Shown here: positions 1-64,000 of the stretch, one piece after another
Numbering within the stretch: the first letter of the stretch is position 1
How the letters are laid out: every line of letters starts with the position of its first letter
DNA from: Trypanosoma brucei
Lineage: Eukaryota
NCBI GenBank assembly: GCA_000002445.1
Contig: CP000071.1
Span: forward strand, 2,144,001 to 2,208,000
Reading direction: 5' to 3'
Length of the DNA: 64,000 bases
Position numbers and translations under genes: made by a program
Notes under the pieces: model-generated
Databases searched by the model: none
What the model was told of the DNA's origin: nothing
The model's input: only the letters and a program-made list of their open reading frames with translations

Positions 1-746
1 CCCACCTCCCTCCTTCAGTGGTGCTGTGGTTTAACCGCAGTAACAGTAACAATCCGTTGGTTGGTCAACGAACAAAAGTGAGGTAATTTTTTTTGAGTTT
101 GTGAAAACCGTTGGCAAAAAGTTGGCTATAACTCAATAGTAGATTCTTGGTGAGCCAAGAAAAGAAGGAAAAAAAAGAGAAAGAAGACCGACTGCAGTCG
201 GAGGTGACTCACGCGATAGGGAGATCGAGGCTTAGATGCAAAAATGTACTTGAAGTGGGGGGAGAGGAAGAGTAGAAAACTGGTGCACATGCCTCGATCG
301 TAACTTATACGCGCGACTATGTTATTGGTCATTGCTCTTCATTTTTTGTTTTTTGCTTGTCTGAGCATTTGGTTCACATCCCCTTGATTACGCAGCGCTG
401 CCAGTTGGCTCCGCGCTGCATTTCCATTAACTCTCATCCCCACCATCGCATCCTCCCGTGCGCTTCTTATTTTGCCCTTGTTGATATTGCTGTTTGCCTC
501 CTTATCACTGTTATAGTTCCCGCACGCATAGTTTTTGCTTAGTCACTAGTAGGTGCTATCAGTAGTCTGAAGCCGGTCCTGTGGGGATTCTTGCGGACGG
601 CGTCGTGAAGCAAAGCACAAGAGAGGCCCAGGTAGGATCACACTGTAAAGGAGGAAAACTATTTATAGGCATACATATACGTTCTTCCCTCGTTCTTACC
701 TTGCGGGGGCGCATTGCTTCTCTGAGCATCAATCGTACAACTACAC

Positions 747-1775
747 GTGTATTTATCTACACATTTGGCAGTTCGCATTTTGGTCAAACTAATGCAGCCC
801 GCGGGGGGGAACTCGAGTCCGAAATCCACAGGCGAGAGTTGCATTTGTAGCGCCACGAAATATATTTACAGCTTTCGGAAGAAGGAATGGGTTGTGTTAG
901 CCACCAATGTCGAAATTATAACGCCACTCAAACCCTTTGCTAAGGGTGGCATGCGGGTCTGTTATGAGGTTGAGGAAATCGAAGACGACGGCAGCCGCAC
1001 GCGCTGCATTGCCAAGTTGTTCCTTAAGGTTGTGAGTGACGTGAAGGAAGAGGATTATTTCTGCGAAGGGGAAGCGCAGTGTCTCTGCGAAGAATTTGCG
1101 AGCAACTTCAACAAGGCTCCCTTCAATGGACCTAATAAACCGCGCATATCATTCTTACAGTGTCAGGTGTTGCGTATTAGTCGTAATATCATCCCCCGCG
1201 AGTACCGTCAGCTGAAGGATGGGTTCTTCTCCCACCGCACAGTCGACACGGGAGATGTTCTTTTCGTGATGGAACCCAAACTTGGGGGACACTTCACAAA
1301 GTATAACAGCAACTACGGTGACGTCTATGAGGATGATAAGCACTGCAAAACGGACTCCCAGAAACGGAAGCGTCAGCATATGTTGCACGTGGCTGAAGCT
1401 TTCTCTCATTTCACTCTCGTAGATAGCCTGGGCTCGATGCTTTTGTGCGATCTGCAGGGCGTCAATGACTTGTTGACAGACCCGCAAATTCACACGGAGG
1501 ACGGTCGGGGCCTCGGGTTGGGGAACATGGGCACGGAGGGCATTACGAGGTTCGTGGCCAACCACAAATGCAACGAAATTTGCGAGGGTTTGGATCTGAA
1601 GCCGCTGACAGGTGTGGTGCCGGAGTCTAGTGATGAAGCAAAGAAGTCAAATGTTTACGCGTACCTGCGGGCCCAACTCCGACAGGATTTCATCCCACCT
1701 CCTAAACCGATATCTGAGATGACAGAAGAGGAAAAGTTTGAGCACGCGCTGCAGCTGTCCCGCGTCACTTACTGA
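747..1775 (+). CDS. Alpha-kinase domain protein (atypical protein kinase; eEF2K/MHCK-like catalytic domain)
   Basis: The 342-aa ORF carries alpha-kinase hallmarks: KGGMRVCYEV (lysine-loop region), LCDLQGV, LTDPQIHT, a Gly-rich GLGLGNMGTEGI and the zinc motif HKCNEICEGL. These match eEF2K-type DLQGV...TDPQIHT...GxGNLG...HxCNxIC. The true start may be ATG at 792 (MQPAGG). Confidence 0.8.
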   Translation: MYLSTHLAVRILVKLMQPAGGNSSPKSTGESCICSATKYIYSFRKKEWVVLATNVEIITPLKPFAKGGMRVCYEVEEIEDDGSRTRCIAKLFLKVVSDVKEEDYFCEGEAQCLCEEFASNFNKAPFNGPNKPRISFLQCQVLRISRNIIPREYRQLKDGFFSHRTVDTGDVLFVMEPKLGGHFTKYNSNYGDVYEDDKHCKTDSQKRKRQHMLHVAEAFSHFTLVDSLGSMLLCDLQGVNDLLTDPQIHTEDGRGLGLGNMGTEGITRFVANHKCNEICEGLDLKPLTGVVPESSDEAKKSNVYAYLRAQLRQDFIPPPKPISEMTEEEKFEHALQLSRVTY

Positions 1776-3936
1776 ATGAAAGGGGTGTGGAAGTGGGTGG
1801 ATACACTTGGTATTCACAAGCTAAAGGGGAAGACGGGAGAAATGAGTGTTGCTTCTACATCTGTCCGGACTACGGTTGCAGCCAACGTCGCCGTTGGTGT
1901 TGTCATAAATGCCAAAGGTGGTGCCGTTGTTGCTGCTGCAAACGCTGCTCGCATCATAGTGCATTCCTTAGAGCACGGCACAGTTATTCGAAGCGGGACG
2001 TTTTAAACCAACAAGAGGGGGAGGCCGTCTCTGTTGCTGTTGTTGTTGTTCACGGTCCCTTGTACGTTTCTTTTTTAGTGTCACTCACGCTTCAATATGT
2101 TCCGCTTTGCCGCGGCGGGCAGCAACGTCACTGCTATTGTGTGTGTACGCGAGTGTTTGTTGCTGAATGGTCCGTCGGTGCTGCTGCTGTCGTGAGTTAC
2201 TGACGTTATAAATTTCGCGCACCTGCTTCTTTCTTTGCTCAATTGTAAGAATTCGCTTCAGCCGTCCGTGTAATTTGAGCTCGTGATCGCGCCCCGCGTT
2301 GTCAACCACGTCACCGCATGATGATGCGCTTTTTCTGCGGGTGAGTGGTTCTCTGCTTCCGCTTCCGACAGTCTGGAAATGATAAATACTGTCAGCACGC
2401 GCAGGGTGGAGAAGATCGGGGTTAGCGAGGACTGGGGGCCATGTTTTTTTCTGCCTTCATAAGGGAAAAGAGAAAAAGTGAAAGGAGAGGACGGGCTGTC
2501 GCGCAGCCTTTATCAGGAAGCTAATTGCGGCCGCCTTGCTTCTGCTCTTTTTCGTCGAGCGTTGTATATTTCCAACCTCGCTGTTCGCTTAGTGTCTTCT
2601 CTCTGTCTTTCTTTTTGTGCCGTTGTGTGGTTCTTTTATTCTTCAGCTTATATGGAGTCTTGTATATCATATAATTTACGGTGGTCCGCCTTAACCGCCC
2701 CCCTAGTTGGTGTTCCCCAGCGCGCACCCTTCTGCTGCAAGACACCTCACTTGCCCCTTTCACAATATTACTTTGCTTTTGGCGCTGCATTTGATTTGTA
2801 CCTGCGGGGAACCGTTGGAAGTTACACACAAACATTTCCTCTCCTTCATTCTTTAGGCATCGCTGTACATTCTGTGGTGCCCGCGCTTGTGGTATGAAGG
2901 CGAGAAACCGGCGTCGCGGGTGCGTGAAGCACTCAGCAGTGTGTCCGTCCTTCTTCAAATGTCGTTTTACCCCTCGTTGCTTCTTCCCCAAATACAAAAA
3001 GTGCACTTACGCACACAAATACACACATCGACTTCTTTTTCCTCGCTTACTCACTTAACGGAAAACGGGGGATGTTATGCTGAGGCGCACTTTTTATCAC
3101 TAGGGGAAAAGTTTGCCACGCCAAGTCTGCGGTTTAACTTCAGTGCGGCGGTCGCCAAACTATAGCCCCGAGTGTATTATGATCCCTAAATTGCTGCATA
3201 TATTTTGTGAATGTTTCAGTGCAGACATGATTTTTCCCCCTCTCCTTCAACGTGGCTACTCCTCTGCCCATCTTTGCTTTTTCCTCCCTTCCCCACCCCC
3301 CTTTCCTCCATGGCTTGGATTCACCAACACCACCTTGCGACACGCCAAATGGTGAAGGAGGTACGAGTGCGGCGGCGGCGGCGCGGCACGGGTTGCTATA
3401 GACTTTTGCAAACAAAAGTTAAGAAGGAAAAAGTTGGAAAGAGGCTAAACGACATTGAAGTGCGGCCGCACGGCAATCGCAAGGGAAGATATAAGCAAGA
3501 AAAGAAGGAGTGTTCGGATTTCGAAAATCGGGGTCAGCACATAACGCCACACTAAACTGAATATAAGTTCAGGAACGCAAGTGACTCAAAGTTCAGAAAG
3601 AGCAGGAGGAGTGTAAAGCAGAGGGTGTTGAAATCGTGTCAAACAGGGAGAAATTCGAGTTGCAAAACGGTTGTGGCTCTTCGTTGCTGTCGTCGGCTAT
3701 AGGGGAGCGTCTACCGTTTTGTAAGAACTACGCGGGTGTTTATATAAATATAGACGGAGTGAGTAACGAATCCAACGGCACTGCGCAAACAAGTGTGTTT
3801 CATCAAGGCAGTGTACCAGCGGCTAGGCTTTGTGGAAGCGGCAACCGGCAAAGTGGAGAACTGAGAAGCGGGAAAGAACAACATTGCTTCAAATCGTAGG
3901 ATTCGGTGAGGAAGGATCGCATTCGCATCGCGAGGT

Positions 3937-5409
3937 GTGTCGGGGCACGTTATTTTTGGTAGGCGTGTAGTTGATTGGAGGACGGCTACGAGCATGGAAG
4001 AGGCAAGTAGCGAGCACCAGCGGCTCCTTCCCTGCAGCTCCGGCCCACACTCGAACTACAACGCAGCAGCCGTGGAAGTGGGCACTCCAGCGGCACCTTC
4101 CCCATGGGGTGGGTTGGAGGACGCAGATCAACAATCCTTGAACTCGACGGAAGTGCGGCGGCGCCATGAGTCGAAGGTATTGTTAGCTGCCCTCATGTTC
4201 TGTTTCGTGTTCATGCTGGTAGAGCTCATGTTCGGCGTGGTGGCACACTCCCTGGCACTTCTGACTGACGCCTCGCATCTCCTCATCGACGTGGGCGCCT
4301 ATGCGCTGAGTATCATGAGCCTACGTGCCGCCTCGAGGACCTCCTGCGGGAAGTACAGCTACGGCTGGCACCGCGCGGAAGTCATCGGAACGCTTGTTTC
4401 GGTCTTCTCCATTTGGGCCCTTGTCGTCTGGATTGTCATGGAGGGGTTGGATAGGTCATGGAATGTAGTGAAGTGTAGCCGTATCCATGCTATGCTTGCT
4501 ACCACTGCTCAACAGTACAAGCGGAATAATAGCACCAGCTATTACGGCTTCGGTAATATTTCACAGCGCCCTACGGTCGACAAGGATGGAGCGCTGACAG
4601 AGGCGACGCATATGGAAATGTGTACAAGTATCGACTCACCCATCATGGTTGTGGTGGGTGTACTAGGGATGGTGGTAAACGTTGTATGCGCCGCTATTTT
4701 GTACTTCGGTGGTTCGCACGGCCACAGTCATTTTGGTGGATCACACCATCATAGCCATAGCGGTAACGGGGAAGAAGAGGATTCACTATGCGAGGAGAAT
4801 ACTGGGCACAATCACAGTCACGACCATGGACATGGACACGGGCACAGCGGAAGTGAAGGTGAAGGTCATGATCACAGTCACAGTCACAGTGGCAGAGGGT
4901 TCGCCGTTCACGCTGCTCTGCTTCATGCGTTGGGTGATTGTGTCCAGTCTCTCGGCGTCATCCTCGCTGGAATCTTCATTTATGTCGCAAACCGTTATTC
5001 GTACGGTGTTCCATCATATCGCTACTCCATTTACAACCTTGCAGACCCGCTGTGCTCGCTACTGTTTGCCGTCATTACGCTCAACATGACGCGACCGTTG
5101 CTGCGGGACCTTCTGGGAATTCTCATGGAGAGTACCCCTCCGGGTATTAACTACTCCGAGTTGTTGAGTGCCCTGCGCAGTATTAAAGGTGTTGAAGGCG
5201 TACACGACCTTCACGTGTGGTCGATTGCCTCCGACTACGCAGCGCTTTCGGTTCATCTTGAGGCAGACGATAAGGATGCAGCCCTTCAGGAGGCACAGGA
5301 GGTTTGCAAGAGATTTGGCATCACCCATACGACCATTCAGGTGGACACGGTGGAAAATGGGGCAGGTCTATGTCACTCCCTGTGCGCCTCGGCACAAACT
5401 ATCGCCTAA
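3937..5409 (+). CDS. Cation diffusion facilitator (ZnT/SLC30-like) zinc transporter with a histidine-rich loop
   Basis: Six predicted TM helices. CDF signature residues HSLALLTDASHLLID in TM2 and HALGDCVQSLGVILAG in TM5. A His-rich cytosolic loop (GGSHGHSHFGGSHHHSHSG...HNHSHDHGHGHGHSG...HDHSHSHSG). A C-terminal CDF dimerisation domain (VHDLHVWSIASDYAALSVHLE). The start could be the internal MEEASS. Confidence 0.85.
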   Translation: MSGHVIFGRRVVDWRTATSMEEASSEHQRLLPCSSGPHSNYNAAAVEVGTPAAPSPWGGLEDADQQSLNSTEVRRRHESKVLLAALMFCFVFMLVELMFGVVAHSLALLTDASHLLIDVGAYALSIMSLRAASRTSCGKYSYGWHRAEVIGTLVSVFSIWALVVWIVMEGLDRSWNVVKCSRIHAMLATTAQQYKRNNSTSYYGFGNISQRPTVDKDGALTEATHMEMCTSIDSPIMVVVGVLGMVVNVVCAAILYFGGSHGHSHFGGSHHHSHSGNGEEEDSLCEENTGHNHSHDHGHGHGHSGSEGEGHDHSHSHSGRGFAVHAALLHALGDCVQSLGVILAGIFIYVANRYSYGVPSYRYSIYNLADPLCSLLFAVITLNMTRPLLRDLLGILMESTPPGINYSELLSALRSIKGVEGVHDLHVWSIASDYAALSVHLEADDKDAALQEAQEVCKRFGITHTTIQVDTVENGAGLCHSLCASAQTIA

Positions 5410-6480
5410 CTGCGCAATGGTGGAACACCAGATGGGTGAAGTGTATGATGTGTACAAGGGCACACACACACACATTCGGCCCACTGATTTTTCTTTCTAT
5501 CCTTCCACAGTAAGTGAGCAGATGCTTCTATGCCTCCGTGTGGTAGTATCGTCTAACATTAACTTTACCTATAAAAACAACGCGGGGAAGAGTAAGGAGA
5601 TGGAATAGAGTGGAAAGTGCATTATGTCGAGATGATCAGGCTCCCATACCCTTCTTCCGTAACCTTCTTTCCCTCTTTTCGCTTCGCAAGCTTCATCACA
5701 ATAACGGTGGTGTGCTCCCCCCCCCTACTCATTCGGGTGCTTGACTGATGTCTCCCCATTTGGCTGTTTATCCTAACTCTCAGGATACCAACTTCTCTCA
5801 TATTCCACAGCGTGTGCGCCTAGGTGCACATCCTGGATGTGATATACAGATAGAGATGCTCTATGTATCACCCTTCACGCCCCCAGAATGGAGAGGTCGC
5901 GCTGGTGCCCTACGACAGATGGTGTTGGATCTTTTGCGCATGCCATTTACAGAGAAGTGAATGGAACAGAGGGGAAATTGACGGCAAAAAAGAGAAGGAC
6001 GGTTGAGGTTGAGATGATTACAATTATTGATGCTACATATATATATGTATTCTCTTTTGTCCCATCTAAAACTGCCTCAATTTTGCTTTCCCTTCCTCGT
6101 TTTTTTTCGAGGTTTATTGTGTGTTTTTGCTCCTCGATTGACAGGAAGAATAGAGTACAACTAGTGCACAGCCGAAAAGGGTGGGCGGAATGTCTAAACC
6201 TTGTGCTTGTGCGACGAAAGAGGAAGGAGGAAAGAGGAAACGGTTGTGAAAGAAGGTTGTAGCTGAGCGCACACGTGCTTTCTATGAGTAAACAATATTC
6301 ACTTGTCTTTCTTTTGCACTCGGAGCCCGTATTTTACCGATTGTTTCACAACCCGGTATTGAGCACATCCTCAACCACGCATATCTACGCTCCTCAACTT
6401 TCTGTGCAATAACTGACCTCTGTTTAAATGGTCATATAGGCATCTATAGCGAGCAAGGAAGGGTGGACCTCGTTTGAATC

Positions 6481-8193
6481 ATGCAAAGCGGCAGTGAGAA
6501 GCGGAACGGTCAAAAGCGCCCCCGACATGCAGGTGAAGCAGCGGCCTCTTCACCAGCGGTATCACTCAAACAAAAGAAACTGAAACCGAAGAAAAAGACG
6601 GATAATGCAGGTGAAGGGAATGAGGACCAACTTCAGCAACGGCGGCGGCAACAAGAGGAAAAGCGAAATTTACCGATTGCATCATCATCACCAGCGGCAG
6701 CGCAGCAAGTGAAGAGTCCGGTGTTGGATCAAGTGCAGGCGAAAGTCCCTACTGAAGAGTGTCGCAGCGCCCTGCTGGTCATTGGAACATATCACTCCGT
6801 CATGGCGGGGTTGCTCTACCGGCGTCGCCGCTTCGGCCTGCTTTTTTCCATCAAGCACCATGTCGGATGCATCAACGCTGTCACAGCTGGGGGCGGGGCG
6901 AAGTATATGGCTTCGGCGGGCACGGATGAGCGGGTATTTCTATTCACCAATAAAAGTCACAGCGTTCAAAAGCAACTGAAGCTCTTGAAAAAGAAGCAAA
7001 AACGGCAAGCGAAAAGGCTGAAGAAAGGTGGTGAACCATGTGAGAACGGTGGGGAAATGGAAGAAACCCTGGCTTTTGCTGGTCCTTCCGCAGAAACAAA
7101 TAGCGGCAGCAGCGCTGAGCCTCTTGCTCTCAGACTTACCGATTTGGGTCACGTCTCACCACCCAGTGAAGTACGTTGTATGAAGATAACGAGTAACTCA
7201 CAGCTGATGTTGTGTGGTTGTACTGACGGGCAGCTTATAACATACCGCACACGTGATTGGTCCATCAACTCGGCTATTCCATTACATGAGAAATGCATCT
7301 CTAGCATTGCCCTACATCCGGGAAGCAATAATGACGGCGGTTCCGGTGCGGCGCTTGCCATTACTTGCTCGGCAGAAGACCACCATATTGTAGTTGTAGA
7401 CTTGTTGAGGGGTCGGTTACTAAGCAAATGGCGCTACAGTACATCACTAGCAACAGCAATAAGTCGATACAGTGCCAACAAAGACAACGGTGGAAGGGAT
7501 AATGTCGCGTCTCCGGCTGCTGTACAAACAACAAGCAACAGCGATGAGCCCGGGAGGCCGGTGAAGCTGGCGAAGTGGGAGCGGCACGACGAGCCACGTG
7601 AGGTCCACTTCTCCCCAGTAGGTTCTTACTTCGCCGTTCTGTCCAGTCACGCTCTACTTGTTTATGAGACGGCCACGATGCGGGCTGTGGCGCACTACCG
7701 GGCTCCTTCTCCGCTGCAGCCGCACAATGAAATGCACACCTTCTGTTTCATGGACGAACAAACCATAATGATTGGTGATGAGTCGGGAAACATACGATGC
7801 TGCTGTGGGCCATGGCAGGGGGCTTGCGTTCCGGGGATCGTGGAACGGCGTATTCCCCATGGTAGTGAGGGCGGTAACGTTGGAGTTTGCGGTACTAACA
7901 ACAGCAGCGGGGATACGACTGGCAGCTTTGCCGCTGGTTCTGATGCGTCACAGCATTCGGGACGTCACCCCACAAAGCATTCAACGCGTGTGAAAGCACT
8001 GCATTGTGCTGGCCGAACCCTCTTTTCATTGGATGCGGCGGGTGTCGCTATCGCTTGGAATGTGGATAAAGGAGGCATCAGCAGTAATAACAGTATCAGT
8101 GCGAGTGGCAAAAGCTCAGATTTGATGCTCCACTACATCTGTAGTGCAAACTGCAGGGGTCGTGTGACGACGATGGATGTGTTGCGGCTGTAG
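6481..8193 (+). CDS. WD-repeat protein, PAK1IP1/MAK11-like (putative ribosome-biogenesis factor) with basic N-terminal tail
   Basis: A 570-aa ORF. A Lys/Arg-rich N-terminus (KQKKLKPKKK) is followed by LLVIGTYHSVMAGLLY...HVGCINAVTAGG..KYMASAGTDERVFLF, which resembles the first WD blades of PAK1IP1/Mak11 (LVAGCYEQVLFGF...SGSKDETI). Further WD-like segments follow (ITCSAEDHHIVVVDLL, FSLDAAGVAIAWNV). The family call is from memory only. Confidence 0.5.
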   Translation: MQSGSEKRNGQKRPRHAGEAAASSPAVSLKQKKLKPKKKTDNAGEGNEDQLQQRRRQQEEKRNLPIASSSPAAAQQVKSPVLDQVQAKVPTEECRSALLVIGTYHSVMAGLLYRRRRFGLLFSIKHHVGCINAVTAGGGAKYMASAGTDERVFLFTNKSHSVQKQLKLLKKKQKRQAKRLKKGGEPCENGGEMEETLAFAGPSAETNSGSSAEPLALRLTDLGHVSPPSEVRCMKITSNSQLMLCGCTDGQLITYRTRDWSINSAIPLHEKCISSIALHPGSNNDGGSGAALAITCSAEDHHIVVVDLLRGRLLSKWRYSTSLATAISRYSANKDNGGRDNVASPAAVQTTSNSDEPGRPVKLAKWERHDEPREVHFSPVGSYFAVLSSHALLVYETATMRAVAHYRAPSPLQPHNEMHTFCFMDEQTIMIGDESGNIRCCCGPWQGACVPGIVERRIPHGSEGGNVGVCGTNNSSGDTTGSFAAGSDASQHSGRHPTKHSTRVKALHCAGRTLFSLDAAGVAIAWNVDKGGISSNNSISASGKSSDLMLHYICSANCRGRVTTMDVLRL

Positions 8194-8611
8194 CTTTTTG
8201 GTGACGGGTCGATGATGGGCGAAGCTGAGAGTTTCCTTCTGTAAGTGGGCACCGAGGTTCGTACCTCTCGTTGGGGAAACATGCAGAGATTCTCCCCCGA
8301 GCAAACGTAAGAGGGATACTGGTGGGGGGAGGGAGGAATAAAAGCACCTGAAGCGAGTAATTATAATAGCGGTATGATTTAAGTTGTTAATCAAAAGCAC
8401 GGTTTCTAAAGGGTGGAAAAAGAAAGTGGTGTCTACAAGAAAGAAGTGGGCATCCACTATGACAAGTACACGACCTCTACTTTACGACCGACTGCTGTTT
8501 CTTCTTCCTTACATTACCTATAGAGTCAACACCCAAAATACTGAGTGACGAGGAGTAACCGATAATCAAAGAGAGAGATATATACATATATATAAATAAC
8601 AAGAAAGACAA

Positions 8612-10519
8612 ATGAAGTCTCGTGGTTTTACTCGACAACCCTCAGACAGCCACGATGGAGTCTCCGGAAGTTCGCCATATTTCGCTCGTTGGGGCGTATA
8701 TGACGCCCATGAGGATAAAAGTCACTTTAGCAGCCACGACGACAGGCGAAGCAGCAGCGGTAACATTAACGACAGCTACGGTAGCCGTTACGTCCGAAAT
8801 AATAACAGTAACGACGAGGAACCTAACAGATGGTGGCAGAGCAGCGAAGATGACATGACTTCCCGCAGCAGCGCGTTAAACATTCACGTACGGGAAAAGC
8901 AATGGAGGTCCAGCACAAACCACTGGGCTCCTATGCAACGACTAGTGCCGGGTGTTGGTGTCGCCAAGCAAACCCATCAGATGGTGAACACACTTTTCAT
9001 GGGAGACGGTGGGGATGAAGACGGTGATGTCGGCGACCGCATTGACGGCGACACTGTTGTCGTTGACGATGACGTCATTTACGGGTCCAATATTGGAGAT
9101 ATTAATGGAGCCAACAACAGTAAAGAAGGTGATGGTGAAAGCAGGCAAAACTGGCTAGATTACTGTTATCATTATAATTGTCAAAACAACAATAGTTACA
9201 CGTACAACGGTGATAATAGCAGCAACGGTAACAACTATAACAGGAACGATAGGCACAATGGCCAGAGCTACGGCGTGTACAGTGCGCTCAGCAGGTTAAT
9301 GGTGACCGGCAACGGGGAAGCCGAAGAAAGAAGAGACGGCAGAAAGAGATCCCCAGCAACAACACCAATTATGGCAGGGACGGGCGGGGAACTGACGCAG
9401 CCGTGCAGAGTTGCGAGCAGCGGTGGGGCGCCACTGGTGTCGTCTGGCACGGCAGTTTATACAGCAAATCGCGTGAGGTACAGCAACGGCAGAGGTACTG
9501 ACAGTGTATACACGAGCAATACTTACAGCATTACAGTCGGAGACGGCAGCATCAACGCCACTAACAAGAACACAGTTTTTGCCGGGCAAGCGCCCACTGC
9601 ATCCGCAGGCACTTCCTCGACGCCAGCATCAACGGCTGGCTTTGAAGCGGCAGCAGCGAGTATCATCGCGGCGGCCGGTTTGCCTCTCGGCACTTTTTCC
9701 TTAGCGAATTACATCGTAGAGGGCCAACCACGGTTTCCTTCAATGGAGCTAAGGCGGCAGCAGCAGCAAACCGTCTTTGATCAAAACCAGCATGAGACCA
9801 TCTTAGGGGAGTACCCCGTCTCAGTAGCATCACCACCTTCATACTGTGGAAGCCCCAGGAGCAACGGCTCCAGTCTTAATACGGCTCATCTCTTGAACAC
9901 CGCAACCACTGACGTGCACACCTCAGCTTGGTCTGGGCACACAAGGGACAACCAACGGAACTTACTGACCACTTACAACCAACACGCGCAGCAGCAACAG
10001 GCTAAGGCGTACAGTGAATACCTCAGTGATTTACTTTATTTCCACGCTGACTTCTTCCCACCTCCGCCCCCGCCACGAGGTCTTTCGTTTCCCTCTTACT
10101 CGCATTTCTTTACAAAGCTGTCACTGCCACCGGCGTACTCCTTGCCGCGAACATTGTCACTTGTTGCGTCGAACTGTCGGCGGCGCGCAGCATTGTGGTA
10201 TCATTACGCGAACAAGTGGAACATCACCCGTCGCCTCCCTCCTCCTCCCCGCACACCGTTGCCCGAGATGATGGAGGAGGAGGAGGAATCGAGAAGGCTC
10301 AGGCAGCTGCAGCATCCTCAGTGGTCGCACAAAGGAAATGGAACACTCGGACACCACAACCAGCAGAGCCCCCCGCGCACTCCGTACGACATCAGTGAGT
10401 GGATGAAAATGTGTGAGCGCTGGTTCGATGTGGCGCAGCGACAGTTCGAATACCCACCGGAAAATGTCCCCACGAGGGTCCCACCGAGCTTTATATTGCG
10501 CCATGTGGTGCAATATTAG
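8612..10519 (+). CDS. Hypothetical protein, low-complexity (Asn/Ser/Gly-rich, poly-Pro tracts)
   Basis: A 635-aa + strand ORF in the same orientation as its neighbours. N/S/D-rich, with PPPPPPRG and PPPPRTP tracts. No recognisable domain. The alternative-frame ORFs overlapping it are shorter. Confidence 0.45.
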   Translation: MKSRGFTRQPSDSHDGVSGSSPYFARWGVYDAHEDKSHFSSHDDRRSSSGNINDSYGSRYVRNNNSNDEEPNRWWQSSEDDMTSRSSALNIHVREKQWRSSTNHWAPMQRLVPGVGVAKQTHQMVNTLFMGDGGDEDGDVGDRIDGDTVVVDDDVIYGSNIGDINGANNSKEGDGESRQNWLDYCYHYNCQNNNSYTYNGDNSSNGNNYNRNDRHNGQSYGVYSALSRLMVTGNGEAEERRDGRKRSPATTPIMAGTGGELTQPCRVASSGGAPLVSSGTAVYTANRVRYSNGRGTDSVYTSNTYSITVGDGSINATNKNTVFAGQAPTASAGTSSTPASTAGFEAAAASIIAAAGLPLGTFSLANYIVEGQPRFPSMELRRQQQQTVFDQNQHETILGEYPVSVASPPSYCGSPRSNGSSLNTAHLLNTATTDVHTSAWSGHTRDNQRNLLTTYNQHAQQQQAKAYSEYLSDLLYFHADFFPPPPPPRGLSFPSYSHFFTKLSLPPAYSLPRTLSLVASNCRRRAALWYHYANKWNITRRLPPPPRTPLPEMMEEEEESRRLRQLQHPQWSHKGNGTLGHHNQQSPPRTPYDISEWMKMCERWFDVAQRQFEYPPENVPTRVPPSFILRHVVQY

Positions 10520-11499
10520 GGGGCCAATGCGTGACCTAGCGGGTATCGAATTGTTGGCTGAAATCTCGTTTCCAACGGGGAGGGGGGGAGGGAAGCACTT
10601 GCAGGCGTCGGTGCACTAAAACGCTTCCAAGTTCACAGCCGATGGAAAACCTCATGTTTGATCGATCTGTTTGTTTCTCTCTGCGGCTCTTTCCCTGGGT
10701 TGAAATCATGTCATGACCTGTGAACCGCTCCCGGTTTTCGTTGCTTCATTGGATGATTACAACCGCAGTAACGCGAAATAGAAGGAAGAACAGACACCCC
10801 AAGTGAAGAAAGCAGGCGGACAAGCGGGTAAGAAGATGAATGACGGAAATAAGGGAAGTGTCCGCATGCAGGTGCATCTTTCCCTGACTATGTTAATCTT
10901 AGCGTATCACCCATGTATTTATTTTACATGCATCGTCCTACATTTTTGGTGGGGGAATCCCTCCTTTTCTGCTGTTGTTACAGCCACCGTACTTTTTACT
11001 CTGTTGCTGCTGATTTCGTTTTCATCCGGGCGTGCGATTATGTGGGAGTGTGGTAAAGCAGTGGGGAGAGAGGCACAGTAAATTGTTTGATATTCAATGC
11101 GCATTACAATTCCTAATGGCAAGCATAAACATACATTAATATATCTACACATATACGCATATGTACATGCGCATATGCCAGACGTTCTTTGTTGACATGC
11201 TACAGCGTTGCAAGGGTGTCTAAAGCTGCAACATTGGGCTATAAACAACCAAGAGAAGGTTTAACAGATTTAAAAATATATAAATAAAGCAGATGAGAAG
11301 AGAGGAGATGAGGGAAGGGGGAAAGGGAGAAATTTAAGAAGGCAAAAAATAATGAACAAGCAATTGTAAATGGTATAGTAGACGAGAAGCAGAAGAGAGC
11401 TGTGACATTTTGGTTTTGGTCTTATCTGTTAAAGTAATCACATGGATCGGCGGGTACATTTCTCCATCCCACTTTTCAATTCCCGCACAACTTCTACCA

Positions 11500-12460
11500 C
11501 TCGTTTTGACACCACCACCGGCATCTAGTCAAATACTTTATTGTTTATTTTTTTTTCACTCATTTTCTCGCTTTCATTTTCCTTTTCGGCACTAACGGCG
11601 TCGCAATGGTGGTCATTGGGATCCAAATGCACACAAACCACTGGTTCAACACAACATTTAACTTCCTTCTGGTGCGTCTGTTTGTTTCTAATATTTTGTT
11701 TGTCTGGGCGGGAAATCAGAAAAAGGGCAGTGTGTACTGTAAGTTGCGGCAATATCGTCGTCATTGCTGTCGTTTCCCCTTTTTACTTCTTCCTTAATTC
11801 AGCTGCAATGCTTTGACACGTTAATTAACCCCTCCTTCTCTTCGCTCCTTCATTCATTACCTTCTTCCGTTTATATGTGTATGTGGACATTTTTACTTTT
11901 CAACCTGATCGTTTTGGTTCAGCTTTTTTGTTGTTGTTGTTCCTGTTCTTTTTCCACCTTTTCTCAATTTTAATTTCGATATTGGCGGGGTCTACTTTTG
12001 CTCTTCTCCGTCGTCGGAAAAGTCGTGTTTAATCATTCAAATGCATGCACTGCACGCAATTCCTCTTGTTATCTGCTCGGCTTCAGATCTAGCGTTGGTT
12101 CAACGCCCCCTGTTCTATTGACCTTTTTTTTACTTATGCGTACCTCACACCTCCTTTTTCTTTTTTGTCTGTTAACTCTTCCCCCTCCTTTTTTTTCTAT
12201 TACCGCCTCCTTAACAAACGCAAATATTTATTTGGCTCGGTGTTGTTGTTGTTTTTGTTTGTTTGTTTGTTTCTTCGACGTCTCGTTTTGTGTGATTTGG
12301 TTTACAGATTCTTTTGTGCTTTCTTCTTTTTTTTTTTCAGCATACCTCCCGCTCCCCCTCATCTGTTGTTGTTGTTTTTACTACTTTTTGTTGTTCGGTT
12401 GATTAAATTATTATTTGGATTCCAATGGACTCCTCCGGTTCAAGTTACGCACGACAGGTG
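11500..12460. repeat. Long strand-biased pyrimidine-rich low-complexity tract (T/C-rich on + strand) inside a 3.1-kb ORF-poor spacer
   Basis: By eye, runs of poly-T, CTT, GTT and TTG dominate (ttgttgttgtttttgtttgtttgtttgtttc, ttttttttttcagc). Only short spurious ORFs, full of F/L/C/S codons, are present. This is typical of kinetoplastid UTR and intergenic sequence. Confidence 0.6.
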
Positions 12461-13328
12461 TTAGTGGAACCCGTGAATTGTCGCCCTCCTTTTCCACAAA
12501 TGCATCACCTTTTCTACTTTAACCAGTAACAATAAACAAAAAAGAAAAGATAACAATGATAATGATAATGAAATGGCTGTATGAATGAAAGGGAAAGGTA
12601 GAGGCAGAGGCAGAGACCTCTTAATAAATAAATGTTTATTTATTTATATGTATTTGTTCTGTTTTATTAGAAGGGAAATAAGCATTAGCCGTGAGGCAAA
12701 GAAAAATTATGCTAAAAAAGAAAGGCGAAGATCTTTTGTTAATCACCGTTGTGAACTGAGGGTAACGAATAAATGAATAAATGATGGGAAAGTCGGCACA
12801 TTTAGATAGAGGCGGAAATAAGTGAAGAAGGCAAACAAAGCAAATAGGTTTGCACTCCCTCAGCCCAGTCGTCATTAGCCATTGTGTAGTAAGCGGAGAG
12901 AGAATAAAGCATCAAAAAAATAAAAGAGAGAGGTGGCATTTCTCTTCCCCACCGTACCAGATGATCAGTGATTTGTCTTTCCCTCTTGTTATTTATTTTT
13001 TCCCCTGTTTGTCTCATTATTATCTTTATTGTTATTATCACTATTACTTGTTTTTTTTTTTCGGTGGCTTTGGTCTCCACTAGCACCCACTCGTCTTCTC
13101 TCTGTTTCGCTTGAGTTGCTGCTGTAATACCAACTCGCTCACAGCCACGGTCCCACCTTAAGGTTAGGCTAAATGAGACAGAACCATGAGGAGTGAATAG
13201 CTGTAAGCCGTTATCCTACAGCAAAATTAACACTGAGAAAAGGGGGGAGCTGAAAAGGTAGAAGTGCGTCACATATCAGTGGTAACTGTAACGGCGTATT
13301 AACAACTTTTTGTCCATCTTTTCTTCCC

Positions 13329-13403
13329 CACACACACACACACACACACTTGAATGTTGTACTTGAGGTGATTCCTCGCTATTTTGTCTCGCTCTCTCTC
13401 TCT
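13329..13403. repeat. Microsatellites: (CA)10 at 13329-13348 and (CT)6 at 13392-13403
   Basis: Seen directly: cacacacacacacacacaca and ctctctctctct, about 270 bp upstream of the 1445-aa gene. Confidence 0.8.
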
Positions 13404-13669
13404 GTCTTTATTGGCTGTGGCCTCCCCTGGAACGCGGACATAACACATTGGTTTCCAGGTCTAGGTGCACGTAACTAGACAAGTGCGCCCAAAAAAAGTT
13501 AAGGAGGGGAATAAACCCGACGCGCACACATACAAGCGCGGGTGGACACTCGAACCCGCAGTCTCACGTAGCAGACGTACAAAATTCCGGCTAGTTTGGT
13601 GGACTGTTACAACCGATTGAAAAGATATTCTCGGGAAGTAAACGGAAGTTTGGGGTTGGGATTTACTTC

Positions 13670-16600
13670 ATGGAAGCCTTCATCGAAGCGGCAAGGCAGG
13701 CCGTAACGGTAGCCGCAGTAGACTTCAGTCCCGTCCAACAGCTCGCTGAAGACGCAGCCAAGGGCGTTGCTGATGGTGAAGCACTAAGAGAAACCATCAC
13801 AACATTAGTCGACACGTACAGCGCAGCCGATAGCTCACAGGTGGTGCTGCAGTGCTCTCTGATGAAAGCTATCGGGAGTATTCTATGTGCCACAGCATCA
13901 AACGTTGGGGGCGGTAATTGCCAACTTGTGGTGGATGATTATATTCTTCTTGCGCTCTTTTTTAACGAGATATCAACGGTAGGTGACGTTCAGTTGTTTT
14001 CGCTTCTGACAGAAGCCGTGACAGCTCTCTTCCGGCAGACGGCTGCAGTGGCTTTTAAATCAGTTCTGCCGCCAAGCAGTAATGAGACCGAAGATTGCTC
14101 ATCCATCACATCGCTGCGTGGGGAACTGCAGTCCCTCCGGCTCGTTATGGCGAAGCGGCTCGTTGGTCCTTCTAACGCTTCCGAATTCGTAAGTAAACAA
14201 CATCAACGCCACGACACCGCCATGCAGCTGAAGGTGATAGATTGTCTGCGTGTCTTGCTTCTCTCGCTTCTGGAAGTATCCAATAGTGAGGACGCGACAT
14301 TAGCAGCGGTTAAGGAAATGCAGAAAGACGGAACAGGCAATGAAGCTGCCCTGCAGGCGGCGCGCCAGGTCGTTGAAGGGTTGCTTTTGCCCCTTTCCAC
14401 TGCAGTGGACGCCCTCCGTCCTCATGTGACCAATAACAGCAGTGGCAAGGGAAGGTTGTTGGTTACACCGCAACCAAATGGTGCACATGGCACGGCCGTT
14501 TCGCCACTAGTGCTGGTAAGCACTTTTCGTGTAGTAGAGGAGCTACTGTGGCATTGTGCTGGACGCGGAACCGATGACTCGATTGCTGTCGTTGGGCGTT
14601 TCGCAGCGAACCGCTTGCTGACGGCCGTACAGCAATATTTAGTGCTCCAACAACAAAAATCTGTAGAGTCCACAGGAACCGAATCACAGGAAAAACCGGC
14701 GGCAGCGTTTGATGTGCTTCGCGCCGCTGGACCTCAGCGCGCTATTCGCCGGCTGCTTTCAGTGGTCCACCGGCAACTGCCTGTGTTCCCCTCGATTGAA
14801 AGTGCGGTGACAGCGGCCATTGGTGTCTTTGGTGGGCAATTGGATGTTGACGACCCACTCAAACTTACGAATTTGCAACAAGACGGAGTCGGTGCTGAGA
14901 ATCGTTGTAATAATGCAACCGACGTTAGCGGCGATAACCGCATTTGTGCTGCTAAATGGGAAGAGGCACCGTCCTCGTCAGCAACCTCGCGGCTGCGTGA
15001 GTGTGAGCAGATATTACCTGCGCCCAGCAGTGATGCAGTAGTTAATGAAGGCGCAGCGGCTGACTTTGATGACCCAACGCTTATGGAAGATGGTGCCGAT
15101 GGAGGGCCACGGGAGACGCTCCTTAAGAGTACTGTCGGGCCCCTCCCGGCGAACGCTCTCGTAGAGATGGTGTTCTTGAGTATCTCACGCCTCGACATTA
15201 TGAATGAGCAGGGAATTCAGTTGCTGCACATGCAGGGACTTCAACAGCAACAGTATGAAGCAGTACGACGAGCACAAAGGGCAGAACTACAGCGACTTCG
15301 TCGTATTGAACAGCAGGGTGTGGAAAATATTCCCGTCGGCAGGTTGTTGGAGCACTTGAAGGAAAGCACGGCAATGTACGCAGCTGGTGCACAACTGCTC
15401 AGCAATGAGTCCGGTCTTGCCACAATGCAGCGCGCCGCTCTTTTCTCGTTACTTGACGCATACGATCTGTTGGTGGATGCGCAAGAGGGTCGTGTGCGAG
15501 AGGCCCAAGCACTCATTGCCCGTACAATCGCTCAGATGCCCTCGTCGATGATGGATTCTGCGTTAGATGCCGTCTGCGCCCGCTTGAAAAAAGAACTGGC
15601 TGCGGCGAGTAGTTTTCAGAAGACGAGAGGAGGGAGCCCAGTAGCGAAGGTTCCACCACTTACATCGGCGTACCAGCTGGCCCTTCAGGTACTCTTCATG
15701 CTATACTCAGCACAGGCACCGGTGCATGAACATGACGGCAAGGCGCTGATGTTTGCGGTTTCCCCCTCTTCTGCCTTTGCTAACATGGGGGGTGAGATGC
15801 AGCTACAGTCACGTGCAGTTCTCACTATTGATACGGAAAACCCAGTTGACTGGCTGCAGGCACCGGATATGCAGAGTTCGCTAACTGACCGCAAGCGGCC
15901 ACGTGACGATGGTAGCTCGTTTGGCGGAAACGATCTCGACTCTTTCCACCGTGAACGCGTAAGTGGTAGTGAAGAGGCACAGTCGGCAACGGATGGTCCT
16001 TCGCGCTTCTTCCGTGAGGACTCTATACAAAACCCTTGTGTGTATAGCCACTTTCTCTGCCGCATGATGGAGGTGCTGACGGAAGGCGAGATGCCAGTGT
16101 TGCTTCTCGACTTGCTGTTGCAGTGCCCTCGCATTACTCGCTATGTTTGGCACTGTCTGCACAAACACTATTGTCTTTCGCCGGAAAAGGCACGTTGCCT
16201 GCTGGGAATGTGGCTCCTAAAAAGTGTCGCCGCGCGCCGCGCAGTTTGTCGACGCTACGCCCTAAACAGCCTTCTCTACATGACTACATCGAGGAGTGAG
16301 TATCCACGTCGCCTCGCAGTGAAACAATTAGGTGCTTTACTGGCCTCATCCGTCGGGCTGGACGGCCGGCGCGTGATTGACGATAATGTGGAGACCCTTC
16401 TTGTGCGGCACGCCAAGCGGCAAATAGCCGCCATACCAGTCACTAGGCTCCCAACAGCAGTTACGTCTTCAGGGAGTGCTGTGGCGAAACAGGAAGAAGG
16501 AGAAACGACCATGACGGGAGGTGATGCGGCGGAAACTCGAGCGAAGGAGTTACAGAAGCTGACCGAAGCACTGGACCGCCATCTTGGGCCATTCCTTATG

Positions 16601-18007
16601 TTGTGTGCCCGGCAACCGCGTGAGCTCATTCCAGCACTTCTTGACGTGTTTAAAGAGTGCGTCGAACGGCAAAACACCGCCATGGTCCAATTGCTTGCTG
16701 ATCATGTAGACGTGCGCCGCATGTGTCAGCGGCTCTTTCAAACGGACGCCCTCTCCTTCATGTCGAATGTGATGCCGTATCTCCGTCGGTACAGCAACAG
16801 TGCCACGATGCTTGTTCAGAGGATATTGTGGGCGGTTAGTGCTGAGCTACGGTCGATGGGGAAAGGTGGTGAGGTATCAGCAGCGGATCTGGAGGGAATA
16901 GCCGCAGCTCTGCTCGGCCACGCACGTGTGATGTATGAAAATAGCGAAATACCTTTCGTATATCACAGTGCTCTCGCGAGCAACGGTGAGCCCGCTGACG
17001 TGGTAAGCGTGCAGGAATCGCCTGCGTCCCTTCACGACGTGCGGTTTATTGCCCCTTTTATGAGTCTCATTCCGATGGAGGAGCTTAAGAGGACTTACCT
17101 CCGTTCGTTTCTGCACTTTGTGGAACAACAGCTCCAGCAACGGGCCGAGGAAACAATGGACAATGACACAGCACCAGAGTCGATGCGCATGAGCGAGGAG
17201 GAAATGTCTCAGCTCATTCGCGATGTTGCACAAGAAGTCCTTGTCCGCTCACCAGTGCAGTTTAGTGACGGCTCCCCACGCGGGGTTTCGCGTGTGGATC
17301 TTCTTGTTTATTTGCATCACGCTACACGTGGAGTACGCGATGGGGATGCATATCAAAGCAAAGCTCATCAATCCTCTCCCCACTCAACTGTTGTGGAGAC
17401 ACCAATGAGGACTCATGCAGAAACACGTGGCATTCTCAGTTCCTCCGGCCCCCAGTCTCCTGATGGCAGTGTGGTTGGTAACAACGCAAAAGCAAGGACA
17501 GCGGAAGGCGAAACCTCGCTCATCGCTGAGAATCTTCCCCTCAGTGCCCTCACAACGAAAGAGGTGATTTGTGTGCTGCTAAAACTGCGGCGGACCTTCG
17601 ACGAGAGCACGACCGAATACCTCTACGGACCAGCAGAAATCAAAGGGGCAGTGCGACAGTTAATGAAGAACACTGGAGCTACAAAAGTTCCCTCACAGTT
17701 GATGGCAACACTGATTTTCGCCTGCGGTCTCCACCCACCACGCGCGGCCGTGGACCTCGTTCGATTTGTCCATCAGGAGGTCTTACTTCCACTAGCGAAG
17801 GACGGAACATGGGAAAAGGATGTTCAGCTGTGGCGCGGTGTCCTCCTCTTCGCAGAGATGCACTACCGTGAGTGCAGCAGCTTCCTCGTAAACCTGCCAG
17901 ATCAGGTCCTCATCGAAGCACTCCGCGTCCGCCCACAACTGTGTGAATACTTTAGAGAGGAACATGGAAACAACGCATACTTTGGTCATATTCTCGGTAG
18001 TCTATAA
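13670..18007 (+). CDS. Large conserved hypothetical protein (1445 aa), probably alpha-helical/HEAT-like; function unknown
   Basis: An uninterrupted 4.3-kb + strand ORF with unbiased amino-acid composition, and no competing long ORFs in other frames. I do not recognise a diagnostic motif. Confidence 0.6.
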   Translation: MEAFIEAARQAVTVAAVDFSPVQQLAEDAAKGVADGEALRETITTLVDTYSAADSSQVVLQCSLMKAIGSILCATASNVGGGNCQLVVDDYILLALFFNEISTVGDVQLFSLLTEAVTALFRQTAAVAFKSVLPPSSNETEDCSSITSLRGELQSLRLVMAKRLVGPSNASEFVSKQHQRHDTAMQLKVIDCLRVLLLSLLEVSNSEDATLAAVKEMQKDGTGNEAALQAARQVVEGLLLPLSTAVDALRPHVTNNSSGKGRLLVTPQPNGAHGTAVSPLVLVSTFRVVEELLWHCAGRGTDDSIAVVGRFAANRLLTAVQQYLVLQQQKSVESTGTESQEKPAAAFDVLRAAGPQRAIRRLLSVVHRQLPVFPSIESAVTAAIGVFGGQLDVDDPLKLTNLQQDGVGAENRCNNATDVSGDNRICAAKWEEAPSSSATSRLRECEQILPAPSSDAVVNEGAAADFDDPTLMEDGADGGPRETLLKSTVGPLPANALVEMVFLSISRLDIMNEQGIQLLHMQGLQQQQYEAVRRAQRAELQRLRRIEQQGVENIPVGRLLEHLKESTAMYAAGAQLLSNESGLATMQRAALFSLLDAYDLLVDAQEGRVREAQALIARTIAQMPSSMMDSALDAVCARLKKELAAASSFQKTRGGSPVAKVPPLTSAYQLALQVLFMLYSAQAPVHEHDGKALMFAVSPSSAFANMGGEMQLQSRAVLTIDTENPVDWLQAPDMQSSLTDRKRPRDDGSSFGGNDLDSFHRERVSGSEEAQSATDGPSRFFREDSIQNPCVYSHFLCRMMEVLTEGEMPVLLLDLLLQCPRITRYVWHCLHKHYCLSPEKARCLLGMWLLKSVAARRAVCRRYALNSLLYMTTSRSEYPRRLAVKQLGALLASSVGLDGRRVIDDNVETLLVRHAKRQIAAIPVTRLPTAVTSSGSAVAKQEEGETTMTGGDAAETRAKELQKLTEALDRHLGPFLMLCARQPRELIPALLDVFKECVERQNTAMVQLLADHVDVRRMCQRLFQTDALSFMSNVMPYLRRYSNSATMLVQRILWAVSAELRSMGKGGEVSAADLEGIAAALLGHARVMYENSEIPFVYHSALASNGEPADVVSVQESPASLHDVRFIAPFMSLIPMEELKRTYLRSFLHFVEQQLQQRAEETMDNDTAPESMRMSEEEMSQLIRDVAQEVLVRSPVQFSDGSPRGVSRVDLLVYLHHATRGVRDGDAYQSKAHQSSPHSTVVETPMRTHAETRGILSSSGPQSPDGSVVGNNAKARTAEGETSLIAENLPLSALTTKEVICVLLKLRRTFDESTTEYLYGPAEIKGAVRQLMKNTGATKVPSQLMATLIFACGLHPPRAAVDLVRFVHQEVLLPLAKDGTWEKDVQLWRGVLLFAEMHYRECSSFLVNLPDQVLIEALRVRPQLCEYFREEHGNNAYFGHILGSL

Positions 18008-18509
18008 TTGTAGCACAATGTGGTAAGCGGATGGGCGAACGTATCTGCTCACGTGCGTGTAGGAGGTAACTGACGTGGTGGAAGCCGATGAGAAAGTAGG
18101 GCGGCGGAGAGCCTCATGCACCTGCACGGCAGAGCCACCAACTTGTTTGCTAAAGTTTTCGTCATTCTCCGTTACTGATTTGTGACTTTTTGCATGAGTC
18201 TGCTCATGTGGTCTACCCACAGATTGCCTCATGAGGTTGAAGAATAATGACGCGTCTTGCCTCCACCTTTAATGGACATCACTACCACTGAGTTGGCAGT
18301 CCTTTGGCCACGTCTAAACTTTTGTGTGCTGGTGGCGCGTCGGTGATGCAATATCTTCGATGGTTCCCAACTTGCTCAACGGGGCAAAGAGTTTTTGAAC
18401 CTCTGTTTCTATCTTCTTTGAACATGATATTTCCCCCCCCCCCCTTGTCCATTTACACGAACATAGGCACAAAGGAGCTTCACCCATCGATTCTTCACCG
18501 TCAAGGAGT

Positions 18510-19178
18510 TTGAACCACGTTGCGTCGCACAATCCCAACGCCCCGAAGTACGTGTCGATGGAGAGAGTGGGTGTGGCCATGTTGTTGTTCATTCTTTTTG
18601 TAGTTATCCTAACTTGCATCGTTTTTATCATCTTCGTATGCCTTATTCGTAACAACCACATTGTATTAAGGCTTTTTACAAACGGGCATAGGCCCCCTGA
18701 CGCGCTGCCGCCACCTGCTGTGTTGTGTGAGACCAGGCGACTTCGGGCGCTTGGGGGAGGAGTGAACGGAGCGGTTTTGATAGGGGATGAAAACAGGCAG
18801 TTGCTTAGCACCCTGGACATTCCACTCACCCCGGTGCCTTCCCTATGCGAAGACTGTAAGGAACTGTGCCGTAGTAGCTCTAACTGTTCTACGTTAGATA
18901 TTGCCAACAACGACGGATGCCTCGCAACTCGCGAGTGCGCGAAGGAGAGTGCCGTGTTGGGTGCCCATGACTACGGCAAATGCCAACTGGGTTACTCCAA
19001 AAGGGTTCGCGACCTGTCAACTGATCGTGTGTTTGAGCTGTACGTTAGCCGGCAGCTTTTGATTGCTTGCAGCACCGTCGTGCATATGGGTTCGGGTGAG
19101 GAGACAAGCAGAGTACATTACAGTGCGGTGGGAGGGGAACTGCCCACGAACGCTTCTGCGTGGATGTCTATCGATTGA
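18510..19178 (+). CDS. Small hypothetical protein with N-terminal TM/signal-anchor and Cys-rich region
   Basis: A 222-aa ORF co-oriented with its neighbours. Hydrophobic stretch VAMLLFILFVVILTCIVFIIFVCLI, then a Cys-rich segment (CEDCKELCRSSSNCS...DGCLATRECAKES). A 198-aa ORF overlaps on the opposite strand, so the coding status of either is uncertain. Confidence 0.25.
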   Translation: MNHVASHNPNAPKYVSMERVGVAMLLFILFVVILTCIVFIIFVCLIRNNHIVLRLFTNGHRPPDALPPPAVLCETRRLRALGGGVNGAVLIGDENRQLLSTLDIPLTPVPSLCEDCKELCRSSSNCSTLDIANNDGCLATRECAKESAVLGAHDYGKCQLGYSKRVRDLSTDRVFELYVSRQLLIACSTVVHMGSGEETSRVHYSAVGGELPTNASAWMSID

Positions 19179-19860
19179 CGGTTACAGATCGGAACCAACG
19201 GGCGATAGAAACGTCGAGTATGCTGTATTTTCACTTGATGTTCCCCTCTTCCATTAGTTTGAATAAACGGGAGACGAAAGAGAAACACAGAGCGCAAAGG
19301 GTCCTTTACCAACTACCCGAAGGTGGCATTGTTCTCTGAATAAGAGGGTGAATATGCACGTCATCGAGGTTGGATAAGGCAAAGACATAGCGTGGTATTG
19401 CTCAATTTACGCAAGTCATTCCGTCCGAGTAGGGAGTTAAAGGAGAGGAAAGAAAGGGGGTTTGTCTGCCCCCTCAGTGGCAGGTTTCCAACTCGGGACC
19501 ATCAACACCCCCAGCAAGGTCAATCACGCGTTTGGCTCGTTCCTACGAAGGGAAAGAGCATACGTTTCTGTCGTTTTCACTATCTTGATTTGCTCAAGGT
19601 ATTGGTCAGTTTACCTTGATTTTCCGCTATTTTTATCGCTATGATTATTCATATTTGGCATTCTTTGCTATTTATCGCCGCTAACGTTTATGCTCTTTGC
19701 TTCGTGAATAACAACACCCTAACTCTAACCCCTTCATCCAATAGATGGCCCAAACACCTTTACTAACCCTACTTCCTTTGTTGTTTTCATCGCTTGATGG
19801 AGAAGGTGGTTTCTGTCCGCAGAAGACGCTACGCCTGTCGACGCAAAGCCGCTCTCCATA

Positions 19861-19990
19861 TTATAATTTTTTTTACTTGTTCGTTAACGCTCGTTTTGTT
19901 AACATTTCCTTCGCCGTTATTAACGGTGCGCGTTCTTTTGTCTTAACTTTCCTTCTGCTACCAGTGTCGACATGTCGGCCAGTCGCCCTT
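19861..19990 (+). promoter_or_regulatory. Polypyrimidine-rich tract upstream of the HAD phosphatase gene (candidate trans-splice acceptor/polyadenylation-coupling region)
   Basis: T/C-rich sequence (ttttttttacttgttcgttaacgctcgttttgttaacatttccttcgccg...ctttccttctgctacc) about 120-250 nt upstream of the ATG at 20109. The function is inferred from kinetoplastid mRNA-processing rules, not demonstrated. Confidence 0.3.
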
Positions 19991-20108
19991 GGGGTTGTAT
20001 TGTTGTGCAGCGCACGCTTCTGTAGGCATTCCCGTTTTCCTCCGTCTGCATCCCGCCATCTCTGTTTAAATCACCAACATCTAGTAGCTAGAACCGGATA
20101 TTTGAAGG

Positions 20109-21278
20109 ATGGCTAGCGTGTCATCAGGAGTTCCCCTCACCGCCCCGTCAGCGCAAAAACTATTGCAGTCTGTGAAGTACATCCTTCTCGACGTGGATGG
20201 CGTAGTGTGGTCGGGGCCGCGTGTGCTTCCCAACATTCCGCAGACATTGCAGTATTTGCGCTCACTTGGGAAGGAGATCCGCTTCCTCACGAACAACGCC
20301 TCCGTGTCGCGCAGCAGTCTCGCGCAGTTGTTTAGGCAGCGCGGCATTGAGGGCGTTAAAGAGAGTGAAGTGTACAACAGTGGCTATGCTGCCGCCCTGA
20401 GGCTGCGCCGCATTTGTGGCGCTGCAGAGGGTAATCAGGAGCGGCAAGAGGGGAACGAACCAACTAGCGATAAGAGGCTGGTGAGGGGAAATGTATTTGT
20501 TATCGGCGAGGAGGGTCTTCATGAGGAGCTGCAGCGTGTTCTTGCGCCAGGGTACATTACGTATGGGATGGAGTTACACGATGCAGAGAAGGTAGGTGGT
20601 TACAACAGCGCAAATGCAGCCACCGCGTGGAAGGAGCGCATTCTTCCGGCTCCGCTACGTCAACTGAAACCCCCTGATGGTATCACCGACTACGGAAGGG
20701 GCATTTCACTGACAGACCTCTCACCGGTGGCTGTAGTGGTAGGACTTGACCTGCATTTTAACATGCTTAAATTGGCCTATGCTTCACTCTGCCTCCATCG
20801 AGGGGCTGGCAGTAACACTGACAGTGAGGGAGATCGTATTGGAGGAGACCGTGACCGCACGCCGGATAAAGGACTTCAGAAACCTGTTTGCTTCATCGCA
20901 ACAAATGAAGACCCCCAAATACCCATTGGCGAAGAGGGACTCCTCCTTCCTGGGGCAGGTGGAATGGTTTCCGCACTGCGCACCGTATCAGGTCGGAACC
21001 CTGACGCCGTGTGCGGAAAACCGCACGTTGACATGGCGCGGATAATGTTTGAGGCAGAGGGCATCACCGATGCGCGTCAGTGCCTGATGGTGGGTGACCG
21101 CCTGACAACTGACATTGCCTTTGGTAACGCCGCTGGTTGCCGCACGCTATTTGTCCTCAGTGGCGCAGAGTCCATGGCGGACATTGCGAGGGCAAAGAGC
21201 ACCGGGGATTCGCAGCTCCTTCCTGAGTTCGTTGCGCCTTCGTTAGCCTCCTTGATGCCTGATGCACGTGACGACTAA
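20109..21278 (+). CDS. HAD-superfamily subfamily IIA phosphatase (p-nitrophenylphosphatase / phosphoglycolate phosphatase-like)
   Basis: HAD motif I ILLDVDGVVWSG (DxDG). Motif II FLTNNAS. A C-terminal motif IV MVGDRLTTDIAFGNAAGCRTLFVLSG, typical of PGP/PNPPase/CUT family IIA enzymes. Two apparent low-complexity insertions (EGNQERQEGNEPTSDKR; GAGSNTDSEGDRIGGDRDRTPDKG). Confidence 0.8.
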   Translation: MASVSSGVPLTAPSAQKLLQSVKYILLDVDGVVWSGPRVLPNIPQTLQYLRSLGKEIRFLTNNASVSRSSLAQLFRQRGIEGVKESEVYNSGYAAALRLRRICGAAEGNQERQEGNEPTSDKRLVRGNVFVIGEEGLHEELQRVLAPGYITYGMELHDAEKVGGYNSANAATAWKERILPAPLRQLKPPDGITDYGRGISLTDLSPVAVVVGLDLHFNMLKLAYASLCLHRGAGSNTDSEGDRIGGDRDRTPDKGLQKPVCFIATNEDPQIPIGEEGLLLPGAGGMVSALRTVSGRNPDAVCGKPHVDMARIMFEAEGITDARQCLMVGDRLTTDIAFGNAAGCRTLFVLSGAESMADIARAKSTGDSQLLPEFVAPSLASLMPDARDD

Positions 21279-21846
21279 CACAGGCCATGTGTGCATGGAG
21301 CGGCTATGAGCCGGATTACGCCGCTGTGCAAACCGTGTTGGGGAGAACGGTGTGTCCCTTGGAGCCTTGTCTTTCGTGTGTGATCATTGCATGGAAACGG
21401 TGATCAGTCCTGCAATTATCTGCTAGGGGTCAACAATATATGTGCTGCACAAATAACTGTGAGCAACGGAACAGAAATCGGCGTCACCGAGCTCAACGCT
21501 CCACAGAAAATGGTGAACCCCAAGCCAGTGTTTAACTCAAAAGCCCAGAACTGATGCGTAAAGGCAACGGGGTGGAAAAGATACAAAGGGAAATGGCCCT
21601 ACCTACCCCTTGATACAAAGCGATTGATCTACTGTTAACGGTTGCAACCTTTTCTTAACTCAAACCACGCCACTACGGTGACGCGTGCGCACATGTCGTA
21701 CTGCCGAAATATACGTGTTTCCCAAAAGTTTGTTATTAAACACGTCTGTTATTTTTTCCCCTTCCGTACATCGCTAATTTCGTTGACCGGCGGGAATGTA
21801 GCGCAAGTACCGCTCAACCAGTCTGTGTTCCTGCCGCGGTGGGGGA

Positions 21847-23802
21847 ATGCACCGTTGGCGTCCAACGCATTGCACGCTTCAGCTCAACTTCCTGCGCCCT
21901 AGTGAATGTGGCGAGGGCCAACCTCAGGTTCTGCGAGCGGGAGATGCCTACAGTGGGACGTCCACCATCCGTTATTTGCGCTGCGACTCTAAGAAAGACG
22001 AAGGCAGCACCTCACCAGCGGTGGGTTCGCCCACCCGTAACGAGCCGAACGTTGCAATCCCACGCAAAGAGGACGGGCTGCACTTCCACGCCATAACAAA
22101 CATCCCGCATAGCCTCCCGAAGGCCTTGCCCCTCACGCTGCAATCCATGAAGGTGCAGATGGCATCGCAACGCAGCGGAGCCGCGTCTCTAAAAGTGTTG
22201 AAGGTTGTGGACGAAAGCAACAGCATCAGTGATGGTAATAAAAATAATAGTGGAACCGGCCCAACTGGGGCGAGTAGGAGCGATAAGCACGTAAAGAACT
22301 GCGAGGCACGGAAGCGTGAAAAGCAGTTCCTGAAGAAAAAGCAGCGTTGCAAAAACAGTGATGAGCACAACAGCATGGGAGGAGATGGAAGTTGTGAACA
22401 GCAGGCCGACGACCCAGGATCGAAATATGTCTATTTCGAAGGAGGAGCGGACATGCCGGCAGGTTCGACAGTCCTCTTGTCCATAGCATTCACCGGAAGG
22501 GTGCAGGCATGGGACCAAGGTGGCATTTACGCCGGGGAGCAGAGGGAGGGAGGGGCAGGTTCACGAGTTCTACTCACACATTTTGAGGTTGCCTTGGCTC
22601 GCTTGGCTTTTCCATGTCCTGATGATCCACAAGAGTACCGTATCGTATGGCAATTGCAATTACTGCAATTACCGGCGGAGTACAACATGGTGGTGAGCAA
22701 CACAACTGAGATTACAAAGAAGGCTGTGGGAAGCAGAGGCATGCAGTACTCGTTCGCTCCCATTGGACCACTGCCCGCCTATGTGATTGCCTTCGCTGCC
22801 TTCGCAGGAGCAGTTGAGGTGCTAGAAGAAGACTTGCAGCTGCGCGGACTCCCGGCCGTCGAGTACATCGAGCAAACTACTAATGGTAAGAGTCTTTCTG
22901 GCCACGATGGTAAGGGCAACCACGCGATGAGGACAGTAACGATGCGGGTTGTCACTCATGCGACGAGCGGGGTGGCTCCACCTGTACTCGCGCAAGTGGC
23001 CCACACGGCACGTGATGCCATCCGGCTACTGGAAGACTTTTTCGACTCACCGATACCTCTCCAACAGCTGCCGTTCTGTTCCTCACATTCTTCAAACGAC
23101 CACTGGGGTAGCGATTATTACTGTTGTGAGTGGCAGCAGTATGGAGGGGGTGAAACACTAACTATTGTCGTCGCACCAACAATGCCGTACATCTCGGGCA
23201 TGGAGCATCATGGTTGTATCTTTCTTAATGAATCCATCTACAGTCTTACGCAGTCCGTCGGAGGCACAGGTGCCAGAGGAGCATCAAGGTCTAACGCACC
23301 GGGTTCCGAGACCGTCGTCGAGGTGGAACGTGTGGAGCTTATCGTGCACGAGCTTGTGCATCATTGGGTGGGGAATGCCCTCGGAATGCCCTTTGTACTC
23401 AAAGAGGGCGTCTGTCAGTTAATGGAGCAGTGTCTTGGCGATGTGATTATGGGAAGGCCCATGAGAAAAGTGAGGCCTGCTGCGACGGGTGCCAACACGA
23501 CAGCGTCTAACATCAACACGGACTCGGCAAAAACGCGGGCGGATGACGCGAATTTGGTAATTGTGGATGCGGAAAAGGGAAAGGAGTTCACATTCCACTC
23601 CTATCAAAAGGCGCTAAACACACTGAGGAATGTGGTGAGCGTTATGGGGTTTAACGTATTCAAGGAGCGGATGCAACGGATGTACGCGTCGGAAGTGCTC
23701 GAGGACGCAAGAAGTAAAACCTCGTCGCTTCCACCGTATGTATCAGCAACAAAATTCATGGCCTACATGAATCCGCAAGATGCTGCGCTGTACTGTACGT
23801 GA
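21847..23802 (+). CDS. Divergent M1-family zinc metallopeptidase-like protein (aminopeptidase N / LTA4H-like fold)
   Basis: Zinc-binding motif HELVHHWVGN followed by LKEG, which corresponds to M1 HEXXH-(X18)-E (HELAHQWFGN...LNEGFA) but with about 4 fewer spacer residues. An upstream SGMEHHG may be a degenerate GAMEN exopeptidase motif. The N-terminal part of the ORF may be 5' leader; an alternative start is MKVQMASQ near 22149. Confidence 0.6.
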   Translation: MHRWRPTHCTLQLNFLRPSECGEGQPQVLRAGDAYSGTSTIRYLRCDSKKDEGSTSPAVGSPTRNEPNVAIPRKEDGLHFHAITNIPHSLPKALPLTLQSMKVQMASQRSGAASLKVLKVVDESNSISDGNKNNSGTGPTGASRSDKHVKNCEARKREKQFLKKKQRCKNSDEHNSMGGDGSCEQQADDPGSKYVYFEGGADMPAGSTVLLSIAFTGRVQAWDQGGIYAGEQREGGAGSRVLLTHFEVALARLAFPCPDDPQEYRIVWQLQLLQLPAEYNMVVSNTTEITKKAVGSRGMQYSFAPIGPLPAYVIAFAAFAGAVEVLEEDLQLRGLPAVEYIEQTTNGKSLSGHDGKGNHAMRTVTMRVVTHATSGVAPPVLAQVAHTARDAIRLLEDFFDSPIPLQQLPFCSSHSSNDHWGSDYYCCEWQQYGGGETLTIVVAPTMPYISGMEHHGCIFLNESIYSLTQSVGGTGARGASRSNAPGSETVVEVERVELIVHELVHHWVGNALGMPFVLKEGVCQLMEQCLGDVIMGRPMRKVRPAATGANTTASNINTDSAKTRADDANLVIVDAEKGKEFTFHSYQKALNTLRNVVSVMGFNVFKERMQRMYASEVLEDARSKTSSLPPYVSATKFMAYMNPQDAALYCT

Positions 23803-24180
23803 AGATATATGCGAAAAGACGGGGAGTGGATCTGTACCTTTCGTGATTAAACGTTACTAAGGAATGAGGAGTAAATTTGTTGTGCAACTGACGAGGAAGC
23901 GCGGTCGGCGGTGCTGGTACGTCCCGCAATGGACAAATGACCGCCAACACGACCGCCGGAGCACATGAACTGCTACTATGCTTCTTTGCTTCGGCAGCCA
24001 TATCATCGTTGAGGGACTGGAGCCGCCAATGTTCTTGTCCCCTTGGGCGTTGGCGCTCCTTCACCCCTCATCTCCGCCACGTTGCCTCACCTCAACCCCC
24101 GCCACCAGGCAAGACGAAACGAAAATGAAGGGTTCGGTAAACACATCACCACCGCTTGTTCCTGTTCTTCGTTCATGATC

Positions 24181-24258
24181 GTCTGCATTTTTCTCCCCCC
24201 TTTTGGCGCACTCTTCTTCATTTGTAGTTTTGTGCACTTGCTTCCTTCTACCCTCTAA
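24181..24258 (+). promoter_or_regulatory. Polypyrimidine tract upstream of the crotonase gene (candidate trans-splice acceptor region)
   Basis: tcgtctgcatttttctcccccttttggcgcactcttcttcatttgtagttttgtgcacttgcttccttctaccctctaagg, followed by AG dinucleotides 80-150 nt upstream of the ATG at 24337. Confidence 0.3.
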
Positions 24259-24336
24259 GGACAACACCAGAAGAACGGAATCCAACTGCACCAACTGCGA
24301 GACGAAACTGGGAGAGGAGGAAAACAGCAGACGGCC

Positions 24337-25413
24337 ATGCGACGCAGTGTTGTGACATCTCTTCACACAGCTTCGTTTGCTTCACTCACCAGAGTTGGAG
24401 TTTTCAATGTCGCTGCTGTTGCGCATTTAGCGATCCGTTCACAAACAACAATGCACGGGGCACCGGGTAATACTTCCCCAGGGCCCCGACCTCCGGTACA
24501 GCAAGGAACAGTTCCAATGCAACATCACCAGCAGATGCATCCATCGGCAGTGGGTGCGGAGGCAGAAGATGACTTTGAGCCTCCATGCAAGCCGTCGGAG
24601 CCTCCAAAAATGCTGAAGGTAGACACAAGTGACCGGGGCATCACGACAGTAGCACTTAATCGCGCACCCGTGAACTCACTCAGTCTAGAGCTCTTTGAAG
24701 AACTCAACAGTTGGATGTTGTGGCTTGGCAGCGACGAAAGTTGCAGGGCGGTCATCCTAACATCCTCCATACCCACAGTCTTCTCAGCGGGTCTGGACAT
24801 AAACGAGTTACACAATCCAGAGCCCGAGCGCCTCCGGCGCTTTTGGAAGAGCTTTCAGGAGGCGTGGCTCATTCTCAACAGCTTCCCGAAACCAATCATC
24901 GGAGCGGTTAGCGGCAATTCTCCAGCTGGTGGATGCGTTCTCGCTCTTGGTTGTGATTTTCGTGTGATGCTCCGGCACCCGACCGATAAACCCGATCGGC
25001 CATTCCGTATTGGGCTCAACGAGACGAAACTTGGTATAACCACACCACCCTGGGTTGTGCCCGCCTATGCGTACGTTCTCGGTTCGCGACGTGCTGAGAG
25101 GATGCTTCAACTTGGTGATACGCCCACCGCTGACGAAGCACTGCGAGTGGGCTTGGTTGATTTGGTTGTGGATGGGGAACAGCAGCTCCGTGAAGCAGTC
25201 TTGAAGGAGGCTGAGCGCTTCCTGTCAGTTCCACAACAATCCCGCTGGATGCTACGTGACATGCTCCGCCGCGAGTATTTGCAGGTCATTGGCTCCGAGG
25301 AAGACAGAGAATATGACACGCAGTTCTTCGTGGAGCTCATGATGAACCCGGACGTGCAGAAGAGTCTCGAAGCCTTCACAGCGCGTCTGAAGGGAGTGGC
25401 AGCGAAAAAGTAA
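24337..25413 (+). CDS. Enoyl-CoA hydratase/isomerase family protein (crotonase fold; delta3,delta2-enoyl-CoA isomerase-like), probable mitochondrial
   Basis: Crotonase core: ITTVALNRAPVNSLSLELFEEL...AVILTSSIPTVFSAGLDINEL...IIGAVSGNSPAGGCVLALGCDFRVM (oxyanion-hole and CoA-binding segments). The N-terminal about 80 aa are Arg/Ser/Thr-rich and lack the fold, consistent with a targeting or extension sequence. Confidence 0.8.
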   Translation: MRRSVVTSLHTASFASLTRVGVFNVAAVAHLAIRSQTTMHGAPGNTSPGPRPPVQQGTVPMQHHQQMHPSAVGAEAEDDFEPPCKPSEPPKMLKVDTSDRGITTVALNRAPVNSLSLELFEELNSWMLWLGSDESCRAVILTSSIPTVFSAGLDINELHNPEPERLRRFWKSFQEAWLILNSFPKPIIGAVSGNSPAGGCVLALGCDFRVMLRHPTDKPDRPFRIGLNETKLGITTPPWVVPAYAYVLGSRRAERMLQLGDTPTADEALRVGLVDLVVDGEQQLREAVLKEAERFLSVPQQSRWMLRDMLRREYLQVIGSEEDREYDTQFFVELMMNPDVQKSLEAFTARLKGVAAKK

Positions 25414-25669
25414 CTTAAATAAACTGTCCAGCAAGAGAACGAAGTTTGATTACTATTTTTTTATTTTATTTTCGGTGGCAACCCGTGAACGAAGTGCGCC
25501 TTGTGAAACCGGGGAAACGCAGCCCTTCCCCTCAGTGGTAAAAATGAGGATGGCGAACGGGTATTTAACGCATTTAATCACAAACGTATCGTATGCAAAA
25601 ACACTCACAGGTGTGTGGAGAAGTTCATAAAGAAAGCTACATCAGAAAAGGGGGCGCAAAGTCGCGTGT

Positions 25670-28600
25670 GTGGTGCGCCTGCAAACCTTTTACCGCCCTT
25701 TCTTGCGTAAAAATTGTTGGCAAAAGGGTAAAGAGGGTCAAAGGTGTCGAAGACTAGTTGCACATGTTACAGACGTTGTAATAAACATGTGTGTGGGTAC
25801 AGTGCCCACACTCTCCCTTGCGTTACGTTTACCTCACGCGCATGGTTACTCACCTTTCATTTTCTCTGGCATCTACGCTCTCTCGTATACCATTAGTGAT
25901 CGTAGGACAACGAAATTGATAGGAATGCTGGACACCAATGGGACTGCAGAACTCACCGTGCACTGTGCGAGTCCGCTACAGCCCTCAAGTAACAGTCGTA
26001 ACTCGAAGCAGTTAAGCCCCATAACACCGATCGCCAGCACCATCCACTCGGCAAGCGCCAACAGTCCACTCTCTCAATGCCAGCAGAACACCGCAGAGGT
26101 TGGCATCGGGGGACCGCACTTTGCGCTTGCATTGACTGCTGTCGGGGCTGACACCGCTGCCGGGGAGGCGGTTTCCATTGCAAACGGAACATTCAGTGGC
26201 AACGGGCTCTCGGCCTACGTATCGAAATTGTCGGAAATAGTTGGTGAACCGCCATTTACAGAGGAAGAGATACTTGAAGAATTGGAAAAACTGCGCACAC
26301 GCTCACAGCTAACGTCAGCACCTTTCAACCGTCGATTATTACCCATACTTGCACGGTATCAGCTAAGAGAGAAGTGGGGGCCAGCAGCGGAGCCGTACGC
26401 CGAGCGTCTCGTCACAGATGATGGTTCAGTGGTTCCTTCATTCCTCCCAGAATTGCATCGTATTCGTGAAAGACGGCAGCAGCTGGATAAGGTGCAGAAG
26501 TGCCGCTCCTTCCACTGCTACAAAATACCACCACCACCGCTCCGACCCCAAGGAGAAACATCCACCACGCGACCACTACTGGAGGAGGAGTTAGTCGCGG
26601 CCAAACAGTTTACACGTTCTTGGCTGGGGCCTTCTCACAAAGCAACGCCTGATACCAATGATTACAAACACACTTTCAACAACGAGGGACAACAAACGCC
26701 AAGGGGGAAAAGAATCCCTGATGTGTTTTCCAGTCCGCAGACACCACAGACGCCGACAACGGAAAAAGATCACACGGCTCCGCAGCGGTTGCAAACTCCC
26801 ACCCAGATACACACGGCAATGCAGTCCAGTCGCACCAAGACTATGCTGGTTAACAGTACCATAGACATCCCAAATAATCAGGGAAACGATGCCAATGAAT
26901 CCCGTATACGAGGTATGAGTGCCAGCAGCCTGCTGGTTAACAGTACCATAGACATCCCAAATAATCAGGGAAACGATGCCAATGAATCCCGTATACGAGG
27001 TATGAGTGCCAGCAGCCTGCTGGTTAACAGTACCATAGACATCCCAAATAATCAGGGAAACGATGCCAATGAATCCCGTATACGAGGTATGAGTGCCAGC
27101 AGCCTGCTGGTTAACAGTACCATGGGCATCCCAAATAATCAGGGAAACGATGCCAATGAATCCCGTATACGAGGTATGAGTGCCAGCAGCCTGCTGGTTA
27201 ACAGTACCATAGACATCCCAAATAATCAGGGAAACGATGCCAATGAATCCCGTATACGAGGTATGAGTGCCAGCAGCCTGCTGGTTAACAGTACCATAGA
27301 CATCCCAAATAATCAGGGAAACGATGCCAATGAATCCCGTATACGAGGTATGAGTGCCAGCAGCCTGTTGGTTAACAGTACCATGGGCATCCCAAATAAT
27401 CAGAGAAACGATGCCAATGAATCCCGTATACGAGGTATGAGTGCCAGCAGCCTGTTGGTTAACAGTACCATGGGCATCCCAAATAATCAGGGAAACGATG
27501 CCAATGAATCCCGTATACGAGGTCTGAGTGCCAGCAGCCTGTTGGTTAACAGTACCATGGACATCCCAAATAATCAGGGAAACGATGCCAATGAATCCCG
27601 TATACGAGGTATGAGTGCCAGCAGCCTGTTGGTTAACAGTACCATGGGCATCCCAAATAATCAGGGAAACGATGCCAATGAATCCCGTATACGAGGTATG
27701 AGTGCCAGCAGCCTGCTGGTTAACAGTACCATAGACATCCCAAATAATCAGGGAAACGATGCCAATGAATCCCGTATACGAGGTATGAGTGCCAGCAGCC
27801 TGCTGGTTAACAGTACCATGGGCATCCCAAATAATCAGGGAAACGATGCCAATGAATCCCGTATACGAGGTCTGAGTACCAGCAGCCTGTTGGTTAACAG
27901 TACCATGGACATCCCAAATAATCAGGGAAACGATGCCAATGAATCCCGTATACGAGGTCTGAGTACCAGCAGCCTGTTGGTTAACAGTACCATAGACATC
28001 CCAAATAATCAGGGAAACGATGCCAATGAATCCCGTATACGAGGTATGAGTGCCAGCAGCCTGTTGGTTAACAGTACCATGGGCATCCCAAATAATCAGG
28101 GAAACGATGCCAATGAATCCCGTATACGAGGTATGAGTGCCAGCAGCCTGTTGGTTAACAGTACCATGGGCATCCCAAATAATCAGGGAAACGATGCCAA
28201 TGAATCCCGTATACGAGGTATGAGTGCCAGCAGCCTGCTGGTTAACAGTACCATGGGCATCCCAAATAATCAGGGAAACGATGCCAATGAATCCCGTATA
28301 CGAGGTCTGAGTGCCAGCAGCCTGCTGGTTAACAGTACCATAGACATCCCAAATAATCAGGGAAACGATGCCAATGAATCCCGTATACGAGGTCTGAGTG
28401 CCAGCAGCCTGTTGGTTAACAGTACCATGGGCATCCCAAATAATCAGGGAAACGATGCCAATGAATCCCGTATACGAGGTATGAGTGCCAGCAGCCTGTT
28501 GGTTAACAGTACCATAGACATCCCAAATAATCAGGGAAACGATGCCAATGAATCCCGTATACGAGGTCTGAGTGCCAGCAGCCTGCTGGTTAACAGTACC

Positions 28601-29254
28601 ATAGACATCCCAAATAATCAGGGAAACGATGCCAATGAATCCCGTATACGAGGTCTGAGTGCCAGCAGCCTGTTGGTTAACAGTACCATGGACATCCCAA
28701 ATAATCAGGGAAACGATGCCAATGAATCCCGTATACGAGGTCTGAGTACCAGCAGCCTGTTGGTTAACAGTACCATGGGCATCCCAAATAATCAGGGAAA
28801 CGATGCCAATGAATCCCGTATACGAGGTCTGAGTGCCAGCAGCCTGTTGGTTAACAGTACCATGGGCATCCCAAATAATCAGGGAAACGATGCCAATGAA
28901 TCCCGTATACGAGGTATGAGTGCCAGCAGCCTGTTGGTTAACAGTACCATGGACATCCCAAATAATCAGGGAAACGATGCCAATGAATCCCGTATACGAG
29001 GTCTGAGTACCAGCAGCCTGTTGGTTAACAGTACCATAGACATCCCAAATAATCAGGGAAACGATGCCAATGAATCCCGTATACGAGGTCTGAGTGCCAG
29101 CAGCCTGTTGGTTAACAGTACCATGGGCATCCCAAATAATCAGGGAAACGATGCCAATGAATCCCGTATACGAGGTCTGAGTGCCAGCAGCCTGTTGGTT
29201 AACAGTACCATGGGCATCCCAAATAATCATGGACGGAGTGCGAAAAATATTTGA
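25670..29254 (+). CDS. Repetitive protein: unique about 390-aa N-terminal region followed by about 27.5 tandem copies of a 29-aa unit (LLVNSTIDIPNNQGNDANESRIRGMSASS)
   Basis: A long + strand ORF whose 3' 2.4 kb is a near-perfect 87-bp tandem repeat held in one reading frame. The stop lies just past the last (degenerate) unit, NNHGRSAKNI. The true start is probably an internal Met (e.g. MCVGTV or MLDTNGTAE). Confidence 0.6.
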   Translation: MVRLQTFYRPFLRKNCWQKGKEGQRCRRLVAHVTDVVINMCVGTVPTLSLALRLPHAHGYSPFIFSGIYALSYTISDRRTTKLIGMLDTNGTAELTVHCASPLQPSSNSRNSKQLSPITPIASTIHSASANSPLSQCQQNTAEVGIGGPHFALALTAVGADTAAGEAVSIANGTFSGNGLSAYVSKLSEIVGEPPFTEEEILEELEKLRTRSQLTSAPFNRRLLPILARYQLREKWGPAAEPYAERLVTDDGSVVPSFLPELHRIRERRQQLDKVQKCRSFHCYKIPPPPLRPQGETSTTRPLLEEELVAAKQFTRSWLGPSHKATPDTNDYKHTFNNEGQQTPRGKRIPDVFSSPQTPQTPTTEKDHTAPQRLQTPTQIHTAMQSSRTKTMLVNSTIDIPNNQGNDANESRIRGMSASSLLVNSTIDIPNNQGNDANESRIRGMSASSLLVNSTIDIPNNQGNDANESRIRGMSASSLLVNSTMGIPNNQGNDANESRIRGMSASSLLVNSTIDIPNNQGNDANESRIRGMSASSLLVNSTIDIPNNQGNDANESRIRGMSASSLLVNSTMGIPNNQRNDANESRIRGMSASSLLVNSTMGIPNNQGNDANESRIRGLSASSLLVNSTMDIPNNQGNDANESRIRGMSASSLLVNSTMGIPNNQGNDANESRIRGMSASSLLVNSTIDIPNNQGNDANESRIRGMSASSLLVNSTMGIPNNQGNDANESRIRGLSTSSLLVNSTMDIPNNQGNDANESRIRGLSTSSLLVNSTIDIPNNQGNDANESRIRGMSASSLLVNSTMGIPNNQGNDANESRIRGMSASSLLVNSTMGIPNNQGNDANESRIRGMSASSLLVNSTMGIPNNQGNDANESRIRGLSASSLLVNSTIDIPNNQGNDANESRIRGLSASSLLVNSTMGIPNNQGNDANESRIRGMSASSLLVNSTIDIPNNQGNDANESRIRGLSASSLLVNSTIDIPNNQGNDANESRIRGLSASSLLVNSTMDIPNNQGNDANESRIRGLSTSSLLVNSTMGIPNNQGNDANESRIRGLSASSLLVNSTMGIPNNQGNDANESRIRGMSASSLLVNSTMDIPNNQGNDANESRIRGLSTSSLLVNSTIDIPNNQGNDANESRIRGLSASSLLVNSTMGIPNNQGNDANESRIRGLSASSLLVNSTMGIPNNHGRSAKNI
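26845..29235 (+). repeat. 87-bp tandem repeat, about 27.5 copies, over 95% identical; variants confined to a few codons (ATA/ATG, GAC/GGC, ATG/CTG, GCC/ACC, CTG/TTG)
   Basis: Direct reading: the period is 87 nt (atagacatcc at 26861 and again at 26948). Counting the ESRIRG motif in the translation gives 27 complete units plus one partial. The 879-aa ORF on the opposite strand (26591..29230) exists only because the repeat lacks stops in that frame. Confidence 0.95.
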
Positions 29255-30410
29255 AAAGGGGCTAGTTTTGCCTCATTTTCTCAAGTTACATTTTTATTTA
29301 AGTGGGATGCCCTTAAATTTTTCAGTGGTTACGCTCTTTCGTTTCCTAGTGTGGCCTTTTGTGGCGTTGTCTTTTATTGGAGATTTTAACGTTCGAGGAT
29401 GGCTGCGGGGCCTCCAGTTGTTACTAGCTTCTGTTGAGAGTGATTGTTCTTTTTCCTTTCTCTCTACATACTTTACATGAAGAAAGCTGCTATGTTTCTG
29501 TTTTCTAACCATATTTTCCTCTTGTTGATATATTTGTTACAGTCGTTGCTACTGTACGCACTTAAATTTTTTACTCAGATGAATTTCCGTCGTCATTATT
29601 AATATTATTCCTACTTGTCCATTTCACTGCTAAGGTGAGTGTTAAATAGAGTTGTGTACATATCTGGCATTAACATGGTGTCCAAACCAAGATAAATTGA
29701 AACGTAGTCAACTTATTTTTTTTTTTTCAAACATTTTAGAATGTGCGCTCGGGTGTCGTGGGGATCTTTTCACGCTATTTGAGGTTGATGATTGTTACTT
29801 GGATATACTCGAAATTGAACTTTAAGTCACGGCCATCATTCTTGTGGGGACACACGCTGGTTGGCAGTTGCATTTTCTTACGGGAAAGGTAGGGAGGGTA
29901 AAGCAAAGCAAAACTAAAAGTGTGGAGGAGGGGTCCTGCACTTATTTATTGACGGACTAATTTGTCACGTTTACTTGACGAATTATTTTCCCAGGGGAAA
30001 GAGGTGCTTTGGAAGCTGCTGCAACAAAAGTAAAGGAGGGACAGTGGCGCTCGCGCTGCCATCCCCGATGGGGAATATTCCAATAATTGCGCGTGCATCC
30101 GCATCCTTTTCTAGTGTCTGACCGTGTGATTGCCGGCTTTATTTTTTCTTTTTCATCCACGCTTCTCACCTCCTTCGTTTCTTGGCGTCACCACCGCGGT
30201 TATTGTTATTGATGTCATTGGATTTTTGCGGAAGTTTGCTGCTTTCTTTTTCGTTCCGCCTGTTTATGTATCCTACTCTCGTTGGCTTTGTTTGATCCTA
30301 ATCACAGTCCACAGGGGGTTGCCCAGGTGAAGTAACGTAAGTACTTAGTGGAGGTGCTTTAGTGAACAAGAAGATAAATAGAAAAAGGTGCGGGAGAGGT
30401 AGAGAGGGAA

Positions 30411-31943
30411 ATGCCCCAAACGGTTCAGAAGCGACAAACACACGGAAGGAGCCGGCGTGGTTACGATTTTGTCCTTGAAGGCGTCCCTATGTACGATTCA
30501 CCGGACATAAGTAGTGACAGCAGTGACATAGAGCGTACACGCACCATGGCACCACCCCATGGACAAAATTGGGGCCCAGCCGCGTATCCTAAACCATCAG
30601 CAGCGGGTGCGGTAGCTCCACCGTACCGCCACCAGAAACAACAACAACAACAGCAGCAACAGCAGCAAGAACATGCCCGGCAACAACTACTCTTGCAGCA
30701 AAAGTGGTTGGAACAACAACAGGCGGCATTCCACCAACGACAGCAGGAGTTGTCTCGTGCAGAATATCAACGATCTCACAAAACACAACAGCAAAGCCAA
30801 CAGTCATCCCACAACCACACAGAAACGCGCGATGCACGCAGAACTATCATGGGCGACTCCACGGGACGCGGCAGCCGCGAACGCTGCCCGCCAGTGGATG
30901 ATATTGACTACGTAAAATACTTCCCGGAGAGGGGGCCACGCGTAATGGAATACACGTCACCTGGGTTCAATACCAACCCCTCCACCACCGTAGCCCAACA
31001 CATTCAAAGTGGCCACAATGCACAGTTCACCACCATGCGGCCTTCGGCCCGTAGCCAGCAGCATTTGGAATGTCCCGGCAACCACAACAACACCGTGGTG
31101 GGAGCCTACGGGACGGGGGAGACAGCTGATACGAGAAATACGGGGGCCAGGGAGACGGCAATCGTTGGTGGAGGCGTACATTACGGGGCCCAGAGCTTAC
31201 AAGCCACCGGCAAGTGCGCGGCCAGGTATGCAAGTACGCTTTATTTGGAAAATGACCATCCGTCAGCTCAAGTGCCCAACGGGTACACCGTAGAGATGGG
31301 AAACTCAGGTCTTTTCACTCTAGCTAACTATCCTGATGCGGACAAGGGGGCCGTAACGAACGAAAACCGCTTCAGCGGCGGAGCCGTCAAGCCGCGGTGG
31401 ACATCTGTGAGCACCACCCCCATGGAATGTCGTACACCACCTTCAGTTGCCACTGCACCGCAGTACAGGAACACAGCAGCTTGTGATTCTACAGGCGGAG
31501 ATATCTTCTCTGGGGATTATGAATTTATGCCTGTTGAATTGGGGCAGTGTGACTTCCGCACCCTCCACGCGGTTACCCTCTCTACAGAACCCACACCACC
31601 CTTCACGCCGTCGCACGCTAGTGTGGAATCGAGAGGCGGAAAAAGGAACGCCCTATTGCCCCCAGTGGGGCACAGAGACTTATCGTATTTTGAATCATTG
31701 CCACAGAAGCAACAAAAGCAGCAGAGACGAACATCTAAACAGGGAGATGTGCAAGACGTTAGTGAAGCATCTCTCCCATTCGCGGTACCACAGGAGTACC
31801 AGTATTTAAACAATGACTTGACCGATCCAAATTCGAGTCTTCCGGCCCCTGCTATGTCGGTTGAAACCACACATAAGTCTGAGAAGGCACAAACGCGGAA
31901 GGTTATCGACTCGTCCAATCCCCGACGGTGGATTGTGCTGTAG
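30411..31943 (+). CDS. Hypothetical protein with poly-glutamine tract (Q-rich low complexity)
   Basis: A 510-aa co-oriented ORF. A (CAA/CAG)n run at about 30637-30672 encodes Q14. Q/S/T/P-rich, with no recognisable domain. Confidence 0.45.
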   Translation: MPQTVQKRQTHGRSRRGYDFVLEGVPMYDSPDISSDSSDIERTRTMAPPHGQNWGPAAYPKPSAAGAVAPPYRHQKQQQQQQQQQQEHARQQLLLQQKWLEQQQAAFHQRQQELSRAEYQRSHKTQQQSQQSSHNHTETRDARRTIMGDSTGRGSRERCPPVDDIDYVKYFPERGPRVMEYTSPGFNTNPSTTVAQHIQSGHNAQFTTMRPSARSQQHLECPGNHNNTVVGAYGTGETADTRNTGARETAIVGGGVHYGAQSLQATGKCAARYASTLYLENDHPSAQVPNGYTVEMGNSGLFTLANYPDADKGAVTNENRFSGGAVKPRWTSVSTTPMECRTPPSVATAPQYRNTAACDSTGGDIFSGDYEFMPVELGQCDFRTLHAVTLSTEPTPPFTPSHASVESRGGKRNALLPPVGHRDLSYFESLPQKQQKQQRRTSKQGDVQDVSEASLPFAVPQEYQYLNNDLTDPNSSLPAPAMSVETTHKSEKAQTRKVIDSSNPRRWIVL

Positions 31944-33790
31944 AGACTCCAAAGGAGAGCGGAGCAAACCTGCACATGAAGACGCGCGGAGAAAGTTCGG
32001 TCGTGGTTCTTGGTTTAAATGACCAGCAGTAGGTTTCACCACGCGAGCCCTTTTTGTTTTCATTTGCTTTTTCTTCCCTCTTTGCTGTTTAGTGAGTTGT
32101 GTTGTCTTTCCTTCGTTGTTTCTATTGTATTTTTTTCCTAGTGACTGTGTAATTGGTTAAGCGGCGCATATTAGCTCATCGTTTGATTTTATTTTGTTAT
32201 TGTTGCTTTTGTTTGTCGACGATAGTTATAATTAATGTGGCCACGTTGCTCACGAATATTTGCATGAGTTTCTACTGTACAAATATGTTTGACTGTGCGT
32301 TTTCTTTGATGTTAGGGCGGTGGACACAAAAGTCGACATTTGCATGCAAGACGCCACTGCTACCACGGCTCTAAGTGCATCTGAGCAGCGAGGTAATGTC
32401 GGGGACACATGTGTGTATGTGTTGAAAGAAGGAGAGAGTGTAACCATCTGACTGAACCTGCGCAATGGGGCGGTTTCGATATGTTGAACAGGGGAAAAAC
32501 TCGGGTGTTGGAAGTGAACTGAGGCCGCGGGAAGCGTAAAGTGTGGAGAAATGTAGGGGAAAAGACTCGGAGAGAAAACAGCGGAAGCGTGTGGGTGGAG
32601 GGGAAAAAATAAGGAAGTAGACCTGTAAGGAGGAGGGGGCGCATTTAGCGTATTTGGAGTACCTTTCGCTCCTCTAAGGTCTCTTCCTCTTTTCTTTTAC
32701 ACCCTTTTCAACACTTTCCGTCCCTTATACCCCCTCAGGCACTTACTTACTTACCTTGGCATTGGCACCTTTTGTTCACTTGTCCTGCTTGTTGGCTAAA
32801 TTCTTGGGCTATGCCCCGTCTCTTCGGTCAGTGGTTTCTCCCCCCCCCCTCCCTCGTGTCTATTTATTTATTTTCGTTCTGATTTTAAAAGTAAGTGAAG
32901 ACAGGCGCAGTCCGGCTGCCATTTTGTTTGTTTTCAACGTTTTTCTTAATTGTATTATTGAGTTGTATTGCACTGTTTTGCCCTTGGTTTGTAAGCAAAA
33001 CAGCAAATGCAGGCGCATACGTGCGCATTGTCACGAAATTCTACGGCACGCATAATTGTCAGTAATGCCATCATTTTTGGGGGGTTTTAATTCCTGTGCT
33101 TTCAATTTTTTTGTGAAAAAAAAGGAGGGACATTTCTCTAAACTCTTTTCACCTTCCCTCTCCGAACACAACGGCAACGCATCGTATGAGGGAATTTCCC
33201 CCTTGCCTACACACTGCAGTAGGGCACATCGTTATATTAGGGGAGGGGAAACCAAACGCAGACAAAGCGTCCGTGAGAAAATGTATTTCTGATCGTAAAT
33301 ACAGAAGGGGGAAATCGATAAGTACATGTTTATATTTACTTATATTTATGAAAGTACTCGAATTATGGAATAAGAGGACTTAAGTGAGAAGGAGAGAACG
33401 ATTACACGCCCTCGCATGTTCCCTTTGCCTTCTTGATCTGCACCTTTCCAGTGATGCCCAGCACCCCCTTTACACGCTACCAGTTTTACATGGAGCTCTA
33501 TAAGTCGTAGGACACAGTATTTTATTCCACTTCCCCGCGCATGTGTATACACGGATGTACATGTATATATTGGTATATATTTAGTTGTTTCATTTATACT
33601 TTGTGGTGGTCTGACGTTTCGTTGTGCCCCCAATTCGCCACCATTAATCTTTTTGTTTTGTTTTTCGTTGTTTTGTTTGTATTTTCATCCATAACTGCAG
33701 CTAGACTGAAACTGCCTACACCCCCTCCCCTTCCCTTTTTTACTCTGGGGTAGCCTGTAACGTGGGCCTTTTCTGATGCTGTTACCGGGG

Positions 33791-33968
33791 TCCTCCCCAG
33801 ACATAAGTGGTGAAGTCCTCGTGCCGCCGTGCTTCCACCCATCTGGAAAATATGTACCTTTTCACTATTATCTCTTCACATAAACATAACAATACAAGGG
33901 ATATTAAACCCACCAAGGTTGCGGGTGTGGGCGCGTGTGTGCCAGAGGTGGAAACTGTGCGGAACAGT
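33791..33968 (+). repeat. Left copy of an about 180-bp direct repeat that flanks the CorA-like gene
   Basis: tcctccccagacataagtggtgaagtcctcgtgccgccgtgcttccacccatctggaaaatatgtaccttttcac...gccagaggtggaaactgtgcggaacagt recurs at 35936-36127 with a few substitutions and a short insertion. The spurious reverse ORFs at both sites start with the same peptide, MGGSTAARGLHHLCLG. Confidence 0.9.
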
Positions 33969-33997
33969 GGGACCACGTGAAACAGTGACGCAACGGG

Positions 33998-35692
33998 ATG
34001 ATACCGAATGGCGGGGAAGCTGCAGGTGCATCACGCGAGCACACGCAGGGGCAGAACGCAGGCAGTTGCGCCCTCAACGTAGGAACAAATGGGAAGTGGG
34101 AGCCTTACGGGTACAATTACAGGGAAAGGGAGCAATCACATTTGAACAGTTCGAGGGGAGCACCGCTGCAGGTACGGGTCGTTGTGCAACTCCCCAACGG
34201 CACCGTGCGCGAGTGGAAAGATTTTGCGCAGTTGCAGGCACTACCCCAAATTCTCCGTGAGGTGTATACCACCACACCAGACCAAGGTCGTAGTTCGGCG
34301 GGATCCCTCTCACCGTTAAAATTCTTCTGGATAGATATGAGCGGCATGCCGCAGCGGGAAGATCTGAGTGCCCTATTCGAGCTCCTTCACGTGTGCAAAC
34401 ATACGGAGCGAAGGTGGCGAGCTATGGCAGCAGCGCCTCCCGGGGTCGGGTTAGGCGGGTTTCCGCTAAATAATGGCACCTGCGAAGAAGGGGCGGAGCG
34501 GTCTCACTATGACGAAGATGATTATTACGACAATGCAACGGAGCTCGACTACTTACGGGCCTTCGTTGCGGAGCAGTATGTTCAGATTAGCCTTACGGTT
34601 CTTGAATCACCAAACGTGACGGTGTATGGATTACCAATGGAAAAGGACACTGAAAGGGAAATGGGCACTGAGAAGCACCAACGGCAGCGAGAGGGCTCGC
34701 GGCCGAACCTTCTCGACGCGTGTGAGTCAGGAACCCTGGCTTCTGTGCAAGTGTTGTGCTTCGTCAATGGAGTCGTCACCTGGCGGCCACAGCCGGCGGT
34801 GGAAGGGTGGGAATACATTCCCCACGGTCTCGAACGTAGACTGAGTAACAGCACCAACATTGGTGATGGCAGAGCAGTTGGTGACGGCAACGAGGGACCG
34901 CGCGGAGCACTAACCACGTCTCTGCTTGTACTCACCATTCTCGACGAACTTTATATGGCTTTCCTTCCAGATACGACAATAGTGCTCAGCGAGGTGGATA
35001 CAATCGACTCTATGTTGCCACTTGTCCGACAGCGAATGTCAGACCAGGCGGACATATTGAGGCGCATTCAAATGTTGCGTCGGAGTTTGTCGGTACATCG
35101 GCGCGTGCTGATGAGCAAGGTTAGTGTGCTTGAGCTCTTGAGCAGACCCACTGTGCGCGTACTCTTACCCTTCATGAATCCAATCACGGACGCCGTCAAT
35201 GAAAAAGAACGGGAGCATTGTCGCGAGCCATTTGACCCCCGCGTGTATCAACCGAGACACCGCCACGGAGAATTGCACTACGACCAGTCTGAAGCAATGG
35301 CAAGGCGCGCCCCTTCATCAGGGCAACAGAGCGACACCTACGCAGATATCGCCTGTCGCATTCTGCACGTCCTTTCTAAGCTCGAGGACGCGCGCAGGAT
35401 TCTCACAAACTCTATCATCATCCACTCCTCGGGTGTTGCGGCGGTGAACAACTACAACAGCAATCAGTCTGATACCCTCAGCATTACGCTGGGCTACGTT
35501 GCTTTGATGTCCCTGCCCCCAACTATCGTAGCTTCGCAATGGGGAATGAACGTTTACGTCCCGTGGGTGGATACGAATTCTACCGTGCCCTTCTGGGGTA
35601 TTGTAGGTGCGGTGACGGCATACGCGGCCCTCGTGCTCTCCTATCCAATATTCTGTTGGATCAGGGGCAGACCGGACAAACTAGTCTTTTAG
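33998..35692 (+). CDS. Putative CorA/MRS2-family (MIT) Mg2+ transporter-like protein
   Basis: A large soluble N-terminal region, then two C-terminal TM helices. TM1 (LSITLGYVALMSLPPTIVASQW) ends in a GMN motif (QWGMNVYVPW). TM2 is FWGIVGAVTAYAALVLSYPIFCWI, with a short basic C-tail. This topology and GMN position are diagnostic of CorA/Mrs2 channels. The rest of the protein is too divergent to confirm by eye. Confidence 0.5.
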   Translation: MIPNGGEAAGASREHTQGQNAGSCALNVGTNGKWEPYGYNYREREQSHLNSSRGAPLQVRVVVQLPNGTVREWKDFAQLQALPQILREVYTTTPDQGRSSAGSLSPLKFFWIDMSGMPQREDLSALFELLHVCKHTERRWRAMAAAPPGVGLGGFPLNNGTCEEGAERSHYDEDDYYDNATELDYLRAFVAEQYVQISLTVLESPNVTVYGLPMEKDTEREMGTEKHQRQREGSRPNLLDACESGTLASVQVLCFVNGVVTWRPQPAVEGWEYIPHGLERRLSNSTNIGDGRAVGDGNEGPRGALTTSLLVLTILDELYMAFLPDTTIVLSEVDTIDSMLPLVRQRMSDQADILRRIQMLRRSLSVHRRVLMSKVSVLELLSRPTVRVLLPFMNPITDAVNEKEREHCREPFDPRVYQPRHRHGELHYDQSEAMARRAPSSGQQSDTYADIACRILHVLSKLEDARRILTNSIIIHSSGVAAVNNYNSNQSDTLSITLGYVALMSLPPTIVASQWGMNVYVPWVDTNSTVPFWGIVGAVTAYAALVLSYPIFCWIRGRPDKLVF

Positions 35693-35935
35693 TATTGGTG
35701 GCACGGCCTCATCTGCAGATAGTTTGCGCGGTGCGTCCGGGAAGAATATCCACGGAGGCTTTGGTCAGCTGTGCATGAAACGCCCAGAAGGCAGCGTTTG
35801 TAGTCGAAGATCCACGTGTGAAGAGAAAGAAAGGTGGAAGTGGCATAACACGGAGAAAGGACCTTCTCTTGCTATTCACCACGCGGCCTGCAGCGGCACT
35901 TGGTGTACAATTGCCCTCCTGCAACGTTCTACACG

Positions 35936-36127
35936 CTCCTCCCAGACATAAGTGGTGAAGTCCTCGTGCCGCCGTGCTTCCACCCATCTGGAAAATATGT
36001 ACCTTTTCACTGTTATCTCTTCACACAAACATACATACATAAACATAACAATACAAGGGATATTAAACCCACCAAAGTTGCGGGTGTAGGCACGTGTGTG
36101 CCAGAGGTGGAAACTGTGCGGAACAGT
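35936..36127 (+). repeat. Right copy of the about 180-bp direct repeat flanking the CorA-like gene (contains an extra acatacatacat insertion)
   Basis: See the left copy at 33791..33968. This copy starts about 244 bp after the stop codon at 35692. Confidence 0.9.
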
Positions 36128-37056
36128 TGTAGCTGACGGAGAGCTTCTTGGGAACGGAGATCATCTGTCCACACGCCTAGACATCGTAACAGGTTGGTAA
36201 AATATACGCAACTACAAACCGTCATATGCTTGCTAACTACATCGCTACTCTGTTTTCTGAAAAGAGCGAGGGGTTGCAGAAGCAATGGTCCATGTAGTCC
36301 CAACACCGCATCAGGTTCAGTTACGTTGATACCCGGTGCTTCCCACCGTTGCGACTTCGCAGAGGGAGCTTGGACATCACGTACCGTGGCAGGGATGCAA
36401 TACCACTGTACGCTACGGTATGGACGCGACGAACGCGCTCCCAGTTTCCTCATATCCACCGTATTTTGGGACGAAAAGCAAAATAAGCAAGTTCGGCAGT
36501 GGTGATTACGTGAATTTGATCTTCGCCACACTGTGATGCTAGCGAATGTTTTCTTTTTATATAAAGACCAGCTGGAAGGACGGTCTTAACTTCATTCTTG
36601 CGAATGATTCCGGTGTCTTGATGTTTGAAGGGAGTAGCTGCGGTAGCGCTCATATGTTTTCATATGTGCGGTCGCACTCCAGGTCAAGGAAACCGTGCCC
36701 TTTTATGGTGATACCTCCCCCTAACCACGAGTAATTGGCCTCTTCTCGTCGTGAGTGTGTACCCCCTTTCTGTCTCAATTTATTTATTCGTTTAAATTTT
36801 GTTTTGTTGTGGCGGGGTATTTTCTGGTGGCTGCGTATTTCCTATTTATTAATGATTTGTAGCCCACTGAACACGAGCACGTTCGTGTCATCGCCTTTTT
36901 GTTTTTTGATGAGTCGCTCACAGACCAAAAAGGTCACCAGTGCGCCACCGGTCCCGAGTCTTTGCACGTAACTCTCCAGTCGTTGCTAACATGGTTACAA
37001 ATGTCACCAACAACACCACGAGGATGTCCTTGTGAGTTGTCCATCTATTTACGTAC

Positions 37057-38691
37057 TTGGCACCTCCTTTTTCTATTTTTGCTGCATTTGCAGAAAAGGA
37101 AGGGGACAACGCTGCGCCATCAGCGCTGATGACATACAATGAGGCGGCGCTGTCAAAGTATCGCGGCCTGCTGGATAGCGGTGAGCCGTTTCGCAGCAGG
37201 ACATGCCGATACTGTTCCAGTGGAAACACGGCGGTAAAGCATATAAACAGCAAAAAGAAACCCAATTCGCCGTGGGACTTTTGGAACGGCATTGCTTGTT
37301 CCCCAACCGCCTCACATGCACGCGCGGAGGGGCGCAAGAGGACGCCAATGTATGTTGTGGGACCAATGGTGGACCAAAGCGAACTGCCATTCCGTCTGCT
37401 CTGTCGGCGTTATGGGGCTACACTGGCATACACCCCAATGTTTCATGCAAAGAGCTTCGCCCAAAGTGCACACTACCGCCAACGCTACTTTTCAACAACA
37501 ACATTTCCTCCACATTCCGCCATGGAATCAGGGGGAAATGTTGCCGCTAACGATAGCACCAGTAACGATGGGGCATTAGATAATGACCATCCGCTGTTCG
37601 CTCAGTTCTGTGGAAATGACCCTGAAACCGTCCTTGCCGCCGCTCGACATGTGGAGGATTACTGCGAGGCCGTTGATTTCAACATCGGTTGCCCGCAAGG
37701 CATCGCCCGCCGTGGCCATTATGGCTCGTTCCTCATGGAGGACTGGGAATTGCTTCACAACATTCTCCATGCGTTAGCAGTTGAGCTTCGCGTCCCTGTA
37801 ACAGCAAAAATGAGAATATTTGACGATGAGGCACTGACACTAAAATACGCTGAGATGCTGCGTGACACGGGAATCTATGTCCTCTGTGTGCATGGCCGGA
37901 CCCGCGAAAACAAGGGACAGCAACAGCAGCCCGCAGACCTACGAATGATACGCCGTGTGCACGAGCATTTGAGGGGTTCTATTCCTATCATTGCAAACGG
38001 CAACGTGCTTACATTCGAGGACGTGCCACGAAACTTAGCCATAACGGGTTGCGAAGGATATATGTGCGCAGAGCCTCTGCTGTGGGATCCGAAGTTGTTT
38101 GCACCGTTAGCTTCAAGTTCGACCGCGGAGTTCGCTCCCAACATAACCGATTCAACCTTATCAACTTCTCCAGCACCGTCCACAGTTCGCAGTGGTCGGC
38201 TCTTTGCGGAGTCCCGGCCGACACGTCTGAAAGCACTGGCCACGGCGTCAGAATACCTGGAGCTAGTTCGTCGTTTCCCTGTGGACATTGGTTTCGTCAA
38301 GGCGCACTTCTTCAAGATGCTGTACCACAGCTATGAAATGCATCCGGCGCATCAACAGTGGCTAGCAAATTTCAGCATTAATGGCAGTAACGTTGGCAAC
38401 GATGTTGTCGAAAACTGTGCGACGAGTCACTGCGGCGAGCAAAGGGAAACGACGGTGGTGGGCCGCGATATCTTCACAGCGGCTCTTGACGCCCTAACCG
38501 ATCATCTTCATTCGCTTCAGAAAGCCGAACTTTCGTTAGAACACGACGGCCCGCAGCCGAAGCGTCAGCGGGAGCTTAAGGTGGGAGAAGAAGGAAAGGA
38601 ACGGCAGCAGCTGAAGAATGGAAGGAGAGTGGACGCTTTAACGGATACCTTTGCGGATGACGAAACGCTTGGCATCGACTTCTTGATGTGA
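37057..38691 (+). CDS. tRNA-dihydrouridine synthase (Dus family; Dus1-like)
   Basis: A Dus/TIM-barrel flavoenzyme. Motifs seen: PMVDQSELPFRLLCRRYGATLAYTPM; the FMN/catalytic region LFAQFCGNDPE...VDFNIGCPQ (catalytic Cys); VPVTAKMRI (conserved Lys); LCVHGRT; PIIANGNV. The N-terminal about 90 aa of the ORF may be leader; MYVVGPM is a possible start. Confidence 0.8.
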   Translation: MAPPFSIFAAFAEKEGDNAAPSALMTYNEAALSKYRGLLDSGEPFRSRTCRYCSSGNTAVKHINSKKKPNSPWDFWNGIACSPTASHARAEGRKRTPMYVVGPMVDQSELPFRLLCRRYGATLAYTPMFHAKSFAQSAHYRQRYFSTTTFPPHSAMESGGNVAANDSTSNDGALDNDHPLFAQFCGNDPETVLAAARHVEDYCEAVDFNIGCPQGIARRGHYGSFLMEDWELLHNILHALAVELRVPVTAKMRIFDDEALTLKYAEMLRDTGIYVLCVHGRTRENKGQQQQPADLRMIRRVHEHLRGSIPIIANGNVLTFEDVPRNLAITGCEGYMCAEPLLWDPKLFAPLASSSTAEFAPNITDSTLSTSPAPSTVRSGRLFAESRPTRLKALATASEYLELVRRFPVDIGFVKAHFFKMLYHSYEMHPAHQQWLANFSINGSNVGNDVVENCATSHCGEQRETTVVGRDIFTAALDALTDHLHSLQKAELSLEHDGPQPKRQRELKVGEEGKERQQLKNGRRVDALTDTFADDETLGIDFLM

Positions 38692-39281
38692 CGTATGGCA
38701 TTGCTTCACAACTTCTCTGACGGCACTTTGAACTGCCCGTGCGTGTAGGTCCATGTACGTTGTTCGTATTTCACTTCATACACGTTGTAATTACTATCGC
38801 GTTGCTTCCCCTCTCTATGTGTTCCTTTTACTGGTGGCAGTGTTGGTAGCAGTTGCACTACAAACTTCAAGGCACAATCTTGAACAACTCCACACAACAC
38901 GACTTAGCAACAACAGCAAAATCAGATAGGCACAACTCTACCAATAAGGTGGAGTAGGGGGAAAGCAGTATAAAAAAGGAATAGTTTTAAGCCGAAATCA
39001 GAAGGTGTCGCGGTTGCCTTGTCACGCGGTCCCACCTTCATTTGCATACACCCAGTAGAAACGGGTTCCACTAGTGCGGTCAAGAAAAAAAGGACCAAGC
39101 GGAGTGTGCGTCGGTAAGGGTCCGCTGATCGGCACACAAAACACGCACACCTTGCATATACGTAAAGAATAAGGAAGAAGAACATATTATAAGCTACTTC
39201 TTTCACGAATATTTATTGCTATTATTGAAGCGAAGCAGGGCATAAAAGAAGGGGGATAAAAAGGTAGAGAGTACGGCGAAA

Positions 39282-41903
39282 ATGGAACATCTGAAAATTT
39301 TTCCGCGTCTCGGGAGAACTCTACTAGTCATCACTGTTTTTCTCATGGCTTTCCCCCCGGGAGTCGCCAAATGTCAAAAGCAACGGTACCAGAAACCTCA
39401 GTTGGAAAAGGTGGGGGAGGGAAATCAAAAGACGCCGAAGGTGCGGAATCGCCTGTCTGGCACTCTGTCATCCGGAGATGTCCGCACCTTCAGTGGAATA
39501 CGATCGGTACTTCACAAGGGTGGCGACGGTATCAAGTATAAGACCCAACGCCGTGATTACACAACAACCAGTAAGCCCACAGGGGCCCAGTTCCTCACGG
39601 CGCAGACAGCCCAACTTGAAGAAGGGACACAGCAGGATAAAGCGAATCAAACCGACATCAATATTCGGGTGTATGATATGAGAAAACAAAAGGAAATTAA
39701 CAAATTTCGTCAGTCGACGGGTGTGTATTTGGTCAATGCAGTCCCAGGCAGCACAAAGTATCTGGAATTTGAAAGCAGCACACGTGACGAGATAAGTGTA
39801 GTCACACAGCTGCTGAGCAACCGCTACGACACGGACGTTCCCGCTGACAACTGCGTGGGTTACTTTGTGAACGTGGAAATACGCAACAGCAGCGAAGTGA
39901 ATCTGACGGCACTTACCACGCCGAAAGACCCTCCGGCAGTAGGTGAAGAAGATAAAAACGGTAGCAGCACGAGTACTCATGGGGGGGAAGGTGAAAACTA
40001 CGAACTGGAGGGAGGTTGGAAATTCCTGTGGAGTGTCATTGCCACAATGCTCGACACGAGCAGCTTTTGTGATTTGCTCCCGAAGGTTATGCTGCGTGTC
40101 GAGCCAGATCCGGAGCCACAATCATACGTAGTTCTATTCCAGTCGCATATCGGGATGGGTTTGGGCTCTCAGCGCAGGGGAAAAGACTGTCTACTTAGGG
40201 TGTTTGTCACGCGAACTCCCAAAGAAAGGGAACGCCGTATGCAAAATACCTTCGCTCTGGGCGTTCCACTCCTCATCCTGTTGCTCATGGCACCAATGAC
40301 CTTCATGCATGCCCACTTGCTGCCAGACTTCATGGCCGACATTGATGTGGTGTTCTGGTTGATATACCCGGCAGTGGCAATGAGGAATGGACTAGCATGC
40401 CTTTTCGTGTACCTTTATCGAGTGTCGCGGGAGGCGTACGTCGCGCGGCGGGAGGAGCGGCGTCAGCGTCAACTTGAGGAGCAGCACCGGCAGATCATGG
40501 AGCAAGAAGCCCTTGTATTGGCAGATGTGACCATGAACAATGTAGACAAAAACAATAAGGGTAGTAGCTCTAACGCCAAGCTGTCCCATCAGCCGCTTGC
40601 TCATATGAGCCAGACACCGCAGGGAGCGGAGGAGGGATTTGATGGGGCAGAAGGCGGGGCACATGCGGAAAAGCATAAAAAACAAGAGGGATGGAATGCT
40701 AACGCTGACCAGAGGAACAGGGAGGGGCCAAGCGGGGCAGCAGTTGCTCAGGTAGAACATGCACCACTGCTCTCCTCCAGGAAGGCATTGACGGCAGAAG
40801 ATGTTGTAGTAATGGACGACATGGTTGACATGGATCTGGACGGCGATGATGAGGCCCACGGTGGCTTGAGGCGACCACTCATAACAGGTCAAAAGAAAGT
40901 GAAGAAAGCTACGGGTAGTGTTGAGGGAGAGTTTGCGGGTTCCACAGTGGGAGAGGGATCGGCACCGGCAACCAGGTCGGAAGAAGCGGACGGCTCCAAC
41001 GATGCTGAACCAGCTGCGGTAGTTGGGCAAGGAAAAGCCGTCTCAACTCGCTCTGCAGTCAGTGGGGGTGCGCCGGCAAAAAGTGATTGTGAGGAGGAGG
41101 ATGACGAGCGCATCTGCCGTATCTGCCGTGACGATGAAACCGACGAAAAACTTATATCCGCATGCGAGTGCATAGGCTCTGTGCGTTGGATCCACGTCTC
41201 CTGCCTCGACAGATGGCGTATTGAAAGCACCAAACGGAATCTTCACAATGTGAACTGCTGCGAGATCTGTAAAAAGCCTTTCCACGTCCCTATAAGCCGC
41301 CACGCACAGATCATGAGGAACTTAAAGAGTGTGAGTCGCGGTCTGCTGCTCGTGTTCAGCATCATATTTACATTTATCACGGCCACTATAGGCCAACGCG
41401 TGACGCTTGGTGAGATGACCTGCCGCACGCCGTGGCACACTGTCTCTTATAGCACCATGTTTGAGATCGACGGAGTTGTCCTCACCGTATTCATGCAGTT
41501 TACGCTGACGATGCTGGCGGTCTATGCGTTCGCACTAGTGAGCGCCCGCTTCCACGCGGACCCCGAAACACTGGAGCATCTTCTGACCTTTCAGACCTTC
41601 CCCCCCTTTTGGACGATGCGAAACACTGGTATGATAGTGTTGATTTTTGCAGGAGGGGTTCTGCAAGCCCTAGCACTTGGTCTCCTAACCAAACTCTTTA
41701 TTTACCGCACGAGCAACATTGTGTGGTCATGGGAGGCGTCGCCCTGCATAGGAGCGGTACTGTTCCTGGGATACGTGGCGATGGGAACATTGGTTTCTGT
41801 CAAAGTCCATTCTTGGGCACAGCGCAGGCGCCTACGGCAGGCACGTCGGGTGCAGGTACGGAACGTAGAAGAACAGGGGGACCAGCAGCGGCAGTTGCCC
41901 TAG
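39282..41903 (+). CDS. RING-CH (RINGv, C4HC3) zinc-finger membrane protein, MARCH-like putative E3 ubiquitin ligase
   Basis: C4HC3 signature CRICRDDETDEKLISACECIGSVRWIHVSCLDRWRI...NCCEICKKPF, followed by several C-terminal TM helices (LLLVFSIIFTFITATI; VVLTVFMQFTLTMLAVYAFALV; IVLIFAGGVLQALALGLL; IGAVLFLGYVAMGTLV). The N-terminal signal/TM MEHLKIFPRLGRTLLVITVFLMAF and further internal TMs suggest a large polytopic protein. Confidence 0.75.
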   Translation: MEHLKIFPRLGRTLLVITVFLMAFPPGVAKCQKQRYQKPQLEKVGEGNQKTPKVRNRLSGTLSSGDVRTFSGIRSVLHKGGDGIKYKTQRRDYTTTSKPTGAQFLTAQTAQLEEGTQQDKANQTDINIRVYDMRKQKEINKFRQSTGVYLVNAVPGSTKYLEFESSTRDEISVVTQLLSNRYDTDVPADNCVGYFVNVEIRNSSEVNLTALTTPKDPPAVGEEDKNGSSTSTHGGEGENYELEGGWKFLWSVIATMLDTSSFCDLLPKVMLRVEPDPEPQSYVVLFQSHIGMGLGSQRRGKDCLLRVFVTRTPKERERRMQNTFALGVPLLILLLMAPMTFMHAHLLPDFMADIDVVFWLIYPAVAMRNGLACLFVYLYRVSREAYVARREERRQRQLEEQHRQIMEQEALVLADVTMNNVDKNNKGSSSNAKLSHQPLAHMSQTPQGAEEGFDGAEGGAHAEKHKKQEGWNANADQRNREGPSGAAVAQVEHAPLLSSRKALTAEDVVVMDDMVDMDLDGDDEAHGGLRRPLITGQKKVKKATGSVEGEFAGSTVGEGSAPATRSEEADGSNDAEPAAVVGQGKAVSTRSAVSGGAPAKSDCEEEDDERICRICRDDETDEKLISACECIGSVRWIHVSCLDRWRIESTKRNLHNVNCCEICKKPFHVPISRHAQIMRNLKSVSRGLLLVFSIIFTFITATIGQRVTLGEMTCRTPWHTVSYSTMFEIDGVVLTVFMQFTLTMLAVYAFALVSARFHADPETLEHLLTFQTFPPFWTMRNTGMIVLIFAGGVLQALALGLLTKLFIYRTSNIVWSWEASPCIGAVLFLGYVAMGTLVSVKVHSWAQRRRLRQARRVQVRNVEEQGDQQRQLP

Positions 41904-44047
41904 GAACAATTGCAAGAACCATGCTTGCAATAAATAGGCAAAAGGGTGTAAGGGGGCGAGGGACGAAAATGCGGGGTGGTAGCCGTGGAGGTGGCGATAA
42001 CAACAACTTATCTAGTGTTAGTCACGGATGGAATGATGAGAAAAGTGAGGGAAAAGGAAGAAGAGCGTTGATGCAAAATCGCCACACCCGCAGGGCGGGC
42101 TCTTTTAGGGGAAGTTAGGGAGGTGGGAAGAATGGAAAAATGTAATGGAAAAAAAAGTTAATGTGGTGGACTGAGCACGAAGTGCAGCGTTAGTATTTAG
42201 CTGCTGGAGAAGAACAGAGTGTTGTGCGGGCGTATTGGGGAGAACGACGTTGACGCAATTGTTCCCTTGCTCGCTGCTCTCAACATCGGTACCCTTTCCT
42301 ACTTTCCCCTCCCTACCACACCCTTGTTTTCCTCCTGACGATTGGTAAAATGTATGAAGGAAAGCAAACTGGAGGGTTGCAGCAATGCGACTCACCAAGA
42401 ATGGGGTGTTTGGTTACCCTTCTACGCACCTTTCCCCCATAAATTTGCCAGCTTACAGGGCCGTCGTAACCATCTCCGAGCACTGGTAACCCTCACCGTT
42501 GCTATCATTCAATGTCAATTTTTCCCGTTGTTTGATTGTTGTGAAACGTTTTAGTTGCTTGGTTTTTTATTGTGCACCGAACTCTTGTGTACCATATCAT
42601 CTGCCCTTCCATCGGCATATCAGTTGATCCATTTTTTTCTTCATTGTGGTAAGGTGATCTGCCGTCGTCCCTCTCTTCCTTTGTGGCCCGTTTTACACCT
42701 AAATCACTCGGCGCAAGCGCTGCGGTAGCCACGGTCTGTGTAGCTGTTGAGCGGGAACGACTGATATGCAGCGAGAAGCAGCTTACGTATATGAGTAGCT
42801 GGGTAGGTGGCTGAGTATTAGTATAGAAATGGAAACTTAATGTAAGAAGGGAAGAGTCATTTATGGTTACTGGTTCGATGAGGGGTAACCCAGCATATTT
42901 TTCTTTAGCCTCACTTGTTGCTCCCGCGACGTTTGCGAGGGATCTCCCCACCCCGTTTGACACTCCCATGCCCGTGCACGCATGCTCCACACTTATGATC
43001 ATTACGTGTTACCATCACCTCGTACGTGTGTTTTTGTTTATTCGGATCACTCAACCGACTCTACAAAGGAAAGACAATGTAGTGTGTAAAAGTGGATATG
43101 AGGGATATCCCTAGGGTTCGTCAGATGCACGTGTTGCTCAAGCGCAGCGGTGATGTAAGGATCGCCTTAAAGCCATATACTTCCACGTGCCATATTTCCT
43201 TCACGTGTGGTGTTCTCACCGGTAACACTTTCGCGCGGTGTCATATTTGAGCACATCCCGGAAATATGACATCATTTAACTGAGGAAAGGAAAAATATTC
43301 ATGCTGACAATGGCTTTTAAGGCTTGTTATGCCCTCTGCGTTAGTGGTGAAAGTGAGAGCAACTTAATGATATTCACTTTCGCAGATCCTCTGGCACTGA
43401 GATGAAGTTTACCGCTCTTTCCGTGATGTTATCGGTTTTAGGATGAAAAGAGAAGACGCATTTGTGCTCGCATAGCAGAAAATATAAAAAAACATGCCAC
43501 GACTGACATATTAATAATATGTAAGCAACCGTGCAAACGAGGGGCAAGATAGGTTTGACTCGCATTTATGCCCACTGGGAAGGGAACCTCCCAGGGATTG
43601 TTCCCACCATTGCGTGGGGAAGCGGAAGACACTGCAAATGTCTCCAAACCCCAATGCACACCAGCGAAAAAATATAAAAAAGGGAGAGTCTTGAGATCAA
43701 GTTGGGAGGGAACTCATCAGGAAGGCAAGCCACTGGATGGGGGAGGGATGACCAAAGAAGAAACACTGCAAATACACATCAAAAACGCTTTTGCGCCGTC
43801 CACACCGTCCTCATTGTGAATTGCCGCCGCCGACCTGTCCTTCAATTCCTTTTCACATTTCTGTGTAACTGCTCGACGGGTTTTGTGGAGATGTGCGCCC
43901 ATTTGACGGTCTCAACTAAGCATTGAGCCGCCCCTCGAGTACGCAATCTCCTTTACACCATACGTAATGCTGCAATTTCTTCTTATAAGTCCCTGTTGCT
44001 TACAAATGAAGCCACCTCTACCTTGTCTACTGAGTGCCGCGCGATAA

Positions 44048-44082
44048 TTCTCTCTTCCTTCTGCTTCCCTTGTGTATTCCAG
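44048..44082 (+). promoter_or_regulatory. Polypyrimidine tract plus AG immediately upstream of the adenylate cyclase start (candidate trans-splice acceptor site)
   Basis: ttctctcttccttctgcttcccttgtgtattccAG sits 18 nt before the ATG at 44100. This argues that the 5' extension in the ORF track (44034) is not coding. Confidence 0.35.
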
Positions 44083-44099
44083 GTTCCTCAAGTTGTGTT

Positions 44100-47000
44100 A
44101 TGGGCTTTAGGGCTGGCTCCATGTGTGCACGCGGTCAGCAGCGCATCGGCGCACCCCTGCTGTTGTGCTTTCTACTGCTGTCTGGTCCCTGGGAGGGAGT
44201 CGAAGGGAAAGGTAACATAACAGTCAAAGTGTATAGCTTTTTGCGCAACAAACACATTGCGAAGCGCCGCTTGGAATCAGTCACCGCAGGTTTTAACGCC
44301 TCTATACAGTCCCGCAGCTCGACGCTACCGCAGAATGTGGTGCTTGAGATCGTCACCCCACCCGATGATGGAGTTCCACTCCAAAAGTTTTTGGAAGAAG
44401 GTTTGAAGAAGGGAAAGGGGGAACTGCCCATTGTGCTGGGACCTGTTGGAGACCGGAACACGCTATCAGTCACTTCATATCTCCACAAAGAAAAAATAGT
44501 TGCCTTTTCTCCCATCACTGGGTCCTTGCTTGTGCGTAAGTGGAGGCAGAACCTGTACTATCTTACGGCATCGCCTGCTGCAGAGGTGCTTGCACTAATT
44601 CGTTATGCAGTGAGTCAATTGAGGCTTCGGCGACTGGGTTTTATGTACCTGAAGGGCGTTTCTTTCGGCGATAAGGAGTATAAGATGACGGTTAAGGCAA
44701 TGTCGATGATGGGTCGTAAATTGTGCGGTGTTTTTGAAATAGATGGCTCTACGAATGGAAAGCTTTCCAATGATGATTTTCTGGTTGTGTGGAACAGCTT
44801 TGCAAGAACACTACCACAAGGTGTGATTGTCTTCGGTTCGCCAATTGATGAAACTCAAAAGTTTGTAGCATGTGTCGCCTCAGACTACCGCACACGGCAT
44901 GCGTACTTGCTACTCCCCTCAACGCTTCAATTCTTGGTCGCAGATACGTGGTCCCAAACACTGGATATCGCCGGTCGCGCGTACGTCCCTCGTCAGATAA
45001 TATTAACGGGGGTGACTCCACTCCCAACGGACACGGAATACAAAGCCATCCGACGGTTCCAAGAGGACATCAAAAAGTATATGGGGAAAGAATTCGGTAA
45101 CAACACAGCACAAACTAAAAAAGGAAGCCGTCATGTAGATGACGATATTGACGGTGAGATGATGGTGTTTGGGTGGATTGCTGGCGAGGTGCTGTCACGC
45201 GCACTGAGTAGCCGTGAGTGGCTTAGAAGTAGGGAAGCGTTCATCAAGTCATTGTTCAGCCAGCGTCGGTACGTTATCGATGACCTTGTGATTGGTGATT
45301 TTGGTGGTAAATGCATAGGAAGAGCAGGTGAAAGTGGGGCGGCGTGCAAATGTAATCAAGGTGGAAATGTTGTTTACATGAAAGAGATGGTAGAGGACTA
45401 CCGGCTGCAACCCGTGAATGGGGGGAAAATGCTACTAAACGCTGCCAAATGTCAGAGAAGAATATTACAACTGTATGCCCCATTGAATGGTATAATGTTT
45501 CGATTGGAAGACAATCCATTGGCGCAGCGGATTACAGAGGAATATCGCGATGGCGCCTCCCCCGCTGTTGGAAAGGGCCAATTGGGTCAAGGTGATCGCT
45601 TCTTTTTGCATGAACTGAATTCGACATCGAGTGCGACAAAGCACAACATGTTAGAGGAGGTTAAAGAGCGTGTTGTGACGGCCGTGTTCGGTGTTGTGGA
45701 TGACGCGCTACTGTCGATGACAGATATGACATTTATTGATCCCATTCCTCTCAGTCCCAGGTTGAAACACCCCGGAAGGAATGTGTTGCATTTGTCTCCA
45801 ACAATTGAGCAGCAGATTTTTGTAATGGTGGAGCGTGTTGTGGTTCCGAATTCCTGGGGGAGTGTGCATGCAATTGTTCGCAGTAGTGATGCACGTGGAA
45901 TAAAATCTGTTCTTCGAAAGACTTTTTGGGCACTTGGTGGGTCGCTGGGTGCTTTCGACGAAGTTACCGACGGTGAAAGTGTGAAGAGTTTGTTACCGCA
46001 TAGCGGCTTCGTTCTCGTTATTGGTCTAACTGAAGCTGATATTACTGCAATTGCTGAGCATCTTGACAATCACAGGGAAGTGCGTGTATTTGTGTTATTC
46101 TTCGATGTGGCACTGCTGTACAGTGAGTTTGTGAAGGTATTCAAAAAGCATCCGCAAGCTGCCGAGCGGTTACTATTCGCAACAAGCCTACCACACTGGG
46201 CAGACAACAATACGACATCCGAGACGGTTCAGGGATTTCAAGACGACGTGGGTAATGAGAGTAAATGGACTCCACTGGCGCTGCTTGGGTACGTCACTGC
46301 CCGCGCTGTGAGCACTGTGCTGCCACGCGCGGGGTATTTGTCCCCAGAAATCCTTGCCAATGCCATATACACGCAGTCGGTCATAGTTGTAGATGGCATC
46401 CGCTTCCGAACGTTCAGTGCTACAGAGTGTCAAGCAGATAGTGGGTTTGCAGCTAAAGGGTGTGCTATAAATTACGGTGCGACAAGGATTTCGGTGTGGT
46501 CCATGGCTCGTGTGTTGAACCCTTCCGTACCACCTGTCACCAAGGCAGCAACGCCATCGATGCAGTACACCCACCCCAACAATGGGCTTTCGGCCAGGAA
46601 GCTTGCCGGCATCATTGTCGGGTCTCTCTTTTTGGTGCTGCTCACGGTGCTGCTTGTAGTGTTGCTTTCCTTTTTTCGCCGCCACGCGCGCGATAACGAG
46701 AACGCACCGAAAGAATTGACAGACCCCGTAACGCTAATATTCACTGACATCGATAGCAGCACTGCGCAGTGGGCGGCACACCCCGAGCTTATGCCTGATG
46801 CCGTTGCAACACATCACCGCATAATTCGCACATTGATTTCCAAGTATGGATGCTATGAAGTGAAGACTGTTGGAGATTCTTTTATGATTGCATGCAAGAG
46901 CCCTTTCGCTGCTACGCAATTAGCGTGTGACATGCAACGATGCTTTTTAGAACATGATTGGAAGACTGATGTGTTTGATACGTCTTATCGTGAGTTTGAG

Positions 47001-47903
47001 CGGCAGCGTGCGGAAGGCGATGGGGATTATGTTCCACCCACTGGCCACCTTGACCCTGATGTTTACAGTCGGTTGTGGAATGGACTGCGAGTGCGTGTTG
47101 GAATTCACACCGGGTTGTGTGATATTCGGCATGATGAAGTAACGAAAGGATATGACTACTACGGTCGTACATCGAATATGGCAGCACGGACTGGGAGTGT
47201 TGCTAACGGTGGGCAGGTGCTGCTGACACGTTCGACATACCTTGCGGTGACCGGTGGGGAGCGTGAGCAATTAAATGTGACTGCATTGGGTGATGTGCCA
47301 TTGCGTGGTGTACCCAAACCTGTGGAGATGTACCAATTGAATGCGGTGCCCGAAAGGACATTTGCTGCGCTTCTCCTCGACTGTCAGATTATCGATGGCA
47401 CTGACGAAGAGATGAGCACGTCCGCCAGCGACGTGGGTTCCGTTGCCGTTGAATTGCCTGAATCGGCTCAACACGTTGCCACTTCGTTAGAGACACTTCT
47501 CGGAACCTTCACACCCGCTCAGAGGCAGGCGCTGCTCATGTCTGTCTGCGAGCGCTGGCGCGTCACGTCGCCCCGGAAGGTCCACGAAGGCTGGGACAAC
47601 TCCGTGTGTCATGATGTTATATGCCATATTGCAGCAAGGGTGGGTCACGTGGTTAACTTTGGGGCGAGGAACGCCACCGCCACCGCTAGCTCCACTACAC
47701 GGCAGTCTTCTCTTTGTTCGTATCGCTCGCTTGGTCTCTGCGGGTATGGTTCACATGGGCAGCCAAGCTCTACAAACCAAGAAAACACCAGAAGGGATGT
47801 GCCCCAACCTGCGGGGTCACCTCATGGAAGCCCCGAACCTTCGACAAGCTCCAGCAACAGTATCCACGTTTTACCCTTCAACCAATGCAAGGGCCCATTT
47901 TAA
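44100..47903 (+). CDS. Receptor-type adenylate cyclase (trypanosomatid GRESAG4/ESAG4-like): signal peptide, extracellular periplasmic-binding-protein-like domain, single TM, class III cyclase catalytic domain
   Basis: N-terminal signal MGFRAGSMCARGQQRIGAPLLLCFLLLSGPWEG. One TM (LAGIIVGSLFLVLLTVLLVVLLSFF). A catalytic domain with VTLIFTDIDSSTAQWA...YEVKTVGDSFMIACKSPF...GLRVRVGIHTGLCD...YDYYGRTSNMAARTGSVANGGQVLLT (metal-binding D/D and transition-state residues). The track ORF begins at 44034, but the first in-frame ATG after the splice-site-like polyY/AG is at 44100. Confidence 0.9.
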   Translation: MGFRAGSMCARGQQRIGAPLLLCFLLLSGPWEGVEGKGNITVKVYSFLRNKHIAKRRLESVTAGFNASIQSRSSTLPQNVVLEIVTPPDDGVPLQKFLEEGLKKGKGELPIVLGPVGDRNTLSVTSYLHKEKIVAFSPITGSLLVRKWRQNLYYLTASPAAEVLALIRYAVSQLRLRRLGFMYLKGVSFGDKEYKMTVKAMSMMGRKLCGVFEIDGSTNGKLSNDDFLVVWNSFARTLPQGVIVFGSPIDETQKFVACVASDYRTRHAYLLLPSTLQFLVADTWSQTLDIAGRAYVPRQIILTGVTPLPTDTEYKAIRRFQEDIKKYMGKEFGNNTAQTKKGSRHVDDDIDGEMMVFGWIAGEVLSRALSSREWLRSREAFIKSLFSQRRYVIDDLVIGDFGGKCIGRAGESGAACKCNQGGNVVYMKEMVEDYRLQPVNGGKMLLNAAKCQRRILQLYAPLNGIMFRLEDNPLAQRITEEYRDGASPAVGKGQLGQGDRFFLHELNSTSSATKHNMLEEVKERVVTAVFGVVDDALLSMTDMTFIDPIPLSPRLKHPGRNVLHLSPTIEQQIFVMVERVVVPNSWGSVHAIVRSSDARGIKSVLRKTFWALGGSLGAFDEVTDGESVKSLLPHSGFVLVIGLTEADITAIAEHLDNHREVRVFVLFFDVALLYSEFVKVFKKHPQAAERLLFATSLPHWADNNTTSETVQGFQDDVGNESKWTPLALLGYVTARAVSTVLPRAGYLSPEILANAIYTQSVIVVDGIRFRTFSATECQADSGFAAKGCAINYGATRISVWSMARVLNPSVPPVTKAATPSMQYTHPNNGLSARKLAGIIVGSLFLVLLTVLLVVLLSFFRRHARDNENAPKELTDPVTLIFTDIDSSTAQWAAHPELMPDAVATHHRIIRTLISKYGCYEVKTVGDSFMIACKSPFAATQLACDMQRCFLEHDWKTDVFDTSYREFERQRAEGDGDYVPPTGHLDPDVYSRLWNGLRVRVGIHTGLCDIRHDEVTKGYDYYGRTSNMAARTGSVANGGQVLLTRSTYLAVTGGEREQLNVTALGDVPLRGVPKPVEMYQLNAVPERTFAALLLDCQIIDGTDEEMSTSASDVGSVAVELPESAQHVATSLETLLGTFTPAQRQALLMSVCERWRVTSPRKVHEGWDNSVCHDVICHIAARVGHVVNFGARNATATASSTTRQSSLCSYRSLGLCGYGSHGQPSSTNQENTRRDVPQPAGSPHGSPEPSTSSSNSIHVLPFNQCKGPF

Positions 47904-50318
47904 TACGCAACTTGTCACTCCAAATGAGGCCTGGAGATTGTGCTTAACCTTGTATCACCTGTTTATCTATACCATCGTCATAAATTAACCTATTTTTTTT
48001 TTTGCTTTCAACACTCTTTTTCGTGTACACGGTTGGTCAAGTGATGTTTGTTAAACCCTCTCTTTTTGTGCGGTTATTTCTGTTTTACAGTTGTTTTCCT
48101 TTTTTAAAATGACAAACGTCTCCCATTGCGCAGGTACACGTGTGAATATATACATGCATGTGTGTGTCGGCGTGTTGTTGTCCGTTTCTCCCCACCATCA
48201 CCCTCGTCCCCGTGCGCCTGCTGTTGGAGTTTTTTCTCCATTCGGGTGTTGGCATATTTGAAATGGGGAGCTGGCACGATTTATTTGTTTCTTACTTTAT
48301 ATATTTCCTACATTGTCGTGCTTGTTCGTGTTGGACTTATCCTATCGTAACTCTGTTTGCACCACGCTTACAAGGCATTTTTTCTTATACTTCGACAGGG
48401 ATAAGGTGGTAGCCAGTCTATAAAGAGACTGCAGCTATCCTTTCTTGTAACAAAAAAAAAAGAATTTATACCACCATTGGGAAACGTAACCTACTCCCAA
48501 GTGTTTCTAGTAAGTTAGATCTGTCCCTCCCATTTGCTTAAATACGAATGTAGCGTTTGTTCTTGGTATATTTTTTTTTTGCTTGCATCAGTCCTGGATG
48601 CACGTTGTCGAACAGGTTGTAGTATATAATATATGTACAAAAAGTACAACCCCCCCCCTTCCTCGGCTCGCACTGCGCTTTGGCACTATTTTTTTCCTTT
48701 TTTTAGTTGTCGTTGTTATTGTTCTGTTTTGAATAACCCCTCCCTCGTGAAACCGTTTGTACATATGCTTCCCAATAAAAGTCGATGTGGCAGCGCCTTT
48801 GTCACAAGATGAATCACATCTCATGACGTCATGGACTGCGTTAAACTTCGTTAAGATAATAGTAACCTTTCGATGGACCTTCCGCTGCAAAAGCATATCC
48901 TTTTCCCTTCTGCCCCTTCTTATGTTCTCAGGTAGCCAAAAAATGTGAGACAGGGAGTGAATACATGTGCTTCCGCTGTGTGCATGCGGGCCCATGCATG
49001 CAAACAGGTTTGTACACCTTGTGGGATCTGGTAACGAGAATAACCGGAAGATGCAGGAGGGGCACATCATGCGAATGGAGGTGTTGTTCTTTAGGGTTGA
49101 CCACACTATTTTCAGTCCTTTTCTTGCTTGCACGGTTAGCTGTTCGAGAAAATTTTCGCACCAAATGCTGCGGGTGAACAGTGATAACAGGTTTCTACAA
49201 TGCGGTGACGGATATTGACGGAACTTTTCACACCAAAGACCCCTGTCAATGCCCAACTCCACCTGCGGACGGTTACGGCGCCTAGAAAGTTGGAAAGAAA
49301 ATGAAGGGTCGCCCAGCTGCTCTGCTACCCACCATCGTAGGGGCGACAATTTGTATTCAGGTAGAACGGCAGTGAGCCACGGAGGCACAACAAGGGTTTA
49401 GAAAAGAACTTTGATTTTGCGTGCGATGTTTGCCGGTTCCAATGTAATTGATCAGTGTTTAGGGTCATGTCCACCCCCATTCGCTAGTTGTGGACGGTAA
49501 AAAGATACATGTCGCTTAACTGGCAACGTCTCTTTTATGAGCAACATGCATCACAAAAGCCGCGCACAACCGAGCGCACTGTTCACCGACGTGCGAGGTA
49601 CTCACTGTACCCATCGTTTACACTCTCACGAGCTACCCGTAAAAAACAAAACGTTTCACCGGAGTGTGATGCTGCCCAACGGCCATTTAGACACCGTAAC
49701 CTGTCAGTGCCCCCCCCCCCCGCGGTACAAGCAATTAGGTCGTAGAACGGTCACCGGAGAGCACACGGAGTGGATTGTACACATATGCGCCTATCACTTC
49801 AAGCATGAATCGTTGGAGAGGTGGTACCACCGCAGAAACGAAAATGACCAACACACGTAAACACCACTGAGCATACATTGGGATGAGTGTCATCATCTCT
49901 CGGTCGGCAGAAAGCAGTCCATTGGGTGCGGGGGAGAGGAGTACAAGGAAGGGGAAAAAAACAAAAAGAATAATCTGCAACCCGGAAATGTTGAATACAA
50001 CACGCTCATCGGATGAAATAAGGGTTGAACCGCTTATACTACAAATATACCTTCAACAGTCAACACCGAAGAGCAGGGCCTCCAAGGTATTCTAAACAGT
50101 ACATGCACTCCAATAATTATGTTCCGTCGAGGCATTTAACAATTCGCTTAGTACCACGAAAAAGTACACGGTGCCAACAGAAACGTTTAAGCCAAAACAC
50201 GCGCAAACAACAGTGTTGGTACGCAATTTTCCCCTTAACATTATTACTTTCCCCCTACCTCATATTTTCTATATCCATCAAGTGTGTAACCACAAAGACA
50301 CTTAACCACCAAAAGAAA

Positions 50319-51722
50319 ATGACCAGCATCAATGCCCAACCACCCAACTCAGCCACTTATTCTCAGGATGATCATGGCAGCGCAGAAGTTGTGAACCTAA
50401 ATGCTGAGGTGGAACGCCCACAGCCAGAGGAACGGAAAGATGGTGGTGGTTGCTTTGCCAGGGTGAGTCTATTTATGGCAACTATCATCCCACCGGGAGG
50501 TATCGCCGCAAGTGCCTTCAACATTGCATCTTCAACCATTGGTGCCGGCATTGTAGGCTTGCCTTCTGCCGCCAACAGCAGTGGGCTTGTGATGGCGATG
50601 ATTTATCTTATTATCATTACGGCAATGTCTGTGTTTACAATGCACAATCTCGCAGTGGTTGCTGATAAATCAAGTGCTCGCACGTTCGAGGAAATAACAG
50701 GCAAGTTGCTTGGGCGTGGAGCTTCATATTGTCTCGCTGGAGTTCGTGCTTTCCATGGCTTCAGTGGATGTGTGGCATATGTGATTTCTGTGGGTGATAT
50801 CCTGAGTGCTACCTTAAAGGGTACCAATGCTCCGGATTTCCTGAAGCAGAAGTCAGGCAACCACCTGCTGACATCCCTCATGTGGTTATGCTTCATGCTT
50901 CCACTTGTAATACCTCGGCACATTGACTCCCTACGTCACGTTTCAACCATTGCCGTCAGTTTCATTATCTACCTCGTCATCGTTATTGTAGTGCACTCAT
51001 GCATGAATGGGTTACCGGAAAATATCAAGAACGTCAGTGTGGGAAAGGATGACAATGCTGAGATTATATTGTTTAACAGTGGGAACAGAGCCATCGAAGG
51101 TCTTGGAGTATTCATGTTCGCTTATGTGTGCCAAGTCGTCGCAGTGGAGATATACATGGACATGACAGACCGTTCTCCGCGAAGATTTGTCCTTGCATCT
51201 GCAATTGCATTGGGTATCTGCTTCGCATTGTACGTAATGACAGCCTTCTTTGGTTACATGGACTTTGGTCGTGCTGTTACTGGCTCTGTGCTTCTGATGT
51301 ATGACCCAGTGAATGAACCTGCAATTATGGTCGGTTTCGTTGGTGTGCTCGTCAAGCTATGTGCGTCATATGCATTGCTTGGAATGGCTTGTCGCAACGG
51401 CTTGTACAGCATCGTGGGATGGGATGCCGACAAGGTTGCCTTCTGGAAGCACTGCATTGCCGTTGTTACTCTCTCTGTCGTCATGTTGTTGTGTGGCCTA
51501 TTCATCCCGAATATCAACACAGTTCTTGGGTTCGCTGGTTCCATCTCTGGTGGATCGCTGGGTTTCCTATTTCCCGCCTTATTGGTGATGTATTCCGGTG
51601 GCTTTACGTGGCAGAAGGTGGGTCCGTTTTATTATCTTACTACATACGCTGTATTACTTACAGGTGTTATTGCCATTGTATTTGGTACGGGAGCGACCAT
51701 CTGGGGAACTGCGACTGGTTAA
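50319..51722 (+). CDS. Amino acid transporter (AAT/AAAP family), array copy 1 (most divergent copy)
   Basis: 467 aa with about 11 TM helices. Conserved AAAP N-terminal block GGCFARVSLFMATIIPPGGIAASAFNI..GAGI.GLP.AANSSGLVMAMIYLIIITAM. The start is set at the MTSINAQ shared by all copies, not the upstream in-frame Met of the ORF track. Confidence 0.85.
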   Translation: MTSINAQPPNSATYSQDDHGSAEVVNLNAEVERPQPEERKDGGGCFARVSLFMATIIPPGGIAASAFNIASSTIGAGIVGLPSAANSSGLVMAMIYLIIITAMSVFTMHNLAVVADKSSARTFEEITGKLLGRGASYCLAGVRAFHGFSGCVAYVISVGDILSATLKGTNAPDFLKQKSGNHLLTSLMWLCFMLPLVIPRHIDSLRHVSTIAVSFIIYLVIVIVVHSCMNGLPENIKNVSVGKDDNAEIILFNSGNRAIEGLGVFMFAYVCQVVAVEIYMDMTDRSPRRFVLASAIALGICFALYVMTAFFGYMDFGRAVTGSVLLMYDPVNEPAIMVGFVGVLVKLCASYALLGMACRNGLYSIVGWDADKVAFWKHCIAVVTLSVVMLLCGLFIPNINTVLGFAGSISGGSLGFLFPALLVMYSGGFTWQKVGPFYYLTTYAVLLTGVIAIVFGTGATIWGTATG

Positions 51723-52884
51723 TTGGTTTATGTGTAGCATATCGGAATGTATCGTTTTAACGGGTTTATCGAGGCATGAACAGTACTATAAGTGCTGTAA
51801 AATAATATTATCATCACTATTATAGCAATGACACTGAGCGTAAACGTTACTAATAACACGGAAGTGAATGACTAGGCGACTTCTCTTTCCGCTTCACTAC
51901 TCAAAAATATAACAACACATATTTTGTTTTTCTGCTGTTTCTGACAGTATAGTCCCCAACCCCAACTGAATCGCTTCAACCCAGGTCGGTTGATGTTTTT
52001 TCCCTAGTTGGCAACGCGCTCCAACATATCTTCACTTAGTCTATGCGTGGCATCTGTAGAGTGGCTGAAACGCCTCATTGAACATCGAAATATAATAATT
52101 CTTTCGTAACTTCAATTATCTGCAAAGTGCCACAATAACTACACAGCAATAAGGGCGTCTCGATCCATCATAAAAATGGGTATTATATGCCAATACCCTC
52201 AATGGCAACAATCAAAGAAAATAACATATCGATGACGAACCGATTCCTCCCCGTCTGCATTGTGCCGGTGCCTCCTTCAACTCTACTTTATATAATCTTC
52301 TTCCCCTATCCTTTACCCCTTGTTTCTGGTCTCCAAAAGTATGCGAAAGTACACAAATAAAATAGACTGGTGTCGCAGCTATCCTGGCACAACTATTATG
52401 CTTGAGTGCACAGGCTGAGAGATAATTTTGACAAATGACTTTAGGTTTCACATGTGTAAGCAGTGGCAGTATCAGATTTGCTAACACAGTGGAGCATGAG
52501 CATGCAAGTGATTCCAATAATGTAGATCACGCGGAAAGGCTAATTGCTCTGTTATTAACTGCATTTGGTAATTGTACTAGCACCATTATGTGCTCGGAGT
52601 GAGCGTTCCATAGTACTATGGCTGTGGCAAGTTTCAGAGTGTGGGATGAGTTAACAACGATGCCAAGAACGCTGGCCGCTATTCCCTAAGATGCGTCTGC
52701 ACTGCCACCGTAGCAAGTAACGTCTCTAGGCAGTTAACCCTTATGTGTATGTGTAACACTCCGATGCTACTTCTCCACTCGCTAAGCCGTTTTGTTCCCC
52801 TCAACATTCTTACTTTCCCCTTACCTCATATTTTCTATATCCATCAAGTGTGTAACCACAAAGACACTTAACCACCAAAAGAAA

Positions 52885-54288
52885 ATGATCAGCATCAATG
52901 CCCAACCACCCAACTCAGCCACTTATCCTCGGGATGATCATGGCAGCGCAGAAGCTGGGCAAGCGAATGCTGAGGTGGAACGCCCACAGACAAAAAAACA
53001 GAAAGATGGTGGTGGTTGCTTTGCCAGGGTGAGTCTATTTATGGCAACTATCATCCCACCGGGAGGTATCGCCGCAAGTGCCTTCAACATCGGATCAACT
53101 ACCATTGGTGCCGGCATTTTTGGCTTGCCAGCAGCCGCCAACAGCAGTGGGCTTGTGATGGCGATGATTTATCTTATTATCATTACCGCCATGACTATTT
53201 TCTCCATATATGCTCTTGGTGTCGCCGCTGAAAGAACAAACATTCGTACATACGAAGGAGTTGCCCGTGCACTACTGGGTCCATGGGGTGCATTTTGCAC
53301 TGCTGCAGCCCGTACTTTCTTCTGCTTTAGTGCGTGTGTGGCATATGTGATTTCTGTGGGTGATATCCTGAGTGCTACCTTAAAGGGTACCAATGCCCCT
53401 GATTTCCTGAAGCAGAAGTCAGGCAACCGGCTATTGACATCCCTCATGTGGTTATGCTTCATGCTTCCACTTGTAATACCTCGGCACATTGACTCCCTAC
53501 GTTATGTTTCAACCATCGCATTCAGCCTCATGATATATGTTGTGGTTGTAGTGGTGGTGCACTCATGCATGAATGGGTTACCGGAAAATATCAAGAACGT
53601 CAGTGTGGGAAAGGATGACAATGCTGAGATTATATTGTTTAACAGTGGGAACAGAGCCATCGAAGGTCTTGGGGTGTTCATCTTTTCCTATCTTTTTCAT
53701 ATTACCGCGTATGAGGTCTATATGGACATGACAAACCGTTCGGTGGGTAAGTTCGTTCTGGTTGTCACCATTGCGATGGGTATGTGTCTTCCCATTTATG
53801 CACTGACAGCCTTCTTTGGTTACATGGATTTTGGTCGCAACGTTACCGGCTCTGTGCTCCTACAGTACGACCCTGTGAACTACCCAGCGATTATGGTCGG
53901 TTTCGTTGGTGTGCTCGTCAAGCTATGCGTATCGTATGCACTTTTGGGATTGGCTTGCCGCAATGCGCTGTATGATGTCATCGGGTGGGACTTCAGAGAG
54001 GTTGCTTTCTGGAAGCATTGCATTGCCGTCGTTACTCTCTCTGTCGTCATGTTGCTGTGTGGCTTATTCATCCCCAAAATCACAACCGTATTCGGATTCG
54101 CTGGTTCCATCTCTGGTGGATTGTTGGGTTTCATTCTTCCTGCGCTATTCTTCATGTATTCTGGTGGCTTTACGTGGCAAAAGGTTGGTCCCTTTTATTA
54201 CATTTCCACTTATGTTCTACTGATCACAGGTGTTATCGCAGCCGTATTTGGCACAGGTGCTACCATTTGGGCAGTTACTGTGGGATGA
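52885..54288 (+). CDS. Amino acid transporter (AAT/AAAP family), array copy 2
   Basis: 467 aa, start MISINAQPPNSATYPRDDHGSAEAGQANAEVERPQTKKQKDGGGCF. Otherwise co-linear with copies 3-5. Confidence 0.85.
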   Translation: MISINAQPPNSATYPRDDHGSAEAGQANAEVERPQTKKQKDGGGCFARVSLFMATIIPPGGIAASAFNIGSTTIGAGIFGLPAAANSSGLVMAMIYLIIITAMTIFSIYALGVAAERTNIRTYEGVARALLGPWGAFCTAAARTFFCFSACVAYVISVGDILSATLKGTNAPDFLKQKSGNRLLTSLMWLCFMLPLVIPRHIDSLRYVSTIAFSLMIYVVVVVVVHSCMNGLPENIKNVSVGKDDNAEIILFNSGNRAIEGLGVFIFSYLFHITAYEVYMDMTNRSVGKFVLVVTIAMGMCLPIYALTAFFGYMDFGRNVTGSVLLQYDPVNYPAIMVGFVGVLVKLCVSYALLGLACRNALYDVIGWDFREVAFWKHCIAVVTLSVVMLLCGLFIPKITTVFGFAGSISGGLLGFILPALFFMYSGGFTWQKVGPFYYISTYVLLITGVIAAVFGTGATIWAVTVG

Positions 54289-55289
54289 TTAGCGTAGGTT
54301 CTGCGCACAGGAATGCATTCTACAGCAAGAGGCCAGTCGCACATGTGAATTGTTACCCGAAAACGGCAGGTTAGAAATGTGATACCTGTGTAATGCAGGA
54401 GTAAAAGTGTGCTTAAGTGTTTAAAAAACGAAGAAAATTAATTTAACGTTTCTCTCACCGACAAATCGTATACCTTCTCTCATTTATCCGTTCCAACACG
54501 TATTTCAAACACGGTTCCCCTCTCCAAAACGTTATTTTATTTTGTCAATTATTTCCTTTGTTCGTGTCGACACGAGTGTTTCTCCATTTAGGAAGGGAAT
54601 TTCAAGTGCGAAGAGGGGACATTGTGTTATATTTACTTTCTTTCCATCCTTCGTACACTATTTTTTCTTTGTAACGCCCTCCCTATCCGTATTATTTTAT
54701 TTTTTTAATGGTTGTGCGTGAAGTACAACTGCTTAACGAAAAGCGCTTGTAGGGCCGGTGGGTAATTATTTTCTACATATTTTGTTGTATGCTCCCTAAT
54801 ATACTACAGAAACATTAGCAGCTGCCCACAAAGGTAGTTGTTGTAAGCTTCTGTCGCATAGTATCTCTTTCGTCTCTTTCTTCTTGCTTAAGATGTACAT
54901 AAAGGATTCTTGATACATGCTACCACGTTGTGCAAACCAAATAACACTAATGGAACAGGGGCACTATCAGATTTGCTAACACAGTGGAGCATGAGCATGC
55001 AAGTGATTCCAATGATGCAGATCACGCGGAAAGGCTAATTGCTCTGTTATTAACTGCATTTGGTAATTGTACTAGCACCATTATGTGCTCGGAGTGAGCG
55101 TTCCATAGTACTATGGCTGTGGCAAGTTTCAGAGTGTGGGATGAGTTAACAACGATGCCAAGAACGCTGGCCGCTATTCCCTAAGATGCGTCTGCACTGC
55201 CACCGTAGCAAGTAACGTCTCTAGGCAGTTAACCCTTATGTGTATGTGTAACACTCCGATGCTACTTCTCCACTCGCTAAGCCGTTTTG

Positions 55290-55350
55290 TTCCCCTTAAC
55301 ATTATTACTTTCCCCCTACCTCATATTTTCTATATCCATCAAGTGTATAA
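55290..55350 (+). promoter_or_regulatory. Conserved polypyrimidine tract upstream of each transporter copy (candidate trans-splice acceptor region); the same element recurs at about 50227-50280, 52795-52855, 58015-58075, 60740-60800 and 63465-63525
   Basis: ccccttaacattattactttccccctacctcatattttctatatccatcAAG lies about 30-90 nt upstream of every transporter ATG and is conserved in all six units. Confidence 0.4.
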
Positions 55351-55379
55351 CCACAAAGACACTTAACCACCAAAAGAAA

Positions 55380-56783
55380 ATGACCAGCATCAATGCCCAA
55401 CCACCCAACTCAGCCACTTATCCTCAGGATGATCATGGCAGCGCAGAAGTTGTGAACCTAAATGCTGAGGTGGAACGCCCACAGCCAGAGGAACAGAAAG
55501 ATGGTGGTGGTTGCTTTGCCAGGGTGAGTCTATTTATGGCAACTATCATCCCACCGGGAGGTATCGCCGCAAGTGCCTTCAACATCGGATCAACTACCGT
55601 CGGTGCCGGCATTTTTGGCTTGCCAGCAGCCGCCAACAGCAGTGGGCTTGTGATGGCGATGATTTATCTTATTATCATTACCGCCATGACTATTTTCTCC
55701 ATATATGCTCTTGGTGTCGCCGCTGAAAGAACAAACATTCGTACATACGAAGGAGTTGCCCGTGCACTACTGGGTCCATGGGGTGCATATTACACCGCTG
55801 CAACCCGCGCCTTCTTCAGTTTCAGTGCATGTGTGGCATATGTGATTTCTGTGGGTGATATCCTGAGTGCTACCTTAAAGGGTACCAATGCCCCTGATTT
55901 CCTGAAGCAGAAGTCAGGCAACCGGCTATTGACATCCCTCATGTGGTTATGCTTCATGCTTCCACTTGTAATACCTCGGCACATTGACTCCCTACGTCAC
56001 GTTTCAACCATCGCGTTCATCCTCATGATTTACATGGTGCTTGTAGTGGTGGTGCATTCATGCATGAATGGGTTACCGGAAAATATCAAGAACGTCAGTG
56101 TGGGAAAGGATGACAATGCTGAGATTATACTGTTTAACAGTGGGAACAGAGCCATCGAAGGTCTTGGAGTGTTCATCTTTTCCTATCTTTTTCAGATTAC
56201 CGCGTATGAGGTCTATATGGACATGACAAACCGTTCGGTGGGTAAGTTCGTTCTGGTTGTCACCATTGCGATGGGTATGTGTCTTCCCATGTATGCACTG
56301 ACAGCCTTCTTTGGTTACATGGATTTTGGTCGCAACGTTACCGGCTCTGTGCTCCTACAGTACGACCCTGTGAACTACCCAGCAGTTATGGTCGGTTTCG
56401 TTGGTGTGCTCGTGATGTTGTTCGTATCGTATGCACTTTTGGGATTGGCTTGCCGCAATGCGCTGTATGATGTCATCGGGTGGGACTTCAGAGAGGTTGC
56501 TTTCTGGAAGCATTGCATTGCCGTCGTTACTCTCTCTATCGTCATGTTGCTGTGTGGCTTATTCATCCCCAAAATCACAACTGTGCTGGGATTCGCTGGT
56601 TCTTTCTGTGGTGGGTCGCTGGGTTTCATTCTTCCTGCGCTATTCTTCATGTATTCTGGTGGCTTTACGTGGCAAAAGGTTGGTCCCTTTTATTACATTT
56701 CCACTTATGTTCTACTGATCACAGGTGTTATCGCAGCCGTATTTGGCACAGGTGCTACCATTTGGGCAGTTACTGTGGGATGA
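55380..56783 (+). CDS. Amino acid transporter (AAT/AAAP family), array copy 3
   Basis: 467 aa. Differs from copy 4 by about one residue (I/V), and the nucleotide sequence is over 99% identical including the flanks. Confidence 0.85.
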   Translation: MTSINAQPPNSATYPQDDHGSAEVVNLNAEVERPQPEEQKDGGGCFARVSLFMATIIPPGGIAASAFNIGSTTVGAGIFGLPAAANSSGLVMAMIYLIIITAMTIFSIYALGVAAERTNIRTYEGVARALLGPWGAYYTAATRAFFSFSACVAYVISVGDILSATLKGTNAPDFLKQKSGNRLLTSLMWLCFMLPLVIPRHIDSLRHVSTIAFILMIYMVLVVVVHSCMNGLPENIKNVSVGKDDNAEIILFNSGNRAIEGLGVFIFSYLFQITAYEVYMDMTNRSVGKFVLVVTIAMGMCLPMYALTAFFGYMDFGRNVTGSVLLQYDPVNYPAVMVGFVGVLVMLFVSYALLGLACRNALYDVIGWDFREVAFWKHCIAVVTLSIVMLLCGLFIPKITTVLGFAGSFCGGSLGFILPALFFMYSGGFTWQKVGPFYYISTYVLLITGVIAAVFGTGATIWAVTVG

Positions 56784-58104
56784 TTAGCGTAGGTTCTGCG
56801 CACAGGAATGCATTCTACAGCAAGAGGCCAGTCGCACATGTGAATTGTTACCCGAAAACGGCAGGTTAGAAATGTGATACCTGTGTAATGCAGGAATAAA
56901 AGTGTGCTTAAGTGTTTAAAAAACGAAGAAAATTAATTTAACGTTTCTCTCACCGACAAATCGTATACCTTCTCTCATTTATCCGTTCCAACACGTATTT
57001 CAAGCGCGGTTCCCCTCTCCAAAACGTTATTTTATTTTGTCAATTATTTCCTTTGTTCGTGTCGATACGAATGTTTCTCCATTTAGGAAAGGAATGTAAG
57101 ACGCAAACGGGGGTTATTGTGGTAGAATTGGTTTCTTTTCGTCTTTTACCTTTTTTTTGTATTTTTTATTGTCTGCTCAACAGCAATGCTTGAAGTACAA
57201 CTGCTTAACGAAAAGCGCCTGTAGGGCCGGTGGGTAATTATTTTCTACATATTTTGTTGTATGCTACTTAATATGCGACAGAAACATTAACAGCAGCTCG
57301 CAAAGGTAGTTGTTGTAAGCTTCTGTCGCATAGTATCTCTTTCATCTTTTCCTTCTTCCTTAAGATGTACATAAAGGATTCTTGATACATGCTACCACGT
57401 TGTGCAAACCAAATAACACTAATGAACCAAAGCAGTGGCTACTATTTTTCAATACTAAATCGATTCCTCCCCGTCTGCATTGTGCCGGTGCCTCCTTCAA
57501 CTCTACTTTATATAATCTTCTTCCCCTATCCTTTACCCCTTGTTTCTGGTCTCCAAAAGTATGCGAAAGTACACAAATAAAATAGACTGGTGTCGCAGCC
57601 ATCCTGGCACAACTATTATCCTTGAGTGCACAGGCTGAGAGATAATTTTGACAAATGACTTTAGGTTTCACATGTGTAAGCAGTGGCAGTATCAGATTTG
57701 CTAACACAGTGGAGCATGAGCATGCAAGTGATTCCAATAATGTAGATCACGCGGAAAGGCTAATTGCTCTGTTATTAACTGCATTTGGTAATTGTACTAG
57801 CACCATTATGTGCTCGGAGTGAGCGTTCCATAGTACTATGGCTGTGGCAAGTTTCAGAGTGTGGGATGAGTTAACAACGATGCCAAGAACGCTGGCCGCT
57901 ATTCCCTAAGATGCGTCTGCACTGCCACCGTAGCAAGTAACGTCTCTAGGCAGTTAACCCTTATGTGTATGTGTAACACTCCGATGCTACTTCTCCACTC
58001 GCTAAGCCGTTTTGTTCCCCTTAACATTATTACTTTCCCCCTACCTCATATTTTCTATATCCATCAAGTGTATAACCACAAAGACACTTAACCACCAAAA
58101 GAAA

Positions 58105-59508
58105 ATGACCAGCATCAATGCCCAACCACCCAACTCAGCCACTTATCCTCAGGATGATCATGGCAGCGCAGAAGTTGTGAACCTAAATGCTGAGGTGGAA
58201 CGCCCACAGCCAGAGGAACAGAAAGATGGTGGTGGTTGCTTTGCCAGGGTGAGTTTATTTATGGCAACTATCATCCCACCGGGAGGTATCGCCGCAAGTG
58301 CCTTCAACATCGGATCAACTACCGTCGGTGCCGGCATTTTTGGCTTGCCAGCAGCCGCCAACAGCAGTGGGCTTGTGATGGCGATGATTTATCTTATTAT
58401 CATTACCGCCATGACTATTTTCTCCATATATGCTCTTGGTGTCGCCGCTGAAAGAACAAACATTCGTACATACGAAGGAGTTGCCCGTGCACTACTGGGT
58501 CCATGGGGTGCATATTACACCGCTGCAACCCGCGCCTTCTTCAGTTTCAGTGCATGTGTGGCATATGTGATTTCTGTGGGTGATATCCTGAGTGCTACCT
58601 TAAAGGGTACCAATGCCCCTGATTTCCTGAAGCAGAAGTCAGGCAACCGGCTATTGACATCCCTCATGTGGTTATGCTTCATGCTTCCACTTGTAATACC
58701 TCGGCACATTGACTCCCTACGTCACGTTTCAACCATCGCGTTCATCCTCATGATTTACATGGTGCTTGTAGTGGTGGTGCATTCATGCATGAATGGGTTA
58801 CCGGAAAATATCAAGAACGTCAGTGTGGGAAAGGATGACAATGCTGAGATTATATTGTTTAACAGTGGGAACAGAGCCATCGAAGGTCTTGGGGTGTTCA
58901 TCTTTTCCTATCTTTTTCAGATTACCGCGTATGAGGTCTATATGGACATGACAAACCGTTCGGTGGGTAAGTTCGTTCTGGTTGTCACCATTGCGATGGG
59001 TATGTGTCTTCCCATGTATGCACTGACAGCCTTCTTTGGTTACATGGATTTTGGTCGCAACGTTACCGGCTCTGTGCTCCTACAGTACGACCCTGTGAAC
59101 TACCCAGCAGTTATGGTCGGTTTCGTTGGTGTGCTCGTGATGTTGTTCGTATCGTATGCACTTTTGGGATTGGCTTGCCGCAATGCGCTGTATGATGTCA
59201 TCGGGTGGGACTTCAGAGAGGTTGCTTTCTGGAAGCATTGCATTGCCGTCGTTACTCTCTCTGTCGTCATGTTGCTGTGTGGCTTATTCATCCCCAAAAT
59301 CACAACTGTGCTGGGATTCGCTGGTTCTTTCTGTGGTGGGTCGCTGGGTTTCATTCTTCCTGCGCTATTCTTCATGTATTCTGGTGGCTTTACGTGGCAA
59401 AAGGTTGGTCCCTTTTATTACATTTCCACTTATGTTCTACTGATCACAGGTGTTATCGCAGCCGTATTTGGCACAGGTGCTACCATTTGGGCAGTTACTG
59501 TGGGATGA
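58105..59508 (+). CDS. Amino acid transporter (AAT/AAAP family), array copy 4
   Basis: 467 aa. See copy 3. Confidence 0.85.
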   Translation: MTSINAQPPNSATYPQDDHGSAEVVNLNAEVERPQPEEQKDGGGCFARVSLFMATIIPPGGIAASAFNIGSTTVGAGIFGLPAAANSSGLVMAMIYLIIITAMTIFSIYALGVAAERTNIRTYEGVARALLGPWGAYYTAATRAFFSFSACVAYVISVGDILSATLKGTNAPDFLKQKSGNRLLTSLMWLCFMLPLVIPRHIDSLRHVSTIAFILMIYMVLVVVVHSCMNGLPENIKNVSVGKDDNAEIILFNSGNRAIEGLGVFIFSYLFQITAYEVYMDMTNRSVGKFVLVVTIAMGMCLPMYALTAFFGYMDFGRNVTGSVLLQYDPVNYPAVMVGFVGVLVMLFVSYALLGLACRNALYDVIGWDFREVAFWKHCIAVVTLSVVMLLCGLFIPKITTVLGFAGSFCGGSLGFILPALFFMYSGGFTWQKVGPFYYISTYVLLITGVIAAVFGTGATIWAVTVG

Positions 59509-60829
59509 TTAGCGTAGGTTCTGCGCACAGGAATGCATTCTACAGCAAGAGGCCAGTCGCACATGTGAATTGTTACCCGAAAACGGCAGGTTAGAAATGT
59601 GATACCTGTGTAATGCAGGAATAAAAGTGTGCTTAAGTGTTTAAAAAACGAAGAAAATTAATTTAACGTTTCTCTCACCGACAAATCGTATACCTTCTCT
59701 CATTTATCCGTTCCAACACGTATTTCAAACACGGTTCCCCTCTCCAAAACGTTATTTTATTTTGTCAATTATTTCCTTTGTTCGTGTCGATACGAATGTT
59801 TCTCCATTTAGGAAAGGAATGTAAGACGCAAACGGGGGTTATTGTGGTAGAATTGGTTTCTTTTCGTCTTTTACCTTTTTTTTGTATTTTTTATTGTCTG
59901 CTCAACAGCAATGCGTGAAGTACAACTGCTTAACGAAAAGCGCCTGTAGGGCCGGTGGGTAATTATTTTCTACATATTTTGTTGTATGCTACTTAATATG
60001 CGACAGAAACATTAACAGCAGCTCGCAAAGGTAGTTGTTGTAAGCTTCTGTCGCATAGTATCTCTTTCATCTTTTCCTTCTTCCTTAAGATGTACATAAA
60101 GGATTCTTGATACATGCTACCACGTTGTGCAAACCAAATAACACTAATGAACCAAAGCAGTGGCTACTATTTTTCAATACTAAATCGATTCCTCCCCGTC
60201 TGCATTGTGCCGGTGCCTCCTTCAACTCTACTTTATATAATCTTCTTCCCCTATCCTTTACCCCTTGTTTCTGGTCTCCAAAAGTATGCGAAAGTACACA
60301 AATAAAATAGACTGGTGTCGCAGCCATCCTGGCACAACTATTATCCTTGAGTGCACAGGCTGAGAGATAATTTTGACAAATGACTTTAGGTTTCACATGT
60401 GTAAGCAGTGGCAGTATCAGATTTGCTAACACAGTGGAGCATGAGCATGCAAGTGATTCCAATGATGCAGATCACGCGGAAAGGCTAATTGCTCTGTTAT
60501 TAACTGCATTTGGTAATTGTACTAGCACCATTATGTGCTCGGAGTGAGCGTTCCATAGTACTATGGCTGTGGCAAGTTTCAGAGTGTGGGATGAGTTAAC
60601 AACGATGCCAAGAACGCTGGCCGCTATTCCCTAAGATGCGTCTGCACTGCCACCGTGGCAAGTAACGTCTCTAGGCAGTTAACCCTTATGTGTATGTGTA
60701 ACACTCCGATGCTACTTCTCCACTCGCTAAGCCGTTTTGTTCCCCTTAACATTATTACTTTCCCCCTACCTCATATTTTCTATATCCATCAAGTGTATAA
60801 CCACAAAGACACTTAACCACCAAAAGAAA

Positions 60830-62233
60830 ATGACCAGCATCAAGACCAAGTCGCCAACGTCAGTCACTTATCCTCAGGATGATCATGGCAGCGCAGAAGC
60901 TGGGCAAGCGAATGCTGAGGTGGAACGCCCACAGCCAGAGGAACGGAAAGATGGTGGTGGTTGCTTTGCCAGGGTGAGTTTATTTATGGCAACTATCATC
61001 CCACCGGGAGGTATCGCCGCAAGTGCCTTCAACATCGGATCAACTACCATTGGTGCCGGCATTTTTGGCTTGCCAGCAGCCGCCAACAGCAGTGGGCTTG
61101 TGATGGCGATGATTTATCTTATTATCATTACCGCCATGACTATTTTCTCCATATATGCTCTTGGTGTCGCCGCTGAAAGAACAAACATTCGTACATACGA
61201 AGGAGTTGCCCGTGCACTACTGGGTCCATGGGGTGCATTTTGCACTGCTGCAGCCCGTACTTTCTTCAGTTTCAGTGCATGTGTGGCATATGTGATTTCT
61301 GTGGGTGATATCCTGAGTGCTACCTTAAAGGGTACCAATGCTCCGGATTTCCTGAAGCAGAAGTCAGGCAACCGGCTATTGACATCCCTCATGTGGTTAT
61401 GCTTCATGCTTCCACTTGTAATACCTCGGCACATTGACTCCCTACGTCACGTTTCAACCATCGCGTTTATCCTCATGATTTATACTGTGGTTGTAGTGGT
61501 GGTGCATTCATGCATGAATGGGTTACCGGAAAATATCAAGAACGTCAGTGTGGGAAAGGATGACAATGCTGAGATTATACTGTTTAACAGTGGGAACAGA
61601 GCCATCGAAGGTCTTGGGGTGTTCATCTTTTCCTATCTTTTTCATATTACCGCGTATGAGGTCTATATGGACATGACAAACCGTTCGGTGGGTAAGTTCG
61701 TTCTGGTTGTCATCATTGCGATGGGTATGTGTCTTCCCATGTATGCACTGACAGCCTTCTTTGGTTACATGGATTTTGGTCGCAACGTTACCGGCTCTGT
61801 GCTCCTACAGTACGACCCTGTGAACTACCCAGCGATTATGGTCGGTTTCGTTGGTGTGCTCGTGATGTTGTTCGTATCGTATGCACTTTTGGGATTGGCT
61901 TGCCGCAATGCGCTGTATGATGTCATCGGGTGGGACTTCAGAGAGGTTGCTTTCTGGAAGCATTGCATTGCCGTCGTTACTCTCTCTGTCGTCATGTTGC
62001 TGTGTGGCTTATTCATCCCCAAAATCACAACTGTGCTGGGATTCGCTGGATCTTTCTGTGGTGGATTGTTGGGTTTCATTCTTCCTGCGCTATTCTTCAT
62101 GTATTCTGGTGGCTTTACGTGGCAAAAGGTTGGTCCCTTTTATTACATTTCCACTTATGTTCTACTGATCACAGGTGTTATCGCAGCCGTATTTGGCACA
62201 GGTGCTACCATTTGGGCAGTTACTGTGGGATGA
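60830..62233 (+). CDS. Amino acid transporter (AAT/AAAP family), array copy 5 (variant N-terminus MTSIKTKSPTSVTYP)
   Basis: 467 aa. The N-terminal 15 residues differ from copies 1-4. The middle of the protein mixes copy-2-like (AFCTAAARTFF) and copy-3/4-like (ILMIY.V) blocks. Confidence 0.85.
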   Translation: MTSIKTKSPTSVTYPQDDHGSAEAGQANAEVERPQPEERKDGGGCFARVSLFMATIIPPGGIAASAFNIGSTTIGAGIFGLPAAANSSGLVMAMIYLIIITAMTIFSIYALGVAAERTNIRTYEGVARALLGPWGAFCTAAARTFFSFSACVAYVISVGDILSATLKGTNAPDFLKQKSGNRLLTSLMWLCFMLPLVIPRHIDSLRHVSTIAFILMIYTVVVVVVHSCMNGLPENIKNVSVGKDDNAEIILFNSGNRAIEGLGVFIFSYLFHITAYEVYMDMTNRSVGKFVLVVIIAMGMCLPMYALTAFFGYMDFGRNVTGSVLLQYDPVNYPAIMVGFVGVLVMLFVSYALLGLACRNALYDVIGWDFREVAFWKHCIAVVTLSVVMLLCGLFIPKITTVLGFAGSFCGGLLGFILPALFFMYSGGFTWQKVGPFYYISTYVLLITGVIAAVFGTGATIWAVTVG

Positions 62234-63554
62234 TTAGCGTAGGTTCTGCGCACAGGAATGCATTCTACAGCAAGAGGCCAGTCGCACATGTGAATTGTTA
62301 CCCGAAAACGGCAGGTTAGAAATGTGATGCCTGTGTAATGCAGGAATAAAAGTGTGCTTAAGTGTTTAAAAAACGAAGAAAATTAATTTAACGTTTCTCT
62401 CACCGACAAATCGTATACCTTCTCTCATTCGTTCGCTCCAACACGTATTTCAAGCGCGGTTCCCCTCTCCAAAACGTTATTTTATTTTGTCAATTATTTC
62501 CTTTGTTCGTGTCGATACGAATGTTTCTCCATTTAGGAAAGGAATGTAAGACGCAAACGGGGGTTATTGTGGTAGAATTGGTTTCTTTTCGTCTTTTACC
62601 TTTTTTTTGTATTTTTTATTGTCTGCTCAACAGCAATGCTTGAAGTACAACTGCTTAACGAAAAGCGCCTGTAGGGCCGGTGGGTAATTATTTTCTACAT
62701 ATTTTGTTGTATGCTACTTAATATGCGACAGAAACATTAACATCTGCCCACAAAGGTAGTTGTTGTAAGCTTCTGTCGCATAGTATCTCTTTCATCTTTT
62801 CCTTCTTCCTTAAGATGTACATAAAGGATTCTTGATACATGCTACCACGTTGTGCAAACCAAATAACACTAATGAACCAAAGCAGTGGCTACTATTTTTC
62901 AATACTAAATCGATTCCTCCCCGTCTGCATTGTGCCGGTGCCTCCTTCAACTCTACTTTATATAATCTTCTTCCCCTATCCTTTACCCCTTGTTTCTGGT
63001 CTCCAAAAGTATGCGAAAGTACACAAATAAAATAGACTGGTGTCGCAGCCATCCTGGCACAACTATTATCCTTGAGTGCACAGGCTGAGAGATAATTTTG
63101 ACAAATGACTTTAGGTTTCACATGTGTAAGCAGTGGCAGTATCAGATTTGCTAACACAGTGGAGCATGAGCATGCAAGTGATTCCAATGATGCAGATCAC
63201 GCGGAAAGGCTAATTGCTCTGTTATTAACTGCATTTGGTAATTGTACTAGCACCATTATGTGCTCGGAGTGAGCGTTCCATAGTACTATGGCTGTGGCAA
63301 GTTTCAGAGTGTGGGATGAGTTAACAACGATGCCAAGAACGCTGGCCGCTATTCCCTAAGATGCGTCTGCACTGCCACCGTAGCAAGTAACGTCTCTAGG
63401 CAGTTAACCCTTATGTGTATGTGTAACACTCCGATGCTACTTCTCCACTCGCTAAGCCGTTTTGTTCCCCTTAACATTATTACTTTCCCCCTACCTCATA
63501 TTTTCTATATCCATCAAGTGTATAACCACAAAGACACTTAACCACCAAAAGAAA

Positions 63555-64000
63555 ATGACCAGCATCAAGACCAAGTCGCCAACGTCAGTCACTTATCCTC
63601 GGAATGATCATGGCAGCGCAGAAGTTGTGAACCCAAATCCTGAGGCACCCCTTTCCCAAAATGAACTAAAGAATAGTGGTGGTTGCTTTGCCAGGGTGAG
63701 TTTATTTATGGCAACTATCATCCCACCGGGAGGTATCGCCGCAAGCGCCTTCAACATTGCCGCTTCATCTGTTGGTGCCGGTATCATTGGCTTGCCTTCT
63801 GCCGCCAACAGCAGTGGGCTTGTGATGGCGATGATTTATCTTATTATCATTACGGCAATGTCTGTGTTTACAATGCACAATCTCGCAGTGGTTGCTGATA
63901 AGACTAATGTGTACACGTACGAAGGAGTTGCCCGTGTCCTGCTGGGTCGCTGGGGTAAGTACTACGTAGCTGTGGTTCGTGCTTTCCATGGCTTTAGTGC
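63555..64000 (+). CDS. Amino acid transporter (AAT/AAAP family), array copy 6, 5' fragment truncated by window end
   Basis: Starts MTSIKTKSPTSVTYPRNDHGSAEVVNPNPEAPLSQNELKNSGGCFARVSLF. The region after TM2 (LAVVADKTNVYTYEGVARVLLGRWGKYYVAVVRAFHGFS) resembles copy 1 rather than copies 2-5. Confidence 0.8.
   Translation, partial: MTSIKTKSPTSVTYPRNDHGSAEVVNPNPEAPLSQNELKNSGGCFARVSLFMATIIPPGGIAASAFNIAASSVGAGIIGLPSAANSSGLVMAMIYLIIITAMSVFTMHNLAVVADKTNVYTYEGVARVLLGRWGKYYVAVVRAFHGFS

What the first reader, a model, noticed from the sequence alone, without database searches (positions are those of the whole stretch)
26845..29235. About 27.5 near-identical 87-bp coding tandem repeats (29-aa unit with an N-glycosylation sequon): repetitive-antigen-like protein
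The unit LLVNSTIDIPNNQGNDANESRIRGMSASS is repeated about 27.5 times with over 95% nucleotide identity. Variation is restricted to five codon positions (I/M, D/G, M/L, A/T, and a silent CTG/TTG) that recombine freely between units, which indicates recent expansion and concerted evolution. Each unit carries an N-x-T sequon (VNST) and is Asn/Ser/Gln-rich. The unique N-terminal 390 aa are Pro/Thr/Gln-rich.

Trypanosomatid proteins with long perfect repeats are frequently immunodominant B-cell antigens or cytoskeleton-associated proteins, and their repeat number is usually polymorphic between strains. I do not recognise this particular unit.
Basis: partly seen in the sequence, partly recalled or inferred. 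Interest (0 to 1): 0.6.

Follow-up and report, generated by a model that had tools for sequence, protein, structure and literature searches.

The report
Repeat array of flagella connector protein FCP3
The 27 near-identical 29-residue repeats are real. They form most of a known Trypanosoma brucei flagellar cytoskeleton protein, almost certainly FCP3 of the flagella connector, not a secreted glycosylated antigen, so the find is mostly ordinary.

Summary
There are 27 full 87-bp units and a partial 28th at 26843-29227, 97% identical, with no indels and in frame on the + strand.

The gene lies in a Trypanosoma brucei chromosome 8 polycistron. Five literature anchors fix the gene numbering (Tb927.8.7490, .7510, .7550, .7560, .7580, with the chr 4 paralog Tb927.4.4910). 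By position the repeat gene is Tb927.8.7540. That gene is FCP3, a published marker of zone 4 of the flagella connector, the dense layer under the old-flagellum membrane.

The protein has no signal peptide or transmembrane segment, so the N-x-S/T sequons are probably composition by-products.

- **Domain.** Residues 96-205 form a conserved helical domain with no Pfam, PDB or fold match.
- **Orthologs.** Syntenic orthologs occur in T. vivax and Leishmania mexicana. Sequence homologs occur in T. congolense, T. theileri, Leptomonas, Novymonas and Angomonas.
- **Arrays.** Most homologs carry their own homogenised array of 24-48 aa units, with a G-G-Y-G-S-V-M core in Leishmaniinae. T. theileri shares the 29-aa period.
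- **Fold.** AlphaFold2 predicts a beta-solenoid for the T. brucei repeats (pLDDT 90.7, single sequence; treat with caution).
- **C-terminus.** The T. brucei protein lacks the family's C-terminal motifs. A similar motif opens the next gene, Tb927.8.7550.

Verdict: a known gene; the family-level details may be new; interest is modest.

The parts
25925..29254 (+). Coding sequence of the repeat protein: 1109 aa, about 118 kDa, pI 5.7. Inferred to be Tb927.8.7540 = FCP3. An alternative in-frame ATG lies at 25787. The mechanical ORF starts at a GTG at 25670.
   Evidence: ORF listing. The start at 25925 aligns with the annotated start of the T. congolense homolog. Mass and pI. Identity is by gene order.
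26006..26041 (+). Short conserved N-terminal motif KQLSPITPIAST.
   Evidence: Identical in T. congolense P0001. Leptomonas proteins carry a similar 'QLSP'.
26210..26539 (+). Conserved helical domain (residues 96-205), the signature of the family. It runs from PPFTEEEILEELEKLR through LLPILARYQLREKWGPAAEPYAERL and SFLPELHRIRERR to HCYKIPP.
   Evidence: - A profile search of 1.84 billion representative proteins found 16 hits; I judge 14 to be trypanosomatid family members (E 1e-54 to 1e-10) and two spurious.
- tblastn of these proteins back to the window hits only this region.
- AlphaFold2 model: pLDDT 84.4, five helices.
- No Pfam match and no PDB sequence match.
26540..26842 (+). Thr/Pro/Gln-rich linker (residues 206-306) between the domain and the repeats. 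It is poorly conserved.
   Evidence: Composition T18 P11 Q10 %. The alignment is weak here.
26843..29191 (+). 27 full 87-bp, 29-aa units with consensus LLVNSTMDIPNNQGNDANESRIRGMSASS.
   Evidence: Eleven unit haplotypes occur in a non-periodic order. AlphaFold2 on 10 units gives an all-beta model with one coil per unit, pLDDT 90.7.
29192..29254 (+). Partial 28th unit (LLVNSTMGIPNN, 29192-29227), then the unique tail HGRSAKNI and a TGA stop.
   Evidence: and the sequence. The family's C-terminal motifs are absent from this ORF.
29255..30410 (+). Non-coding spacer: the 3' UTR of the repeat gene, then polypyrimidine tracts ahead of the next gene.
   Evidence: Only short ORFs in all frames. T-rich tracts at about 30130-30300. 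Aligned at 99.7% to T. equiperdum contig L002, which breaks inside the repeat.
30411..31943 (+). Neighbouring gene Tb927.8.7550 (510 aa). Its residues 13-41 (RSRRGYDFVLEGVPMYDSPDISSDSSDIE, 30447-30533) resemble the C-terminal motif of FCP3-family proteins of other species.
   Evidence: - 100% identical to T. equiperdum TEOVI_000191000; chr 4 paralog at 30% identity; matches the Tb927.8.7550 / Tb927.4.4900 pair in PMC2212663.
- Motif HMM against the six-frame window: top hit, E 0.015, next best 2.1.
- hhalign probability 82%, E 1e-5.
- BLASTP against T. vivax P0003, E 9e-4.

Best explanation
The array is the main body of a non-secreted flagellar cytoskeleton protein of Trypanosoma brucei. It is almost certainly FCP3 (Tb927.8.7540), a component of the flagella connector. 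[quoted passage not shown]

Published work places FCP3 in zone 4, the electron-dense layer just under the old-flagellum membrane. Zone 4 sits between the intermembrane layer (FC1, FCP1) and the filaments that reach the old axoneme (the kinesin FCP2).

**Proposed mechanism (inferred, not shown).** The conserved N-terminal helical domain is the docking module. It is shared by all trypanosomatid homologs. The 27 repeats are the structural module. They either stack into a rigid beta-solenoid rod, one coil per unit and about 13 nm for 27 coils, or act as a multivalent, self-associating Asn/Ser-rich array. Either way they would build the dense plate.

**Evolution of the array.** Unequal crossing-over and gene conversion keep the units nearly identical within a species. 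Period, length and sequence drift between species. The N-x-S/T sequons are side effects of the Asn/Ser-rich composition and are not used.
For: **Identity by position.** The window's + strand gene order is a 1445-aa gene, a small gene, HAD phosphatase, M1 peptidase, enoyl-CoA isomerase, the repeat gene, a 510-aa gene, CorA, Dus and a RING protein. The anchors are:
- Tb927.8.7510 is the HAD p-nitrophenylphosphatase (PMC5098729).
- Tb927.8.7550 / Tb927.4.4900 are hypothetical paralogs with 28% CDS sequence identity (PMC2212663). I measure 30% amino-acid identity between the 510-aa gene and its paralog.
- Tb927.8.7560 is annotated 'TMH', which fits CorA. Tb927.8.7580 is a 'Zn-finger', which fits RINGv.
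- Tb927.8.7490 / Tb927.4.4930 are 98.7% identical. I measure 99%.
[quoted passage not shown] That matches the isomerase-then-paralog order on the chr 4 contig L003.
- Exactly three ORFs fill the numbers .7520, .7530 and .7540, so the repeat gene is .7540.

[quoted passage not shown] It represents zone 4, under the old-flagellum membrane (PMC11555346).

**Not secreted.** There is no hydrophobic segment.

**An ancient family.**
- The helical domain is found in 14 trypanosomatid proteins.
- Synteny holds: M1 peptidase and the isomerase lie upstream of the homolog in T. vivax and L. mexicana.

**Arrays across the family.**
- L. braziliensis: 24 aa, at least 25 copies.
- L. mexicana: 40 aa, 8 copies.
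- Novymonas: 25 aa, 12 copies.
- Angomonas: about 28 aa.
- T. theileri: 87 bp, 29 aa.

**Fold.**
- AlphaFold2 on 10 units gives pLDDT 90.7, pTM 0.87, all-beta, with the same strand pattern in each unit.
- The highest-ranked Foldseek hits are mostly beta-helix proteins.
- The common unit polymorphisms are conservative: I/M and M/L are hydrophobic swaps, and D/G lies at the edge of the first predicted strand.
Against: - The identification rests on gene order and literature, not on a sequence match. No T. brucei copy of this protein was returned by the protein search or by the exact look-up. The original FCP3 paper (Varga et al. 2017) is not in the library.
- The structural role is an inference. 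Premature severing of the flagellar connection was reported after depletion of FCP1, FCP2, FCP4 and FC1, not FCP3 (PMC9826329).
- The beta-solenoid comes from a single-sequence AlphaFold2 run. The other four models scored only 66-77, and no PDB match was significant (all E > 0.1).
- To my knowledge AlphaFold2 tends to over-predict solenoids on perfect repeats.
- The Gly/Ser/Ala-rich units of Leishmania homologs look disordered.
- Similarity of the T. brucei unit to other species' units is only marginal: p about 0.07 against T. theileri, 0.06 against Angomonas, and not significant against Leishmania.
Confidence: 0.8

Rival explanations
1. One reading: a secreted or surface-exposed, N-glycosylated repetitive antigen that the mammalian host's B cells see.
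For: - Long, nearly perfect in-frame repeats are typical of trypanosomatid serodiagnostic antigens (general knowledge).
- There are two N-x-S/T sequons per unit, about 55 in all.
- The T. theileri and Angomonas units are also rich in N-x-S/T.
Against: - There is no signal peptide or transmembrane segment with either candidate start.
- N-terminally eYFP-tagged FCP3 still localises correctly (PMC6771564). An N-terminal signal peptide would not tolerate that.
- FCP3 is assigned to the layer under the old-flagellum membrane (PMC11555346).
- The flagella connector is absent from bloodstream forms, and tagged FCP3 there is cytoplasmic (PMC9826329).
- Two sequons per unit against about one expected from composition is not a meaningful excess (my own estimate from the composition).
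Confidence: 0.04
2. The gene is FCP3, but the array is a functionally neutral, intrinsically disordered spacer that expanded by replication slippage or unequal crossing-over. Only the N-terminal domain matters.
For: - The two T. vivax paralogs have the domain and the C-terminal motifs but no repeats at all.
- Period, copy number and sequence differ widely between species.
- Lengths within one 90%-identity cluster of L. braziliensis-group proteins range from 1300 to 2493 aa.
- No FCP3 depletion phenotype is cited.
Against: - An array is kept at the corresponding place in most lineages examined, apart from T. vivax, Leptomonas seymouri and two unnamed homologs. This includes T. theileri with the same 29-aa period and Leishmaniinae with a conserved GGYGSVM core (p <= 0.004 between their units).
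- All arrays stay in frame, and the T. brucei array has no indels.
- Common substitutions in T. brucei units are conservative.
- AlphaFold2 gives a confident ordered model.
Confidence: 0.2
3. The copy number, or the early stop right after the array, is an assembly artefact. The true gene has fewer or more units and continues into a conserved C-terminal region, as in other species.
For: - The T. equiperdum short-read contig ends inside the array.
- The T. theileri homolog is broken by runs of N within its array.
- Homologs in other species have C-terminal motifs that this ORF lacks.
- A look-alike of one of these motifs opens the next ORF.
Against: - The array is contiguous with no N.
- Its 11 different unit haplotypes occur in an irregular order. 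That is not what a collapse or an artificial duplication produces.
- The junction from the array into unique sequence aligns at 99.7% with T. equiperdum, including the stop and 1.15 kb of spacer with only short ORFs in any frame.
- The next gene is in a different frame, has its own upstream stop and polypyrimidine tract, and has a T. vivax homolog as a separate gene.
Confidence: 0.07
4. The positional identification is wrong. The ORF is an unnamed neighbour and not the FCP3 gene.
For: No sequence-level confirmation was possible.
Against: Five independent literature anchors fit the window's gene order with no gap or surplus. The Lister 427 identifier Tb427.08.7540 is also called FCP3.
Confidence: 0.08

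Closest known systems
FCP3 (flagella connector protein 3, Tb927.8.7540 / Tb427.08.7540) of Trypanosoma brucei (Varga et al. 2017; PMC6771564; PMC11555346)
   Same: The chromosomal slot is the same, between the enoyl-CoA isomerase Tb927.8.7530 and Tb927.8.7550. The protein is non-secreted, which fits a layer under the flagellar membrane.
   Different: Nothing is known to differ. I could not retrieve the deposited sequence, so sequence identity is inferred. The papers I could read say nothing about the repeat array, the N-terminal domain or the family.
Syntenic orthologs and sequence homologs annotated only as 'hypothetical protein' in other trypanosomatids. Examples: L. mexicana E9B223 (P0007), L. 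braziliensis XP_001567243 (P0008), Leptomonas pyrrhocoris A0A0N0DUB9 (P0006), T. vivax G0TZR1 (P0003), T. congolense TCIL3000_8_7790 (P0001), T. theileri TM35_000262300 (P0002).
   Same: They share the N-terminal helical domain. Gene order is shared in T. vivax and L. mexicana, where it could be checked. Most carry an internal, species-homogenised tandem array. T. theileri has the same 87-bp period.
   Different: - The T. brucei protein is short. Leishmaniinae proteins are 1700-2500 aa.
- Its unit has lost the GGYGSVM core.
- It lacks the C-terminal motifs: H-x-K-H-x-N-L in Leishmaniinae and T. theileri, and ILDVPGVPYVESPD ... W-x-RGL-x-WQR.
- The T. vivax copies have no repeats.
- To my knowledge a flagella connector has not been described in Leishmania and the monoxenous genera, so the ancestral role must be something else.
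Other repeat-rich flagellum and attachment-zone cytoskeleton proteins of T. brucei (FAZ1, ClpGM6, FLAM3). The comparison is from general knowledge and from the reference lists.
   Same: They are large, non-secreted cytoskeletal proteins whose bulk is a long array of near-identical units. They sit at a membrane-cytoskeleton junction of the flagellum.
   Different: There is no sequence relationship. Unit length and composition differ. Some of those repeats (GM6) are established serodiagnostic antigens; this one is not.
Beta-solenoid (beta-helix) repeat proteins such as antifreeze proteins, the left-handed beta-helix of GlmU, pectate-lyase-like folds and phage tailspikes.
   Same: The AlphaFold2 model stacks one coil per unit. 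The highest-ranked Foldseek hits are mostly such proteins.
   Different: No hit is significant: E > 0.1, TM-score 0.1-0.35. A 29-residue coil with two long strands matches no known class. The model is unvalidated.

Membership tests
FCP3 = Tb927.8.7540 (identity of the gene) | Chromosomal position on T. brucei chr 8 between Tb927.8.7530 and Tb927.8.7550, within the chr 4 / chr 8 duplicon. | tested here: met
   Gene order in the window fits the published identifiers.7490.7550.7560 and .7580 (PMC2212663).7510 (PMC5098729), and Tb927.4.4910 for the chr 4 isomerase (PMC8509533). Three ORFs fill the three free numbers.
FCP3 = Tb927.8.7540 (identity of the gene) | Sequence identity to the deposited Tb927.8.7540 protein. 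| not testable with these tools
   No T. brucei-group copy came back from the protein search. The exact look-up found nothing. Varga et al. 2017 is not held.
FCP3 = Tb927.8.7540 (identity of the gene) | Localisation to the old-flagellum side (zone 4) of the flagella connector in procyclic cells. | not testable with these tools
   Literature only: PMC6771564 and PMC11555346.
Trypanosomatid FCP3-like family (defined here) | N-terminal helical domain (FTEEE-L-ELE-LR ... PFN ... LPILA-Y-LR-K-G ... SFLP ... HHY-I-PP). | tested here: met
   The window sequence is one of the three used to build the search profile A2. A profile search with it recovers 14 trypanosomatid proteins, E 1e-54 to 1e-10. tblastn of those proteins back to the window hits only 26189-26554 within the domain region, E down to 1e-29.
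Trypanosomatid FCP3-like family (defined here) | Conserved gene order: M1 peptidase and enoyl-CoA isomerase upstream. | tested here: met
   T. vivax L004 has HAD, M1, ECH, the homolog, CorA, Dus and RINGv in that order. L. mexicana L006 has M1, ECH, two small genes, then the homolog.
Trypanosomatid FCP3-like family (defined here) | Internal tandem array homologous to the G-G-Y-G-S-V-M arrays. | tested here: inconclusive
   An array is present. Unit similarity is marginal: against T. theileri p about 0.07 with the same 29-aa period, against Angomonas p about 0.06, and not significant against Leishmania. Leishmaniinae units are clearly related to each other, p <= 0.004.
Trypanosomatid FCP3-like family (defined here) | C-terminal motifs ILDVPGVPYVESPD ... 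W-x-RGL-x-WQR, and H-x-K-H-x-N-L upstream of them. | tested here: not met
   The ORF stops 8 codons after the array. The motif HMM finds nothing in this ORF; its only hit is the start of the next gene. No K-H-x-N-L motif occurs in any frame of the window.
Trypanosomatid tandem-repeat B-cell antigens | Long array of near-identical in-frame repeats. | tested here: met
Trypanosomatid tandem-repeat B-cell antigens | Recognised by sera of infected hosts; expressed in the mammalian stage. | not testable with these tools
   No serology is available. The literature argues against exposure: the connector is absent from bloodstream forms, and tagged FCP3 is cytoplasmic there.
N-glycosylated secretory or surface protein | Signal peptide or membrane anchor giving access to the ER lumen. 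| tested here: not met
   The maximum 19-residue Kyte-Doolittle mean is 1.2, with either start at 25787 or 25925. This is a hydropathy check only; no dedicated predictor was available.
Beta-solenoid repeat proteins | One beta coil per repeat unit stacking into a rod, resembling a solved solenoid. | tested here: inconclusive
   The AlphaFold2 single-sequence model is all-beta and periodic, pLDDT 90.7, but the other four models score 66-77. The highest-ranked Foldseek hits are mostly beta-helix proteins, but none has E < 0.1.

The most novel reading that the evidence does not exclude
The FCP3 repeats are a building block, not filler. Each 29-residue unit forms one coil of a new two-sheet beta-solenoid. 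The resulting rods of about 13 nm pack side by side to make the electron-dense plate under the old-flagellum membrane.

The array descends from an ancient G-G-Y-G-S-V-M motif array. That array is present in a trypanosomatid-wide family that predates the flagella connector. If so, T. brucei built its connector plate by re-using and re-shaping an older flagellar junction protein. In doing so it shed the protein's C-terminal motifs, which survive in permuted order in the adjacent Tb927.8.7550 family.
Probability: 0.15. Interest if true: 0.55.

Novelty: already known. Interest (0 to 1): 0.3.

Why it matters
The flagella connector is an unusual mobile junction that passes cell shape from mother to daughter trypanosome. 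How its dense plates are built is still unknown.

Recognising that the zone 4 marker FCP3 is about 70% repeat array gives concrete experiments. One can change the repeat number and measure plate thickness and connection stability. One can also test a recombinant repeat fragment for folding or self-assembly.

Homologs with their own arrays exist in Leishmania and in monoxenous trypanosomatids. To my knowledge no flagella connector has been described in those organisms. This suggests the protein had an older flagellar role that could be found by tagging the Leishmania ortholog.

For the scan itself, the lesson is that this eye-catching repeat is a known cytoskeletal gene and not a new antigen.

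Tried and rejected
- **Protein search, unique N-terminal part.** Only the T. congolense and T. theileri homologs were returned, and no T. brucei copy. The neighbouring gene does have its T. brucei-group entry in the same database, so the target protein seems to be missing from it.
- **Protein search, 15-sequence domain alignment.** It returned nothing at all, for reasons I cannot explain.
- **Exact look-ups.** The repeat protein, the isomerase ORF and the T. congolense protein were not on record.
- **Literature searches.** The repeat peptide and the T. congolense identifier gave 0 papers. Varga et al. 2017 could not be read by DOI or PMC id. No tagging primers were found in supplements.
- **'Recent gene fission' idea, weakened.** I first thought T. 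brucei had split one ancestral gene into FCP3 plus Tb927.8.7550. T. vivax, however, has a separate Tb927.8.7550 homolog next to a full-length FCP3-like paralog that keeps its own C-terminal motif. The Tb927.8.7550 family contains no trace of the N-terminal domain.
- **Chr 4 copy.** I looked for an FCP3 paralog on the chr 4 duplicon and found none between the isomerase and Tb927.4.4900 paralogs.
- **The - strand ORF.** The 879-aa ORF was rejected as a repeat artefact.
- **Rfam.** No RNA family was found in the window.

Full report
**1. The observation**

Tandem Repeats Finder reports a single array at 26847-29233: period 87, 27.4 copies, 97% matches, no indels, score 4410. It is the only array scoring at least 150 in the 64-kb window.

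Cutting the array in the reading frame gives three pieces:
- 27 full units at 26843-29191;
- a partial 28th unit, LLVNSTMGIPNN;
- eight unique codons (HGRSAKNI) and a stop at 29252-29254.

The 27 units fall into 11 haplotypes in no regular order. Seven of ten site pairs show all four gametes. Exchange between units is therefore frequent, although I+G never occurs and T is always linked to L.

The unit carries two sequons (NST, NES). The array is real, coding and far beyond chance.

**2. Strand, frame and gene model**

All but one of the ORFs of at least 250 aa lie on the + strand. That is the signature of a trypanosomatid polycistron. The 879-aa ORF on the - strand inside the array is a by-product of a stop-free repeat.

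The + strand ORF runs from 25670 to 29254. The ATG at 25925 aligns with the annotated start of the T. congolense homolog. An in-frame ATG at 25787 cannot be excluded.

From 25925 the protein has 1109 aa, about 118 kDa and pI 5.7. It has no hydrophobic segment: the best 19-residue Kyte-Doolittle mean is 1.2.

Downstream there are 1.15 kb without long ORFs, with T-rich tracts ahead of the next gene.

**3. Which gene it is**

Pfam assigns the neighbours as follows:
- HAD phosphatase, 20109-21278
- M1 peptidase, 21847-23802
- enoyl-CoA hydratase/isomerase, 24337-25413
- CorA, 33998-35692
- Dus, 37057-38691
- RINGv, 39282-41903
- an array of amino-acid transporter genes from 50025 onward

The 510-aa gene at 30411-31943 is 100% identical to T. 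equiperdum TEOVI_000191000. It has a 30%-identical paralog, P0025.

Published identifiers fit this order exactly:
- Tb927.8.7510 is the HAD p-nitrophenylphosphatase (PMC5098729).
- Tb927.8.7550 / Tb927.4.4900 are hypothetical paralogs with 28% CDS sequence identity. Tb927.8.7560 is 'TMH', and Tb927.8.7580 is a 'TMH/SP Zn-finger'. Tb927.8.7490 / Tb927.4.4930 are 98.7% identical (PMC2212663).
- I measure 99% identity between the window's 1445-aa gene and the chr 4-type contig L003.
[quoted passage not shown] That matches the isomerase paralog immediately before P0025 on L003.

Three ORFs (M1 peptidase, isomerase, repeat gene) fill the numbers .7520, .7530 and .7540. So the repeat gene is Tb927.8.7540.

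That identifier is FCP3, flagella connector protein 3:
[quoted passage not shown] I could not confirm the identity by sequence. The protein database returned no T. brucei copy, the exact look-up failed, and the original paper is not held. I put the identification at about 0.9.

**4. The family**

A profile of the conserved core searched against 1.84 billion representative proteins found 16 hits. I judge two of them to be spurious repeat proteins (P0005, P0016; sequences). The other 14 are trypanosomatid proteins, and every one that carries a source name is annotated as hypothetical:
- T. congolense, T. theileri and T. vivax (two paralogs in T. vivax)
- L. mexicana, the L. braziliensis group and further Leishmania-like proteins
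- Leptomonas seymouri and L. pyrrhocoris
- Novymonas and Angomonas
- two unnamed assemblies

The domain (window 26210-26539, residues 96-205) gives a confident five-helix AlphaFold2 model, pLDDT 84.4. It has no match anywhere I looked:
- Pfam
- PDB sequences
- Foldseek against PDB, best E = 2

Orthology is supported by gene order:
- T. vivax has HAD, M1, ECH, the homolog, CorA, Dus and RINGv.
- L. mexicana has M1, ECH, two small genes, then the homolog.

The chr 4 duplicon of the T. brucei group has the isomerase and Tb927.4.4900 paralogs but no FCP3 paralog.

**5. Repeat arrays are a family trait**

The homologs carry these arrays:

| Species (protein) | Unit | Copies |
|---|---|---|
| L. braziliensis | 24 aa, [24 protein letters not shown] | at least 25 |
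| L. mexicana | 40 aa | 8 |
| Novymonas | 25 aa | 12 |
| Leishmania-like P0010 and P0011 | 40 aa | 3 and about 7 |
| Leptomonas pyrrhocoris | 48 aa | about 1.6 |
| Angomonas | about 28 aa, GFGSVMDQTSTMNRTNNTSGQSGETSNA, plus an 18-aa array | not counted |
| T. theileri | 87 bp, 29 aa, QNNSSAFAGNSTSGGYGMNSMLNGTASEV | broken by assembly gaps |

Only the T. vivax paralogs, Leptomonas seymouri and the two unnamed homologs lack an array.

Shuffling tests on the units gave the following:
- Leishmaniinae and Angomonas units are clearly related (p <= 0.004).
- T. theileri is related to L. braziliensis and Novymonas (p 0.02-0.03).
- The T. brucei unit is only marginally similar to T. theileri (p about 0.07, an ungapped in-register match over the whole unit) and to Angomonas (p about 0.06, sharing STM..NN....E).

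Lengths within one 90%-identity cluster of L. braziliensis-group proteins range from 1300 to 2493 aa. The T. equiperdum contig ends inside the array. Copy number is therefore unstable, assembly-dependent, or both.

The array is thus old at this locus. What is recent is the homogenisation of the units.

**6. What the repeats may do**

AlphaFold2 on ten units without an alignment gave an all-beta model with the same strand pattern in every unit. The best model has pLDDT 90.7 and pTM 0.87; the other four have 66-77.

The highest-ranked Foldseek PDB hits are mostly beta-helix proteins (GlmU, polygalacturonases, tailspikes, antifreeze). None is significant: E > 0.1, TM-score 0.1-0.35.

Reading the strand assignment against the sequence is my own inference. 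L1, V3 and I7 of the long strand, I22 of the short strand and M25 could form a thin core. The charged residues of A-N-E-S-R-I-R would face out.

The common polymorphisms I/M and M/L are then conservative core changes. D/G lies at the edge of the first predicted strand, next to the following turn. At 0.48 nm per coil, 27 coils give about 13 nm.

I treat this as a hypothesis. To my knowledge AlphaFold2 over-predicts solenoids on perfect repeats, and the Gly/Ser/Ala-rich units of Leishmania homologs look disordered.

The alternative is a multivalent, self-associating Asn/Ser-rich array. Either version fits a protein that marks an electron-dense plate (Hoog et al. 2016, PMC4731218).

Published depletion phenotypes concern FCP1, FCP2, FCP4 and FC1, not FCP3 (PMC9826329). 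The function of FCP3 is therefore not established.

**7. The antigen/glycoprotein reading**

This reading is not supported:
- There is no signal peptide or anchor.
- An N-terminal eYFP tag is tolerated.
- The assigned position is under the membrane.
- The connector is absent from bloodstream forms, where tagged FCP3 is cytoplasmic.

Two sequons per unit is close to what the Asn/Ser content predicts (about one per unit by my estimate). Seroreactivity cannot be excluded without an assay, but exposure to the host is unlikely.

**8. The missing C-terminus and the neighbour**

Other family members end with ILDVPGVPYVESPD ... W-x-RGL-x-WQR. Leishmaniinae and T. theileri also have H-x-K-H-x-N-L upstream of it. 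The T. brucei ORF has neither.

An HMM of the C-terminal motif searched against all six frames of the window has one hit that stands out. It is the first 40 residues of the next gene, Tb927.8.7550 (RSRRGYDFVLEGVPMYDSPDISSDSSDIE), with E 0.015 against a next best of 2.1. Two further tests support it:
- hhalign probability 82%, E 1e-5
- BLASTP against the T. vivax ortholog P0003, E 9e-4

I first read this as a gene fission. Later evidence weakens that reading:
- T. vivax has a separate homolog of Tb927.8.7550 (L007 12881-14239). It has the same N-terminal motif and a shared C-terminal motif, V-x-DSS-x-PR-x-W.
- That homolog lies directly downstream of the second FCP3-like paralog, which keeps its own C-terminal motif.
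- The Tb927.8.7550 family has no N-terminal domain.

So the two adjacent families share two short motifs, in permuted order. Their relationship is unresolved. It also follows that the label 'T. brucei spp.-specific' for Tb927.8.7550 is too narrow.

**9. Verdict**

It is wrong in its emphasis on glycosylation and antigenicity.

The gene is known and named. The following points may not have been described, but they are incremental:
- the trypanosomatid-wide family
- the conserved unknown helical domain
- the recurring arrays with a GGYGSVM core
- the predicted solenoid
- the lost C-terminus

Interest is 0.3.

Noticed in passing
window 30411-31943 (motif at 30447-30533); L003 10001-11509; L007 12881-14239: The gene after FCP3 (Tb927.8.7550, labelled 'T. 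brucei spp.-specific') opens with RRGxDFVLEGVPMYDSPDISSDSSD. This resembles the C-terminal motif of FCP3-family proteins of other species.

It has a chr 4 paralog and an unannotated-looking T. vivax homolog that shares the N-terminal motif and a C-terminal V-x-DSS-x-PR-x-W motif. So the family is not T. brucei-specific.

In FCP3-like proteins the two motifs occur in the opposite order (NPRxW first, then VPGVPFVDSPD).
   Followed up: partly
window 13670-18007 against L003 1-4832: The 1445-aa gene (Tb927.8.7490) is 99% identical at the DNA level to its chr 4-type copy over 4.8 kb. The neighbouring paralog pairs are only 30-71% identical at the protein level. This fits the mosaic of conserved and divergent paralogs described for the chr 4 / chr 8 duplicon (PMC2212663) and suggests gene conversion.
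   Followed up: partly
window 50025-62233: There is a tandem array of amino-acid transporter genes (Pfam Aa_trans). One 565-aa ORF is followed by four 498-aa ORFs spaced 2495-2725 bp apart. This period is too long for the tandem-repeat tool. From memory it is probably the Tb927.8.7600-7700 AAT7 cluster; this was not checked.
   Followed up: no
L002 1-108 (T. equiperdum CZPT02001416.1) and L001 10815-13327 (T. theileri): Public short-read assemblies break or are padded with N exactly inside this gene's repeat array. The homolog is therefore truncated or split into 'partial' proteins in those annotations. The T. congolense protein of 279 aa also looks truncated.
   Followed up: partly
window 25545-25925: Several short upstream ORFs lie between the first polypyrimidine tract / AG after the isomerase gene and the likely FCP3 start. 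Examples are ATG at 25545 and ATG at 25764. There is also an alternative in-frame ATG at 25787. The true 5' end needs spliced-leader mapping.
   Followed up: no
protein search: A profile search with a 15-sequence alignment of the conserved domain returned no hit at all. Yet a single-sequence search had found two members of the same family in the same database. This looks like a tool or index quirk rather than biology.
   Followed up: no
P0008, P0017-P0022 (L. braziliensis group): Proteins of one 90%-identity cluster range from 1300 to 2493 aa, mostly because of different numbers of the 24-aa unit. Some are cut at the array. This points to copy-number polymorphism or assembly collapse in the Leishmania homologs.
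   Followed up: no

What the first reader, a model, noticed from the sequence alone, without database searches (positions are those of the whole stretch)
33791..36127. CorA-like Mg2+ transporter gene bracketed by about 180-bp direct repeats
A 178-bp element ending 30 bp before the ATG (33791-33968) reappears 244 bp after the stop codon (35936-36127) at about 90% identity plus a 12-bp insertion. A single-copy gene bracketed by direct repeats is a configuration that allows precise excision or amplification by homologous recombination (circular episome or tandem amplicon formation), as documented in Leishmania and possible in trypanosomes. Alternatively it is the footprint of an ancestral tandem duplication in which one gene copy was lost. 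The repeat also places the same sequence in the 5' region of this gene and upstream of the next gene (Dus), so it may be a shared processing or regulatory element.
Basis: seen in the sequence. Interest (0 to 1): 0.5.

Follow-up and report, generated by a model that had tools for sequence, protein, structure and literature searches.

The report
Leftover flank of a lost gene copy
The two ~180-bp repeats around this trypanosome magnesium-transporter gene are real, and they are most likely what remains of an old two-gene tandem array whose second copy was largely deleted, which is an ordinary outcome in these genomes.

Summary
The repeat is real. R1 is 33791-33968 and R2 is 35937-36127. They are direct repeats with 4 substitutions, one 14-bp indel and one 1-bp indel. 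That is about 98% identity, or 90% only if gap columns are counted. There are only two copies in the 64-kb window. The window is Trypanosoma brucei, chromosome-8-like.

Three results explain the repeat:
- A family-HMM six-frame scan of the whole window finds, besides the CorA gene, one further hit (E 5e-4). It is a decayed CorA C-terminus at 36330-36533, on the same strand, 214 bp after R2.
- The syntenic T. congolense locus still carries at least 3 tandem CorA copies directly upstream of Dus.
- In four T. brucei-group genomes, lineage-specific variants (3 substitutions and a 4-bp indel) occur in both R1 and R2. The two copies therefore exchange sequence by gene conversion.

R2 is thus the orphaned 5' flank of a second tandem CorA copy that lost about 1.3 kb. 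Recombination with R1 keeps it similar. Excision or amplification is mechanistically possible, but all four genomes carry exactly one copy. R2 lies about 1 kb from Dus and is not in its processing region. This is an ordinary member of a known kind, and interest is low.

The parts
33711..33753 (+). Strong polypyrimidine tract (33711-33749) followed by the first AG (33752-33753). This is the predicted trans-splice acceptor of the CorA mRNA and lies just upstream of R1.
   Evidence: Pyrimidine-window scan and AG listing and the sequence itself. Its use as the acceptor is inferred, not shown.
33791..33968 (+). R1, the upstream repeat copy (178 bp). It is the 5' flank, probably the 5' UTR, of the intact CorA gene. 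It contains a 42-codon uORF (33852-33980).
   Evidence: repeat; uORF. The left edge marks where homology between unit 1 and unit 2 starts.
33998..35692 (+). Intact CorA/MGT-type Mg2+ transporter gene (564 aa) of the GMN pore-loop type. It is identical to the T. b. brucei TREU927 chromosome 8 protein XP_847585.
35693..35936 (+). Unique 244-bp spacer between the CorA stop codon and R2. Its 3' end is the junction between unit 1 and unit 2 of the former tandem pair.
   Evidence: no homology upstream of R2; no similarity to the post-relic sequence.
35937..36127 (+). R2, the downstream repeat copy (191 bp). It is the orphaned 5' flank of the deleted second CorA copy. Its right edge is the deletion breakpoint.
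   Evidence: It is present in all four T. brucei-group genomes.
36330..36533 (+). Decayed relic of the C-terminal ~55 codons of a second CorA copy (PTVATSQRELGHHVPWQG...YPPYFGTKSKISKF).
   Evidence: tblastn E values are 6e-5 (T. brucei chr4 paralogue), 8e-5 (T. congolense copy 2), 1e-3 and 7e-3. The family HMM against all 2408 six-frame fragments of the window gives E 4.7e-4, with the next hit at E 1.2. The relic is conserved in L001, L002 and L006. The general Pfam CorA model does not detect it.
37056..37093 (+). Polypyrimidine tract and AG that probably serve the Dus mRNA. It is the only strong tract between the CorA stop codon and the Dus ATG (37129).

Best explanation
R1 and R2 are the duplicated 5' flanks of a former two-gene tandem array of CorA-type Mg2+ transporter genes that lay upstream of Dus. 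The first gene, with a GMN pore loop, is intact. In the second gene about 1.3 kb was deleted, running from 30 bp before its ATG into its last ~60 codons. What remains is its 5' flank (R2) and a decayed C-terminal relic 214 bp further on. R2 has stayed about 98% identical to R1 because the two copies still recombine by non-reciprocal gene conversion, whereas the relic has no close partner and has drifted to about 33% amino-acid identity. The repeat boundaries follow from this history. The left edge is the old duplication junction and the right edge is the deletion breakpoint. R1 most likely serves as the CorA 5' UTR. R2 and the relic most likely now ride in the long CorA 3' UTR or intergenic region without a function of their own. 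The pair remains a possible substrate for crossover that would delete or re-duplicate CorA. The following steps are shown: the repeat, the relic, the tandem array in the sister species, and the concerted evolution. The following steps are inferred: the order of events, the UTR assignments and the absence of function.
For: (1) The repeat is real, local and sharply bounded.
(2) The only CorA-like sequence in the window other than the gene itself is at 36330-36533, on the same strand, downstream of R2 and collinear with the C-terminus. The window-wide HMM scan gives E 4.7e-4 against 1.2 for the next hit, and tblastn E values go down to 6e-5. The relic is present in all four genomes.
(3) The syntenic T. 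congolense locus has at least 2 full and 1 partial tandem CorA units of 1941 bp directly upstream of Dus-RINGv. The upstream copies are GMN type and the last copy, next to Dus, is ALE type. The T. brucei relic occupies the same position as that last copy and scores slightly better against ALE-type proteins.
(4) In the four-genome alignment, 3 substitutions and a 4-bp indel separate {window, T. equiperdum OVI} from {T. b. equiperdum IVM-t1, T. b. gambiense} in both R1 and R2. This requires sequence exchange between the copies after those lineages split.
(5) The T. congolense units show the same behaviour: 35 of the 50 differences between the two units fall in one 74-bp patch and only 15 elsewhere.
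(6) Published context. Concerted evolution and unequal crossover are pervasive in T. brucei tandem arrays (PMC1855330). In the chr4/chr8 duplicons, a tandem pair was reduced on each duplicon after the segmental duplication (PMC2212663). The CorA paralogue maps to TREU927 chr4 and the window gene to chr8.
Against: The relic rests on about 55 residues at about 33% identity. It is not detectable at the DNA level or with the general Pfam CorA model. Its assignment to the ALE type is only suggestive (19/57 against 18/57 identities). R has no detectable homologue in the T. congolense spacer. The T. congolense array ends 22 bp after the last stop codon. The two arrays therefore cannot be shown to descend from one duplication event. 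The 214 bp between R2 and the relic shows no similarity to the CDS, so more than one deletion or a rearrangement may be involved. No T. brucei whole genome could be searched, so extra copies of R elsewhere are not excluded.
Confidence: 0.75

Rival explanations
1. The repeat pair is a standing recombination device. Crossover between R1 and R2 excises CorA as a circle, or unequal sister-chromatid exchange amplifies it, and this gives adaptive control of Mg2+ transporter copy number, as with Leishmania amplicons.
For: R1 and R2 do undergo homologous exchange. Intergenic direct repeats of this kind are catalogued in T. brucei (773 repeats), and rearrangement junctions were detected by PCR at four of them (PMC4028189). 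Deletion by homologous recombination between tandem genes has been selected in T. brucei for FRDg/FRDm2 and AQP2/3 (PMC8065229). T. congolense carries several copies at this locus.
Against: All four T. brucei-group assemblies have exactly one CorA between R1 and R2. T. brucei is reported not to maintain or amplify such circles (PMC4028189, PMC8065229). The relic shows that the repeats arose as a by-product of gene loss and were not acquired as a device. At 178/191 bp the repeat is below the 200-nt cut-off used in that catalogue.
Confidence: 0.1
2. R is a functional cis-acting RNA element, for processing, stability or translation, that selection keeps in two places. These would be the 5' UTR and 3' UTR of the CorA mRNA, or the regions upstream of CorA and of a downstream transcript.
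For: Identity is very high next to a strongly decayed relic. R1 sits between the predicted splice acceptor and the ATG and carries a uORF. In both copies homology starts at a pyrimidine-rich ...TCCTCCC(C)AG.
Against: There is no Rfam match. The fold is no more stable than shuffled sequence (z = -0.8). Indels of 14 and 18 bp are polymorphic between strains and change the uORF frame. No counterpart is found in T. congolense or at the chr4 paralogue. No strong polypyrimidine tract precedes R2, and Dus has its own tract 1 kb away. Gene conversion alone explains the identity.
Confidence: 0.08
3. R2 is a recent, independent copy of the CorA 5' flank, made for example by template switching during repair, that happened to land next to an unrelated or spurious CorA-like stretch.
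For: R1 and R2 are about 98% identical, whereas the relic is only about 33% identical at the protein level. No CDS-derived sequence lies directly after R2.
Against: This needs a coincidence of position, strand and order with the relic, and with the T. congolense array layout. The structure is shared by all four genomes, and lineage-specific variants are shared between the copies, so it is not very recent and conversion is active.
Confidence: 0.05
4. R is a member of a dispersed short repeat or degenerate retroposon family, and its bracketing of CorA is coincidental.
For: This could not be tested genome-wide. Trypanosomatid genomes do contain short degenerate retroposons (own knowledge).
Against: There are only two copies in 64 kb and none in the 21.7-kb chr4 paralogous locus or the T. 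congolense locus. Conversion is local. A predicted T. b. gambiense ORF that spans R2 has no homologue other than itself among 5.8 billion proteins. The adjacent relic points to a local origin.
Confidence: 0.02

Closest known systems
Tandem gene arrays of T. brucei evolving in concert (Jackson 2007, PMC1855330)
   Same: The units are head-to-tail and comprise gene plus flank. They are homogenised by gene conversion or unequal crossover while a sub-region escapes. An array is present at the same locus in a related species.
   Different: Here the array has collapsed to about 1.1 units. Only the 5' flank of the second unit is still being homogenised, and its coding part is deleted or decayed.
Post-duplication loss of one member of a tandem pair in the T. 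brucei chr4/chr8 duplicons (dihydrolipoamide dehydrogenase example, Jackson 2007, PMC2212663)
   Same: It lies in the same pair of duplicons: the window gene is on TREU927 chr8 and the paralogue on chr4. A pre-existing tandem pair was reduced to one gene per duplicon.
   Different: That paper's main text does not mention the CorA genes. Here the two duplicons appear to have kept different members (GMN type on chr8, ALE type on chr4), and no relic was detectable on chr4.
[quoted passage not shown] 2014, PMC4028189)
   Same: It is a non-coding direct repeat pair on one chromosome flanking a gene, with identity high enough for homologous recombination. Two-member, chromosome-local repeat groups are the commonest class in that catalogue.
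   Different: The length (178/191 nt) is under their 200-nt threshold. No amplicon or deletion is seen in four genomes. The origin is traceable to gene loss from an array rather than to SIDER-type elements.
Deletions by homologous recombination between tandem paralogues in T. brucei (FRDg/FRDm2 and AQP2/AQP3; Wargnies et al. 2021, PMC8065229)
   Same: Short stretches of homology between adjacent units on one strand recombine. The outcome is loss of the intervening DNA.
   Different: Those events fuse two coding sequences into a chimera. Here the homology is in non-coding flanks, and the deletion that removed copy 2 ended in non-homologous sequence.

Membership tests
Remnant of a tandem gene array with concerted evolution | Repeat copies are in direct orientation, spaced by one gene unit, and homology begins in the gene's flank | tested here: met
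   R1 and R2 are on the same strand with a start-to-start spacing of 2145-2159 bp, equal to flank plus CDS plus spacer.
Remnant of a tandem gene array with concerted evolution | Trace of the second gene copy downstream of the second flank, same strand and collinear | tested here: met
   C-terminal relic at 36330-36533. HMM E 4.7e-4 as the only extra hit in the window, and tblastn E down to 6e-5. It is weak at the DNA level and with Pfam.
Remnant of a tandem gene array with concerted evolution | Array present at the orthologous locus in a related species | tested here: met
   T. congolense IL3000 has at least 2 full and 1 partial CorA units upstream of Dus-RINGv.
Remnant of a tandem gene array with concerted evolution | Paralogous copies share lineage-specific variants (concerted evolution) | tested here: met
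   3 substitutions and a 4-bp indel are shared by R1 and R2 within each of two lineages, across four independent assemblies.
Remnant of a tandem gene array with concerted evolution | The T. brucei and T. congolense duplications descend from the same event | tested here: inconclusive
   There is no detectable DNA homology of R or the spacers between the species. The inference rests on shared order (GMN type, then ALE type or relic, then Dus).
Leishmania-type amplification/deletion repeats (Ubeda 2014 catalogue) | Intergenic, non-coding repeat on the same chromosome with at least 85% identity | tested here: met
   Both copies are intergenic, with 90% identity counting gaps and about 98% not counting them.
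Leishmania-type amplification/deletion repeats (Ubeda 2014 catalogue) | Length 200-2500 nt | tested here: not met
   The copies are 178 and 191 nt and the BLAST alignment is 192 columns. The criterion is read from PMC4028189.
Leishmania-type amplification/deletion repeats (Ubeda 2014 catalogue) | Detectable rearrangement products (circle, deletion or tandem amplification) between the repeats | not testable with these tools
   This needs reads or PCR. The only data available are that four assemblies show one gene copy.
Dispersed short repeat / degenerate retroposon | Many copies at unrelated loci | tested here: inconclusive
   There are 2 copies in 64 kb and none in L003 or L004. The indirect protein-level probe was negative. 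No T. brucei genome was available to scan.
Structured non-coding RNA element | Match to a known RNA family, or a fold more stable than shuffled sequence | tested here: not met
   Rfam gave 0 matches at E<=1. Minimum free energy z-score is -0.81.
CorA/MIT Mg2+ transporter family (the bracketed gene) | Pfam CorA domain above the gathering score, and a GMN motif in the loop after the first C-terminal transmembrane helix | tested here: met
   PF01544 scores 45.7 bits against a cutoff of 27. The motif ...ASQWGMNVYVPW... is present. Transport activity was not tested.

The most novel reading that the evidence does not exclude
R2 is not just debris. Selection would keep the repeat pair because it lets the parasite population toggle CorA (GMN-type Mg2+ transporter) copy number by crossover. 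Alternatively, having the same ~180-nt sequence in both the 5' and 3' UTR of the CorA mRNA would couple its translation or stability to one trans-acting factor. The stumpy-form up-regulation reported for MGT-type transcripts (PMC3694164) would give such a regulatory element something to explain.
Probability: 0.06. Interest if true: 0.5.

Novelty: new member of a known kind. Interest (0 to 1): 0.18.

Why it matters
As it stands this matters little. It is a clean, small example of how trypanosome tandem arrays decay, and of how gene conversion can keep an orphaned flank nearly identical to its partner long after the gene it served is gone. It has practical uses. It warns annotators that 36013-36533 holds a pseudogene relic and not the minus-strand gene called in T. 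b. gambiense. It marks a site where CorA copy-number variants could arise. It also draws attention to the two pore-loop types of this transporter (GMN and ALE), which both African trypanosome species keep.

Tried and rejected
- Rfam scan of 33400-37200 at E<=1 gave nothing.
- The RNA fold of R1 is no better than shuffled sequence.
- A search for analogous bracketing repeats around the chr4 paralogue found only low-complexity chance matches.
- blastn of R against the T. congolense and chr4 loci gave no hit.
- DNA-level comparison of the CorA-Dus intergenic region with the chr4 paralogue and with T. congolense gave no significant hit.
- Local alignment of 36128-36341 against the deleted part of the CDS, and of the 244-bp spacer against the post-relic sequence, was no better than shuffles.
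- tblastn for a reciprocal GMN-type relic or a Dus relic in the chr4 locus found nothing.
- A Pfam scan of the relic peptide found nothing.
- The annotated T. b. gambiense ORF over R2 was used as a probe for dispersed R copies, and only itself was found.
- Attempts to obtain the TriTrypDB gene ID, and hence published splice or poly(A) sites, from the literature and supplements failed.
- A retrogene origin for copy 2 was considered and rejected. No spliced-leader sequence precedes R2 (read from the sequence; the leader sequence itself is recalled from my own knowledge).
- An assembly-collapse artefact was considered and rejected. Four independent assemblies give the same single-copy structure.
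Full report
**Observation**

- The repeat finder and a MAFFT alignment place the upstream copy (R1) at 33791/33796-33968 and the downstream copy (R2) at 35937/35941-36127, in direct orientation.
- A whole-window self-BLAST gives 33791-33968 against 35937-36127, 192 columns, 90.1% identity, E 2.7e-71.
- The 90% figure includes gap columns. The real differences are 4 substitutions, one 14-bp indel (ACACAAACATACAT, inside a CA/CATA-rich stretch) and a 1-nt indel at the left edge. Substitution identity is therefore about 97.7%.
- Sub-patterns of 51 and 41 nt occur exactly twice in the window, with none expected by chance.
- Homology ends abruptly on both sides.
- R1 ends 29-30 bp before the ATG at 33998. 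R2 begins 244 bp after the stop codon, which ends at 35692.

**Context**

- All long ORFs in the window are on the + strand.
- Pfam identifies 33998-35692 as a CorA-family protein, 37129-38691 as Dus, and 39282-41903 as a RING-variant protein. Further downstream are a receptor adenylate cyclase and an amino-acid transporter tandem array.
- The CorA protein is 98-100% identical to Trypanosoma brucei-group proteins. The exact sequence is that of T. b. brucei TREU927 XP_847585, on a 2,481,190-bp record (chromosome 8), and of T. equiperdum OVI.
- A 50%-identical paralogue sits on the 1,590,432-bp TREU927 record (chromosome 4).
- These are the chr4/chr8 duplicons described by Jackson (PMC2212663).
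- The paralogous block reads hyp502 - CorA - RINGv - amino-acid transporters and lacks Dus.

**What the repeat is**

Three lines of evidence converge.

1. A relic of a second gene copy.
   - tblastn of trypanosome CorA proteins against the CorA-Dus intergenic region finds one in-frame stretch on the same strand, at 36342-36494. It matches the last ~55 residues of the family (PTVATSQRELGHHVPWQGCNTTVRY...YPPYFGTKSKISKF against PTIVASQW[GMN/ALE]..VPW...STV.FW...YP.YCWI.G.PDK.).
   - E values are 6e-5 (T. brucei chr4 paralogue), 8e-5 (T. congolense copy 2), 1e-3 (T. congolense copy 1) and 7e-3 (the window gene).
   - As a window-wide control I built an HMM from seven family members and scanned all 2408 six-frame stop-to-stop fragments of the 64 kb. 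Only the gene itself and fragment 36330-36533 (+) were found. The fragment scored E 4.7e-4, aligned to HMM positions 493-546. The next hit had E 1.2.
   - The relic is conserved in three other T. brucei-group genomes.
   - It is too decayed to be seen at the DNA level or by the general Pfam model.
   - Unit 1 has 1550 bp between the end of R1 and the codon for P508, the first residue of the C-terminal match (PTIVASQ). Unit 2 has 214 bp between the end of R2 and the corresponding point. About 1.34 kb is therefore missing from unit 2.

2. An array in the sister species.
   - The syntenic locus in T. congolense IL3000 carries tandem CorA units of 1941 bp directly upstream of Dus and RINGv. There are two complete copies and the 3' end of a third, cut by the contig end.
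   - The partial copy and copy 1 have the canonical ...QWGMNVYVPW... loop. The last copy, next to Dus, has ...QWALEFHVPW..., which is the type found in the T. brucei chr4 paralogue.
   - 35 of the 50 differences between the two T. congolense units lie in one 74-bp patch that encodes this loop. Only 15 lie in the rest of the 1941-bp unit.
   - The T. brucei relic occupies the same position as the ALE-type copy and scores marginally better against ALE-type proteins. That assignment is only suggestive.

3. Concerted evolution of R1 and R2.
   - I aligned R1 and R2 from the window, T. equiperdum OVI (L002), T. b. equiperdum IVM-t1 (L001) and T. b. gambiense DAL972 (L006).
   - All four genomes have the same structure, R1 - one CorA - R2 - relic.
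   - Three substitutions and a 4-bp indel separate {window, OVI} from {IVM-t1, gambiense}. In each lineage the same state is found in both R1 and R2. Without exchange this would need eight parallel changes.
   - One conversion tract of roughly 60 bp explains the pattern. Because it is seen in two independent assemblies per lineage, a polishing artefact is unlikely.
   - This also explains why R2 is about 98% identical to R1 while the adjacent relic has drifted to about 33% amino-acid identity. R2 has a partner to convert with and the relic does not.

**Mechanism and function**

- The left edge of R is most simply the junction of the original duplication. The right edge is the breakpoint of the deletion that removed copy 2.
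- A strong polypyrimidine tract (33711-33749) and the first AG (33752) lie just upstream of R1. R1 is therefore probably the CorA 5' UTR. It carries a 42-codon uORF. The 14- and 18-bp indels found in other strains break that uORF's frame.
- No comparable polypyrimidine tract exists between the CorA stop codon and 37055. The only strong one (37056-37089, AG at 37092) serves Dus.
- By the usual coupling of polyadenylation to the downstream splice site in trypanosomes (established knowledge), R2 and the relic probably lie within a long CorA 3' UTR. These RNA assignments are inferences, because no transcript data were available.
- R has no Rfam match, no unusual fold, no counterpart in T. congolense or at the chr4 paralogue, and no copy elsewhere in the DNA I could read. 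I therefore regard R2 as non-functional debris kept similar by recombination.

- The "ancestral tandem duplication with loss of one copy" alternative is supported.
- The excision/amplification reading is supported only in the sense that the two copies do recombine. Crossover would delete or duplicate CorA. PCR-detectable rearrangements at T. brucei intergenic repeats are published (773 repeats; PMC4028189). Selected deletions by homologous recombination between tandem genes are known (PMC8065229). However, four genomes show a single copy, T. brucei is reported not to amplify such DNA, and the repeat is slightly below the 200-nt criterion of that catalogue.
- The "shared element for CorA and Dus" idea is not supported, because R2 is 1001 bp from the Dus ATG.
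- The refutation test, genome-wide dispersal, could not be run because no T. brucei genome collection was searchable. Indirect evidence is against dispersal.

**Novelty and score**

Decay of tandem arrays, concerted evolution of their units, differential loss after the chr4/chr8 duplication, and recombinogenic intergenic repeats are all documented for T. brucei (PMC1855330, PMC2212663, PMC4028189, PMC8065229). This locus is a further, tidy example and not a new kind of feature. Interest is low (0.18). The most novel reading not excluded is that the pair is selected as a copy-number or UTR-level regulatory device. I give that about 6%.

Noticed in passing
L003 1973-2046 vs 3914-3987 (T. congolense); window 35519-35600; L004 10001-11656: The tandem CorA copies of T. 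congolense differ at only 15 positions outside a 74-bp patch that holds 35 of the 50 differences. The patch recodes the pore-loop signature from WGMNVYVPWVNTDSTVPFW to WALEFHVPWRGGDSTLQFW. T. brucei keeps the same two types at separate loci (chr8 GMN, chr4 ALE). A CorA paralogue without GMN, apparently protected from homogenisation, may form a distinct or heteromeric channel. Among database hits it was seen only in T. brucei and T. congolense.
   Followed up: partly
L004 (T. b. equiperdum IVM-t1; paralogous block, chr4 in TREU927): The paralogous block reads hyp502 - CorA(ALE) - RINGv - amino-acid transporters and mirrors the window's hyp510 - CorA(GMN) - Dus - RINGv ... transporters, but it lacks Dus. 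No Dus relic or GMN-type CorA relic was detectable. In the IVM-t1 assembly both blocks are on one 2.37-Mb record, whereas in TREU927 they are on chr8 and chr4. This may be a scaffolding difference.
   Followed up: partly
window 26844-29233: About 27 head-to-tail copies of an 87-bp (29-codon) unit at 95-98% identity lie inside the long ORF 25670-29254. That ORF has no Pfam match.
   Followed up: no
window 50025-64000: An amino-acid transporter tandem array. A diverged first copy (565 aa, about 82% DNA identity) is followed by at least four 498-aa copies in units of about 2.72 kb at 95-98% identity, and the array runs off the window end.
   Followed up: no
L006 7712-8434 (-) = window ~36013-36531 (-): The T. 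b. gambiense annotation calls a 240-aa minus-strand gene that overlaps R2 and the relic, inside a + strand polycistron. It has no homologue other than itself, so it is probably a spurious call over the pseudogene remnant.
   Followed up: partly
window 33852-33980: A 42-codon uORF lies within R1 and ends 18 nt before the CorA ATG. Its reading frame is not preserved in strains carrying the 14- or 18-bp indel, so any effect would come from the upstream ATG and not from the peptide.
   Followed up: partly
window 35693-35936 vs L006 7696-7913: The 244-bp spacer between the CorA stop codon and R2 carries a 26-bp length difference in T. b. gambiense. Both repeat copies also show length polymorphism in their CA/CATA core (0, 14 or 18 bp). 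This small region is more indel-prone than the neighbouring intergenic DNA.
   Followed up: no

What the first reader, a model, noticed from the sequence alone, without database searches (positions are those of the whole stretch)
50220..64000. Mosaic tandem array of amino-acid transporter paralogues: gene-conversion blocks, two N-terminal types, near-identical middle units
Six head-to-tail AAAP transporter genes share over 90% identity but differ in discrete blocks.

(i) N-terminus: copies 1-4 have MT(I)SINAQPPNSATYP, copies 5-6 have MTSIKTKSPTSVTYP.

(ii) The TM2-TM4 region has two very different versions. Copy 1 reads LAVVADKSSARTFEEITGKLLGRGASYCLAGVRAFHGFSGC and the partial copy 6 reads LAVVADKTNVYTYEGVARVLLGRWGKYYVAVVRAFHGFS. 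Copies 2-5 read LGVAAERTNIRTYEGVARALLGPWGA...

(iii) Small patches (AFCTAAARTFFC/S versus AYYTAATRAFFS; ISGG versus FCGG; KLCVSYA versus MLFVSYA) assort independently among copies.

This patchwork is the signature of repeated gene conversion and unequal crossing-over. The first and last visible copies share the divergent block, so the array may be bounded by, or periodically contain, a second transporter isoform with different substrate specificity. Copies 3 and 4 are near-identical over 2.7 kb, which also makes assembly collapse or expansion likely.
Basis: seen in the sequence. Interest (0 to 1): 0.55.

Follow-up and report, generated by a model that had tools for sequence, protein, structure and literature searches.

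The report
Trypanosoma brucei AAT7 transporter gene array
This is the first half of the AAT7 tandem array of amino-acid transporter genes on Trypanosoma brucei chromosome 8; its patchwork of exchanged sequence blocks is real, but it was already described and tested in papers from 2007, 2010 and 2021.

Summary
The array is real. Six head-to-tail Aa_trans (PF01490) genes start at 50319, 52885, 55380, 58105, 60830 and 63555; the last is cut by the window end.

Copies 2-5 are residue-for-residue identical to XP_847590-XP_847593 of T. b. brucei TREU927. These are the AAT7-B proline/alanine transporters, assigned by gene order to Tb927.8.7610-7640. Copies 1 and 6 are the AAT7-A isoform (7600 and 7650).

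The statement "over 90% identity" holds only for copies 2-5. Copy 1 is about 80% identical in nucleotides and 77% in amino acids to them.

The mosaic is statistically solid. Between copy 1 and copy 3, the proportion of synonymous differences alternates between 0.02-0.10 and 0.6-0.9 in discrete blocks. Permutation tests give p<0.0002. Informative sites support incompatible groupings. The same blocks recur in two independent assemblies.

Gene conversion plus unequal crossing-over is therefore supported. However, Jackson 2007 listed these events for this array, including 1-206 into copy 1 and 1-49 into copy 5. Jackson et al. 2010 reported PHI, LRT and GARD results for it. Haindrich et al. 2021 defined the A, B and C isoforms and their transport function.

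One small refinement: block-wise trees show that the A/B split predates the T. brucei/T. congolense divergence.

The finding is correct but already known.

The parts
44034..47903 (+). Flanking gene upstream of the array: a receptor-type adenylate cyclase (GRESAG4-like). It serves as the synteny anchor.
   Evidence: Pfam hits to Peripla_BP_A-cyclase and Guanylate_cyc. The same gene sits upstream of the array in T. b. gambiense and T. b. equiperdum.
50229..50318 (+). The 5' edge of the repeat unit. These are the last 90 nt of the common upstream spacer, a polypyrimidine-rich leader that probably holds the splice-acceptor region and the 5' UTR.
   Evidence: C1 and C3 differ at 1 position within 90 nt of the ATG and are unrelated beyond that. 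The functional assignment is an inference.
50319..51722 (+). C1, the AAT7-A isoform (position of Tb927.8.7600), 467 aa.
   Evidence: It differs at 6 aa from the T. b. gambiense protein P0003. Subgroup assignment follows PMC8094907.
50319..50524 (+). Block of C1 (CDS nt 1-206) that is homogenised with the B-type copies C3 and C4.
   Evidence: 99% identity in the first 200 nt; three differences from C3 in nt 1-207, pS 0.02. It corresponds to the GENECONV event '1-206, donor 3, recipient 1, p=1.5e-17' in Jackson 2007.
50619..50768 (+). Isoform-defining divergent block of C1 (CDS nt 301-450; end of TM2 to first half of TM3).
   Evidence: 66 differences in 150 nt and pS 0.78 against the B copies. 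In the combined divergent blocks (aa 101-150, 211-226, 264-343), the T. congolense copy Tco_4 is 73% identical to C1 but only 47-51% to B.
50769..50948 (+). Second homogenised block of C1 (CDS nt 451-630).
   Evidence: pS 0.06-0.12. It overlaps Jackson's event '548-629, donor 4, recipient 1'.
50997..51107 (+). Third homogenised block of C1 (CDS nt 679-789).
   Evidence: One or two synonymous and no non-synonymous differences from C2, C3 and C5. Divergence among the A, A' and B groups here is about 1%, against about 40% to the C type.
51723..52212 (+). A-type-specific 3' flank (presumed 3' UTR) of C1. It does not align with the B-type 3' flanks.
   Evidence: It is unique within the window. A 99% identical copy follows the first A gene and the last A' gene in the T. 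b. gambiense and T. b. equiperdum loci.
52213..52884 (+). Common upstream spacer block of about 670 nt. It is shared, at 94-100% identity, by the regions upstream of C2-C6.
52885..54288 (+). C2, AAT7-B. Identical to XP_847590 and assigned by order to Tb927.8.7610, the published high-affinity proline/alanine transporter.
   Evidence: Exact protein match. Published primers match. Km of about 17.5 uM is from PMC8094907.
54289..55379 (+). Spacer after C2 (1091 nt). It is B-type but has a divergent patch and a deletion of about 230 nt relative to the later spacers.
55380..56783 (+). C3, AAT7-B. Identical to XP_847591 (Tb927.8.7620 by order).
56784..58104 (+). Spacer after C3 (1321 nt). It contains the B-type 3' flank followed by the common upstream block.
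58105..59508 (+). C4, AAT7-B. Identical to XP_847592 (Tb927.8.7630 by order). Its unit differs from the C3 unit at 10 of 2725 nt.
   Evidence: At 3 of the 4 CDS sites and all 6 spacer sites where C3 and C4 differ, both variants occur in at least one other copy.
59509..60829 (+). Spacer after C4 (1321 nt).
60830..62233 (+). C5, AAT7-B. Identical to XP_847593 (Tb927.8.7640 by order).
60844..60864 (+). N-terminal tract in C5 (CDS nt 15-35, 10 substitutions, peptide IKTKSPTSV). It is identical to the same stretch in C6.
   Evidence: The positional counterpart in T. b. equiperdum (Teq_B3) lacks it, while an A' copy there has it. It matches Jackson's event '1-49, donor 8, recipient 5'.
52955..52965 (+). 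Patch at CDS nt 71-81 (peptide AGQA versus VVNL). C2 and C5 share one version (C5: 60900-60910); C1, C3 and C4 share the other.
   Evidence: Seven sites with pattern 01001.
53919..53927 (+). Patch at CDS nt 1035-1043 (KLC in C1 and C2; MLF in C3-C5). Five of nine nucleotides differ, two of them synonymous changes.
   Evidence: K346 is Lys in 42 of 44 other homologues.
62234..63554 (+). Spacer after C5 (1321 nt). It is B-type throughout, even though the next gene is A-type.
63555..64000 (+). C6, the partial A'-type gene (position of Tb927.8.7650), cut by the window end. It carries a 3-nt deletion and is itself a mosaic of C5-like, C1-like and B-like segments.
   Evidence: It matches the 466-aa A' genes of T. 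b. equiperdum and T. b. gambiense.

Best explanation
The region is the 5' half of the AAT7 locus of Trypanosoma brucei brucei TREU927 chromosome 8. This locus is a tandem array, 11 genes long in the reference genome, of AAAP-family (LeuT-fold) plasma-membrane amino-acid transporters. It lies inside a single polycistronic transcription unit.

The array holds old, functionally distinct isoforms:
- AAT7-A: C1 and C6. Their substrate was not stated in the passages read.
- AAT7-B: C2-C5, the proline/alanine/cysteine transporters. C2 is the high-affinity form and C3-C5 are low-affinity forms.

Misaligned homologous recombination between neighbouring units has two effects. Unequal crossing-over changes the number of copies. 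Short gene-conversion tracts of about 10-200 nt copy segments between paralogues.

The outcome is a patchwork. Some blocks are nearly identical in all A and B copies of T. brucei: the 90-nt leader plus CDS nt 1-206, nt 451-630 and nt 679-789. The isoform-defining blocks stay highly diverged: TM2-TM3, part of TM5, and TM6 onwards. Selection on function probably keeps them apart.

What is shown here: the identity of the locus, the block structure, the discontinuity at synonymous sites, the conflict between block-wise trees, and the copy-number differences between assemblies.

What is inferred: the molecular mechanism (conversion versus double crossover), the direction of individual events, and selection as the force that preserves the divergent blocks.
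For: IDENTITY OF THE LOCUS
- The C2-C5 proteins are exactly XP_847590 to XP_847593 of TREU927, in the same order.
- The published AAT7-B ORF, qPCR and RNAi primers match C2-C5.
- Pfam Aa_trans hits score E=1e-40.
- The AlphaFold2 model (pLDDT 83, pTM 0.81) is closest to AUX1, LAX3 and SLC38A9.
- An adenylate cyclase gene lies upstream here and in T. b. gambiense and T. b. equiperdum.

EXCHANGE OF SEQUENCE
- pS alternates between 0.02-0.10 and 0.6-0.9 in discrete blocks.
- Differences are strongly clustered: variance/mean ratio 4.1 against a permutation maximum of 1.5.
- Concordant runs of polymorphic sites give p<=0.0002 for 7 of 10 pairs.
- Informative sites give incompatible partitions, 14 against 11 sites.
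- Block-wise bootstrap trees disagree. In the divergent blocks the trans-species A and B clades are recovered 164 and 178 times out of 200, and species clades 0 times. In the homogenised blocks, species clades are recovered 192-197 times out of 200.
- Short internal tracts have recipient-type sequence on both sides. Examples are C5 nt 15-35, which matches C6, and C2 nt 1035-1043, which matches the A types.

UNEQUAL CROSSING-OVER
- B-type units number 4 in TREU927, 3 in T. b. equiperdum, and 1 plus a multi-breakpoint chimera plus an orphan 3' CDS fragment in T. b. gambiense.
- The type of 3' flank is uncoupled from the type of CDS.

LITERATURE
- Jackson 2007, Jackson et al. 2010 and Haindrich et al. 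2021.
Against: - Donors could not be identified for every patch, because the window ends inside C6. Some three-state sites (pattern 01222, 7 sites) have no donor within the window.
- The MLF and FCGG states of C3-C5 have no donor in any T. brucei array copy examined. These patches may be ancestral B states rather than conversion tracts.
- Gene identifiers (Tb927.8.76xx) were assigned from gene order and published descriptions. They were not looked up directly in TriTrypDB.
- The near-identical C3/C4 pair could be two alleles that the assembly placed in tandem.
Confidence: 0.93

Rival explanations
1. The blocks reflect uneven purifying selection along the protein, with conserved and variable segments. 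No sequence has been exchanged between copies.
For: Two of the near-identical blocks encode well-conserved segments, TM4 and the loop before TM6. Family-wide alignments also show conservation there.
Against: - Synonymous sites show the same discontinuity: pS 0.02-0.10 against 0.6-0.9.
- Clustering persists when only third codon positions are used.
- In the 'conserved' blocks, T. brucei A and B are 98-99% identical to each other but only 76-81% identical to every T. congolense copy. The near-identity is therefore recent and species-specific.
Confidence: 0.02
2. The mosaic is an assembly artefact. Reads from near-identical repeats, or from two haplotypes, were joined into chimeric copies, and the copy number is wrong.
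For: - Tandem arrays are hard to assemble, as Jackson 2007 notes.
- C3 and C4 differ at only 10 of 2725 nt.
- Lister 427_2018 lacks a copy of 7620, and T. b. equiperdum has 3 B units.
Against: - The main blocks are reproduced at the corresponding positions in two independent assemblies, T. b. gambiense DAL972 and T. b. equiperdum. These include the B-like 5' end of C1, most of the C2-specific patches, and the A' deletion.
- An independently cloned gene, AATP1 (CAC86544), is also a B-type mosaic.
- At 3 of the 4 CDS sites and all 6 spacer sites where C3 and C4 differ, both variants are also found in at least one other copy, so most of the differences are not random errors.
- The artefact explanation can therefore apply to the copy number only, not to the mosaic.
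Confidence: 0.1
3. Only unequal crossing-over has acted, through single reciprocal exchanges between misaligned units. Non-reciprocal gene conversion is not involved.
For: - Copy number varies between subspecies.
- 3' flank types are swapped relative to CDS types.
- The T. b. gambiense locus has a chimera followed by an orphan CDS fragment.
Against: - Many tracts are very short (9-50 nt) and internal, with recipient-type sequence on both sides.
- Each such tract would need two closely spaced crossovers without a change in unit length.
- Units 3, 4 and 5 are all exactly 2725 nt.
- Conversion is the simpler explanation. Both processes probably operate.
Confidence: 0.05

Closest known systems
AAT7 locus of T. 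brucei (Tb927.8.7600-7700; AATP1 genes), as described by Jackson 2007 (BMC Evol Biol 7:26), Jackson et al. 2010 (PLoS NTD 4:e658, array 80) and Haindrich et al. 2021 (JBC 296:100566)
   Same: It is the same locus. The proteins are exact matches. The upstream neighbour is the same. The A and B isoforms are the same. The conversion events are the same: 1-206 into copy 1, 548-629 into copy 1, and 1-49 into copy 5.
   Different: Nothing essential differs. The window shows only 5.3 of the 11 genes. My block-wise comparison with T. congolense adds that the A/B split is trans-specific, which whole-gene trees had not resolved.
AAT4 locus on T. brucei chromosome 4 (Tb927.4.4820, six copies)
   Same: It is the paralogous array created by the chromosome 4/8 block duplication. 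Two sequence types alternate along it, and a short conversion tract has been documented.
   Different: It is a different chromosome and a different set of genes. It was not examined here.
Other variable tandem arrays in T. brucei (ISG65, BARP, GRESAG4, adenosine and hexose transporters)
   Same: They show the same genome-wide behaviour. Subspecies-specific sequence mosaics were found in 31 of 35 arrays. In moderately variable arrays, variation was typically greater in coding regions than in non-coding parts, and the terminal spacers are curtailed.
   Different: They belong to different gene families. AAT7 is one of the more recombinant arrays, with 14 LRT breakpoints.
AAAP / SLC32-36-38 / AUX1-LAX transporters (LeuT fold)
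   Same: The genes hit Pfam Aa_trans. The model has 11 transmembrane helices with broken TM1 and TM6. The best structural matches are LAX3, AUX1 and SLC38A9, with TM-scores of 0.63-0.70 normalised to the query.
   Different: Sequence identity to the solved structures is only 13-17%, and there is no sequence-level PDB hit. Substrates are known experimentally only for the B copies.

Membership tests
AAAP (amino acid/auxin permease) family, Pfam PF01490 | A significant match to the Aa_trans profile over the whole membrane domain. | tested here: met
   C1 scores E=1.2e-41 and C3 scores E=8.3e-40, covering profile positions 6-409 of 410. The C6 fragment scores E=4e-12.
AAAP (amino acid/auxin permease) family, Pfam PF01490 | A LeuT-type fold with about 11 transmembrane helices and unwound TM1 and TM6. 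| tested here: met
   The AlphaFold2 model has pLDDT 83 and pTM 0.81, with helix breaks at residues 74-75 and 270-271. Top Foldseek hits are LAX3, AUX1 and SLC38A9 with probability 1.00.
AAAP (amino acid/auxin permease) family, Pfam PF01490 | Demonstrated amino-acid transport. | not testable with these tools
   This comes from the literature only. [quoted passage not shown] No data for the A-type C1 and C6 were given in the passages read.
T. brucei AAT7 locus (Tb927.8.7600-7700) | Gene products identical to the annotated TREU927 proteins, in the same order. | tested here: met
   C2, C3, C4 and C5 equal XP_847590, XP_847591, XP_847592 and XP_847593 with no mismatches. C1 is not in the collection as an exact sequence, but it differs at only 6 aa from the T. 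b. gambiense first-copy protein.
T. brucei AAT7 locus (Tb927.8.7600-7700) | Positional criterion of Jackson 2007: the same surrounding gene order. | tested here: met
   The adenylate cyclase gene plus 2.3 kb of unique spacer upstream of the first copy are 97-99% identical in the T. b. gambiense and T. b. equiperdum chromosome 8 loci.
T. brucei AAT7 locus (Tb927.8.7600-7700) | Eleven copies comprising the A, B and C subgroups. | tested here: inconclusive
   The window ends inside the sixth gene. A and B types are visible. The C type (487-546 aa) is seen only in the comparative loci L001 and L002.
Gene conversion / concerted evolution in a tandem array | Differences between paralogues fall in discrete blocks rather than being spread uniformly. 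| tested here: met
   (variance/mean ratio 4.1 against a permutation maximum of 1.5).
Gene conversion / concerted evolution in a tandem array | The discontinuity also holds at synonymous sites, which excludes protein-level constraint. | tested here: met
   pS is 0.02-0.10 in the homogenised blocks and 0.6-0.9 in the divergent blocks.
Gene conversion / concerted evolution in a tandem array | Phylogenetic incongruence between adjacent segments. | tested here: met
   Incompatible partitions of informative sites and conflicting bootstrap support between blocks.
Gene conversion / concerted evolution in a tandem array | Transfer is non-reciprocal, which distinguishes conversion from double crossover. 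| not testable with these tools
   This needs population or pedigree data, or all array copies from several strains.

The most novel reading that the evidence does not exclude
The A and B isoforms of AAT7 are older than the split between T. brucei and T. congolense. Their isoform-defining blocks (TM2-TM3, part of TM5, TM6-TM7) are trans-specific orthologues that resist homogenisation. In the intervening blocks, T. brucei, but not T. congolense, has homogenised A with B. Published whole-gene trees hid this, because they grouped all T. congolense copies apart from TbAAT7-A and -B.

A more speculative extension concerns the high-affinity proline transporter 7610 (C2). It carries the A-type states Lys346/Cys348 and Ile409/Ser410 on a B backbone. 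T. congolense B-like copies, like the low-affinity C3-C5, have Met346 and Phe348. Short conversion tracts may therefore have created the roughly 40-fold difference in affinity.
Probability: 0.55. Interest if true: 0.3.

Novelty: already known. Interest (0 to 1): 0.12.

Why it matters
The locus itself matters. The AAT7-B genes are described by Haindrich et al. as the main proline transporters of the insect-stage parasite and are essential when proline is limiting (PMC8094907). The array is also a clear example of how trypanosomes, which lack gene-specific promoters, combine gene dosage with isoform diversity.

All of this is already published, so the finding adds no new biology. Its practical value is as a caution: reads, peptides, RNAi and CRISPR reagents cannot be assigned unambiguously to single copies, and the copy number in the reference genome should not be trusted without long reads.

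The one modest addition is the block-wise evidence that the A/B split is ancient. It comes with a short list of candidate affinity-determining residues for mutagenesis: K346M, C348F, I409F and S410C.

Tried and rejected
- Tandem Repeats Finder found nothing, because its longest period is 500 nt and the unit is about 2.7 kb. The repeat finder and my own alignments were used instead.
- The look-up of encoding contigs returned nothing for the TREU927 proteins. The rest of the TREU927 array (7650-7700) therefore could not be fetched. The T. b. equiperdum, T. b. gambiense and T. congolense loci served as proxies.
- A sequence search of the PDB gave no hit. Fold comparison was needed.
- I looked for a donor of the MLF and FCGG patches of C3-C5 among all the T. 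brucei array copies fetched and among 74 homologues. There was none in T. brucei, and MLF occurs only in T. congolense B-like copies. I therefore dropped the idea that these patches are recent conversion tracts or ectopic conversions.
- I considered whether the pre-array region or the rest of the window holds AAT fragments or pseudogenes that mark the array edge. There are none.
- The bacterial promoter/terminator scan of a spacer is irrelevant for a trypanosome and showed nothing.
- Explanations based only on selection or only on assembly error were rejected (see the rival explanations).

Full report
WHAT IS THERE

The region holds six head-to-tail coding sequences on the + strand:
- C1 50319-51722
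- C2 52885-54288
- C3 55380-56783
- C4 58105-59508
- C5 60830-62233
- C6 63555 to the window end, with 148 codons visible

The five complete genes are each 467 codons. ATG-to-ATG spacing is 2566, 2495, 2725, 2725 and 2725 nt. Every copy matches Pfam Aa_trans (PF01490): C1 and C3 at E of about 1e-40 over the whole profile, and the C6 fragment at E of 4e-12.

An AlphaFold2 model of C3 (pLDDT 83, pTM 0.81) shows an N-terminal disordered tail of 44 residues and 11 transmembrane helices, with broken TM1 and TM6. Its best structural matches are the AAAP and LeuT-fold transporters LAX3, AUX1 and SLC38A9.

Upstream lies a receptor-type adenylate cyclase gene at 44034-47903. Apart from two antisense ORFs, all ORFs of 250 codons or more in the rest of the window are on the + strand. 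This is what one expects of a trypanosomatid polycistronic unit.

WHERE IT COMES FROM

The proteins of C2, C3, C4 and C5 are residue-for-residue identical to XP_847590, XP_847591, XP_847592 and XP_847593. All four are 'amino acid transporter 1, putative' on the 2,481,190-bp chromosome of T. brucei brucei TREU927.

The primers that Haindrich et al. 2021 used to clone, quantify and knock down Tb927.8.7610/7630/7640 match C2-C5. The qPCR, RNAi and reverse ORF primers match all four copies exactly. The forward ORF primer matches C2 with one mismatch and does not match C5.

That paper divides the 11-gene AAT7 locus of TREU927 into three subgroups:
- AAT7-A: 7600, 7650 and 7670
- AAT7-B: 7610 to 7640
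- AAT7-C: 7680 and 7700

Two further genes are pseudogenes. By order and sequence type, C1 is therefore 7600 (A), C2-C5 are 7610-7640 (B), and C6 is 7650 (A). The gene identifiers are assigned by order. I could not query TriTrypDB.

CHECKING THE OBSERVATION

Most of it holds.
- The two N-terminal types, the three quoted TM-region peptides and the small patches are all present.
- C3 and C4 units differ at 10 of 2725 nt.
- The unit's 5' edge is at 50229, 90 nt before the C1 ATG, at the start of a polypyrimidine tract.

Three points need correction.
- First, 'over 90% identity' is true only within C2-C5 (95.9-99.7% nt). C1 is about 80% nt and 77% aa identical to them. Its first 490 nt after the stop codon do not align with the B-type flanks.
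- Second, C1 and C6 do not share one block. Within CDS nt 301-446, C6 is identical to C1 at nt 301-330, closer to the B copies over about nt 361-420, and closer to C1 again at nt 421-446. Its first 30 nt are identical to C5. Its divergent patch at about nt 91-120, with a 3-nt deletion, is shared by the A' genes of the other subspecies.
- Third, the variable block (aa 104-150) covers the second half of TM2, a loop helix and the first half of TM3. It does not reach TM4.

IS THE PATCHWORK REAL EXCHANGE?

Yes. Differences between C1 and C3 are strongly clustered:
- nt 1-207: 3 differences
- nt 301-450: 66 differences
- nt 451-630: 6 differences
- nt 631-678: 18 differences
- nt 679-789: 1 difference
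- the remainder: a steady 20-30%

Synonymous sites follow the same pattern. The proportion of synonymous differences (pS) is 0.02, 0.78, 0.10, 0.88, 0.04 and 0.60 for these six segments. Protein-level constraint cannot be the cause.

The variance/mean ratio of differences per 30-nt bin is 4.1, against a maximum of 1.5 in 5000 permutations. Third codon positions alone give 2.1 against 1.3. A GENECONV-style permutation of polymorphic sites gives p<=0.0002 for 7 of 10 pairs.

Among C2-C5, the 76 variable sites are equally clustered, with a ratio of 4.2. The parsimony-informative sites support incompatible groupings: 14 sites for {C2,C5} and 11 sites for {C1,C2}.

C3-C5 differ more in coding sequence than in their spacers. 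There are 45 differences in 1404 nt of CDS against 11 in 1321 nt of spacer (Fisher p=9e-6). This fits tracts imported from diverged paralogues that share homology only within the CDS.

COMPARATIVE LOCI

I fetched the homologous loci of T. b. gambiense DAL972 (L002), T. b. equiperdum (L001, L003, L004) and T. congolense IL3000 (L005, L006).

The layouts are as follows:
- TREU927: cyclase, A, B, B, B, B, A', then beyond the window
- T. b. equiperdum: cyclase, A, B, B, B, A', A', C, C. In that assembly the A copy and the first B copy are interrupted by premature stops.
- T. b. gambiense: cyclase, A, B, a chimera, an orphan 3' CDS fragment of a B gene, A', C

The T. b. gambiense chimera is B2-like over nt 1-789, A'-like over 790-1030, B1-like over 1031-1250 and A-like over 1251-1404.

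Positional counterparts share the older blocks, for example the B-like 5' end of C1 and most of the C2-specific patches. Other blocks are lineage-specific. The IKTKSPTSV tract of C5 is absent from its T. b. equiperdum counterpart but present in an A' copy there.

These results rule out assembly chimerism as the origin of the mosaic. They also show that copy number really varies, or is at least assembled differently, between strains. The type of 3' flank is uncoupled from the type of CDS, which points to crossovers inside the genes.

MECHANISM

The best explanation is misaligned homologous recombination within the array. Unequal crossing-over changes copy number and shuffles the flanks. Short non-reciprocal conversion tracts of roughly 10-200 nt move segments between paralogues.

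Three blocks are homogenised between A and B in T. brucei: the 90-nt leader plus nt 1-206, nt 451-630 and nt 679-789. The other blocks remain distinct.

Function is known for the B genes. The Lister 427 versions expressed in yeast transport proline, alanine and cysteine. 7610 has a Km of about 17.5 uM and 7620-7640 about 600-1000 uM. [quoted passage not shown]

A and B differ at many positions in TM1, TM3, TM6 and TM8. In LeuT-fold transporters these helices line the substrate site; that is general knowledge, not something tested here. A different substrate or affinity for the A type is therefore plausible but untested.

WHAT IS ALREADY PUBLISHED

- Jackson 2007 (PMC1810246) defined AAT7Tb as Tb927.8.7600 with 11 copies, equivalent to AATP1. 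It noted 'frequent exchange of sequence motifs'. It listed GENECONV/SISCAN events that coincide with mine: 1-206 (donor 3, recipient 1, p=1.5e-17), 548-629 (donor 4, recipient 1) and 1-49 (donor 8, recipient 5). It discussed unequal crossing-over, conversion and the collapse of arrays in assemblies.
- Jackson 2007b (PMC1855330) reported, for T. brucei tandem arrays in general, that in moderately variable arrays variation is typically greater in coding regions than in non-coding parts, that CDS and UTR histories disagree, and that terminal spacers are curtailed.
- Jackson et al. 2010 (PMC2854126) tested this array as number 80. They found 10 annotated copies in T. b. brucei against 5 in T. b. 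gambiense, PHI p<0.001, 14 LRT breakpoints and at least 5 GARD breakpoints. Their heading was 'subspecies-specific sequence mosaics'.

A SMALL REFINEMENT

Block-wise comparison with the eight genes on the T. congolense contig separates two kinds of block.

In the divergent blocks (aa 101-150, 211-226, 264-343):
- Copy Tco_4 is 73% identical to C1, but 47-51% identical to the B copies and 52-59% identical to its own A/B-type neighbours (42% to the two C-type genes).
- Copies Tco_1, 2, 6 and 7 are B-like.

In the homogenised blocks (aa 151-210, 227-263):
- T. brucei A and B are 98-99% identical to each other.
- They are 76-81% identical to all non-C T. congolense copies.

Bootstrap NJ trees support trans-species A and B clades in the divergent blocks, recovered 164 and 178 times out of 200, with species clades recovered 0 times. 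In the homogenised blocks the reverse holds, with species clades recovered 192-197 times out of 200. The whole protein gives an ambiguous result.

The A/B split therefore appears to predate the T. brucei/T. congolense divergence. This nuances the published statement that T. congolense copies form a group separate from TbAAT7-A and -B.

Lys346 in TM8 is Lys in 42 of 44 other homologues. It is Met in the low-affinity C3-C5 and in T. congolense B-like copies, while the high-affinity C2 has the A-type Lys346/Cys348 and Ile409/Ser410. These residues are candidates for the affinity difference. This is a hypothesis only.

VERDICT

- Novelty: already known.
- Interest: low.

Noticed in passing
window 26847-29233 (within + strand ORF 25670-29254): There are 27.4 in-frame copies of an 87-nt (29-aa) tandem repeat at 97% identity, inside a 1194-codon ORF with no Pfam match. 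The repeat also creates a spurious 879-codon antisense ORF at 26591-29230.
   Followed up: partly
window 1-50300: Fifteen of the 17 ORFs of 250 codons or more are on the + strand; the other two are antisense ORFs. Those with Pfam matches are a cation-efflux protein (3937-5409), a WD40 protein (6481-8193), an M1 peptidase (21847-23802), a CorA-like protein (33998-35692), a dihydrouridine synthase (37057-38691), a RINGv protein (39282-41903) and the adenylate cyclase. This is consistent with a single polycistronic unit running into the array.
   Followed up: partly
window 56415-56423, 59140-59148 and 61865-61873 (C3-C5 codons 346-348); 53919-53927 in C2: The low-affinity copies C3-C5 have Met346/Phe348 in TM8, where 42 of 44 other trypanosomatid homologues have Lys and 36 of 44 have Cys. 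The high-affinity C2 keeps Lys and Cys. T. congolense B-like copies also have Met and Phe, so this dimorphism looks ancient.
   Followed up: partly
L002 10001-11754 (T. b. gambiense DAL972 chromosome 8): A four-segment B/A'/B/A chimeric transporter gene is followed directly by an orphan 319-nt fragment of a B-type CDS 3' end. This looks like a footprint of unequal recombination in that subspecies.
   Followed up: partly
L004 4941-6342 and 7506-8909 (T. b. equiperdum GCA_003543875.1): In this assembly the counterparts of C1 and C2 carry a frameshift (stop at codon 175) and a premature stop at codon 14, respectively. They are either real pseudogenes or consensus errors in the assembly.
   Followed up: no
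window 60830-60874 and 63555-63599 (N-termini of C5 and C6): The IKTKSPTSV N-terminal type contains T6, S8 and T10. These are listed as phosphorylated residues for the 'Tb927.8.7610' peptide group in PMC13524880. The INAQPPNSA type lacks these residues, so the exchanged N-terminal tract may carry different phospho-acceptor sites.
   Followed up: no
window 54289-55379 compared with 56784-58104: The spacer after C2, the copy published as more highly expressed in bloodstream forms, differs from the spacers after C3-C5. It has a divergent patch of about 150 nt and a deletion of about 230 nt. This may be relevant to copy-specific mRNA regulation.
   Followed up: no
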